From the IMG/VR virus record IMGVR_UViG_2537561980_000012: a stretch of 44,575 nucleotides of DNA. One strand, given 5' to 3'. The position numbers and the translations under genes were made by a program. Positions 1 to 44,575 of this stretch are shown piece by piece. Positions within the stretch are counted from its first letter, which is position 1, and each line of letters begins with the position of its first letter. The DNA is from a virus. Lineage: Duplodnaviria; Heunggongvirae; Uroviricota; Caudoviricetes. The notes beneath the pieces were generated by a model, which ran no database searches, had not been told where the DNA came from, and was given only the letters and a program-made list of their open reading frames with translations.

Positions 1-774
1 TTACAACTTAAAGAGTTTCGCTTGCCCTGGATTAACAGCTTCGACGTAGTTTTTGACCCCTATTCTGTGCGGCTCATAATTGCTTGAATAGAAATCAATC
101 AGGAAGTCACTCATTTTCTGAGATGTGACTTTCATAACTCCCTTACTCAAAGTTAAATTAAACACGCTAATCTTTGACGATGGTGCCTGAGTTTTACTCA
201 TGTTGGCTTGATAACCAGATTTGCGCATTGCCACTAGTGCTTCGTCGTAAGCCGCTTGTAATTGGGCCAAATCGTTTGACGAGATGATCACATCATCCAT
301 AAACACACTTAGCTTGAGATCATGATGTTTGTTCAATCGGCGTAGTAAGCTACCAAAATAACTTTTATCTAAGCAGAGGGTTGCAAGTATTGGAGATTGA
401 ACAAAACCAAAAGGGAGGACATGCTTATGTGGACTATGGGACAAGTTTCTTACAGTTGAAAATGTTGAGATTTCCCGCGCTTGAGAATAGGTGAAGTAGC
501 TCTTTAGATCACGGGTGATACGACTACGGCTCGTTGACTGAAAAAATTGTTTAATATCAACAACGGCAAAAAAATCACTTTTTAAGTGTAATCTGGCAGC
601 TTTAAGATGCCCACCAGTTCTTAGATGGTAAAAATAGAGTGGCGGAATCCACTTGTTTCTGACAGCCTGAAGTATCTTCCCTCCGACTTTACGTGCCTCA
701 ACGCTTGGGACATAAACCCAAACCCCGGGCTTAATCTCAAATTTATCTTCCCACCTTTGAACTTCTATTGTCAT
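1..774 (-). CDS. Reverse transcriptase, retron-like, compact (257 aa); complete ORF with stop at 1-3
   Basis: RT motifs visible in translation: motif 1/2 'KPGVWVYVPSVEARKV..KILQAV', motif A 'VVDIKQFFQS' (cf. retron Ec86 'NIDLEDFFPS'), motif B' 'LPFGFVQSPILATLCLD' (cf. Ec86 'LPQGAPSSPKLANLICSKLD'), motif C 'FMDD' (plus 292-303). Low GC. Only about 14 aa precede motif 1, so the N-terminus is unusually short. Confidence 0.8.
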   Translation of the reverse strand: MTIEVQRWEDKFEIKPGVWVYVPSVEARKVGGKILQAVRNKWIPPLYFYHLRTGGHLKAARLHLKSDFFAVVDIKQFFQSTSRSRITRDLKSYFTYSQAREISTFSTVRNLSHSPHKHVLPFGFVQSPILATLCLDKSYFGSLLRRLNKHHDLKLSVFMDDVIISSNDLAQLQAAYDEALVAMRKSGYQANMSKTQAPSSKISVFNLTLSKGVMKVTSQKMSDFLIDFYSSNYEPHRIGVKNYVEAVNPGQAKLFKL

Positions 775-916
775 GAGTTAAATTGCTGTAGTTGAAGGCC
801 ATGTTAAGAACGGCGTAAACCGCACCAACTAAGCCAACAAACGCGGTTGCGCATTTGAGCATAGCGGTGATCAGTTCAACACGCGCCTTAACTAAGCCAA
901 GTTCGTTTGTATCCAT
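743..916 (-). CDS. Possible small hydrophobic protein (57 aa from second ATG) overlapping RT start; may be spurious within a structured non-coding leader
   Basis: ORF in six-frame track; second ATG has GGAGGAA 6 nt upstream; hydrophobic stretch 'AFVGLVGAVYAVLNMAF'; overlaps RT start by 32 nt. No homology recognised. Confidence 0.25.
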   Translation of the reverse strand: MDTNELGLVKARVELITAMLKCATAFVGLVGAVYAVLNMAFNYSNLTHDNRSSKVGR

Positions 917-1089
917 AACTTGTTCCTCCATAGATACCTGACGTCTCTTAGCGCAAGCGCATGGCCCTAACTAAATAAAAAATAACAACCAGTTAGCCCA
1001 GAAAGCTTAACAAGTCGGCGTCCGATTACATGGCAATCAGGTAATCGGTCCGCAGTCGCAAAGCGACAAACTACATATCTACGGAGTGG

Positions 1090-1099
1090 GGATAAATCC
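1090..1099. repeat. IS186 target-site duplication, left copy (ggataaatcc)
   Basis: Identical 10-mer at 2438-2447 directly flanking the IS; reconstructed target ggggataaatcccc fits the known IS186 G-run/N6/C-run preference. Confidence 0.85.
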
Positions 1100-2437
1100 C
1101 ATAAGCGCTAACTTAAGGGTTGAACCATCTGAAGAATGCGACGCCTCGGTGCCTCGTTAAGACGATGCCTCGCGTTCTTCAATTGCGTTTTGTAGGCTGT
1201 CAGGGATACTGTCCCACGAATGGCCACCTGTAAGCTCCAGATGACCATTTTTGTTATTCTCCACAACGAGTTAGTTCTTCTTTTCGGATCCGGCACTTCT
1301 GGGGGGGAAATCCAGCGATGGCTGGATTATGTCGTCAATTAAAAATGCGGCGAGTAGATTAGCAAATATCCACGCTTTCGCGAGTTCAGGTTCCTTTGCA
1401 CGCAAAGCATCCAGGTGCAGCAAACTTTTGAGCCGCTTAAAAGCCAGTTCAATTTGCCATCGCAGACGGTAACAATCAGCCACTTGCTCTGCTGAATATT
1501 CATCTTCCGGTAATGATGTTAGCAATAGCACATGGCCCGCTGCTTCCAGCGTTTCCGCCTGAACTACTCGTCCTTTTCGACGATTCTCGCTGAGCAGTCG
1601 GGTTTTACTGATTAATGCTTTTTCGGGAGGAAGTGATACGGCAATGAGACGTGCCGGAAAGGGAGCTCCGGCTTTTTTATTACCTGAATTGCCTATCATT
1701 ACAGTGGTTTCACCGTTCTTACCGCAATCCAGCCCGCGCAGAAAACCCATCATGTCAAAGCGCATTCCTTCTGCAGTTAACCAGCGCAATCCTCGCCAGT
1801 GAACCCGGACGATATAATCAGCTTCTCCAAAAGCAAGTGAGCGGATACATTCGGGACGCGAACCGAATCCCGGTCAGCAATGCGTATCTCGTCTGCCGTT
1901 TGCGCAAATCGGTCCAGCCGTTCAGCGTCTCTGCTGTCGGTTAGCTCAAAATCAGTGAACTGACAGGTATGAGGATCATATCCCATATGTAGTCGCCATT
2001 CAGCGCTGCCGCCCCCGGGCGCACTGATTGCTGTTCCATCGACAAGACGCAATCTCTTTCCGCTTGTACAACCCGTAACTGCGGCGCGTACAGCAAGTGT
2101 TTGTGCGGCAAGTATGCCAAACCAGTCGGCGGCATTCCGCAGCCGCTTCAGGAGAGCCACGTCAGATAATGTTGCAACGTCATGGAGCTGAGCCCATGCA
2201 GTGACTTCACGTAATGACATCCCCCCGGGGCCGTAAGCCAGCCCCAGACGTAGCAGAGTTGCAGCATCACGAATTTCGCGGCGGCGGGTTAGAGCCCCGG
2301 CATTACGTGCCGAAGTATCCAGTTCTTCGGGCTTACCAATATGGGCCAGAATTGCTGACCAGTTATCGTGAGAGTAATTCATCGGCACGTTAAATCATAT
2401 CAGGCGTAATACCACAACCCTTAAGTTAGCGCTTATG
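1100..2437 (-). mobile_element. IS186 insertion sequence (IS4 family), 1338 bp
   Basis: 23-bp terminal inverted repeats cataagcgctaacttaagggttg (1100-1122) and its reverse complement (2415-2437); length equals canonical IS186; internal ORFs match IS186 transposase. Confidence 0.95.
1271..2382 (-). pseudogene. insL: IS186 transposase, split by a 1-nt deletion in a G/C run (plus 1869-1871)
   Basis: Two ORFs (203 aa, 172 aa) together reproduce the IS186 transposase as I recall it ('MNYSHDNWSAILAHIGKPEEL...', '...RWLTAEGMRFDMMGFLRGL...'); adding one G in 'gaccgggattcgg' restores 'ADRGFGSRPE...HWRGLRWLTAEG'. Confidence 0.9.
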
Positions 2438-2447
2438 GGATAAATCC
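2438..2447. repeat. IS186 target-site duplication, right copy (ggataaatcc)
   Basis: Direct repeat of 1090-1099 immediately outside the right IR. Confidence 0.85.
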
Positions 2448-2525
2448 CCGCTAACGTCAGGCATTGTTAATTTAACCTCAACTTATAGAAAAGTATAGTT
2501 TTAAATCATGTAGTTATGTCGCCAT

Positions 2526-2744
2526 TTAAATCGGCAAACCCACCTGTTTAAATTTATGAGGATGCGGCTGAACCGGATTTGACTCTTTTGGCGTTGCAAT
2601 CGAACGAACAAAAGTTTCATGGGTAACAAAAGTATGGCTGCAGTTAATGTTCTGGCACTGGTTGTAACGCTCTTTGGTCAATGAAGATACCTGAAAACTG
2701 CTGCGAGTATGGGCGGCACTTCCACACAGTGGGCAAATCATCAT
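2526..2744 (-). CDS. ogr: Late-gene transcription activator, Ogr/Delta/186-B zinc-finger family (start at 'MMICPLCG')
   Basis: 'CPLCGSAAHTRSS...KERYNQCQNINCSHTF' matches P2 Ogr 'CPLCQHAAHARTS...KERYHQCQNVNCSATF'; sits after gene D as in P2. Confidence 0.85.
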   Translation of the reverse strand: MMICPLCGSAAHTRSSFQVSSLTKERYNQCQNINCSHTFVTHETFVRSIATPKESNPVQPHPHKFKQVGLPI

Positions 2745-2834
2745 TTTTCGAGTTCTCCCCATTTTTGCTAAATTCACAATAATGATATCGCATTATTCCA
2801 TTTTTCAAACTTAAAAGTTCTCCATTGTAAAGAA

Positions 2835-3935
2835 TCATTCCATTTCGAGATCATCAACCTTCACTTCAAGCTCAAGACTGGTCGTAAAACCATTATCCGG
2901 GCTGACGGTATGTGTCAGAGTCGTAATGGTCCATTCCGCATCATCTATCGGCTGTTTAAAGCCACTGACTTTCACTGGCATTTCCGTGTAGAGATCTGCC
3001 CGCCCTTCCGCCAGTTGTAGCGAGAATGACGCAACGCCGCGTTGCAGGCGTTCCCACTGCATTTTCGCTGCCCGTTCGGCGTTACTCCGATTGGCATAGG
3101 TGCGATTGAGTACCAGCACGTTTTCATCCGTACCCACCAGGTAATCGCCCTGCTTCGCTTCCGGCTCTTTCTTCTGATTCTTCGTTCTGCGCTTACGCTT
3201 CACCGTAGTGCTTTCTTTCTTCGCGGGTTCGCGGGTATGCAACCAGCTGGCAATTACGCCCGTGTAGGCTCCGCGATCTGCCAGGGTAAAGCGGTGACTG
3301 TCGCCGTCCTTGCGTGTGATAGTGATCACCGGCAGTGGTTTACCGCTGGCGCTTTTACCCTGTCCCTGCCGGATGAATAACAGATTGCCATTTTTCACCG
3401 ACGCAATAGCACCGTACTGGCGCGCCAGCCGCATCAGAAAACTGCCGTCACTCTCATTGGTCTGGTCTATATGTTCCACGGGCTTATCCGACAGGTCTTT
3501 ACCCAGTGCCATCTTCAGCTTATGCCGCGAGGCTATTTCCTTCACCACTTCCCCAACGGTGGTCTTGTGCCACGACTTTTCACGGCGGGTATTCAGCGTT
3601 TCACGAAAATCAGCACTTCGCGCCCGGATAGTCAGGCGGTCCGGTGCGCCAGTGTGTTCAATCTCGTCCACCGTGAATGCCCCTTTAGGGAAAAGCGGCT
3701 GCCCCTTCCAGCCCAGCGCCAGCGTAATGACCGCACCACGGCGCGGCAGCACGATTTTTCCGTCGGCGTCGTCCAGCTCCAGATCAAGCTGGTCCGCTTC
3801 AAAGCCCCGATTGTCCGTCAGAGTCAAACTCATCAGGCGGTTATCCAGCACAGTGTTGATATCCCTGCCCTCAATACTGATGCTGAATGCGGGAGTTTTG
3901 TTGCCTTTGTTAAGCAGTTCAGAGCTGAAATTCAC
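2835..3935 (-). CDS. D: Tail protein D (late control gene D)
   Basis: 366 aa, P2 gpD-like; position between U and ogr. Confidence 0.9.
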   Translation of the reverse strand: MNFSSELLNKGNKTPAFSISIEGRDINTVLDNRLMSLTLTDNRGFEADQLDLELDDADGKIVLPRRGAVITLALGWKGQPLFPKGAFTVDEIEHTGAPDRLTIRARSADFRETLNTRREKSWHKTTVGEVVKEIASRHKLKMALGKDLSDKPVEHIDQTNESDGSFLMRLARQYGAIASVKNGNLLFIRQGQGKSASGKPLPVITITRKDGDSHRFTLADRGAYTGVIASWLHTREPAKKESTTVKRKRRTKNQKKEPEAKQGDYLVGTDENVLVLNRTYANRSNAERAAKMQWERLQRGVASFSLQLAEGRADLYTEMPVKVSGFKQPIDDAEWTITTLTHTVSPDNGFTTSLELEVKVDDLEME

Positions 3936-4417
3936 GACAGCAGCCCTCCCACCGTTTTACTGATATCACTTAAGGCAGATGTTGCCGTGTCCTGCAGATT
4001 ATTCAGCTGCGTACTGAGATCACCGAACATATCGGACAGGGATTCATCCACCCGTTTGAGCGACAGGGTGAACTCAATCCGGCGCGGCATACCGTCGCGG
4101 AAAAACTCCGTTTTAGTCAGATTCAGTCCCTCAATCACATACATGCCGTAAATCGTGCCGCTGCCTTCAATCAGGGGCCATGCTTTTCCCTGTTCTGCCA
4201 TCTGCTCCAGAGCCAGCAACGACAGCCTGCCGCCCGTTATCTCCGGCATAAGAACACCAGAAAGCGTCAGCATGTCGTTGTCCGGTCCCAGAAACTGCGT
4301 GGACGGACGACGGTTTACCCGGCTGTTTGCCGCATGTCGCCAGCTGCGTTGATACTGCAGTTCCTGATACGGAACGGTGCGCAGCATAAACACGTACAAT
4401 CCCAGCACCATCATCAT
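3932..4417 (-). CDS. U: Tail protein U
   Basis: 161 aa, gpU-like; ATGA-type overlaps with T and D. Confidence 0.9.
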   Translation of the reverse strand: MMMVLGLYVFMLRTVPYQELQYQRSWRHAANSRVNRRPSTQFLGPDNDMLTLSGVLMPEITGGRLSLLALEQMAEQGKAWPLIEGSGTIYGMYVIEGLNLTKTEFFRDGMPRRIEFTLSLKRVDESLSDMFGDLSTQLNNLQDTATSALSDISKTVGGLLS

Positions 4418-7400
4418 GCGTCGTATCCCCCCTGATCGCTGTAGTTACTCCTGGCTTTTGCCTTCAGCCTGCGTTCACGTTCATCAAGCTGGCGTGCCAC
4501 CTCCCGCGCAATATCCTGCGCACTTTGTCCTGGCTGCGTCTGAATGATGATCTGCGTCGGTGCCTCAATCCGGTGAACGGGCGGCACAGTGGCTGCACGA
4601 CTCACCATCGCTTCGCCGCCTTTCGCGGGAAGTGCCAAAGGATGCAACGGTGGAAGCTCTGCAGGCGCGGCAGCAACGCCCATCATTCCGGCAACAACGG
4701 CAGCCAGTGCAGCTGTATTTCTCCGGCTGGTCACATTTGCCGGGCCGTTAACAATTTCCGGCCCGTTTTCACCGACGATGCCAAACTGCCCGCGCGGGAT
4801 ATAGCCGCCGCTGTCATACATCCCCGCAAAGCCATATCCCCATGACGGAAAACCACCCGATGGCATCATCACTTTACCGTCTGCATTCACCGTCGCAGGT
4901 TGCTGACGCGTCACTCTTTCCGGCAATTTCGCCTTTGCAGCCTCTTTACTGACAATGCCGAGTTTCTCCAGCAACCAGGAAACGCCGGATTTCAGGGAGT
5001 CCAGCGGATGCATGACCATATTCAGCCCTTCCGCCAGTGCCTCCCCGAATCGTCGCCCCATTGCCGCTGCGCTCTGCAGTTCGGCAGAGGTCGACTTAAC
5101 GGGCGTCAGCAGATCAGTAAACCAGCCCCACAACGCCTGCACTTTGTCGCCAATCCACTGAAACACAGGCTTAAGTGGTTCGAATGCTGCACTGATGGGA
5201 CCTGCCGCCGCTTTGAATCCTTCCACCACACCAGCGAGAAATGCGGTGATGGGTTGCCAGTATTTCCAGACAACCAGCGCCACGCCCGCCAGTGCAGTAA
5301 CCACAAGACCTATCGGACTGAGCAGAGCACCTAACAGACCCGATATGGCATACAGGGCAACGCGCAGCATCGCCAGCGGACCGGATGCCAGTACTCGCAG
5401 CACCGCGCCTGCGGCAGCCAGTCCACCGCGTAGTGCTGCCAGTGGATTCATAAACATCACAGCAACAGCACGTAAACCGGATAATCCAGACCGCAACAGT
5501 GCAACCGGCACACCTACTACAGTTTTCAGGACATTCCCCGTCAGTGATGCCGTGCGGCGCAAAGACGACAACGGCGCAGTAAGTAAACCCGCTGCGTTGC
5601 CCGATGAAGCAAGCCCGCGTCGCAGCAGTGCCAGTGGAGCGCCAGCTAACCAGGACAACGCGCTGCTGGTTCGTGTTACTGCTGCCGTAACGGAAGGTAA
5701 CGTTTTGATACCCAGCACAGAGAATCCCAGACGGATGACTGCCAGCGGCCCCAGCACTGCAGCCAGCGCCACCACTAAGGTGCCGAGGCCTACGGTAACC
5801 GCAGCCACAACAGCCGCTACTTTCATCAGTGTGCCTGTCAGTTCCGGGTTAGCTTCCACCCAGCGGCGCAACGCCCCCGTGATGCTTTTCACCGTGTACA
5901 GAATATCCATCAGCGGCTGGCGCAGCGTTTCGCCCAGGCTGCTGAAGGTGTTCTGCGCTCCGGTTTTGACCAGTAACCACTGAGCAGAAAGTGAGTCCTT
6001 ATTGATGTCGGATTCTTTCTGCATGGAGCCGAGCGCATCATTGCCCGCTGTCAGTTTTAACTGACGCTGCAGTTCCGGCAGGTTGTTTGCCAGTTTCGCC
6101 GCGTCATCGCCAAACTCTTTACCAAACAACATGGTCATGGCAGACAGACGCTTGTCCTGCGGCAGTGCGTTCACCTTCTCCAGCACACGCTGGATAGTTC
6201 CCATCGCATCCTTCGTCATCTGCTTTTCAATCACTTCAGGATTGAGTTTCAGCAGATTCATCCCTTCAAAGAAACTCTTGCTCTGCATGGTGGCAATGGA
6301 CAATTCACGCACCATCGCGTTTGCTGCACTGGCTGCAACCTCCGGCGCAGCGCCCAGTGTCAGGAAGGTGGAACCCAGCACCGCCGCTTTACGATAATCC
6401 AGACGGTCAGCCACACCGCCCAGACGTTGCATCACATCAATGATGTCCGCCCCTTTCGACATGGCGTTATCATCCAGATAGTTCAGCGCATCGCCGAGCT
6501 GTTCAATATTGCGGGTTGGTATTTTGTAGAGCTGGGCGATTTTCCCCAGACTTTCTGACAGTTCATCCGCTGGCAGCTCAAAGGCTGTTGCCGCCTTTGC
6601 TGCCGTACTGGCGAAGGCCAGCAGGTCACGTTTCTGGTCTTCCCAGCTGTCGTCAGGGTTTGCGACGTTCATGCGCGCACCACCTTCAACCAGTGCAGCG
6701 AAGTCCACCGCACCGTTTTCCATCGGCAACTGTTCGCTGGCAGCCTTGATGGCATCCTGCATTTCATAAAAACGTGCAGTGCGGTTGCCATTATCGTCAC
6801 GCAGACCATTGACCTGCTTTGCCACACCTTTCATGGCATCTTCCATGCTGGTATAGCTTTTTACTGCCGCCATCACTGGCGCACCCATTGCCAGCCCTGC
6901 AGCCGTGGTAGTGGCTCCGGCTCCTGCGATGCGATCGCGCACTTCAAGCCGTCTTGAGTATTGTTCTCTGGCAGCGTTCATCCGTGCCTGTTGTTCACCC
7001 AGACGTTTAAGTGCTTTTTGCTGGCCCTCCAGTGCCTGCCTTGTTTCTTCAGCATTTTTCTTAAGTTCTCGCTGGGCACTACTGAGTTGTCTGGTATCAA
7101 TCCCTGATTCTTTAAGTGCCTGACGTTGTCTCTGGACCGCCCCCAACAAGCCGTTATAGGTCTGCTGAAGTTCCTGTACTCGTGTTTTGGCCTGACTGAA
7201 TAACTTTGCCTGCGCGGCGGTTGGCCTGTTAGTGGCAGCAAATTGTGTGGCGAGTTTTGCCGCCTCTTCGCGGGCTGCGTTCAGGTTGTTGGCTGTTATG
7301 GCTAGTTGCGAGCGCGTCTTGCGAAATTCATCAATTCTGCCAGCCTGCTTATTCAGTTCTTTGAGGCTGTTTCGGGTATTCTGAATTGCGCCAGCCAGCT

Positions 7401-7491
7401 CTTTCGAACTGGCCTGTGCAGCACGGAATGGGCGGGTGAGTTTGTCAACCGCATTAAGAATGACCTGCAGGCGCAGGTTATTATCACTCAT
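4414..7491 (-). CDS. T: Tail tape measure protein
   Basis: 1025 aa, coiled-coil N-terminal half and Ala/Gly/Leu-rich hydrophobic repeats; downstream of E/E'. Confidence 0.9.
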   Translation of the reverse strand: MSDNNLRLQVILNAVDKLTRPFRAAQASSKELAGAIQNTRNSLKELNKQAGRIDEFRKTRSQLAITANNLNAAREEAAKLATQFAATNRPTAAQAKLFSQAKTRVQELQQTYNGLLGAVQRQRQALKESGIDTRQLSSAQRELKKNAEETRQALEGQQKALKRLGEQQARMNAAREQYSRRLEVRDRIAGAGATTTAAGLAMGAPVMAAVKSYTSMEDAMKGVAKQVNGLRDDNGNRTARFYEMQDAIKAASEQLPMENGAVDFAALVEGGARMNVANPDDSWEDQKRDLLAFASTAAKAATAFELPADELSESLGKIAQLYKIPTRNIEQLGDALNYLDDNAMSKGADIIDVMQRLGGVADRLDYRKAAVLGSTFLTLGAAPEVAASAANAMVRELSIATMQSKSFFEGMNLLKLNPEVIEKQMTKDAMGTIQRVLEKVNALPQDKRLSAMTMLFGKEFGDDAAKLANNLPELQRQLKLTAGNDALGSMQKESDINKDSLSAQWLLVKTGAQNTFSSLGETLRQPLMDILYTVKSITGALRRWVEANPELTGTLMKVAAVVAAVTVGLGTLVVALAAVLGPLAVIRLGFSVLGIKTLPSVTAAVTRTSSALSWLAGAPLALLRRGLASSGNAAGLLTAPLSSLRRTASLTGNVLKTVVGVPVALLRSGLSGLRAVAVMFMNPLAALRGGLAAAGAVLRVLASGPLAMLRVALYAISGLLGALLSPIGLVVTALAGVALVVWKYWQPITAFLAGVVEGFKAAAGPISAAFEPLKPVFQWIGDKVQALWGWFTDLLTPVKSTSAELQSAAAMGRRFGEALAEGLNMVMHPLDSLKSGVSWLLEKLGIVSKEAAKAKLPERVTRQQPATVNADGKVMMPSGGFPSWGYGFAGMYDSGGYIPRGQFGIVGENGPEIVNGPANVTSRRNTAALAAVVAGMMGVAAAPAELPPLHPLALPAKGGEAMVSRAATVPPVHRIEAPTQIIIQTQPGQSAQDIAREVARQLDERERRLKAKARSNYSDQGGYDA

Positions 7492-7920
7492 CGTTGGCCC
7501 CGCTTCTCTGAATCGCTTTATACCGCCATTCCAGCACTTCGGTCAGCGGCATAACGTCAGTAACGGATGGCGGCCAGTGAAAGATGGTGGCGATATCAGC
7601 CACCAGATCGTCAACCGTCAGGCTGTCGGTAAACCGGCAAGTACCGACTTCTTCAACAAAAAAGTGACAACCTCAACCGACATAGCGGTGAGATCTGCCG
7701 GGTCCATCTCTGCAATTTCCTGTGCAGTCAGTGCCGGGCTGGAGATGCGGGGGATCACGGTCATCATCGCGTTCACATCCATATCCATAATAGCCTGCAG
7801 GCGTGTACCGCGCAGTGCACCGGACTGCGGTTTACGCAGCACAATTTCGGTGATTTCCGTTTTACCGCGCTTGATAGGGGTATCCAGTTGAATGGTCTTT
7901 TCAGTCTGCTTATCGCTCAT
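7484..7920 (-). CDS. E': Tail assembly chaperone E+E' made by programmed -1 ribosomal frameshift
   Basis: Slippery T_TTT_TTG in zero-frame phase (plus 7657-7663); the -1 frame stays open for 57 codons and ends at TGA (7484-7486) overlapping the T start codon, as in P2. Confidence 0.7.
7618..7920 (-). CDS. E: Tail assembly chaperone E
   Basis: 100 aa gpE-like, upstream of T; contains slippery heptamer near its 3' end. Confidence 0.85.
   Translation of the reverse strand: MSDKQTEKTIQLDTPIKRGKTEITEIVLRKPQSGALRGTRLQAIMDMDVNAMMTVIPRISSPALTAQEIAEMDPADLTAMSVEVVTFLLKKSVLAGLPTA
7657..7663 (-). promoter_or_regulatory. -1 programmed frameshift slippery heptamer (T TTT TTG) for E/E'
   Basis: Heptamer in phase with the E reading frame; conserved mechanism in P2/lambda tail chaperones. 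Confidence 0.7.
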
Positions 7921-7974
7921 TTTTCTGTCCTGTAAATTGGGTTCTGGCGCGGAATCCCGCGCCGTTCAGATACA

Positions 7975-8490
7975 TCAGAGGCCGAGGGCGTTGCGGTGCG
8001 CTTCCATCAGGTCCACGCCGTCCACAATTTCCACCATGTTGATAAGGTCCACTTCATAGAGCACCTCACCATTGATAGTCAGCTTCGCGTAGCTGTTGGT
8101 ACTGGTCACTTTGGTGGTGTTGCTTTCGCCCGTCTTCCACTCGCCGGAATCCACTTCTTTGTGACGTCCACGCACCACAAGCTCCACGGCCTGCACTTCC
8201 CCGGTATCGTCACGCTGAATAGAGCCGGTAAAGCGCAACTGGATACCATCCACCGTGGCTTTGCCCATCTGCTTAAACAGCAGCAGTTCAGTACCACCAA
8301 TGGAAAATTCTGTGTCCAGCGCACTATCATCCAGCCCCAGATCCACATCCACTGCACCCGGCATTCCGCCACCGCGATACTTCTCATATTTGCGGGTGAA
8401 TTTCGGCAGCGTCAGCGACTCAACGATCCCCTGCCAGTTGTTCCCGTCGTTAAACAGGTTCAGGTGTTTTAATTTGCGTGGTAAAGCCAT
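7975..8490 (-). CDS. FII: Tail tube protein FII
   Basis: 171 aa, gpFII-like, directly downstream of sheath gene. Confidence 0.9.
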   Translation of the reverse strand: MALPRKLKHLNLFNDGNNWQGIVESLTLPKFTRKYEKYRGGGMPGAVDVDLGLDDSALDTEFSIGGTELLLFKQMGKATVDGIQLRFTGSIQRDDTGEVQAVELVVRGRHKEVDSGEWKTGESNTTKVTSTNSYAKLTINGEVLYEVDLINMVEIVDGVDLMEAHRNALGL

Positions 8491-8499
8491 GTTGTCCCC

Positions 8500-9671
8500 T
8501 TACGCGCTGACCTGGCTGGAGAAATTCACCAGGTACTGATCGGTGATGCGCTGACGCAGCATCAGGTTTTCAAGTGGCGGCACTGGTGTGTAGTCGTAGT
8601 CGATGGTGAGTTTTCCAGCTTTCAGAGTGTCTTTGTCGTTCACCGACTCATCCAGCCAGCAATCGCCACCAATGAGATAGCCCTGACTGATCAGGCTGCG
8701 CATTTTGGCGCGGATACCTTCGATAATGTCGCGGGCCAGCGACGGATTCAGCGGTTTGTCGACCGCCCACATTGGCGCTTCTGCCATCGTGTCCATCAGC
8801 ACCTGCGCCGTGCGGGTGTAGTTTTCGAAGGCAAAGAGTGGGTCATCACTCAGGCAGCGGGAACCCCAGAAGCGAAAGCCGTCTTTGCGGATAAGTGTGG
8901 TAACATCGTTCTGGTTAAGCAGTCCCGCATCAGTTGCCGGGTCCTGCAGATCCCAGAACACATCAGCAGAAATTCCGGTGACACCGTTCACGCCCACGTT
9001 GGACAGGCTTTTGTGCCACCCTGTCTGCTCATCAATTTTGGCACGCAGACCAAGCGCACGGGCGGTGGCATATGCCGTTGCGTCGGCATTCAGCACCGTG
9101 TCCCAGCCAGTAAAGTCAGGCCAGATCAGCATCCCTTCACGCTGACTGAAGTTTTCACGGTAAGTGATCGCCTCCTGCACCGTCTTGCAGCCATACGCTG
9201 ACAGGTAAGCAAACCCACGCAGGCTTTGCGCCACGCCCAGCAACTCAGTAGCAACGGCTTTATTATCGTGCCCCGGCACGCCGAGAATGCGCGGTTTAAC
9301 ACCGAGCTGTGACTGGGCAGATAACAGGGCTTTCATACCAGTTTTTTACCTTCAGCAGTCACTGCGCCGATGATATTGGTCGTGGTTTCTTCTTCCGTTT
9401 CACCCTGCGGCACACGCACAACAACGGTCACGGGTTTTGCCTGGTCAGCGATGGCATCCAGCGAACGGGCCAGCGTACCGGATTCACCCGCCTTACCGCT
9501 GGCAGTAAGCACATCAGTGATCAGCACGGGTTTATTAAGAGGGAACATTTTTGCATCGGCATCATCGCCCGTGCAGACCATGCCCACGATGGCGGTGCTC
9601 ACCGTGGTAATGGATCGAGTGCCTTCGTTGACTTCAACAACGCGCACTCCGTGGTGGTAATCCTGAGCCAT
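8500..9671 (-). CDS. FI: Contractile tail sheath protein FI, interrupted by a 1-nt deletion in a T6/A6 run (plus 9342-9347)
   Basis: Two ORFs (112 + 278 aa) are colinear with P2 FI; adding one A gives '...[29 protein letters not shown]', matching P2 '...[24 protein letters not shown]'. Confidence 0.85.
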
Positions 9672-9747
9672 AGTGGCGAACCTCCTGATTGGATTAGGCT
9701 TCGCCCTATGTTGAAGTGATTGTGTCTGACAAGCAGCTAAGCGCAGT

Positions 9748-9765
9748 TGTACCGTTATTCACACA
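9748..9765. promoter_or_regulatory. Ogr-box-like dyad TGT-N12-ACA upstream of FI (late promoter P_F)
   Basis: 'tgtaccgttattcacaca' lies 77-94 bp upstream of the FI start; P2 late promoters carry a TGT-N12-ACA activator site near -55. Confidence 0.55.
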
Positions 9766-9777
9766 AAATGACGGTAT

Positions 9778-10191
9778 TTATCTGCTTGCAGGGAAAACAG
9801 GCCAAATAATATCAGGTGCGGTGCTGGTATTTGTTGCCGTCACAGCCTCGATATAATCCAGCACAACGTTAAGTCGGGTAGTTTCCTCTTGCGTCAGTTT
9901 GCGCCCGGCCTGCAGCTTTAACTGAATCACGCTGATATTGGCCATTGCTGCGTCTAACAGCGACTGTTTTTTCTGTTCAGCGTCAGCTACCAGTTCATCA
10001 TGAGAACGTTCCTGAGTGGGTGGTGCAGTAAATCCCCCGTCTGAATAAACCCAGCCGATTCCGGGCTGCTCACTGATATCAGAAATATTAATGAGCTGCT
10101 GATTATCCGGCACTGTGAATTCAGCCTCGCCATCCCAGACAATGACATTCACAACCATCCCATTTTCAATAACTGCATATGACGTATTCAT
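9778..10191 (-). CDS. G: Tail fibre assembly protein (chaperone)
   Basis: 137 aa from ATG at 10189-10191, which overlaps the H stop as TAATG; position after H as in P2. Confidence 0.8.
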   Translation of the reverse strand: MNTSYAVIENGMVVNVIVWDGEAEFTVPDNQQLINISDISEQPGIGWVYSDGGFTAPPTQERSHDELVADAEQKKQSLLDAAMANISVIQLKLQAGRKLTQEETTRLNVVLDYIEAVTATNTSTAPDIIWPVFPASR

Positions 10192-12110
10192 TATGCAAAC
10201 TCCTCGATAATACAAATCCCTGAAGCGCCTTTCCCGCCCGTCATACTGGTTCCGCTATAACCGGCATCGTATGCGCCACCTCCGCCTGAACCATATGCTT
10301 TACCGATAACACCACCGCCAGCGCCTGCACGTCCACCGCCGCCCCAGTGCGATGTTCCGCCTTCACCGCTGACGCTGATATTTCCGGACTGACCGTCGCC
10401 TCCATCTCCACCAGTGATGCGGATATCGCCAGTACTCGGCACACCTCCGTTACCGCCGTTTGTGTTTGTAACACCCGCTTTCCCGCCACCTTCGCCACCA
10501 GGAGCAATTAACGATGCGAATACGCTATTCCCGCCCCTGGTGCCGTTCGTCGCACTAACACCACCGGCCCCACCTGCGCCGATAGTGACTGGATAACTAT
10601 TCTGTGTCGGGGTCATTATTGAAATTATTGTTCCACCGGCCCCACCGCCAGCACCGAAAAACGTTTCATTATTGGATGCAGCCTTGCAGCCGCCCCCTCC
10701 GCCACCGCCGCCCGTTATTGTGACCCTGATCCGTTTTGTTCCTGGCGTCGGGGTGTATGTACCTGATGAGGTGAAAACCCGGGTATTCAGCCAGCGTCCA
10801 ACGTATCCACTTGCATCGCTCAGACCAAGATATTGAATAACCGCCTGTGTGCTTGCTTTAGCCAGAATATTCCGTCCAACGTTAGTCAGGGTTGTCAGGC
10901 TGGCTGTATCATTCCCCGTAAAATACGGAAGTTTGTCTGCCGCAGTGGCAAGGCCTGCCAGTGCGGTCAGTGTGGCGTCGGCAGGTTGTTTTCCATTGGC
11001 AAGGTCATATACAGCCTTCACGGCTTTTGGTGTGGCAGCCTGCGTTTCTGACGTGCTGTTAGTGGCGCTGCTGAGTTGCACGGTACCTTTTACCGTCAGT
11101 GAAGCTGCAGGCACATCCGATATCTGGCTCCACGGGTGCGTGTGACTGACAGGTGCCTTACCTGCTGCAAGGTCATATGCCGCCTTCACTGCCTTTGGTG
11201 TGGCAGCCTGCGTTTCTGACGTGCTGTTAGTGGCGCTGCTGAGTTGCACGGTGCCTTTTACCGTCAGTGAAGCTGCAGGCACATCCGTTATCTGATTCCA
11301 CGGGTGTGTGTGACTGACAGGTGCCTTACCTGCTGCAAGGTCATATACAGCCTTCACTGCCTTTGGAGTGGCAGCCTGCGTTTCTGATGTGCTGTTAGTG
11401 GCGCTGCTGAGTTGCACAGTGCCTTTTACCGTCAGCGAGGCTGCAGGTACACCTGTTATCTGATTCCACGGGTGTGTGTGACTGGCGGATGCTTTACCTG
11501 CTGCAAGATCATATGCAGCCTTCACAGCCTTCGGTGTTGCGGCCAGTATTTCGGATTCACTGTTGGTCGCACTGCTTAACTGAGTAAAACCTTTTGCAGT
11601 CAGCGAGGCGTCCGGGTGACGTCGTGACTGTTCGTGCTCTGATATTTTGTCATCCACATACTTGCGGGTTGCCAGCACTACAGCAGGGTCGATTTTCAGG
11701 ATGATATTGTCCGTACTACTGGTAATCAGCACCATGCGCACGGTCTGGGTACGCCCACTGCCTTCAGCCAGTTGCGGCTTATAGCTTTCCGGGCAGTTAC
11801 CCACGGCAATCAATGCCCCGGACTCATCAAACAAGCCCACTTCACGTATCCACCAACCGCCCTCGTTTTCAGGGATCACCTGTTCAGCAATAATCTGGCT
11901 GCTGTTCTGCGGGTCGATATAGAGCATATTCAGCGCAGCCCGGCGTTTCTCATTTACCAGTGCTGTCTGCTTTGCGCCCGGCGTTGGTAATGTTCCGCCG
12001 CCATCGCCGACCGCCATATGGGTAATTTTTAAAGGCACACCGAGCGCGGCGGCGCTGGCAAGTTTCGCCGCGCCAATATCCGTCAGCAGGGTATAAAATT
12101 TTGTGCTCAT
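10191..12110 (-). CDS. H: Tail fibre protein H with internal tandem repeats and Gly-rich C-terminal domain
   Basis: N-terminus 'MSTKFYTLLTDIGAAKLA' like P2 H; 52-aa unit '...SHTHPWNQIT.VPAASLTVKGTVQLSSATNSTSETQAATPKAVKA.YDLAAGKAP.' repeated about 4 times. Confidence 0.9.
   Translation of the reverse strand: MSTKFYTLLTDIGAAKLASAAALGVPLKITHMAVGDGGGTLPTPGAKQTALVNEKRRAALNMLYIDPQNSSQIIAEQVIPENEGGWWIREVGLFDESGALIAVGNCPESYKPQLAEGSGRTQTVRMVLITSSTDNIILKIDPAVVLATRKYVDDKISEHEQSRRHPDASLTAKGFTQLSSATNSESEILAATPKAVKAAYDLAAGKASASHTHPWNQITGVPAASLTVKGTVQLSSATNSTSETQAATPKAVKAVYDLAAGKAPVSHTHPWNQITDVPAASLTVKGTVQLSSATNSTSETQAATPKAVKAAYDLAAGKAPVSHTHPWSQISDVPAASLTVKGTVQLSSATNSTSETQAATPKAVKAVYDLANGKQPADATLTALAGLATAADKLPYFTGNDTASLTTLTNVGRNILAKASTQAVIQYLGLSDASGYVGRWLNTRVFTSSGTYTPTPGTKRIRVTITGGGGGGGGCKAASNNETFFGAGGGAGGTIISIMTPTQNSYPVTIGAGGAGGVSATNGTRGGNSVFASLIAPGGEGGGKAGVTNTNGGNGGVPSTGDIRITGGDGGDGQSGNISVSGEGGTSHWGGGGRAGAGGGVIGKAYGSGGGGAYDAGYSGTSMTGGKGASGICIIEEFA
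10990..11600. repeat. Coding tandem repeats (about 156-bp unit, roughly 3.5 copies) inside tail fibre gene H
   Basis: Near-identical 156-bp blocks starting around 11150, 11306 and 11462 with single-base differences. Confidence 0.8.
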
Positions 12111-12712
12111 GGATTCACTCTCATTGTGTCAATAACATGGACCGCCCCGCCTTCATGCGCGGTGCCGCCGGAAATAATTGTTTCGTTGATATACGGATAG
12201 ATCGTGATTTCTTCGCCAAGATAACTGGCGGCTCCCACCCAATGCGGGCCGCTGGTCTGCAGATTGATGGACATGCCGATCATGTGACGGCTGCAGGGTT
12301 TGGCATCGCTTATCAGTCGCTCAAGTTCCAGATAGGTATCTTCAGTGATGCCCTGATCCTGCACGCCGATATCCAGGCGAAACGTGCCTGGTGTTTCTCC
12401 GGTCTGCCACCACTCAATAATGCGGATCAGGAAGCCGAACGGTTCCACTACCCGCCGCACGGCACTGGTGGTTCCTTTATGCTGATGAATATAAAAAGCA
12501 TCCTTCACCACCTGGCGTTTGACACTTTCCGTCCAGTCCTCGTCCCAGCGATCCACAGAGAACGCCCAGGCGAGATAAGGCAGGAAACTGACCGGACAGG
12601 TCGTTGGATTCCACAAGTCACGCAGCGGCACCTGCAAATCAGAAATCCCGCTGCAGGTTTGCGCCAGTCGGCGCTCCAGTGAAGTTGAACCCGGTGGCAG
12701 CAGACTATTCAT
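12107..12712 (-). CDS. I: Baseplate/tail protein I
   Basis: 201 aa gpI-like; overlaps J and H ends. Confidence 0.85.
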   Translation of the reverse strand: MNSLLPPGSTSLERRLAQTCSGISDLQVPLRDLWNPTTCPVSFLPYLAWAFSVDRWDEDWTESVKRQVVKDAFYIHQHKGTTSAVRRVVEPFGFLIRIIEWWQTGETPGTFRLDIGVQDQGITEDTYLELERLISDAKPCSRHMIGMSINLQTSGPHWVGAASYLGEEITIYPYINETIISGGTAHEGGAVHVIDTMRVNP

Positions 12713-13613
12713 CCGTTCCTCCGTTGGTTACGCTCCACTGCGTACATGATGCCGCCTGTGTTTTGTTCAGGACCACATCCGCCAGCGGCGAAGCCAGCTC
12801 CACACGCTGCACACCCTCAACATGCAGGGCGGCAAAGATGGCGCTACGGCGAATATCCCGGCCAAGACGCGTCTGACTGGCGATGTACTTCTGCAGACTG
12901 GCTTTTGCCGCTGCCATTACCGGCTCTGCTTCCGGTCCCGGATAGAGAAAAATGGTGGCTTCCACGCGGTACGGGATGATTTCTGCGCTGCGAACCGTCA
13001 GACGGTCAGCCACCGGGCGGACGTTCTCACTGTTCAGGGCGTTCTCCACCACATCCAGCAGGTCTTTTTCTGCTGTTCCGTCGCCTTCGCGACTCAGGAC
13101 AGTCAGCACCACCTCTGCAGGGGCCGGACTGGTTGCACTGGCATCCGCCACCCGACCGTCGGCGCTTCGGGCATGAAATTCATAAGCTGCAGTTGGCCCC
13201 GCAACTGAAAGCCCCTCAAAGGCTGCAGGCACACGCAGGCGTAACGCTTCATCGCTTTCCATCACAGCCGCAACGGGCGGCACAGCGTCATCATCAGCAG
13301 GTATCACCGTCAGGCGTTTCACGTTGTAATTGGCGGCGAGCTGGTCCAGATCGCCGCCCATCGCATAAGCCACCATCACCGCCTGCGCGGCTTCGTTAAT
13401 GCGCTGGCGCAGAAGCAGCTCACGATAAGCGTTCTCCTGCAGCAATTTGGTGACGGGTTCAGATTCCAGTTCCAGCGTGCGGATCACTGCTTCCTGCTCA
13501 TCTTTCGGATGAAGCGCAACAAATTCGGCCTTGCGTTCGGCAAGCAGCGTCTCAAAGTCCGGCACATCGACAATCTGCGGCGCAGGCAACTGCGAAAGGT
13601 CAATCACTGCCAT
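12705..13613 (-). CDS. J: Baseplate protein J
   Basis: Start taken at 'MAVIDLSQLPAP' (P2 J begins 'MPIIDLNQLPAP'). Confidence 0.85.
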   Translation of the reverse strand: MAVIDLSQLPAPQIVDVPDFETLLAERKAEFVALHPKDEQEAVIRTLELESEPVTKLLQENAYRELLLRQRINEAAQAVMVAYAMGGDLDQLAANYNVKRLTVIPADDDAVPPVAAVMESDEALRLRVPAAFEGLSVAGPTAAYEFHARSADGRVADASATSPAPAEVVLTVLSREGDGTAEKDLLDVVENALNSENVRPVADRLTVRSAEIIPYRVEATIFLYPGPEAEPVMAAAKASLQKYIASQTRLGRDIRRSAIFAALHVEGVQRVELASPLADVVLNKTQAASCTQWSVTNGGTDE

Positions 13614-13959
13614 TCTCTGCTCCTGTTGATACGGAAAGGGAAACAGGCACACCGTTATTACGCCGCCCGGTCAGCTCCACCACCATTGAACCGTCAAAAT
13701 TGCTGTTAATGGTGATGGAATCCAGCGTCAGCCGTGGCTCCCAGCGACTCAGCGCCACATACACTGCCGACATGACCTGCAGGCGTAATGCCGGATTTTG
13801 TGGCTGGTCTATCAGTGCCGACAGCAGGGAACCATATTCCCGACGGGCAATGCGGCTACCCTGCGGCGTCAGCAAAATGTCCCGCACCGACTGGCGCAGA
13901 TGGTCAATATCAGTAATGGCTTTACCGCTGGTATTGTTCATCCCGCTATAAAGCGTCAT
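13600..13959 (-). CDS. W: Baseplate wedge protein W
   Basis: 119 aa gpW-like. Confidence 0.85.
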   Translation of the reverse strand: MTLYSGMNNTSGKAITDIDHLRQSVRDILLTPQGSRIARREYGSLLSALIDQPQNPALRLQVMSAVYVALSRWEPRLTLDSITINSNFDGSMVVELTGRRNNGVPVSLSVSTGAENGSD

Positions 13960-14534
13960 ACCGGGCCTCCGGTTGTGTCGCCGCCTTTCAGGACGCCAGT
14001 ATGCTGATGTGCATCAACCACAATCCCGTTAGAACTCATCGCTCCGCCGCCCTGGGTAACGCCACCATTGATCACCACTTCGCTGTTAATGCGCGTGCGG
14101 TCAGCCTCCAGTACAAACTCACTGGTTTTCATGGTGATGTTATCAGCGGCCTCAATGACCATTGATTTGATGCCCCTGACATACCAGCGCCCGGTGGCGG
14201 GTTCATATTCAAACCAGCCACCGTCAGGATGTTCTGTCACGCAGGCGTCCGCCGACGTCGACGGCGGTGCAAACTGATTCGAATAGACAGCGGGCAGCGC
14301 AAAGGCTGTTTCCAGATTTCCGCCCAGACTCAGCAGCACCACCTGCTCACCTTCCGATGGTCGCCACCATGTCCGGGCATTCCCGGCACGCAGTGTCAGC
14401 CAGCTGATCCAGTTGGTTTCGAGGTCGCCCGTTTTCACCCGGCAAAGCCAGTTCTCCCGATCCACTTCGGTGACTATACCTGTGCGGATCAGGTTGGTGA
14501 TAAGGCGCATGATTTCGGTTAATTGTGCGTTCAT
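13956..14534 (-). CDS. V: Baseplate spike/assembly protein V
   Basis: 192 aa gpV-like. Confidence 0.85.
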   Translation of the reverse strand: MNAQLTEIMRLITNLIRTGIVTEVDRENWLCRVKTGDLETNWISWLTLRAGNARTWWRPSEGEQVVLLSLGGNLETAFALPAVYSNQFAPPSTSADACVTEHPDGGWFEYEPATGRWYVRGIKSMVIEAADNITMKTSEFVLEADRTRINSEVVINGGVTQGGGAMSSNGIVVDAHQHTGVLKGGDTTGGPV

Positions 14535-14580
14535 AGGGAAAGGTTGCCATCAGGGGAAGAAAGGCGGCAGTGCTGCAACT

Positions 14581-14598
14581 TGTATCAGTGCTGATACA
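14581..14598. promoter_or_regulatory. Ogr-box-like dyad TGT-N12-ACA upstream of V (late promoter P_V)
   Basis: 'tgtatcagtgctgataca' in the S-V intergenic region. Confidence 0.55.
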
Positions 14599-14602
14599 AA
14601 GA

Positions 14603-15049
14603 TCACCCCGCCAGCCATTGCAGAATCATGTCGCGGGTCATTGCCTCAACATCATCATTTACACCCAGCAGGCGGCGCTCTGCGTAACGGACTTCCGGTC
14701 CTTTGCGACTGACGCGATCACGCAGGCCGTAATGGTGAACACGGGCAATACGCTGCACCTTGCCTTCAAACTGTACGCTGGCAGAGTCGGCGCTGGCGGC
14801 AGTTTTCAGGTATTTTGTGGTGCGCAGCTTTGCAAACATCTGACGTTTGATGCGCCCCTTCTTGCTACGTGCTGTTACCCTGCGCGGTTCATAACTGCTG
14901 CCATCTGGATTGCGCTGCATCCTGATATTCTGCTGCTGTGTCCGGCGCAGTTCCTGCGCCAGCTGGCGCATCATGCGGCTTCTTGCGGCTGGCTCCAGAT
15001 TCGCCAGCAAGGCACTCAGCCAGTCGTCCACCTTCTGCAGTTCAGCCAC
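14603..15049 (-). CDS. S: Tail completion protein S
   Basis: 148 aa gpS-like. Confidence 0.85.
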   Translation of the reverse strand: MAELQKVDDWLSALLANLEPAARSRMMRQLAQELRRTQQQNIRMQRNPDGSSYEPRRVTARSKKGRIKRQMFAKLRTTKYLKTAASADSASVQFEGKVQRIARVHHYGLRDRVSRKGPEVRYAERRLLGVNDDVEAMTRDMILQWLAG

Positions 15050-15494
15050 GTTTCACCGTCCACATTTCTTCAGGTTCATCGGGTTCTGCTACAGCTTCAA
15101 CACTCGACACACTGCCGTCAGTACTGACCAGCACACGTTCCGTCAATTGCAGGTTAAGGCTGATATCACAGACATCGTTGCGCAAAATATCCACCTCAAA
15201 GGTGAATAGCTTTTCCCGTAACGCCGGGTTATTGATGGCATCGGGCTGGTTATCCCGAAGCCACAGCAAAACCGGGGCCATCAGCAGATTCTGGTCGCCG
15301 CTGAAATCCTCTATCACCACGTTCAGGGTATAGCGGTACTCCCATGACATGGAGCTGGCCCCCGTGGCAACCAGCGAACCGTTATCCACAAACAGATGCA
15401 GTTTGTCCGGGTTATTGCGGACATAAGGTACCGCTTTATTGAGGGCGTGGCGCAGGGATTGTGGTTTGTTCACTGTTTCGCTCCTGACACGCAA
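15042..15494 (-). CDS. R: Tail completion protein R
   Basis: 150 aa gpR-like ('...LHLFVDNGSLVATGASSMSWEYRYTLNVVIEDFSGD...'). Confidence 0.8.
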   Translation of the reverse strand: MRVRSETVNKPQSLRHALNKAVPYVRNNPDKLHLFVDNGSLVATGASSMSWEYRYTLNVVIEDFSGDQNLLMAPVLLWLRDNQPDAINNPALREKLFTFEVDILRNDVCDISLNLQLTERVLVSTDGSVSSVEAVAEPDEPEEMWTVKRG

Positions 15495-15726
15495 TAATCA
15501 TGTCCACTTTGTCTGCACAGACCGCCCAGGCGACCTCCGTTTCATCCAGCAATGCGTTCAGATCACCGTTAGTGCGCGGCGCTGCCTGCTCCAGCCGACA
15601 CGGCGTCACTCGCGGACAACCACTGACGGTAAGCTGCACCTCCGGTGAGTGCCGGACGTTCCCGCAGCCGGATAATGTCAGCAGGCAAAGGAGTATCAGC
15701 CCAGCGGCGTAAATCCTCGTTCTCAC
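15436..15726 (-). CDS. lysC: o-spanin LysC (Rz1-like lipoprotein) embedded in +1 frame of lysB
   Basis: Lipobox 'LTLSGC' after a signal peptide, Pro-rich; nested in lysB like P2 lysC / lambda Rz1. Confidence 0.6.
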   Translation of the reverse strand: MRTRIYAAGLILLCLLTLSGCGNVRHSPEVQLTVSGCPRVTPCRLEQAAPRTNGDLNALLDETEVAWAVCADKVDMIIACQERNSEQTTIPAPRPQ

Positions 15727-15997
15727 GTTTCAGTTCCTCCATCCGGCGTTGTCGTTGTCTCAGCAGTGCGCTGGTCTGTTCTGCTTCGGCGTAGAGCCGC
15801 GCCTGCTCCCGGTTGTTGGTTTCAGTCAGAATGGACAGGCTGATAAGCTGGCTGTTGCTCTTTGCCAGTGCCTGGCTTTTGCTCCGAAGCTCGTCTGCCT
15901 GCGTGCTGATGGTCTGGCTGGCATCAGCCAGCCGCCACGTCTGCCAGCCCAGCGCCGCCAGTAATAACGCCAGCACAACCAGCAGCAACCGGTTCAT
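15569..15997 (-). CDS. lysB: i-spanin LysB (Rz-like)
   Basis: N-terminal TM segment then coiled-coil-rich periplasmic domain; position after lysA. Confidence 0.7.
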   Translation of the reverse strand: MNRLLLVVLALLLAALGWQTWRLADASQTISTQADELRSKSQALAKSNSQLISLSILTETNNREQARLYAEAEQTSALLRQRQRRMEELKRENEDLRRWADTPLPADIIRLRERPALTGGAAYRQWLSASDAVSAGAGSAAH

Positions 15998-16371
15998 GCT
16001 GCTACCTGTTGCGCAATCTGATTACGGATCATCCAGAAGGCAATAACGGTCAGCAGATAAAAGACCAGGGTAATAGCCCACCCCGTCCAGGCGAAACTTA
16101 CGACAATCAGCAATCGCATCACCCAGCTGATAAATACGTTTTCTTTTCGGGTAATGGTCTTTAGCAAAGATGCCCTCAACTCCTGCCAGAGCGGGCCGTT
16201 CTTAATTGACGCAGCCAGTGCTACCGGAATTACCGCCCATGTCAGCAGACAGGCTACCCAGACACCGGACGCTGCCAGTACCGGAAAAATCCCCTGCGGA
16301 TACACCATTGCTGCGATCAACAGCGCCATCCATAACATCAGAAACAGCCCGCTGATTACTTTCTTTTTCAT
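15994..16371 (-). CDS. lysA: Lysis regulatory membrane protein LysA (start at 'MKKKVISG')
   Basis: Several hydrophobic helices; ATG at 16369-16371 abuts the K stop. Confidence 0.7.
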   Translation of the reverse strand: MKKKVISGLFLMLWMALLIAAMVYPQGIFPVLAASGVWVACLLTWAVIPVALAASIKNGPLWQELRASLLKTITRKENVFISWVMRLLIVVSFAWTGWAITLVFYLLTVIAFWMIRNQIAQQVAA

Positions 16372-16372
16372 T

Positions 16373-16885
16373 TCAGTTTGCTCCCTGTAAGCACCAGGCC
16401 ATCTCCCGCGCACGGCGGTTATCCAGCCCCTGATTAAAAACACCTTTCACATAAACCCAGCGCGGCAACTGTCGGCACGCATCCGCCCAGCGCCGCTGAT
16501 TGAGTAATTTCACCAGTGTGGAACTGCAGGCATTGCCCGTTCCCACGTTGAAGGCAAACGACACCGCAGCGTCATACACCTTCTGCGGCGGCTGTTGCTT
16601 CACACACCTTTCCAGCGCCCGCTCCACACGCAGCACGTTGGAGATCAGCCCTTCTGCTGCCTGTCGCTCCGTAATGGTTTTGCCGGGAATGACGCCCGAC
16701 GTATTACCAATGCCGTCGGTCCAGACACCCGCGCTGCACTGATACGGCTGCAGACGACAGCCTTCGTAATCAGCAATCAGTTTCAGCCCCTCCACGGAGG
16801 TGTGAAGCTGCTGAAAACCCGGCAGCGTGGCAGTAATAGCCAGCACGGCCCCGACAAGGCAGCGTTTAACGATTGATGGATTCAT
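16373..16885 (-). CDS. K: Endolysin (lysozyme-like) with N-terminal signal-anchor-release (SAR) segment
   Basis: Weakly hydrophobic Gly/Ala-rich N-terminus 'LVGAVLAITATLPG' followed by 'E-x8-C/D-x5-T' lysozyme catalytic region ('EGLKLIADYEGCRLQPY...TDGIGNT'). Confidence 0.85.
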   Translation of the reverse strand: MNPSIVKRCLVGAVLAITATLPGFQQLHTSVEGLKLIADYEGCRLQPYQCSAGVWTDGIGNTSGVIPGKTITERQAAEGLISNVLRVERALERCVKQQPPQKVYDAAVSFAFNVGTGNACSSTLVKLLNQRRWADACRQLPRWVYVKGVFNQGLDNRRAREMAWCLQGAN

Positions 16886-17081
16886 AGTCCTCCCGCGAGA
16901 TCTGCCCGTCGCGCAGAAGCTGGTAGGCTTTATGTTTGTAGTACCAGTTGATAGCCAGCATCAGCACACCAATCATCAGGCCGCCCAGCGTTGAGGCATC
17001 CTTGATGGACAAATCGCCCAGCCAGGCCAGCACGACGGCGATGCAATACGTGATAAAGGCGCTGATTCGCTCAAGCGTCAT
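16866..17081 (-). CDS. Y: Holin
   Basis: 71 aa, two TM helices and charged C-terminus; precedes endolysin. Confidence 0.8.
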   Translation of the reverse strand: MTLERISAFITYCIAVVLAWLGDLSIKDASTLGGLMIGVLMLAINWYYKHKAYQLLRDGQISREDYESINR

Positions 17082-17084
17082 AAT

Positions 17085-17288
17085 TCAGTCCCATAGCTGG
17101 ACGGTCTGCACGGTGGTGGTGGTCGGAATGTCCGGCAGCTCCACCTGCAGCCCGTGAGGTAAAAAGGGGCCGTATTCGGCAAGCCCCGGATTTGCCTTCA
17201 GTACCTGCTCCGTGACACCCTGCGTGCGCCCGTAATGACGCCAGCAAAGCGCGTCCACCGTGTCATACTGATGCGCACGCACTTTCAT
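17085..17288 (-). CDS. X: Tail protein X
   Basis: 67 aa gpX-like. Confidence 0.8.
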   Translation of the reverse strand: MKVRAHQYDTVDALCWRHYGRTQGVTEQVLKANPGLAEYGPFLPHGLQVELPDIPTTTTVQTVQLWD

Positions 17289-17815
17289 CAGATAAGCTCC
17301 ACTGTGCAGTGCGGCGCGTCCTGCACCCGGCTGATGGCCCAGCGGGCGTCACGCCACAAATCACCGCTGGCTTCCGCCAGTTCCTCGCCCCGCTTCACAC
17401 CGGACGCCGTGGCGTCATAGTCCTGGTATCGTTCGTTGAGCATGGCGCGTGCCCAGCAGTAAACCGCGTTGAAATAGTGCTGAATGCGCTCACTTTTGCC
17501 GTCCAGCTGTTCCGCCGGAACCTCAGCCAGCGACACATATCCCAGCATCTGCTGACGTCTGCGAAACTCATACAGCTCTGCGTTGACCTCCGAAATTGCC
17601 GACAGGGCAACCTGCTTTAAACGCGGCTGCGTCACCGTGCCGTCAGTGCGCATCACGCTGCGAAACTCCGACAGGTCCACATCAGGCCAGAACGGCGTAT
17701 TTCTGATGATTTCCGCCTGTTCCGGTGCCTGTTCTGGCGCAACAAACTTCATGCTGCTTTCTCCTGAAATAGAGGGCGGTGGACGGGATTTTGATGTGGC
17801 TATGCCTTTCGCCAC
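17288..17815 (-). CDS. L: Head completion protein L
   Basis: gpL-like ('...NTPFWPDVDLSEF...DLWRDARWAISRVQ'); true start may be the internal ATG at 17752. Confidence 0.8.
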   Translation of the reverse strand: MAKGIATSKSRPPPSISGESSMKFVAPEQAPEQAEIIRNTPFWPDVDLSEFRSVMRTDGTVTQPRLKQVALSAISEVNAELYEFRRRQQMLGYVSLAEVPAEQLDGKSERIQHYFNAVYCWARAMLNERYQDYDATASGVKRGEELAEASGDLWRDARWAISRVQDAPHCTVELI

Positions 17816-17847
17816 CCCGTGCCGCCCGTGCGCGGGGGCACGTTCTG

Positions 17848-18498
17848 TCAGCGGCTGTCATTGCGCAGTCTGCGCTCCAGCTGCTGTTTGTCTTTTTTCA
17901 CGCCACAGCGGGGATCGAGCTGTAACGCATGGTTGAGATGATTAAGGGCGGAAGCCGGATTGCTTTCACTCAGGACAGCGCCAATCGCTTTATGCAGACG
18001 CGCCCGTGACTGGTCCGGCATATCCAGACCGTCTGTCAGCTCCAGCGTCTGCAGCAACAGATCGGCATCAAAGCCGGTAGCGGCAAGCATTGCGCTCTGC
18101 GCTGCATCTGCCATTTCCTCTGCCAGCACGGTCTGCACGTTGCGGTTACCCAGAGGCATCACCCAGCCATGACGCAGGGCATGACGCCCGATCTCCAGCG
18201 CCCCGGCATAATCTCCGGCATCAATGCGCCACAGCATCACGTACATCAGCACGTCATCCTGTTGAGCGCCTCCGGCAGCCAGGACGCCCTCCGCCCAGGC
18301 GGCATATTTCGGCAGCAGCTCCACCTTTATTTCCGCTTTTTTCACCGTGGACTGAACGCCCTTGAGACGGCGGCGGTCTTCCGACAGCTGCAGCAGCATC
18401 AGGTCATAGCCCGACGCGTGGCGAACACTGCCGCCCTCACGGGCGGCCTGTTCAGCCTGAACGCGCAGGCGATGCTGCCGTGCGGGACTCAGGCTCAT
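17848..18498 (-). CDS. M: Terminase small (endonuclease) subunit M
   Basis: 216 aa gpM-like. Confidence 0.85.
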   Translation of the reverse strand: MSLSPARQHRLRVQAEQAAREGGSVRHASGYDLMLLQLSEDRRRLKGVQSTVKKAEIKVELLPKYAAWAEGVLAAGGAQQDDVLMYVMLWRIDAGDYAGALEIGRHALRHGWVMPLGNRNVQTVLAEEMADAAQSAMLAATGFDADLLLQTLELTDGLDMPDQSRARLHKAIGAVLSESNPASALNHLNHALQLDPRCGVKKDKQQLERRLRNDSR

Positions 18499-18501
18499 GG
18501 T

Positions 18502-19560
18502 TTACGCTCCGGCTTCTGCTGCGGCGGCGCTGAAATCACCAATCTGGATGTTTTCCACCAGTGCGGCGCAGCGGTAGTCCTCAACCACATAGGCTTCATT
18601 AACGGATTCAAAGTTTTCAATCCGGTCACGTTTCGGGTTGTCGATAACTGAACGGCGGCGGGTGTCTTCCTGCCAGTAGATGGACAAGTTATCCAGACGG
18701 GTGATCAGCAGTGCATTCGGCGGGAAGAACGGCGCACGCACGGCCTGCAGGCCACCCATGCGTTTCTGACTGATGATCATATCGGCAGCGAGTTTTTCAC
18801 TGTTTTCCTGCTCTTTGTTGACCAGTGGGAAATACTTGTCAGACAACAGTTCACGACCGCAAATCACCACCAGATCGTCATCGTCCTGGTAGACCACGTC
18901 GATAAGCTCATTGACGGCATCCATCACCACGGCGTCCAGGTTGGCATATTCGCCACCTTTACCGACTTTCACCGCGCCCGGTGTGGTTTCACCGCCTGTG
19001 GTGGTGCTGCCCATGACGTGATCCGGTGCATCCTCACGGATTTTCTGCAGCCAGCCTTTGTTCACATCCTGCAGCAGCGGGTTTTCACTACGGTTGGAGG
19101 TTTTCGCACGCTTCACGCCGTTAAAGCCGATCATGATGCGGTCCAGTGCCTGACGTTTCACGATGGCGTCACGGATACGCACCTGGAAATCCTGAAATTT
19201 CGCCCACAGGTCCAGCTTCGCGTAGGTCAGCACCGTGTCAAAGTTGGTCTGCTCGCATTTGTATTCCACATCGACCATCAGCGTCGGATCGACAGGTTCA
19301 CGCTCTTTCGCGGTGGTATCAGTGGTTCCGGCAATGGTGCTGCCAACACCCAACCCCAGCAGCTGACCGGACTGCTCAGTCACTGGCGTGACGTTAATCA
19401 GCGTCAGGAAAGCGGCGGACTGCTGGATCTGGTCTTCCAGCGTCTGCTGTACAGACGGCTCCACGGTGAACTTGCTGGACAGTTCTTCAACTGCCACACC
19501 GTTCAGACGCGCCAGCTGCTGCAGGTAAGCGTTAAAAGCAAAGCGGGTATTCTTCTTCAT
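18502..19560 (-). CDS. N: Major capsid protein N
   Basis: 352 aa gpN-like. Confidence 0.9.
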   Translation of the reverse strand: MKKNTRFAFNAYLQQLARLNGVAVEELSSKFTVEPSVQQTLEDQIQQSAAFLTLINVTPVTEQSGQLLGLGVGSTIAGTTDTTAKEREPVDPTLMVDVEYKCEQTNFDTVLTYAKLDLWAKFQDFQVRIRDAIVKRQALDRIMIGFNGVKRAKTSNRSENPLLQDVNKGWLQKIREDAPDHVMGSTTTGGETTPGAVKVGKGGEYANLDAVVMDAVNELIDVVYQDDDDLVVICGRELLSDKYFPLVNKEQENSEKLAADMIISQKRMGGLQAVRAPFFPPNALLITRLDNLSIYWQEDTRRRSVIDNPKRDRIENFESVNEAYVVEDYRCAALVENIQIGDFSAAAAEAGA

Positions 19561-19576
19561 CAGGTTTTGTGCTCCA

Positions 19577-20410
19577 TCAGCAATTGGTCAGAGTGTCAGC
19601 GGGGGCGTTACCGCCTGTTGCACGCTGGCGGTAGTCCTGGCGGCTGTCTTCATGACTCAGCTTATTCACCAGTTCGTTAAAAGCGGTTTGCTGCTCCTGC
19701 AGAGCAGTCTCCAGTTCAGACAGGCGTTCTTCCTGCTCAGACAGGGATTTTTCGGTGCGTGCGCTCAGGTTCTGCTGCTCAGTGGCGACCAGCTCCACGG
19801 CCTTATGCACATCAGAGAACCGGGCATCATCGGACTGCTCTTTTTTGGTGAACAGCGCCGTGACACGGGCAAACAGGGACGGTTTGTCATCCTGGATTTC
19901 TTCCAGTTCGATCACCGTTTCCTCTGCAGCGGTAAAGAGATTGGCAGGATTCTGCTTGCGGCTTGCCAGCGGGTTATGGGCTGCACTGGCGCTGAATGTC
20001 AGCATTTCCGTACCCAGACTGGCTGGATCATCAGTGGCAGCCAGGCCGACCAGGTAGGCTTTGCCCGTATCAGCAAACTTCGGGCTGACTTCCATAGAGG
20101 TGAATAATTTCTGGCCTTTTTTCACCAGCTCCACCAGGGACTCCGTTGGCTCAACGTCGGCATACAGCGCCATCTTGCCTGCCAGCGGACCTTCCGTGAT
20201 TTCTTCAGCAAACAGCGCCGTCACCTTGCCGTAGCGGTTAAAGGTGCTGTCCGGCAGATAAGACTTGATGTGCTCAAGGTTAATCAGCGCGGTATACACC
20301 GCCGGGTTGTAGCTGGCTGCCATCTGTTCCAGCCATTCACGCTGGATTTCGCGTCCGTCGGTGGTGGCACCTTCCACCCCGATGCGAAAACGCTTTGCTT
20401 TCACTGTCAT
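19577..20410 (-). CDS. O: Capsid scaffolding protein O
   Basis: 277 aa gpO-like with coiled-coil C-terminus. Confidence 0.85.
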   Translation of the reverse strand: MTVKAKRFRIGVEGATTDGREIQREWLEQMAASYNPAVYTALINLEHIKSYLPDSTFNRYGKVTALFAEEITEGPLAGKMALYADVEPTESLVELVKKGQKLFTSMEVSPKFADTGKAYLVGLAATDDPASLGTEMLTFSASAAHNPLASRKQNPANLFTAAEETVIELEEIQDDKPSLFARVTALFTKKEQSDDARFSDVHKAVELVATEQQNLSARTEKSLSEQEERLSELETALQEQQTAFNELVNKLSHEDSRQDYRQRATGGNAPADTLTNC

Positions 20411-20488
20411 GAGCCGTGCTCCGTTAGAAAAAACTTACTGGAGCCTTATGGTTGCGGTGATGGGGGCAGTGAAACAATGCGCGGTATT

Positions 20489-20506
20489 TGTACCGACAAC
20501 CACACA
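20489..20506. promoter_or_regulatory. Ogr-box-like dyad TGT-N12-ACA in the divergent O/P late promoter region
   Basis: 'tgtaccgacaaccacaca' 47-64 bp upstream of the P start codon. Confidence 0.5.
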
Positions 20507-20552
20507 AACCGCAGGCGGGGAAAGCCTTCATTCAAGGCTGTAGGTTTGTGCC

Positions 20553-22319
20553 ATGAACACCACACTGACACCCGCAGATCTCGATCCCCGTCGGCAGGCC
20601 ATGCTGCTGTACTTTCAGGGATACCGCGTAGCCCGCATTGCTGAAATGCTGGGCGAGAAAGTTGCAACCGTTCACAGCTGGAAAAAACGCGACAAGTGGG
20701 GTGACTATGGGCCGCTGGATCAGATGCAGCTCACCACCGCCGCACGCTACTGCCAGCTCATTATGAAGGAGCACAAAGAAGGGAAAGATTTCAAAGAGAT
20801 TGACCTGCTGGCGCGCCAGTCGGAGCGCCACGCGCGGATCGGCAAGTTTAACAATGGCGGCAACGAATCCGACTTAAACCCTAACGTCGCCAACCGCAAC
20901 AAAGGCCCGCGCCGTCAGCCGGAAAAGAATGTTTTCACCGATGAGCAGATTGAGAAGCTGGAAGAAATCTTCCATTCCTCCATGTTCAACTACCAGCGCC
21001 ACTGGTGGGAAGCCGGAAAAACCAACCGCATCCGCAACCTGCTGAAGTCACGCCAGATCGGCGCGACCTTTTACTTTGCCCGTGAAGCCCTGATTGACGC
21101 TCTGCTTACCGGACGTAACCAGATTTTTCTTTCCGCCAGCAAGGCACAGGCTCACGTCTTTAAGCAGTACATCATAGACTTCGCCAAAGAAGTCGAGGTG
21201 GAGCTGAAAGGCGATCCGATGGTGCTTCCTAACGGAGCCACGCTTTACTTCCTCGGCACCAATGCCCGCACGGCCCAGAGTTACCACGGCAACCTGTATC
21301 TGGATGAATATTTCTGGATACCGAAATTCCAGGAGCTGCGCAAAGTGGCTTCTGGTATGGCTATTCACAAAAAATGGCGACAAACCTATTTTTCCACGCC
21401 ATCCAGCCTGACACACAGTGCTTATCCGTTCTGGTCCGGTGCGCTGTTCAACCGTGGGCGCAATAAAGCCGATAAGGTGGACATCGACCTGTCCCACAGC
21501 AATCTGGCCCCCGGCCTGCTGTGCGCAGACGGGCAATACCGCCAGATAGTCACCGTGGAAGATGCAGTGCGCGGCGGATGTAACCTTTTCGACCTCGATC
21601 AGTTGCGCATGGAGTACAGCCCGGACGAATACCAGAACCTGCTGATGTGCGAGTTTGTGGACGATCTCGCGTCCGTGTTCCCGCTCAGCGAGCTGCAGGC
21701 GTGCATGGTGGACAGTTGGGAAGTCTGGACCGACTTTCATGCACTGGCCCTGCGCCCGTTTGGCTGGCGCGAAGTGTGGATCGGTTATGACCCGGCAAAA
21801 GGTACGCAAAACGGCGACAGCGCCGGGTGCGTGGTGGTGGCACCGCCAGCCGTGCCGGGCGGTAAGTTCCGCATTCTTGAGCGTCACCAGTGGCGCGGGA
21901 TGGACTTCCGCGCCCAGGCTAACGCCATCAAAAAACTGACTGAACAGTACAACGTGACATACATCGGTATCGACTCAACCGGCGTCGGTCACGGGGTTTA
22001 CGAGAACGTGAAAGCGTTTTTTCCTGCCGTCCGGGAGTTTGTCTACAACCCCAACGTTAAAAACGCCCTGGTACTCAAGGCCTACGACATTATTAGCCAC
22101 CGCCGCCTGGAGTTTGACGCCGGGCACACCGACATAGCGCAGTCCTTTATGGCAATCCGTCGCGCCACCACTGCCAGCGGCAACCGCCCGACCTATGAGG
22201 CCAGCCGCAGCGAAGAAGCCAGCCACGCCGATCTGGCCTGGGCAACAATGCACGCACTGTTTAACGAACCGCTGCAGGGCGAGTCCGCCAATACCAGCAA
22301 TATTGTGGAGATTTTTTGA
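20553..22319 (+). CDS. P: Terminase large (ATPase) subunit P
   Basis: 588 aa gpP-like; divergent from O as in P2. Confidence 0.9.
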   Translation: MNTTLTPADLDPRRQAMLLYFQGYRVARIAEMLGEKVATVHSWKKRDKWGDYGPLDQMQLTTAARYCQLIMKEHKEGKDFKEIDLLARQSERHARIGKFNNGGNESDLNPNVANRNKGPRRQPEKNVFTDEQIEKLEEIFHSSMFNYQRHWWEAGKTNRIRNLLKSRQIGATFYFAREALIDALLTGRNQIFLSASKAQAHVFKQYIIDFAKEVEVELKGDPMVLPNGATLYFLGTNARTAQSYHGNLYLDEYFWIPKFQELRKVASGMAIHKKWRQTYFSTPSSLTHSAYPFWSGALFNRGRNKADKVDIDLSHSNLAPGLLCADGQYRQIVTVEDAVRGGCNLFDLDQLRMEYSPDEYQNLLMCEFVDDLASVFPLSELQACMVDSWEVWTDFHALALRPFGWREVWIGYDPAKGTQNGDSAGCVVVAPPAVPGGKFRILERHQWRGMDFRAQANAIKKLTEQYNVTYIGIDSTGVGHGVYENVKAFFPAVREFVYNPNVKNALVLKAYDIISHRRLEFDAGHTDIAQSFMAIRRATTASGNRPTYEASRSEEASHADLAWATMHALFNEPLQGESANTSNIVEIF

Positions 22320-23344
22320 TGGGAAAGAGTAAGAAAAACCGCGCTGCGGCGACGAATCAGCTCAAGCATAAAAGCCAAACTTCAGCCGAAGCATTCAGCT
22401 TTGGCGATCCCGTTCCTGTTCTGGACCGCCGTGAACTGCTGGACTATGTGGAATGCGTACAGATGGACCGCTGGTATGAGCCGCCCGTCAGCTTTGACGG
22501 ACTGGCACGAACCTTCCGCGCCGCCGTGCATCACAGCTCACCAATTGCGGTGAAATGCAACATTCTGACCAGTACCTACATCCCTCACCCGCTGCTCAGC
22601 CAGCAGGCTTTTTCACGTTTTGTGCAGGACTATCTGGTATTTGGTAACGCCTACCTGGAGAAACGCACGAACCGCTTCGGTGAAGTTATCGCCCTTGAGC
22701 CTGCTCTGGCAAAATACACCCGACGCGGGTTAGACCTGGATACCTACTGGTTTGTGCAATACGGTATGACAACCCAGCCGTATCAGTTCACGAAAGGCAG
22801 CATTTTTCATCTGATGGAACCGGACATCAACCAGGAGATCTACGGCCTGCCAGGTTATCTTTCTGCCATTCCATCAGCCCTGCTCAACGAGTCCGCCACG
22901 CTGTTCCGCCGCAAGTATTACATTAACGGCAGTCATGCAGGCTTCATCATGTACATGACCGATGCCGCGCAGAACCAGGAGGATGTGAACAACCTCCGCA
23001 ATGCGATGAAAAGCGCCAAAGGCCCTGGCAACTTCCGCAACCTGTTTATGTACTCGCCTAACGGCAAAAAGGACGGGCTTCAGATCATCCCGTTGTCAGA
23101 AGTCGCGGCGAAGGATGAGTTTCTGAATATCAAAAATGTCAGCCGCGATGACATGATGGCAGCGCATCGTGTGCCGCCGCAAATGATGGGGATTATGCCG
23201 AATAATGTTGGGGGGTTTGGGGATGTGGAGAAGGCAAGCCGTGTGTTTGTTCGTAACGAACTAATACCATTGCAAAAAAGATTGGATGAGTTAAATAATT
23301 GGTTAGACGATAAAATAATAACATTTAACACATACAATTTTTAA
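22316..23344 (+). CDS. Q: Portal protein Q (last ~28 codons are AT-rich, cargo-like)
   Basis: 342 aa gpQ-like; ATGA overlap with P; abrupt composition change from about 23250. Confidence 0.9.
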   Translation: MMGKSKKNRAAATNQLKHKSQTSAEAFSFGDPVPVLDRRELLDYVECVQMDRWYEPPVSFDGLARTFRAAVHHSSPIAVKCNILTSTYIPHPLLSQQAFSRFVQDYLVFGNAYLEKRTNRFGEVIALEPALAKYTRRGLDLDTYWFVQYGMTTQPYQFTKGSIFHLMEPDINQEIYGLPGYLSAIPSALLNESATLFRRKYYINGSHAGFIMYMTDAAQNQEDVNNLRNAMKSAKGPGNFRNLFMYSPNGKKDGLQIIPLSEVAAKDEFLNIKNVSRDDMMAAHRVPPQMMGIMPNNVGGFGDVEKASRVFVRNELIPLQKRLDELNNWLDDKIITFNTYNF

Positions 23345-23345
23345 A

Positions 23346-23371
23346 GCAAGCCCTCAATCGAGGGCTTTTGA
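23346..23371. terminator. Hairpin terminator shared by convergent Q and the three-gene cargo operon
   Basis: Stem 'agccctc'/'gagggct' with loop 'aatc', followed by 'ttttg' on plus and 'gcttt' on minus. Confidence 0.6.
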
Positions 23372-23374
23372 AAA

Positions 23375-23896
23375 TCAGTTAATCAGTTTATTTAATGACT
23401 TAGACCACTTCTGTCCCAAATCATCAATATCAAAATCACCATCTCGCTGCTGCCATTTAAAAACTAAGGCTATAAGTTCACTCTTGAGGATTCTTTTATA
23501 ATAATCCTTAGATTTTAATTGCTCAAGTATATGTTCACCAACCTCAGCAAGCTTTCTATGATTTAATTCTGACAGATCTCGATGCAAATGGTTAACTGAT
23601 TTATACAAAGTATTTCCTTCAGTACGAGAAATATCAATACCTTTATCTTCAAACCATTGTGAATCAAGCCAAACCAAATCTATCGTAGCTGGCTCTGACA
23701 TCGTGGTGGCAAGGGCAACAATAATTTTCTCTACCGATTCATCTTGAAAATCGATAGAGTCAGAAACCCAAACTGACAAGGTGTTATTAGAGGTCCTTGT
23801 GCAACCTGTTATCGCGTCTGCGGATATATTGTCAGGTGCTCTACCTTTATTACATTCCCATTTACTATGGGATATTTTACGCAATAAATATGTCAT
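23375..23896 (-). CDS. Hypothetical protein, third gene of AT-rich cargo operon (173 aa)
   Basis: ATG overlaps the upstream stop as TAATG; low GC; no recognisable motif. Confidence 0.7.
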   Translation of the reverse strand: MTYLLRKISHSKWECNKGRAPDNISADAITGCTRTSNNTLSVWVSDSIDFQDESVEKIIVALATTMSEPATIDLVWLDSQWFEDKGIDISRTEGNTLYKSVNHLHRDLSELNHRKLAEVGEHILEQLKSKDYYKRILKSELIALVFKWQQRDGDFDIDDLGQKWSKSLNKLIN

Positions 23897-24543
23897 TATA
23901 GACTTCTCAAATATCCTATAACTGCTTCTTTATATTCTTCCACCCAATCAGCATCAAATTTCCTCATTCTTTCAAGGACTGGAATAAATGATTTTTCCCC
24001 CCAAGACTCAACTGCACGGATCGCTGCCTCAAATATAAGTTCATTCTCAAGAGAACAAACTCCCATAATCATAGCGTCAGCTTTATTACCTAACCATTCA
24101 TATTCAATAGTCGATGCAAAATTAATGAAGTTCTTTACATGTTGATCATTCATTCTGTACAATTGTACCCATGTCCTTTGAAAGGACTCTTGGAATAAAT
24201 CCTGATTTTTATCATACAAGAACTCCATGTAAATCTGTGTCTTGCTTATCTCGCCTTCAATGTAATCTTCTGAACATGTTAACTCAATTAGTCTAGAGGT
24301 ACATTTTGAAACCTGAATTTCAAAGTTCTGCTTAGTTGACGAACCTTGATTTATTGACTCAGTCTCTAATTGAAAGCCACCATTTGTTTTGCTATGTGAC
24401 AGCTCATTTCTTTTAATATCAGCGTAAATGATATTGTTACCATCATAATAATCAGAAAATGCACCTATTGAACTTACCCCATTTTTAAACTTAGGTAAGC
24501 CAAAAGGCTTTTCATCACTTATTATAAAACTATTCTTTACCAT
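23896..24543 (-). CDS. Hypothetical protein, second gene of AT-rich cargo operon (215 aa)
   Basis: Starts 9 nt after the upstream stop with 'aggtga' RBS; no recognisable motif. Confidence 0.7.
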   Translation of the reverse strand: MVKNSFIISDEKPFGLPKFKNGVSSIGAFSDYYDGNNIIYADIKRNELSHSKTNGGFQLETESINQGSSTKQNFEIQVSKCTSRLIELTCSEDYIEGEISKTQIYMEFLYDKNQDLFQESFQRTWVQLYRMNDQHVKNFINFASTIEYEWLGNKADAMIMGVCSLENELIFEAAIRAVESWGEKSFIPVLERMRKFDADWVEEYKEAVIGYLRSL

Positions 24544-24552
24544 AGCATCACC

Positions 24553-25248
24553 TTACAGAGAAGTGTAGCGTTGTAAATTATCAATAGTTTTAAGATTGTC
24601 CTGACACAATAACTCTAGCACGCGGATATATTCATCCCAACCAAACCGCATATATCCATTTTGAGGAAGAGTATTAGTATCAGTTTCAAATAATACGCAA
24701 TCACTTGGCATACCATTATTCAAAAATGGAGCTGAAATTTCAGCGCGTCTAATTGTACTAATACTATTAATTTCTTCCTGATACTCTTCAATATTTTTCC
24801 TTACAGCTATACGATTGTCCCACTCAAATGGATTAACACCTTTATAGGTAAACAAAGCATTGTAAAGCGAAAAGTAAACAGATTCATCCCCTTGATAGAT
24901 ACGTGAATTCAGAACAGCTATCCTATTTCCTTTTTTCATCGGAAATACGTTTTGTAGTTCCCTAGATATAGATAGAACCATTTCTGAAAACGCTTGAGGT
25001 TCCCCCCCCAAACCATTAAAAATGATTCCATGGCTAGGAAACTCGACTCTTACTGTTTGATTGGTATCTACCATGATAAGAATTTGCTTTTTCTCACCAG
25101 TGATGGCATTAATCTCCTGACCAAAAGTAGGTACAAATCCAAATTTTCCAATCTTATCAAGCATAGATCCAATAGTTAGTGTATTTGGAACTATATCATT
25201 ATTATTTGTGAAAAAATTAATCTGATGCGTCTGTTCAATCAATTTCAT
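24553..25248 (-). CDS. Hypothetical protein, first gene of AT-rich cargo operon (231 aa)
   Basis: ATG start with AGGAG 6 nt upstream; no recognisable motif. Confidence 0.7.
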   Translation of the reverse strand: MKLIEQTHQINFFTNNNDIVPNTLTIGSMLDKIGKFGFVPTFGQEINAITGEKKQILIMVDTNQTVRVEFPSHGIIFNGLGGEPQAFSEMVLSISRELQNVFPMKKGNRIAVLNSRIYQGDESVYFSLYNALFTYKGVNPFEWDNRIAVRKNIEEYQEEINSISTIRRAEISAPFLNNGMPSDCVLFETDTNTLPQNGYMRFGWDEYIRVLELLCQDNLKTIDNLQRYTSL

Positions 25249-25385
25249 AATTGCTCCTTGTTCAAAAAAACACCACCGCTCAGTGGTTCCTCTCTGTTAA
25301 AATATTCTAGTTCAACTTACTCTCAATATGAATCAAAGCTTAACCCTGGTTGGTAATTAAGTCACACTTTTCTTCATAGTAAGGG

Positions 25386-25404
25386 ATTTCGCGCGCTCGT
25401 ATCC
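25386..25404. other. cos-like cohesive-end site (P2/186 type)
   Basis: Minus strand reads 'GGCGTGGCGGGGATACGAG'; first 13 nt match the 186/P2 19-nt cohesive end as I recall it (GGCG[T/A]GGCGGGGAAAGCA). Confidence 0.5.
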
Positions 25405-25459
25405 CCGCCACGCCTGCCCGCTTTATGTAGTGGTTTTCATGCACCTGCATGAGCTACGC

Positions 25460-25483
25460 AAAAGCCCGCCAGTTCTGGCGGGC
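25460..25483 (-). terminator. Rho-independent terminator downstream of the DinI-like gene
   Basis: Stem 'gcccgccag'/'ctggcgggc' followed by a T-run on the minus strand. Confidence 0.6.
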
Positions 25484-25618
25484 CTTAGCAAAAACGATCC
25501 TCAAACGATCATGCGATCTCATGCGGCATAGACATGCACTACAGAGCTAACGCCTCGCAAGGGCTCGTTGTTCAACCTTGCTGACGCCAGAAGCAAGTTC
25601 AGACGCCAGCAACGTTTC

Positions 25619-25849
25619 TTAATGCAGCCAGCTGTCGTCTTCCCACACCTTCTGCATAATTTTCATCACTTGTTTTCTTTCTTCGTCCAGTTGCAGTCCG
25701 GTTAGTTCCACACCGTTAGAGCTACCTTTGCGAATGCGAATTACCGTTTTGGGATACAGGGGGCGCAGATTGCGGTAAAGCTCGGATTCAAGGGCGTCCA
25801 GGGTAGACTGGCTAATCTTCTGCTCTTTATCGATCATTATTTCAATGCG
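25619..25849 (-). CDS. DinI-family protein (Tum-like antirepressor C-terminal module)
   Basis: 'MRIEIMIDKEQ...LDALESELYRNLRPLYP...VWEDDSW' resembles E. coli DinI ('MRIEVTIAK...AGELSRRIQYAFP...TWESADDW'); GAGGTGA RBS before the ATG. Confidence 0.7.
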   Translation of the reverse strand, partial: RIEIMIDKEQKISQSTLDALESELYRNLRPLYPKTVIRIRKGSSNGVELTGLQLDEERKQVMKIMQKVWEDDSWLH

Positions 25850-25862
25850 CATAAAAGTCACC

Positions 25863-26051
25863 TCAGCTGATGACATCCATTGAGCGGTTGTATTCGTGGG
25901 TTCTGATTTTTGCCATGAGTTCATCAGTCAATTCAGAAACCCACTGCAGAGCCAGCCCCTTCTCTTCATCACTACACTCACTAGCCGCTACAAGCTTAAG
26001 AAAAAAATCAATGCGCTGGAGCTTCAAAGACTCCAAAAAATAGTCCTGCAT
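25863..26051 (-). CDS. Small SOS-regulated protein (62 aa), co-transcribed with the DinI-like gene
   Basis: ATG at 26051 with GGAGG RBS; LexA box about 45 bp upstream; its stop overlaps the RBS of the next gene. Confidence 0.5.
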   Translation of the reverse strand: MQDYFLESLKLQRIDFFLKLVAASECSDEEKGLALQWVSELTDELMAKIRTHEYNRSMDVIS

Positions 26052-26092
26052 CTTTCCTCCTATGACACCACACGCAATACTGTATGTATAAC

Positions 26093-26112
26093 CACTGTTT
26101 ATATTTACAGTA
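26093..26112. promoter_or_regulatory. LexA operator (SOS box) CTGT-N8-ACAG
   Basis: 'cACTGTttatatttACAGTa', perfect to the core consensus, overlapping an AT-rich -10-like region. Confidence 0.75.
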
Positions 26113-26204
26113 TATAATAATCTTACTGATGTAAAACGTTTTTTTACATTCATCAGCCTGATATGCCTGGTATTATTAAGAGCACGAATTGTTAACCCGC
26201 GTAA

Positions 26205-28618
26205 TTAATACAGGTTCCGCCACTGATCATCTTCCTGCAAACGCTGGCTCCGATAGAAGATACGCAGGCCTGCTCCTGACGGAATACTGCCTCCGCGAAG
26301 GAGTAAATCGACCTCTTTCTCGCTGCCATCAAATCCTCTGGACTTCAGCTCATACACGAGCTGCAGTCGCTGATGGTCTGTAATTCGCTGTTTGTAGTCT
26401 TTACGCCGTTTCGGTTTCACCAGGCATAACCTTGCTGCCAGTTCCCGGCGCTCTTTTTTGCTCATACTGTGCAGGTAATCGTGCAACTCCTTGTCATCCA
26501 TGCTGGTAATGTCCGTTCTGGGGTCCCCATCAGCTGATTTATCTTTCTCCTGTTGGTTCAAATTTTCAGCAAGGGGACAGTTATTGCCACGAGTCCAAGG
26601 GGCGCAAGCGCCCTGGTCGGCTGCCGCCTCCTGAACGTCAACGGCTTTACGAACCATTTTCCACTTCACTGCATGAGTGCAGATCTTGCCCTCTGCAATG
26701 GGTGACCAGATGCCATAAATACGAATACCGTGATCGCCATAGGCGGTCGGCTCTTCGTTGATTTCATAAGCGGTTCTGATGAGGTGATATTTACGGGGAA
26801 CCAGTACGCCGCCCTGCTTCATGATGTAGGTGGCAAAGCAACCAGCATCAGCTGCAGCCAGAATGGCATCAAGGCGCTGGTTATCCAGTACCGGCGCACC
26901 TGCTTTTTTGTCACCCTGTTGCCTTGCCGCCTGACCAGCCAGCAATCGCAGTTCACGGTAAGCCTGACGCCCCGGAATGCCAAAGAAGCGGAATTGCTGA
27001 ACACGATGCAGAGACGCCCAGGCATTAACGTATTCAGCGTTATCACGCAGAGATTTACCCGTTTCCTTGCTGATCTCGCCAGCCAGACCACGCCCGTCAA
27101 TGTTCTTACTGATATATTTCGCGATGTAGCTTGTCGGCGTTCCTTTGCGCGGGTTAATCAACTCAGACTTAAAGCGCGGCCCAGTGTTATTGCCCAGCTC
27201 CTCGCGGTCTTCACGGATGGCAAACTTACGCAGTAATGCAGTGATGGCGCGGCGGCTTTTTTGCGCATAAAACACAACAGGTGCCAGTGAACTGTACCGT
27301 CATGATGCGGCTCAGCCACCCGCACGCCATACCAGCGCAATCCGGCTTTGTGCATCGCCTTACGAAATGCAGCAAACATGCCGACCAGATAGTCGCTGCT
27401 TTGTCTTACCGTCGAGTTTGTCCAGGTCGGGTTGGGTCTGCCGTTATTGAGCGTGGAATGGAAACGCGACGGACAGGTGATAGTGTAGAAAACGGCGCAG
27501 TCACCGCGCATTTCCGCGATAAGCTCCAGACCTTTAACACAGGCCATCATCTCATTGCGGCGATGCGCCGGGTTGCTGCTGCTGGCGTTTACCACATCTT
27601 CCATATCCAGCGTGTCGCCGTCTTCGTTCACCAGTTCATGAGAACGGAAAAACTCCAGCGACTTACGGCGCTGCTCACGTTTATGCATCACGGCTTCATA
27701 GCTGACATAGGGGGATGCTTTTTTGCTGACCAGGCAGACAGCACGCAACTGCTCTTCCCGCCATTCGCAACGCATCTTCCATAATTTCCGATACCACCAG
27801 TCGGCACACAACATACGCGCCAGCGAACCCGGAATGAGTTCATAGGGCACGGGTTTACGGCGGTTTCTTTTCCGACGGAGTTGCTCAAACGCAGGCGGAA
27901 TAACATCCAGACGCAGGGTTTCCGCTGCCACCTTTTCCCATGTTTTGCGGATTTCTTCTGGCTTAACGTCATCGGTGGCATACAAATCACCACAAGCGGC
28001 ATCAAGGCACATGCTCATATGCGCAGCGACAAGGGTGGACAGGCGCTTCACCTGATCCTGACTCATTTCAGGCAGGATAAGCAGGCCATCCAGCCCTTCA
28101 TGGCTTGCCATAAAGCGAAAAGAAGTGGATAGCTGACAGTCGCGGACATGCTCCAGTCGTTCCAGACATGGCTTAATCGTCTCACGCAAATAGCGGGAAT
28201 AAGCCTTTGGCCTGCCCAGGCTGCTGAAATATTCAATACGTTGCATCAGCGGCTTGCTGATATGGGAAGGCTGGGCGTTGACGTCAGCCAGAATGACCAT
28301 GTCCGGATTAAAACGCTGCTGCTCATGCGCCAGCTTTGCCCGGCTAATGAGCTTATCCTGCTCCATTTCGCGCTGGACAGGATCACGGGATTCATTAAAG
28401 AAATAACGCTCCCAGACCTGATCACTCAGTGCCTCGCGGCGCAGTTGTTCCTGCTCGTTATCGGCAGCGTACAGAGTGATCAGGTTTGAAAGTGCAGAAA
28501 CCGGCGCAACTTCCGCCGGGTCCAGATAAGGGTTAATGGCCTTTTTTGGGCTGTTCCATGAGAATGCTGCGGCGACCTCGTTAAAGCCGCTGCAGTTGTT
28601 CATATCAGCATGGCTCAT
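26205..28618 (-). CDS. A: Replication initiation protein A (rolling-circle HUH endonuclease), interrupted by a 1-nt deletion in a T6/A6 run (plus 27257-27262)
   Basis: '[17 protein letters not shown]' then, after a frame change, '[12 protein letters not shown]...[12 protein letters not shown]', colinear with P2 A; adding one A in 'cgcaaaaaagcc' restores the frame. Confidence 0.85.
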
Positions 28619-29472
28619 GCACGCACTCCGTACACGGCGGAACAATCCACGCCACGCGAAGGATCAAATCCTATCCAGCAGCGCGGCCCGGCAACAGCAA
28701 TGATTTCTGTTGCAGATTTACTCTCACCAGCTGCCACGCCGATGCTGCGTTTTGCCTTGATGTAGTGGTGAGTAAAATTGCGATACAGCGAACGGATCAG
28801 GGATGTGTCACTGTTAGAAATAATGACCGGATATCCTTCTGATGACCAATGTTCAAGAACAGATGCCAGGTGATACTGGTCATCTTCAGTGAAACCATCA
28901 GTGTGATAGCCGGAAAACGTACCGTCATAAGGCGGATCGCAATACACCACATCCCCCGCGTGCAACATCGCCAGCGTTTCATCGAAGCTGGCGCAGATAA
29001 ACGTTGCCCGCTGGGCTTTTACTGCAAATGCACGAATTTCTTTTTCAGGAAAATACGGATTTTTATAATTACCGTAGGGAATGTTGAAATGCCCGCTCTT
29101 GTTATAGCGACATAAACCACGGTAACCGTGACGATTGAGATACAGGAAATATATCGCTTTCATAAAATCAGTAATTTCAGTTGAGTAATTAAACTCCTGC
29201 CTTATGTTGTAATAATCCATCTCCCTGTTTGCGTTCTCAAATAAAACTCTGGCGCGAGATATAAACGATTCACAATCAGCGGCAACCTTTTTATAGAGGT
29301 TGATTAAATCAGGATTAATATCCGCAACCAGATAGCTGGGATAATCCGTCTCCATCATCACAGCACAGGAACCCGCGAAAGGTTCAACCAGTCGCGGGCC
29401 AGCAGGAAGATGTTTTTTCAGTTCGGACATTATGGCAGTTTTATTTCCCGCCCATTTCAGGATGGTGCTCAT
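28615..29472 (-). CDS. dam: DNA adenine methyltransferase (Dam family)
   Basis: 'LKWAGNK' and 'DPPY' motifs; ATGA-coupled to the upstream zinc-finger gene and to A. Confidence 0.85.
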
Positions 29473-29696
29473 ACAGCACCTCCGTTGTAATGTTTGCCTT
29501 TCAGCTCTGCGATTTCCTGACAGGTAATGCAAAGCTGCACACCCGGAATGGCACGGCGGCGTGCTGGCGGAATTGGCGCTTCACACTCAATGCAAAGCAC
29601 GCGGGACACGCCCGGCGTTTTGGCACGGGCAGCACGGATATGGCGTTGGCGTTCTTCTTCAACGCGCTGCTGTACGAGATCCATTGCATCAGCCAT
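29469..29696 (-). CDS. DksA/TraR-family C4 zinc-finger protein
   Basis: 75 aa with 'CIECEAPIPPARR...CITCQ' four-Cys motif. Confidence 0.75.
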   Translation of the reverse strand: MADAMDLVQQRVEEERQRHIRAARAKTPGVSRVLCIECEAPIPPARRRAIPGVQLCITCQEIAELKGKHYNGGAV

Positions 29697-29935
29697 TAGT
29701 GGATCTCCTGCGCTTCGTTCTGGATTGCTTCAGCAGTCACACGAAGCAGTTCTGCCGCTTCCACGTGGTTTAGCTGGCGGGATGAGATATGACACGCCAG
29801 GCTATCAAGGCGAGCTGCCATTGCTTCAGCCCTTGCCCGGCGTTCTTCCAGACGAGCCTCTGTCAGTAAAATATTAAGCCCTGCGTCAGCCGGTCCGGTT
29901 TTGGTCGAGAGGGTTTCAATATTACGCATAATCAA
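29696..29935 (-). CDS. Hypothetical early protein (79 aa)
   Basis: First ORF of the coupled early cluster; no motif recognised. Confidence 0.5.
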   Translation of the reverse strand: MIMRNIETLSTKTGPADAGLNILLTEARLEERRARAEAMAARLDSLACHISSRQLNHVEAAELLRVTAEAIQNEAQEIH

Positions 29936-29996
29936 TTCTCCTGAATTTAGATAAAGGGATGCCCGGCGGGTTTACGCCATTAATTTCATTAGTTGG

Positions 29997-30338
29997 TTAA
30001 TTCGGCATGGTTAGCCGTCTGGGGAATAAGCTCACCACTGCACGAAAATGATTCATTGCTTTAATCAACTCCCGCTTTTCGTCAGTGGTCAGCTCATTAA
30101 TGCTGATGCTATGACGTTCAGCTGGAATTTTTGCCATAAAGAATATGGCAGCCAGTGCCCGTTTATTTTGTTCGCTATTAATATCGCGTGGATCACGCAT
30201 ATCTTTAATAAACCGTTCAAGCTCTGACTCAATATTCAGACCAAAAACTTTCGCCCTTAACTCCGCAATGTGATTAAGTCCATTCAGGCGTTCACCGGGG
30301 CCTAATGGAACAGTCGCCGCAGCGCCATTAATTGCCAT
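29997..30338 (-). CDS. Hypothetical early protein (113 aa)
   Basis: ORF in early operon; no motif recognised. Confidence 0.5.
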   Translation of the reverse strand: MAINGAAATVPLGPGERLNGLNHIAELRAKVFGLNIESELERFIKDMRDPRDINSEQNKRALAAIFFMAKIPAERHSISINELTTDEKRELIKAMNHFRAVVSLFPRRLTMPN

Positions 30339-30360
30339 AATTCATATTCCCAAAACGCAA

Positions 30361-30752
30361 CTATCGCTCTTTGTTCTTACGGTAACGCTCAAGAGGAGAT
30401 ATATTTTTTCGTATCATCTCTTTAACCTGCTCTCCCCGTAAAAACGTCCCATCCTTTAGCGTGAAAAAGTAACTGCCATCGCCCGACAACGACGGATAAC
30501 AACAGAGCAAATCATCTTCAGATACTGAATAACTCTCCCCTCTGTAACGAAACTGATAAACCACTTCACTTTCCGCTGCATACATTTTGACTTTCTTCGT
30601 ATCCCCGTGGTCAATTCAGACAGCAATTCATCTTGTGAACGGCACGGATGCCAGCGTTTACCATCCTCACCCATGATCCAGCCGTGACCGTAGTGCATTG
30701 CCGGGCTTTGTTTTACCAGCAGCGATGCAAATGATGGTTCTTTCGTCAGCAT
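30361..30752 (-). CDS. Hypothetical early protein, apparently frameshifted at a C4/G4 run (plus 30603-30606)
   Basis: Two overlapping ORFs; adding one G in 'acggggata' joins 'MLTKEPSFASLLVKQ...ELTTG' to 'DTKKVKMYAAESEVVYQF...' as one ~130-aa ORF; the unjoined tail is Cys/Arg-rich and looks non-coding. Confidence 0.5.
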
Positions 30753-30759
30753 AAGCACC

Positions 30760-31269
30760 TCACAGCAAACCGAATGAAGCACCGAGGCCAGTCACGGTAT
30801 CAACTGCACTCGCCATCGCAGGATTAGCCTGTAAACGGGCCTGCAATGAAACAGCAGCCAGCGCCATCAGTCGTGTTACAGAGTTAATGCTGCTGATAGC
30901 ATCACGACGACCTGCACTGGTTTTTACATCGCCAGATACCGCACCTGCAGCAACACGCCCGATCTCTGCGGTTGCACTCATGACGTAATGTGGCAGTTTC
31001 TCTTTTGCCACCTCATTAATCGGTACACATGGCAGACAATGAATCTGTGCCAGAAAACCATCTATCAGCGTTGAGTCTTCTGTCAGATCGGTAAGCAGCC
31101 AGATTTCTGGCGCATTGAGCTGATGCGGTTGATCTGGGTTGAGTTTGTTTCGCAGTGTCTGAACATTCATTCCTGCACGTTCTGCCAGCTTCGCCATATT
31201 GTGACGTAGTGCAAAAGCTCTACAGGCTTCATCAAAATACGGATGTTTGGAAATCTTGTAATCAAACAT
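30760..31269 (-). CDS. cII: CII-like lysogeny-establishment transcription factor (186 type)
   Basis: 169 aa; first long gene of the lytic-direction operon after the apl-like gene, divergent from cI. Confidence 0.7.
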   Translation of the reverse strand: MFDYKISKHPYFDEACRAFALRHNMAKLAERAGMNVQTLRNKLNPDQPHQLNAPEIWLLTDLTEDSTLIDGFLAQIHCLPCVPINEVAKEKLPHYVMSATAEIGRVAAGAVSGDVKTSAGRRDAISSINSVTRLMALAAVSLQARLQANPAMASAVDTVTGLGASFGLL

Positions 31270-31384
31270 GCTGCCCCCTTAGAAAGTTCCCATAATTGAA
31301 CTTACTTACCAACAATGACGCGGAAGTTGGAATGTCCGAGGGATTCACGGACCTGATCAGTTTTGTACATCAGATAACGCAGAC

Positions 31385-31543
31385 TTACGCGGCCTTTGTT
31401 TTTTCTTTCTTGACCATGTACTTAGCAAGTTGACCATGGTGAATTTTTTGGTAAACAGAGCCGCGGGAAATGCCCTCCCACTCTGCGAACTCTGCAGGTG
31501 TTGCCATCTCTTTTGGTACACGAATTGAAATATCAGTACTCAT
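31385..31543 (-). CDS. apl: Apl/Cox-like excisionase and repressor (52 aa as read; possibly truncated by a homopolymer indel)
   Basis: Not in the ORF track (<60 aa); HTH-like 'ATPAEFAEWEGISRGSVYQKIHHGQL'; first gene divergent from cI; A6 run near its 3' end. Confidence 0.5.
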   Translation of the reverse strand: MSTDISIRVPKEMATPAEFAEWEGISRGSVYQKIHHGQLAKYMVKKEKTKAA

Positions 31544-31589
31544 AGTGCAGTATCTCTTACTTTGTGTGCGTGTTAGTTCGTTTTAGCCC

Positions 31590-31616
31590 GTCTCTTAAAC
31601 TCTCACATCAAGAGAC
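31590..31616. promoter_or_regulatory. Inverted repeat GTCTCTT-N13-AAGAGAC in the cI/apl switch region (putative operator)
   Basis: Seen directly in the 121-bp divergent intergenic region. Confidence 0.45.
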
Positions 31617-31630
31617 AAGAAAACATTACG

Positions 31631-31645
31631 ATCTTGATTCAAGAT
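31631..31645. promoter_or_regulatory. Palindrome ATCTTGA-T-TCAAGAT just upstream of cI (putative operator)
   Basis: Perfect 7-bp arms, 20 nt upstream of the cI ATG. Confidence 0.45.
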
Positions 31646-31664
31646 TGTCAAATGGAGATTACCA

Positions 31665-32297
31665 ATGTTAAACATCAGAATGGGTTCCGATACGGGAGGT
31701 AAAGCAGCTATTGAGAGGCTGCTTGCGGCTTATGGATTCACAACTAAGCAGGCATTAAGTGAGCACCTGAATGTCTCAAAAAGCACTATGGCAAACAGAG
31801 TGTTACGTGACAGCTTTCCTGCTGACTGGATAATTCAGTGCGCACTAGAAACCGGTGTTTCGTTGCTTTGGTTAGCTACAGGACAGGGAAGCATGAAAGC
31901 AGGATCTGAGACTGAAAAAAGATCTCATAATGAGAACAAACAAGCAATTAAACCGTTATCTAAACTCATAACTCCATCTATTCCTAAAGGAACCTTGGAG
32001 AATGGACAACTCAGTATTGATGAAGAGATTTTCCTAGACCACAGCATATTACCTGCAAATTATGAAGAATCGATGTTCTTAGAAACCCCTACTGATTGTT
32101 ATCTCATCGATAAATCAGTTAAACAAGTCAGCAATGGATTCTGGCTTATCAATATTGATGGAATGATTATTATTGCAAAAATTATGCGGATTCCCGGCAA
32201 TAAGATTGTAGTAAATCAAGATGAAGCGTCTTTCGAGTGCTCTGCTGATGATGTGGAAGTTATTGGGCGTGCAGTCAAAGTAATAAAGAGTATCTAA
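31665..32297 (+). CDS. cI: CI repressor (186 type, HTH N-terminus plus oligomerisation domain)
   Basis: 210 aa with HTH 'TTKQALSEHLNVSKSTMANRV'; immediately followed by int in the same orientation, as in phage 186. Confidence 0.8.
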   Translation: MLNIRMGSDTGGKAAIERLLAAYGFTTKQALSEHLNVSKSTMANRVLRDSFPADWIIQCALETGVSLLWLATGQGSMKAGSETEKRSHNENKQAIKPLSKLITPSIPKGTLENGQLSIDEEIFLDHSILPANYEESMFLETPTDCYLIDKSVKQVSNGFWLINIDGMIIIAKIMRIPGNKIVVNQDEASFECSADDVEVIGRAVKVIKSI

Positions 32298-32299
32298 AC

Positions 32300-33316
32300 A
32301 TGACTGTCAGAAAACAGCCAAACGGCAAATGGTTGTGTGAGTGCTATCCCAATGGACGCAATGGCAAGCGCGTGCGTAAGCAATTTGCTACGAAAGGAGA
32401 AGCCATTGCTTTTGAAAGCTTCACAATGGAAGAAGTGAATAAAAAACCGTGGCTAGGTGAAAAGGATGATCGGCGACGCCTATCAGAATTAATTGAGCTT
32501 TGGTATTCCCTGTATGGCCAGACACTCGCAGACCCCAAGCGCCTCATGGCGAAACTTAGAATTATCTGTAATGGTCTAGGCGACCCCATCGCCTCAGAAC
32601 TGACAGCCGGTGACTTTACAAAATACCGCGAAGCACGGTTAAAAGGCGACGTTCGTAACGAAGACGGCACACTAATGTCGCCAGTAAAACCACGCACGGT
32701 GAATCTTGAGCAACGTAACCTATCATCGGTTTTCGGCACATTGAAAAAACTAGGCCACTGGTCAGCACCAAATCCTCTCGCCGGGCTGCCAACATTTAAA
32801 ATCGCTGAGGGGGAACTGGCGTTCCTGACCTCGGAAGAAATTAAACGTCTGCTAGATGCCTGCGCTGATTCTCAAAACCCCAGTCTGCTTTTGATTGCAA
32901 AAATATGCCTGGCCACCGGCGCACGCTGGAGTGAAGCCGAAAACCTGCAGGGCCATCAGTTATCTAAATACCGCATCACTTATACCAAGACGAAGGGCAA
33001 GAAAAACCGCACCGTGCCGATATCTCAAGATCTGTATGACGAACTCCCCAAGAACAGAGGGAAGCTATTCACCCCGTGCAGAAAAGCCTTTGAACGGGCA
33101 GTAAAGCGAGCTGGCATCGAGCTGCCAGAGGGCCAATGCACTCACGTGCTACGTCATACATTCGCCAGTCATTTTATGATGAATGGCGGAAACATACTGG
33201 TCCTACGCGATATTCTGGGCCATGCCGATATAAAAATGACGATGATTTACGCCCACTTTTCGCCGGATCATCTTGAAGATGCAGTTACTAAAAACCCTTT
33301 ATGCAACTTAAGATAG
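32300..33316 (+). CDS. int: Tyrosine integrase (P2/186 family)
   Basis: C-terminal catalytic region 'HVLRHTFASHF...LGHADIKMTMIYAHF'. Confidence 0.9.
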   Translation: MTVRKQPNGKWLCECYPNGRNGKRVRKQFATKGEAIAFESFTMEEVNKKPWLGEKDDRRRLSELIELWYSLYGQTLADPKRLMAKLRIICNGLGDPIASELTAGDFTKYREARLKGDVRNEDGTLMSPVKPRTVNLEQRNLSSVFGTLKKLGHWSAPNPLAGLPTFKIAEGELAFLTSEEIKRLLDACADSQNPSLLLIAKICLATGARWSEAENLQGHQLSKYRITYTKTKGKKNRTVPISQDLYDELPKNRGKLFTPCRKAFERAVKRAGIELPEGQCTHVLRHTFASHFMMNGGNILVLRDILGHADIKMTMIYAHFSPDHLEDAVTKNPLCNLR

Positions 33317-33632
33317 AGTAACTTATGAAAATAAACTCAAATTATTTACAAATATAATATTCAGCAGGTTATCCATTCTTATTTAACTCTTCAGACTGAG
33401 ATTAGATTTTATTTATAGAATAAGATAATTTCATATCACAAAAAACCTGTAAGCCCTCATCTTTGTTGTATAAAAACATAAAAGATGCCATATTTAAAAA
33501 AGTAGAAAAGCATTGCAATGCAACATTAAAAATAAACCAATAAAAACCAGTCATTAGAAAATGAAAAAAAAACAAAAACATTTTTTATCAAAGCTTCAGT
33601 CTGACTACTAGTTGGACTCTGCAATTAACTAT

Positions 33633-33662
33633 CAAGATGATCAATATTTATTGATCATCTTG
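33633..33662. repeat. 30-bp near-perfect palindrome containing two GATC sites
   Basis: 'caagatgatcaata tt tattgatcatcttg', 14-bp arms; 34 nt downstream of the deaminase gene stop. Confidence 0.6.
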
Positions 33663-33695
33663 AAGTTGCCCTCAGGAAAGATGAGTATAATATTT

Positions 33696-35438
33696 CTACT
33701 CAAGAAGATATTCTAACTCATCTTTTATCGGGATAACTTGCTCATAAAGTCGGTGATATGACTTCCCAATTGCGCCTCTGAATTGTATTAACTTTGGTGG
33801 CTTGTTACCTATATTAATAATATGGTCTTGAGCTATACCTGGGTAGGGATCAATAAATACAATTTCAGATATACCTAACTGATAAGCTTTTTTCGCACAC
33901 AGCTCACAGGGACTGGCAGTTGTATATAACCTCCCCCCCTGAACGCCAATGCCACCATATTTTGCAAGTTGTAAAAATGCGTTTTCCTCAGCATGTAATG
34001 CACGTGTATGAACTTGATTACCTTTTTTATCTTTATCAAGATCATTATGTATATCTTTAAAACAATAAGATAAGTTCCTGCCTCTATAAATATCACCAGT
34101 TTTATCTATCGCCCTAAAATTTAATAGTTTCTCATTAGCTTTAATTCTGAAAGAACTATTATTTCTCTCATAATGACTGTACACTTTTTCATCAAAGTCG
34201 TTCATTAGGCCATCTAGCGATCTCATAGAGCAAGGAATCTGACCGTTGGCGACATCATTCCAACCCACTGATTTTATTGAATTTTCACCATCAGTTACTA
34301 CAGCTCCCACCTGTCTAGATATACAACCAGAGTTTAATTTTACCGTATACGCAACTTGCATAACCCTTTCCATTGCAGTAGGTGTTATCAGACCAGGATG
34401 CTTCATCAGTGCGATGTACCACGCTAATTGTGCTTTTAAAATATTGTCATTATCAAATTCATTTTTTGGGTTAAAAATGTGTATATCTGATAGTTCAATG
34501 CATTTAGTTACATTTGGATTAGTGAGATGTTTGTAAGAGTTATCACCTTTACCTGACTCTACAGAATCTATTTCCTCTATCTGCTTTTCAGAAAACTTAT
34601 GTAGTTTCCGCAAATAGTTTGTTCGATGTTCATCTGGGGCATTTATTGACATTAAATGAAATGCAGAATATCTATCCTTAAAAAATTTTGCTTCATATGG
34701 ATTTCTAATAGCATCTATGACAATTAATGCGTTATCTCTTTTGCTTTTTCTTATTAATTTAATAACCCTATTAATAGTTTCCGGCAAATGAAAAACAGAT
34801 TTAGGTATAAACTCTTTATCTTCAAAATCGACTTCAATACGCCCACGGCGTCTAATTGACTTACCTGCTAACTGATAGACTGAAACATATAAATTTGAGT
34901 TTATCGCATTTAGTTCAGCTTTGAATTCCTTAGTAAATTTTCTAACTAACCTCAAAATTGATATAAATTTATTAATCGTTTTTTCATTAAGCTTCAATTC
35001 ACTATTATGATCAAGCAAATTCTCAATTACATTTTTAAATCTTGTTAAAATGAGATTATCTGAAAATACACCAAAAGTTAATACATTATCTAAATGCTCT
35101 TTACTGATAGATTTATTAGATGATAGAATAAACTCAGAAGCTTCTTCAACTGTTAACATCAAAAGATACGCTGAGATTAGGTCACTCACCTTAATTGAGT
35201 AAAAATTTTCCCAGTGATTTTCTGCGAATTTTTTAACTATATTATAACGATGGACATCCAATCCCTTGTAAAAACCCTGTAATTTACTTACATCAGGGAA
35301 GACTGTTTTTTCGTTTTCAAGAATATTAGCTGTTGTTGTGCAACCAGAACCAGTTCGACCTGTCAAACCGACTAAAATAAACTGCCCATTTTCAAGGAAA
35401 AGCTCACTAACGAATTTTTTTCTTTCATCACGTCCCAC
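33696..35438 (-). CDS. P-loop nucleotide kinase fused to cytidine/dCMP deaminase (AvcD / defensive dCTP-deaminase type)
   Basis: N-terminal Walker-A-like 'GLTGRTGSGCTTT'; C-terminal zinc-deaminase motifs 'HAEENAF' and 'PCELCAKKA'. Very low GC. ORF as given starts at GTG; an ATG at 35426-35428 becomes in-frame if the T7 run at 35415-35421 is one base short. Confidence 0.75.
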   Translation of the reverse strand: MGRDERKKFVSELFLENGQFILVGLTGRTGSGCTTTANILENEKTVFPDVSKLQGFYKGLDVHRYNIVKKFAENHWENFYSIKVSDLISAYLLMLTVEEASEFILSSNKSISKEHLDNVLTFGVFSDNLILTRFKNVIENLLDHNSELKLNEKTINKFISILRLVRKFTKEFKAELNAINSNLYVSVYQLAGKSIRRRGRIEVDFEDKEFIPKSVFHLPETINRVIKLIRKSKRDNALIVIDAIRNPYEAKFFKDRYSAFHLMSINAPDEHRTNYLRKLHKFSEKQIEEIDSVESGKGDNSYKHLTNPNVTKCIELSDIHIFNPKNEFDNDNILKAQLAWYIALMKHPGLITPTAMERVMQVAYTVKLNSGCISRQVGAVVTDGENSIKSVGWNDVANGQIPCSMRSLDGLMNDFDEKVYSHYERNNSSFRIKANEKLLNFRAIDKTGDIYRGRNLSYCFKDIHNDLDKDKKGNQVHTRALHAEENAFLQLAKYGGIGVQGGRLYTTASPCELCAKKAYQLGISEIVFIDPYPGIAQDHIINIGNKPPKLIQFRGAIGKSYHRLYEQVIPIKDELEYLLE

Positions 35439-35623
35439 TTATGAATGTAAGAATATTCAACATATTAATTATAATTTATTAACTCATTTTGTTCTAGATA
35501 CTTGATGTAATGGCGGCACTTTGGCGACGGAGCATTAAAAACGCGTAAGACGAGCAAATACAACAAAACACTAACACATTGTTTTTAAATATAAATAGCT
35601 GTTTTTACTATACTAAAAATGGT

Positions 35624-35661
35624 ATGTAGGAATTTCGGACGCGGGTTCAACTCCCGCCAGC
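35624..35661 (+). other. 38-nt copy of the ssrA (tmRNA) 3' end: attachment-site remnant
   Basis: 'atgtaggaatttcggacgcgggttcaactcccgccagc' matches the E. coli ssrA 3' end as I recall it but lacks the terminal 'tccacca' and all upstream ssrA sequence. Confidence 0.8.
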
Positions 35662-35823
35662 CAATCATGATTGGACGGTATAAGGACAACACCAATAAAA
35701 ACAGTAAGTTAGCAGTCTCAGCAGGACACCGACCAGACGGTGAAGAGACATAAAAGGATACGCAAAGGAGCCGCGGCTCCTGGTGACATGAAAGCCCACA
35801 GATGTGGGCTTTTTCGTTGATGG

Positions 35824-38800
35824 TCAGAACGACCAGTTCACACCAGCTACCCCGTTCCACGGGGATTCCACACCGGCACCATGGCTATACCCCACCCCAA
35901 GATGCCCGCTTAACGTACTGCTGAATGAGGCTTTAATACCTGCCTGGTATATTCCACGTCTGCCCGACAAATCATTGACGAAATTACCGTCACTATTCAC
36001 TTTCACCCGGTTATCATCGACAAATTCTTTGCGCACAGCCGCCTTCAGCCACGGCTCAACTTCCATACCGTTCCCCAGACGCATGTTGTAACTCAGCGTT
36101 GCACCCAGTTCACGATATAAACTGCGGGTATCGACTGATTTCGATTCCATGCCATTGGATAAATGATATTCAGGGTTATCAGCGGTGAACCCCCGTTAAC
36201 GATGCATACGGCGTCAGGTTCCAGTTACCATCGGTAAATCGCATCCCGGTTTCAATGTGACCGCCCAGCCCGTAGCTGCGATAACTGCCGTTGGCGGCTC
36301 CACCGCTGCCAACCGTGGAGTCGCGAGCTTCGGTACCTGCTAATACCAATAAATTACCGCCATTTTCCAGCAACATATTGGTCGCTAAATTGCCGGAAAT
36401 GGAAAAAGTGCCGTACTGGTGAGTACCGCTGATTTCAATACCGTTAGCCGTGCTCGTCTGGAGAGCGGCACCGCTGTTCTGGACGATATCTGTCGCTTTG
36501 CCATTATCGTTAACTGTCAGCGTACCGCCTTCATTGATCTTTGTTTTTATTGCCTCTCCGTTAGCTGAAACTGTTTGTATTCCGCCGTCGTTAATCGTTG
36601 TCTCATTCGCCACCCCCTCGACGATTTGTTCGCCGCCGGTGAGCGTCGTGCCTGTCGCAGTGGCTTTTGTTTTGACGATCTCCCGTCCGCCCGTATTGAC
36701 CTGTGTTTTGTCAGAAGAGGTGTCTGACTCCACGGTTAACACGCCGCCATTTGCCAGCAGGATATTGTTCGCCGCACCCTGCTCGATGCTGAACGCGACG
36801 CCATCCGCGCGTGTTCCTGTGACCCGCGTCGCCCTGGTGGTTGCAACCAAAGCGCCCTGGCTACTCTGCTGTATCCCCGTTGCGCTGCCTTTCTCCCGCA
36901 CATCGAGTGTGCCGCCGTCATTAAGCACCGAGTTTTCAGCCAGACCGCCCTCATTAACTACCTGTGAACACCCATTAATAATGGAACCTTCCGCTATCCC
37001 GTTTGCCATAATTTGTTGTAGGCCAGAGACGATATCGGTATTGATCGCCTTACCATAATTCTGAACGGTTTGTGTGCCGCCATTGATGTGCGTTTTGTCA
37101 GTTGACCCACCATCAACAATTTGTTCACCACTTTCAATATTTGCCTCAGTGGCTAAACCATATACCGTTTGCTTGCCACCTTTGATATTTGCTTTATCAG
37201 AAGTGGCACTGGCATATATTGTTTGGGTGCCAGCACTATTAAGTACAGTGCCAACATCTTTTCCATAAACATCCATTTTGCCGTTGGCATTAATAATCGT
37301 ATCAACTGCCCGGGAACCAGTGACGACTGTTAATGAGCCAGCGTTTTCCAGCACTACATTTTTAGCTTCTGAATTCCTGATGTAGAAAGCATCACCATAA
37401 CTGTTGGTTCCTTCGATAAGGGTTCCGGAAGTTGTGGAAGCAATTAATGCGCCGCCGGATTGTTGCTCAACATGCTTAGCCTCACCACCGTCCTGAACCT
37501 CCAGAACGCCACCATTATTAAGTCTGGTGGTATCTGTTTTAGCCTCCTTCTGGACAATCAGCTTACCGCCAGCATCAACGGTAGTATTTTTCGCCGAGGT
37601 TTTAGCCACTACCGTCAGTTCGCCGGTATTTTCCAGCACAACATAATTAGCCTCCCCTCCGGTAATAGTGAAGTGAGAGAGCTTGTTGTATCCTTCAATA
37701 TCAGTCCCTGCGCCCGTGTTGGCAACTAAAGCACTGCCCGTCTCCTGGTTAACCCCATGTGCAATACCGCCGGTATAGACAATCAGCGAGCCTCCGGCGC
37801 TAATATTGCTGCCAATTGCCGTACCATCTTTCTCAACAACTTGCTGGCTCCCGGAGGATATAATTGTTGTGTCAGCTTTCCCACCGCTTTTGATATTTTG
37901 CGTTCCGCTGTTGATATTGGTGCCTGTGGCTATGCCATAATTATTAAGATTCTGTGTGCCACCATTAATTATGGTATTTGTCGCGTTTCCTGCAACATCC
38001 ATAACCCCGCCATTATCTATTCGGGTCGCATCAGCTTTAGCATTCGTTAAAACTGACATTGTTCCTTTATCTTTAATAATCGTCTTGTTTGCGGAATGAG
38101 ATACTTCTAAATGGCCTCCATTTTCCAGCAACACATTGTCTTCCACTTTATTGTGGATGGAGAATGCACCTTCACTATTCGTACCGCTCACCGTCGTACC
38201 GTTAGTGTTTGTTTTTAAAATTGCACCATCGTGCTGGGTAACATTTGTTGCCGTACCACCACTAACATCAAGCACGCCACCGGAATAAACTTCAATAACA
38301 TCCGAGGTGCTGGTGTTATTAACAATTTGCGTGCCACCAGAATAGATCTGCGTAATTTTTGCCGTTGACTTACTATTCAGAGACTGAGTTCCGCCTTCAA
38401 TCGTCGTGTCCAGCGCACGGCTCTCATATACTCTTTGCTCACCGCCATTTTTAATGGTTGTTGTTTCTACTGTGCTCTGTTCAACATACTGTCGACCACC
38501 ATTTATGGTTGTGTTCGTTGCCAGACTTCCTTGTACTACGTCCTGAGAGCCAGACTTATTTATCGTTGTACCATCAGCATGCCCTTGAACTTTTACTATC
38601 TGGCTACCACCATCAATGAGTATTCCATTCGCACTCCCTCCCTCTACGCGTGAAGCACCGCCCTTAATTGTCGTTCCATTGCTGATACCCCCTTTATAAA
38701 CGTCCTGATTGCCACTCTCGATTGTCGTACCTGTGGAAATACCCCCGTCATGAATTGACTGTCTGCCACCGTTAATGGTTGTATTATTAGCCTGCCCCAC

Positions 38801-39088
38801 AAAATTGTTATGACTTCCTATATCTTGATATCCACCAGATTCAATAAGACTTCCATTAGATACCCCGCCATGAACATTCTGCTGGCCATGGTTGATAATA
38901 TGAGTGTTATTTGTTGTACCTCGTTCATCCACTTTTTGGTTGCCATCTACAGTCTCATCGTTTACCACACCAATAACATCAGGAGTGAAGGCCGCCATAC
39001 CGGGCGGGGCATATATCAAGGCAGATATCAATAAGGAAAGTACTGAGCGGCGACAATAATGGGGACTGGTCCTGTTCATAAATTTCAT
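35824..39088 (-). CDS. Autotransporter adhesin (repeat-rich passenger plus C-terminal beta-barrel), frameshifted at a C5/G5 run (plus 36190-36194)
   Basis: Extended signal peptide ('MKFMNRTSPHYCRRSVLSLLISALIYA'), Gly/Thr/Asn-rich passenger repeats, barrel ending in terminal 'NWSF'; removing one G joins the 1009-aa ORF to the 108-aa C-terminal ORF. Resembles the ypjA neighbourhood of E. coli K-12. Confidence 0.85.
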
Positions 39089-39417
39089 CCTCTGAAAAGT
39101 GAATACTGAGTAGCGTTTAAGCGACCTTAGCTCTGCTGCAACATCAGCCCACAGGCACCAGACCAGGGGATTCATCCTGAAGAGACAGCGCAAGTGTATT
39201 GTGTTCACCGCTCATCAAAGACATCATGATGAAATGATGATATTCCACATAAGAAAGAAGCATTTTTTAAACGCAGTGCGCTGAAGTATGGTTGGATAAA
39301 AAAGTCAATCTATTCAGGGAATACGGGGGTATTCTTTTCTTTCGACAATCAGGTCGTCGGCAAAATAAAATGATTTACATAATCGTTTCTGATGAATATC
39401 TTCTGCTCACATAAAAA

Positions 39418-39657
39418 TCACACAATAACTTTGAGATCGCAGATTCTTTTACTTTTACAGCATTCGTCCCCCCATTGTTGGGCAAATATAGATTGGGCCA
39501 GAGCACGAAAGTTAATACCACGTTTGCACAGCTCCTCCAACAGCACGACAAGATGCCACATACTGCGCCCCAGTCGGTTCGGTTTACAGACTACCCGTGC
39601 GTCCACCGCCGATAATGTCCTGAGCAGTTTTTTCAGTCCGGACCTCCTGCCACGGTT
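39418..39657 (-). pseudogene. Serine DNA invertase (Pin/Hin family) fragment
   Basis: 'GLKKLLRTL...RVVCKPNRLGRSMWHLVVLLEELCKRGINFRALAQSI' matches Pin 'GLKRALKRL...[37 protein letters not shown]'; no intact N-terminal catalytic region or C-terminal HTH. Confidence 0.75.
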
Positions 39658-39991
39658 TTACGTTGAAGAGGTAACCCTGAGCACGCAGTTCATCAGTCAG
39701 GCGTGGTGTACCGTAACCCTATTATTGATGGGTAAGATCAAAAAAACTTTCAGGCAGCTAAGGAAAGTTGAACCAGACATTAGAATAAATATTTCAACCA
39801 ATTACAGCACCAATTCAGACACCGCCAGCTCAACAAATAAATCAAGGGGTTACGTGAAAGCGTAGCCCCTTTTTCTTTGGTAGTGGCAGCAAAATGGTTG
39901 TAGTGTAAAAAATAATCCCGTTTAATCAATCAATAATACATATTGTTTCAATCTACGTTATTATCTCTTTGTAAAAATAGCCATTTATTAA

Positions 39992-41365
39992 TCATTGAAA
40001 ACTGCTTTTAGAACTTGATACAACGGGACTAGTCACAACAGGACTATTCTCAACGGGATCATCCTCAGAGGAACTATCATCAAAGTCATCATCCATAAAT
40101 AAAATATCATCGAATGGTGCCACGCCCGTGATGAGTTTTATTTTATTATTACGATCAGTCAAGACTCCACTTAAACCGTTTTCGCTCACAGGTTTTAATG
40201 ATTTTTCATTACTCTTGTTGTAAGCAGGCGCATTAAAAATACACGGAGTATCAAGATCAAACAATGACGTTCCCCAGTTCACATATTGAATATCATAGTT
40301 ACTGAAGTTCTGTCCAGAAAAGAAGCATCCCTTAAAATCCAATCCACCTAAATTATATAAACCATCCTCTTCTTTTTGGAGAGTAATGTTAATTTTGGCT
40401 ATCTCCCGGACATCATCGCCATTTTTATATTTGAATACCGTTTCAAGATTTTCCCCACACAGTTTGACTTCTGGAAATAATTTGAAATCAAAGCCTATAT
40501 TATTATGTATCAACGTAGATGAACAAAAGATGGAGAAAGCTTGCAGTGCTGAATTATAGCTTTCGATTTTATCCTGAGGCTGCGCTCTTGGTAAAAACTC
40601 ATAGCAACATTCATAAAAATTAAGTAGAAACTCTGAAGACCTTCCATTTTTATCAAATAATATCCCCTTGAACTCATTCACAAACGCATCTTTTTTTTCT
40701 TGAATATCTATGGGGTGTTCCTTTGACTCTGACAAAGATGAAATCTCATCTATTTTGTTTTCATATGAATTACGTGATTCCATACAGACATTTGGCGGCG
40801 TTTCTAAAATAACACTACGCGTACTACTTGGCTTAAGTAAACCAACATGAAAATCACTTTTTCTTATATTATCGAAAAGGTTCTGTTCATTTCTTTTAGC
40901 GCATTCAAAAAACTGATCGGCATTATTTTTATTCGATAATTTTTTAGTTTCAGAAAACACATTTTCATTGTTTTCCAGCTTTAGTTTAATGAGAAGATTT
41001 TCCCAGGCCTGCTTGCTTAAACATATTACGTCAGGCTCACCAGAACTAACTAACTCGTGATTATTATTAAAGTGTACGTTGAATACCTTTAAGTTATTTT
41101 CACCAACTTCATATTTAATACGTTTTAATTGTTCTCCAGCTCCCATAATGACAAAGGCGTTGCCTTCTTGATATATACATTCAGACATCATTTTTTGTAA
41201 AGTTTCAAGAGCACCGCGATACGTCTCTGATGCAGCTTCCTTACAAATTAATTTTAAAATACTATGAGCTAGTAGCTCCATGTGTTTAGAAGATTTATTT
41301 TCATTATAACTTCCACTACCCAAAACTGCGCTAGCGTTAAATCCGTTGCTTTTACTAACTAACAT
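39992..41365 (-). CDS. Hypothetical AT-rich protein (457 aa) with acidic C-terminal tail
   Basis: Long ORF, low GC, Asn/Lys-rich; no catalytic motif recognised. Confidence 0.6.
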   Translation of the reverse strand: MLVSKSNGFNASAVLGSGSYNENKSSKHMELLAHSILKLICKEAASETYRGALETLQKMMSECIYQEGNAFVIMGAGEQLKRIKYEVGENNLKVFNVHFNNNHELVSSGEPDVICLSKQAWENLLIKLKLENNENVFSETKKLSNKNNADQFFECAKRNEQNLFDNIRKSDFHVGLLKPSSTRSVILETPPNVCMESRNSYENKIDEISSLSESKEHPIDIQEKKDAFVNEFKGILFDKNGRSSEFLLNFYECCYEFLPRAQPQDKIESYNSALQAFSIFCSSTLIHNNIGFDFKLFPEVKLCGENLETVFKYKNGDDVREIAKINITLQKEEDGLYNLGGLDFKGCFFSGQNFSNYDIQYVNWGTSLFDLDTPCIFNAPAYNKSNEKSLKPVSENGLSGVLTDRNNKIKLITGVAPFDDILFMDDDFDDSSSEDDPVENSPVVTSPVVSSSKSSFQ

Positions 41366-42116
41366 TGTCTATTCCTCAATTAATGTCTACATGGCTATTT
41401 TTAATTTTATTATTGTTTGTCACTATAAAAAATCGCTCATTTGAGACAATTGCTGGCATTAACAGCTTCATATGCTATACATGGTACTTTTAATTAAATT
41501 AGCACAAGAATGTTAAATTTAATAAACAAAAAGTTATTTCGCTGTATGATAAAAACCACCCGTTATAATTTATTAGTGAAATTCGTTTTTCGAGTGTTAG
41601 AAATTTATATCTCAATAGCGTTGGTTAATGAGCATAGCCACGCTCCTGTAACGCTCACAAAACTCATCTGCCTGCGGCGGGTGTTCTGGTCAGTAGTAGA
41701 TGTTTAAGGCGTGGCAGAGACATTTCATCCTTACTCTACGGCATTGTTCTACATACATTGGTTGTGGTACTCACTCATCATCAGTGAGCGAACAGAGAAT
41801 AGTTCAGTGATTTGAGTAATTAACCTGATTAAATTAAGGGGTATAATAAATGATAATACTCTGGCTTTATCGTTAATTACTTAATTCCACATGTAAGCAA
41901 TTTGCCCGCTTGGCATAGCGGGCATTTTTTCCAGGTACTTTTGAATGAGTACTGATGGATAAATACATTGCAGTGGCGTGCCACGTACCAAAACACCAGC
42001 CCTCATTCGAAACAACCCACCGCACTTCTTCCTTGAAATGGCGTTAGTCATGAAATATAGACCGCCATCGAGTACCCCTTGTACCCTTAACTCTTCCTGA
42101 TACGTAAATAATGATT

Positions 42117-42192
42117 TGGTGGCCCTTGCTGGACTTGAACCAGCGACCAAGCGATTATGAGTCGCCTGCTCTAACCACTGAGCTAAAGGGCC
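42117..42192 (-). tRNA. ileY: tRNA-Ile2 (anticodon CAU, ileX/ileY type)
   Basis: Minus strand reads 'GGCCCTTTAGCTCAGTGGTTAGAGCAGGCGACTCATAATCGCTTGGTCGCTGGTTCAAGTCCAGCAAGGGCCACCA'; cloverleaf with CAT anticodon and encoded CCA. Confidence 0.9.
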
Positions 42193-42751
42193 TTGAGTGT
42201 GCAATAACAATACTTATAAACCACGCAATAAACATGATGATCATATGATGTAAATAACAGATTTTTATGCGTTCTCATTCATCCTTGCTCGTCATTACAC
42301 GCGACATAAAACCCGACACCGCTTCCATTCGCAAAGTCGATACTCGCAGTCAACAAGCAAATGTTAATAATTAGCACTATCTATAGTTATCATCGATTCA
42401 ATGATACTTTGTAATGATTTTGTATCTAATAATATAAGTTTATTACATTAACTGAAGAGTTTTCGCATCATTATGATATCTGTTACTTTTCACTCCATAA
42501 AAATAAACTTCGTATAGCAATATATTCTTTCATAGATCTTATTCTGCTAATCATTAGTTTCGTATGAGCGATTTTTGACAGTTGCCTCTCCAGACCACAT
42601 CGATAATTAATAAAACAGATTTAAGCATTATCCTTTTCCATATAAATATTGGATAAAAGTAGGACATCTGTTTGCAATTACTTTCACAACAATTAAACAT
42701 TTTTATGTTTCCGTATACATCATATTACTCTACCATTAGAGGAACTTTATT

Positions 42752-44575
42752 ATGTTTTCTATAAAACCAGGACCCAGAAATTTACCTATCGACAACCCCA
42801 CATTGTTATCATGGAACATTACTGACGGGGATCTAAATTCCAAATTAAATACATTAGAATATCTAAACTGTATAACAAATATTATTAATTCTTGTGGAGT
42901 TTACCCTCAAGGATTAAAAGACAGAGAAATTATATCAACTTTTCACGCAGAAAAAGTTATTAATGATCTGTTAAAAAACGATTATAAAATTTCCCTTTCT
43001 CCAGATACAACTTATCGAGAGTTGAATAAAGCAGCACAGCGTAGCATTACAGCGCCAGACAGGATAGGAGAAGGAAAATCATGGGTTTATCAAAGAGATA
43101 CAATGATTGAAAGAGGTGATAACAGCGGTGTTCATCAGTATGGTCCTGCTGAACATTTCACCCACATTATATCTGACAAACCGTCCCCAAAAGATGAGTA
43201 TATTGCATATGCTATTAACATTCCTGACTATGAGCTGGCAGCCGATGTATATAATATTAACGTGACGTCACCTTCCGAACAGCAAGAAACATTTAAAATA
43301 CTAATCAATCCAGAACATCTACGGCAAACACTTGAGCGTAAATCTCTTACTGCTGTTCAGAAATCACAATGTGAAATCATAACCCCCAAAAAACCTGGCG
43401 AAGCGATTCTTCATGCTTTTAATGCCACCTACCAGCAAATCAGGGAAAATATGTCTGAGTTTGCACGTTGCCATTATGGGTATATACAAATCCCTCCAGT
43501 GACAACTTTCCGCGCCGACGGACCAGAAACTCCCGAAGAAGAAAAGGGTTACTGGTTTCATGCTTATCAACCCGAAGATCTTTGTACCATCCATAATCCA
43601 ATGGGAGATTTGCAGGATTTTATTGCATTGGTTAAAGATGCTAAAAAATTTGGTATCGATATCATTCCTGATTATACCTTTAACTTTATGGGAATTGGGG
43701 GTAGTGGTAAAAATGACCTGGATTATCCCTCTGCTGATATACGAGCGAAGATCAGTAAAGATATAGAAGGTGGTATCCCTGGCTATTGGCAAGGTCAGGT
43801 TTTGATTCCATTCATTAAAGATCCAGTAACAAAAGAACGTAAACAAATCCATCCAGAAGATATACATCTCACTGCAAAAGACTTCGAAGCAAGTAAAGAT
43901 AACATCTCTAAGGATGAATGGGAAAACCTCCATGCATTAAAAGAAAAGCGTTTAAATGGAATGCCTAAAACAACACCCAAAAGTGACCAGGTTATTATGT
44001 TGCAAAATCAATACGTTCGTGAAATGCGAAAATATGGCGTACGAGGTTTACGTTATGATGCGGCAAAACACTCAAAACATGAACAAATAGAAAGATCAAT
44101 AACCCCACCGCTTAAAAATTATAATGAGCGGTTACACAATACTAACTTATTTAACCCAAAATATCATAAAAAAGCCGTTATGAATTACATGGAATATCTG
44201 GTAACTTGTCAGTTGGATGAACAACAAATGTCATCACTGCTTTATGAAAGAGATGATTTAAGCGCCATTGATTTTTCATTGCTCATGAAAACGATAAAAG
44301 CCTTTTCATTTGGTGGAGATCTTCAAACCCTTGCATCAAAACCGGGTTCCACAATCTCAAGTATCCCATCAGAAAGACGGATATTGATTAACATTAACCA
44401 CGATTTTCCTAACAATGGTAATCTTTTCAATGACTTTCTATTTAACCATCAACAAGATGAACAATTAGCAATGGCATATATAGCCGCTCTGCCGTTCAGC
44501 AGGCCTTTAGTTTACTGGGATGGCCAAGTACTGAGAGATCCCCTCATAATTTCCCCAAAGCGTAACCATGTGTGA
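42752..44575 (+). CDS. Alpha-amylase-like (GH13 family) protein, 607 aa
   Basis: 'GVRGLRYDAAKH' resembles GH13 region II 'GFRLDAAKH'; 'GIDIIPDYTFNFMG' resembles region I; low GC; context matches the ygaQ region next to ileY in E. coli K-12. Confidence 0.6.
   Translation: MFSIKPGPRNLPIDNPTLLSWNITDGDLNSKLNTLEYLNCITNIINSCGVYPQGLKDREIISTFHAEKVINDLLKNDYKISLSPDTTYRELNKAAQRSITAPDRIGEGKSWVYQRDTMIERGDNSGVHQYGPAEHFTHIISDKPSPKDEYIAYAINIPDYELAADVYNINVTSPSEQQETFKILINPEHLRQTLERKSLTAVQKSQCEIITPKKPGEAILHAFNATYQQIRENMSEFARCHYGYIQIPPVTTFRADGPETPEEEKGYWFHAYQPEDLCTIHNPMGDLQDFIALVKDAKKFGIDIIPDYTFNFMGIGGSGKNDLDYPSADIRAKISKDIEGGIPGYWQGQVLIPFIKDPVTKERKQIHPEDIHLTAKDFEASKDNISKDEWENLHALKEKRLNGMPKTTPKSDQVIMLQNQYVREMRKYGVRGLRYDAAKHSKHEQIERSITPPLKNYNERLHNTNLFNPKYHKKAVMNYMEYLVTCQLDEQQMSSLLYERDDLSAIDFSLLMKTIKAFSFGGDLQTLASKPGSTISSIPSERRILININHDFPNNGNLFNDFLFNHQQDEQLAMAYIAALPFSRPLVYWDGQVLRDPLIISPKRNHV

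Follow-up and report, generated by a model that had tools for sequence, protein, structure and literature searches.

[quoted passage not shown] A P4-like element of Shewanella, CP4So, provides a second point of reference: its attR lacks one T, and its excision yields SsrA-delU, in which the U of the G·U pair is missing (PMC5148205). In P2-like prophages, the interval between int and the attachment site has been reported as a defence hotspot (PMC13586616, NAR 2026); the excerpts of that survey drawn on here make no mention of the slot between att and ogr, of ssrA, of the deaminase or of reverse transcriptases (RTs). Here, we analyzed a 44,575-nt stretch of viral DNA (IMG/VR record IMGVR_UViG_2537561980_000012), referred to in its entirety as the window, which carries a short copy of the ssrA 3' end. 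We conclude with high confidence that this fragment is the attR core of a single Fels-2-like (186-type, Peduoviridae) prophage residing in the ssrA 3' end, with an anti-phage deaminase gene and an RT module as its cargo.

The fragment lies at positions 35624-35661 on the plus strand (ATGTAGGAATTTCGGACGCGGGTTCAACTCCCGCCAGC) and is exactly identical to nucleotides 319-356 of the 363-nt ssrA of Escherichia coli CV839-06, covering part of helix 12, the T-arm and the first bases of the acceptor 3' strand. It starts 2.3 kb beyond the int stop at 33316. No second ssrA-like copy was present in the window at up to three mismatches, and 100 shuffles gave 0 matches. The Rfam tmRNA model produced a local match at 35597-35667 (E=1.1e-8) whose score lies below the gathering score, as expected because only a fragment is present, and neither ARAGORN nor Rfam at the gathering threshold called a tmRNA gene in the window. 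The first-pass annotation had described a 38-nt copy of the tmRNA 3' end 2.3 kb past int and no full ssrA within the window; the copy proved to be an exact, single match, and the statement on ssrA agrees with both searches.

Similarity to ssrA extends past position 35661. Aligned to an empty site, the window has the sequence ...CCCGCCAG[-----]CCAATCATG, against ...CCCGCCAGCTCCACCAATCATG in attB; over a longer span, the attB side is ...GAGGATGTAGG...CCCGCCAGCTCCACCAATCATGATTGGACGG (strain 210205630) and the window side is ...TGGTATGTAGG...CCCGCCAG-----CCAATCATGATTGGACGG. The exact match is thus limited to 38 nt because five nucleotides, CTCCA, are absent from the displaced ssrA end. Alignment with attB of 210205630, attL of CV839-06 and attP of the phages Cartapus, Fels-2 and RE2010 delimits a full attR core at 35624-35664 (+), of which the 38-nt copy forms the left part. 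This core corresponds to the 46-nt Fels-2-type core (ATGTAGG...CCACCAA) minus CTCCA, with the deletion junction at 35660/35661. The common core from ATGTAGG to CCACCAA measures 46 nt and the Fels-2 record annotates 24+23 nt (47); of these 47 bp, the first 38 nt and the last 4 nt are kept and five internal nucleotides are deleted. As judged from these alignments, the site is a complete displaced ssrA 3' end followed by its native downstream flank, with a 5-nt deletion, hereafter Δ5. The sequence after 35661 was also considered as the hybrid or decayed site of an older element, and this was rejected, as the empty-site alignment resolves it into native flank and a 5-nt gap. An att repeat may therefore appear shorter than the real core, which calls for caution.

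The window is a piece of E. coli chromosome, and the position of the intact gene was deduced from closely related genomes. CV839-06 (NZ_CP025753.1) shares 100% identity with window positions 1-1100 and 99.6-99.96% elsewhere, the insertion sequence (IS) excepted, and two porcine ETEC strains are equally near-identical. Relative to CV839-06, the window has a 1,336-bp IS186/IS421, one fewer 168-nt tail-fibre repeat, a few SNPs and four single-base deletions; the best IS-bearing relatives are 98.9% identical to the window, and no near-identical genome carries the IS186-bearing version at 100%. The RefSeq gene order of CV839-06 begins with smpB, ssrA, 108 nt, RT, a small ORF, ogr, D and the tail, lysis and head genes, continues with Q, three hypothetical genes, DinI, A, Dam ... 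CII, an Apl-like gene, CI, int and the anti-phage dCTP deaminase, and closes with ypjA fragments, a pin fragment, ypjCB, tRNA-Ile, an amylase-like pseudogene and glaH. The ssrA of this strain has the orientation of the fragment, and its end is separated from the RT stop codon by 108 nt, which fall left of window position 1. By this gene order, intact ssrA should lie directly left of position 1, where the first-pass annotation had placed it, and the leftward extension suggested there, carried out by way of CV839-06, met ssrA and the attL core. In the strain of the window, attL and the P' arm would accordingly be located left of position 1, as deduced from the near-identical genomes, and the expected sequence is a P' arm of about 108 nt (AATAAATCAATGGGTTACGTGAAAGCGTAGCCC..., GGTAGTGGCGGCAAAATGGCGGCAGG) and then an intact ssrA ending in CCAGCTCCACCA.

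The opposite boundary was defined by genomes with an uninterrupted site. Searching with the fragment and its flanks identified many genomes in which ssrA is continuous with the flank to the right of the fragment. In strains 210205630 and WB61, which carry no island, smpB-ssrA is joined straight to the flank that resumes at window position 35661, and 210205630 has the order smpB, ssrA, autotransporter fragments, pin fragment and ypjCB. By comparison with 210205630, the DNA from ssrA to window position 35664 is inserted, consistent with the earlier proposal that everything between ssrA and the fragment is inserted DNA: both strains join ssrA directly to the ypjA/pin/ypjCB flank. The chromosomal neighbours said to follow CP4-57 in K-12 were likewise recovered in an O16:H48 K-12-type strain, where this flank and ypjA come next after the right end of CP4-57 (ypjF).

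Native chromosome to the right of attB occupies positions 35665-44575 and comprises a deleted ypjA/ehaD, the pin fragment, ypjCB, the ileY tRNA(CAT) gene and an amylase-like pseudogene. Between attB and ypjA, a GC-rich hairpin with a T run (35789-35815, AAAGCCCACAGATGTGGGCTTTTT) gave only weak, sub-threshold Rfam matches (isrB, rsmX) and is probably a terminator. The ypjA/ehaD autotransporter gene (35824-39208) has an internal deletion of about 1.3 kb; it is intact (4.6 kb) in strain 5735 and is annotated in CV839-06 as a pseudogene plus a separate beta-barrel ORF. The sole tRNA in the window, tRNA(CAT) at 42117-42192 (-), was called tRNA-Met (CAT) by ARAGORN, and the identical gene is annotated as tRNA-Ile (ileY, a lysidine-modified tRNA) in the RefSeq record of CV839-06. 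This gene is listed as the attachment site of phage 186 (PMC3448106), and in the window it is present without any inserted element.

A P2/186-like prophage body spans positions 2526-31269, as delineated from the CV839-06 RefSeq annotation and the ORF list. Its structural part includes ogr, D, U, T, E, FII, FI, tail fibre, baseplate, lysis and head genes, P and Q, and the remainder consists of a three-ORF variable locus, DinI, A, Dam, CII and an Apl/Rha-like gene. The tail-fibre gene (10999-11576) contains diverged 168-nt tandem repeats, one unit fewer than in CV839-06, and most SNPs cluster there. The three ORFs of the variable locus (173, 215 and 231 aa; 23375-25248, -), between the DinI/gpA region and the portal gene Q, had no PADLOC or Pfam match and are candidates for an undescribed system in what is the main published P2 defence hotspot. 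To the right of the body, the CI repressor gene (31665-32297, +; ORF list and CV839-06 annotation) adjoins a tyrosine integrase gene of the Fels-2/186 type (32300-33316, +; Pfam Int_N and Phage_integrase), which has 83-87% nucleotide identity to int of Fels-2, Cartapus, RE2010, SEN8 and Klebsiella phages.

Megablast of positions 32300-35700 against deposited phages returned two separate matching pieces, namely int and a segment of about 150 nt at 35511-35661, in Fels-2, SopE-phi, RE2010, SEN8, Cartapus, Yersinia MLG42 and several Klebsiella phages. The attP-derived P arm (35507-35623, +; 117 nt) forms the inner prophage edge on the int side; it is homologous from end to end with the 117 nt that separate the int stop from the core in Fels-2, and multiple alignment extends this homology to the arms of Cartapus and RE2010. 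On the other side, the sequence following ssrA in CV839-06 aligns with the P' arms of the same three phages and contains a terminator-like hairpin and TGGCGGCA repeats. From the repeated TGGCGGCA-like motifs in the P arm, we infer that these are integrase arm sites. The P arm bears directly on whether the fragment might instead be the fossil att scar of an older element (e.g., CP4-57), with the right end of the present prophage located elsewhere. Such an origin could be entertained given that Δ5 with its flank is an old chromosomal allele common to strains with other elements, and that the K-12 CP4-57 right end has the same flank. We nevertheless regard it as extremely improbable, since the 117 nt immediately left of the fragment are a Fels-2-type arm, ssrA identity begins at the same point (ATGTAGG) as in attP of Fels-2, Cartapus and RE2010, and the core is shorter and the arms are different in CP4-57 and in the UTI89 element.

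The assignment of the fragment to the resident Fels-2-like prophage implies a conventional integration scheme. The phage attP would bear a 46-47-nt copy of the ssrA 3' end between two arms of about 115 nt. Recombination by Int would place the phage-borne core copy, together with the phage terminator, on the chromosomal ssrA at attL, to the left of the window, and because a phage-borne 3' end is joined to ssrA there, the gene would stay functional. The original chromosomal 3' end of ssrA would be moved to the far side of the prophage, becoming attR at 35624-35664. The prophage would then extend from attL in ssrA to window position 35664, which fixes its boundaries.

Whether this inserted DNA represents one composite prophage or tandem elements had been left as an either/or in the first-pass annotation. 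The stretch from the int stop to the P arm holds the deaminase gene, and that from the P' arm to ogr holds the RT module; the attP arms thus enclose both, as phage cargo in two attP-flanking slots and not as separate islands. In Fels-2 the P arm follows directly on the int stop, whereas 2.2 kb of cargo is found here at that point. Cartapus, whose record is contiguous across attP, has the order int, RES-domain protein, attP, putative exonuclease and ogr, and the int slot of RE2010 is filled by a 1.2-kb gene; SEN8 and MLG42 appear, from their match spans of about 1.17 kb, to have no int-slot cargo. Taken from these other phages, both positions flanking attP are variable cargo slots. The tandem arrangement would require the deaminase gene and/or the RT module to be remnants of separate ssrA islands, not packaged with the prophage. 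Tandem arrays do exist at ssrA, as illustrated by strain TUM1887, in which the phage lies upstream of a CP4-57-type integrase remnant. The authors of PMC13586616, in the excerpts drawn on here, also regard cargo at the int-att position as unusual for integrated elements, and no copy of the deaminase gene was detected in deposited phage genomes by megablast or tblastn, which yielded only distant homologues (≤29% identity, tblastn).

Several observations nevertheless speak against tandem elements. Neither the RT-ogr interval nor that from int to the deaminase gene contains a further ssrA-like copy (≤3 mismatches), and without an internal att copy the sequence lends tandem elements no support. 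The conserved attP arms lie outside both cargo genes, and the contiguous Cartapus genome has other cargo in the same two slots. In TUM1887, int, deaminase, P arm and core are identical to those of the window and are followed by the CP4-57-type integrase remnant instead of ypjA; the deaminase therefore travels with the phage and not with the flank. The Klebsiella record Kp4845-2 opens on the P arm, contains an RT module with 99.7% identity and closes with the P' arm, 106 nt past the RT stop, so that the RT falls inside an arm-bounded unit. We thus judge the tandem arrangement to be very improbable and already largely refuted, and of the two earlier options only the composite prophage is retained, with arms that enclose its cargo and no att copy within. 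Because deaminase and RT module are part of the phage genome, both defence genes should move horizontally with the virion.

The cargo gene between int and attP (33696-35428, -) belongs to the anti-phage dCTP deaminase family according to NCBIfam equivalog NF041025 (423.7 bits against a cutoff of 400) and the PADLOC dCTPase model (E=4.9e-145), with a Pfam zinc deaminase domain at residues 354-526. Its anti-phage role is predicted from these family models. All 20 complete E. coli genomes with the deaminase carry a single chromosomal copy.

The cargo of the att-ogr slot starts at position 1 with an RT gene (1-774, -; 257 aa; Pfam RVT_1, E=2e-21). Its best PADLOC model is a retron RT of type VI (RT_VI, 6.6e-18) and its sole Pfam domain is the generic RVT_1, while its score against the NCBIfam retron models is 49.5 bits versus a cutoff of 235. 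The RT module recurs at 99.7% identity in 13 Klebsiella phage records, and STY2879 of S. Typhi has been described as a 99%-similar RT (PMC4409374). Overlapping the RT start is a 57-aa ORF with a hydrophobic stretch (743-916, -), which had no family match in PADLOC or Pfam and is a possible retron accessory or effector protein. In the uninterrupted allele of CV839-06, about 200 nt upstream of this small ORF fold with -67.7 kcal/mol (z=-3.5) and contain 11-nt inverted repeats (a1/a2) 161 nt apart, with UAGC straight after a1. No Rfam retron RNA family matched upstream of the RT, and the region looks like a retron msr-msd by its folding and repeats. In the window, this RNA is present as a 3' part at 934-1100 (-), with the a2 repeat at 934-944, and a 5' part at 2437-2464 (-), with the first stem, UAGC and the a1 repeat at 2454-2464.

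The two parts are separated by IS186/IS421 (IS4 family; 1101-2436; 1,336 bp), which is absent from CV839-06. The element has terminal inverted repeats CATAAGCGCTAACTTAAGGGTTG and a target duplication GGATAAATCC inside GGGGATAAATCCCC; its target is of the GGGG(N6)CCCC type, and its transposase is of the IS4 type. It sits 6 nt after UAGC, in the GGGGATAAATCCCC palindrome that forms the first msr-like stem, and divides the promoter-proximal 28 nt (2437-2464) from the rest of the retron-like RNA (934-1100). As the RNA is split and the RT is cut off from the upstream promoter region, the retron-like system is likely to be inactive in the strain of the window. The transposase reading frame (1271-2388) is itself split into two ORFs of 172 and 203 aa, where the whole form has about 370 aa, owing to either a further frameshift or a sequencing error. 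The diverged prophages of FDN-24 and 5735 (98.5-98.9% identity) have an annotated IS421 at this very site, suggesting either that the target is preferred or that the insertion is old. The first-pass annotation, correct in its overall reading, had overlooked two features: this interruption of the retron-like RNA upstream of the RT, and the 5-nt deletion that underlies the 38-nt limit.

Four single-T deletions relative to CV839-06 each cause a frameshift. They affect the tail sheath gene FI (9342, T7 to T6), replication gene A (gpA; 27256), the Apl/Rha-like gene (31399, T7 to T6) and codon 5 of the dCTP deaminase gene (35415, T8 to T7). In the last case, the frame from the annotated ATG is shifted after codon 4, and the open frame in the window extends to a GTG at 35438. 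A full P2-type set of morphogenesis, lysis and replication genes is annotated in CV839-06; in the window, FI, gpA and the Apl-like gene are frameshifted. Three of the four deletions are homopolymer contractions and are therefore possibly assembly errors; taken together, the four may reflect assembly or sequencing errors or real decay. If real, they would render the prophage defective and its excision moot, and would leave the deaminase without its annotated start.

The distribution of Δ5 was examined with a 48-nt probe spanning the gap-free junction, applied to 5,426 complete E. coli genomes. The junction was found in 173-179 of them (~3%), including the ST95 strains UTI89, S88, APEC O1 and IHE3034. 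Most genomes with the P arm of the window have a full core, and 5735 and TUM1887 lack one T; among the P-arm genomes, Δ5 occurs only in CV839-06, ETEC1731, ETEC1747 and CAVP773, and in CAVP773 it stands beside a different P-arm variant. In UTI89, the junction adjoins a different integrase, a different arm and a shorter core. The island-free strain WB61 (NZ_CP020025.1; locus L013, 3670-4040) has a smpB-adjacent ssrA that ends in ...CCCGCCAGCCAATCATG and runs into ypjA, and ARAGORN calls a tmRNA there only with the 5' end shifted 48 nt upstream; WB61 is presumably a tmRNA-defective strain or an excision scar. This distribution is most simply explained by Δ5 belonging to the chromosomal (B') side, as an allele that predates integration, and the same pattern would place the integrase crossover to the left of the deletion.

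Δ5 could instead have arisen in place after integration, in which case it would kill attR and lock the prophage in, and would not be a pre-existing allele moved by excision. That only the four P-arm genomes named above are shortened, with close relatives having a full core or a 1-nt deletion, is compatible with such an origin, as are the freedom of a displaced copy to decay and a possible overlap of the deletion with the B' core-type Int site. An in-place origin is nonetheless unlikely, since the identical junction accompanies three different elements on its left and is also present in WB61, within an ssrA that has no island, a pattern that fits inheritance on the chromosomal side with exchange of elements. 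Two further explanations, CTCCA as a recurrent mutational hotspot at the Int cleavage site and Δ5 as a phage-borne attP variant with a crossover to the right of the deletion, were rejected in favour of the simpler chromosomal allele: deletion states do not track P-arm variants, and the junction is shared by an unrelated integrase element and by an ssrA without an island. A single-T loss (CCAGC-CCACCA), the lesion known from CP4So, was observed in the displaced ssrA ends of TUM1887 (L008, 6949-7010), 5735 (L007, 3137-3180) and the K-12-type strain (L003, ~3000). In TUM1887, the single-T end is followed by a CP4-57-type P' arm and not by the ypjA flank, which a simple B'-allele model does not fully explain. 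The ST95 element at ssrA in UTI89 (L015, 315-3349) has three genes between int and attR, encoding a hypothetical protein, a STAS-like domain protein and another hypothetical protein, and this trio may occupy another int-att cargo slot.

On the chromosomal-allele reading, the deletion has consequences for tmRNA. Δ5 removes CUCC of the acceptor 3' strand (Rfam consensus CAGCUCC) and the discriminator A, taking most of the 3' strand of the acceptor stem, including the U of the G3·U pair. The pair that G3 forms with its partner is the alanine identity pair of tmRNA. From established tmRNA biology, a tmRNA with the Δ5 end should not be chargeable. The prophage would then supply the only functional ssrA 3' end, and since the displaced chromosomal end carries Δ5, prophage loss should leave a defective ssrA; precise excision would leave a non-chargeable (null) gene. 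We tentatively propose, as a possibility that falls somewhat short of being probable, that in Δ5 lineages the element resident at ssrA supplies the sole functional tmRNA 3' end, so that lysogeny maintains or repairs trans-translation and excision nulls ssrA. On the same reading, WB61 appears to be a case of an excision-made null ssrA. If true, retention of the prophage and its anti-phage cargo would be coupled to tmRNA function. "Empty" ssrA sites, too, should be viewed with caution, as they may carry tmRNA-inactivating scars.

Compared with described systems, the arrangement is ordinary and of a known kind, a Fels-2-type prophage with its attR in a displaced ssrA end and defence genes in the slots beside attP, and it leaves the current understanding of ssrA-targeting elements unchanged. 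What is added here are the exact boundaries, the resolution into a single element, the Δ5 allele with its likely effect on excision, and IS186 in the retron-like RNA. Fels-2 and SopE-phi (Salmonella, Felsduovirus) share with this prophage an int of about 84% nucleotide identity, homologous arms, the 46-47-nt ATGTAGG...CCACCAA core and the orientation, with ogr beside the intact ssrA and int beside the displaced fragment. Fels-2 differs in that neither attP-flanking slot contains a gene, where the present element carries the deaminase, the RT module and IS186, and in its complete core, whereas the attR core here lacks 5 nt. Cartapus (Elveevirus) and RE2010 have the same layout of int, attP and ogr, with cargo exactly between the int stop and the P arm, and Cartapus also has cargo between attP and ogr; its RES-domain protein and putative exonuclease take the places held here by the deaminase and RT. 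With respect to the int-att hotspot, as portrayed in the excerpts of the survey cited above, the deaminase occupies the corresponding slot, so that this prophage offers a worked example of that hotspot and points to a matching att-ogr slot across attP.

The RT module resembles retrons in that the RT is preceded on the same strand by a structured region of about 180 nt with 11-nt inverted repeats and UAGC, and in its best PADLOC match, the type VI retron RT; it departs from them in an RT score far below the NCBIfam retron cutoffs, an accessory ORF without a family and an RNA split by IS186. CP4So of S. oneidensis and CP4-57 of K-12 are P4-like, whereas the present element is a P2-family phage with a different integrase, a longer core and a 5-nt lesion, and excision, shown for CP4So, is a prediction for the prophage described here. 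All three are alike in that the displaced ssrA end at attR is mutated, and attR of the K-12-type CP4-57 carries a single-T loss, the same lesion as in CP4So. If the proposed effect of Δ5 is true, the mechanism by which excision of CP4So and CP4-57 switches ssrA off would also hold for a P2-family phage and for a second lesion, larger than the single-T loss and carried by about 3% of sequenced E. coli.
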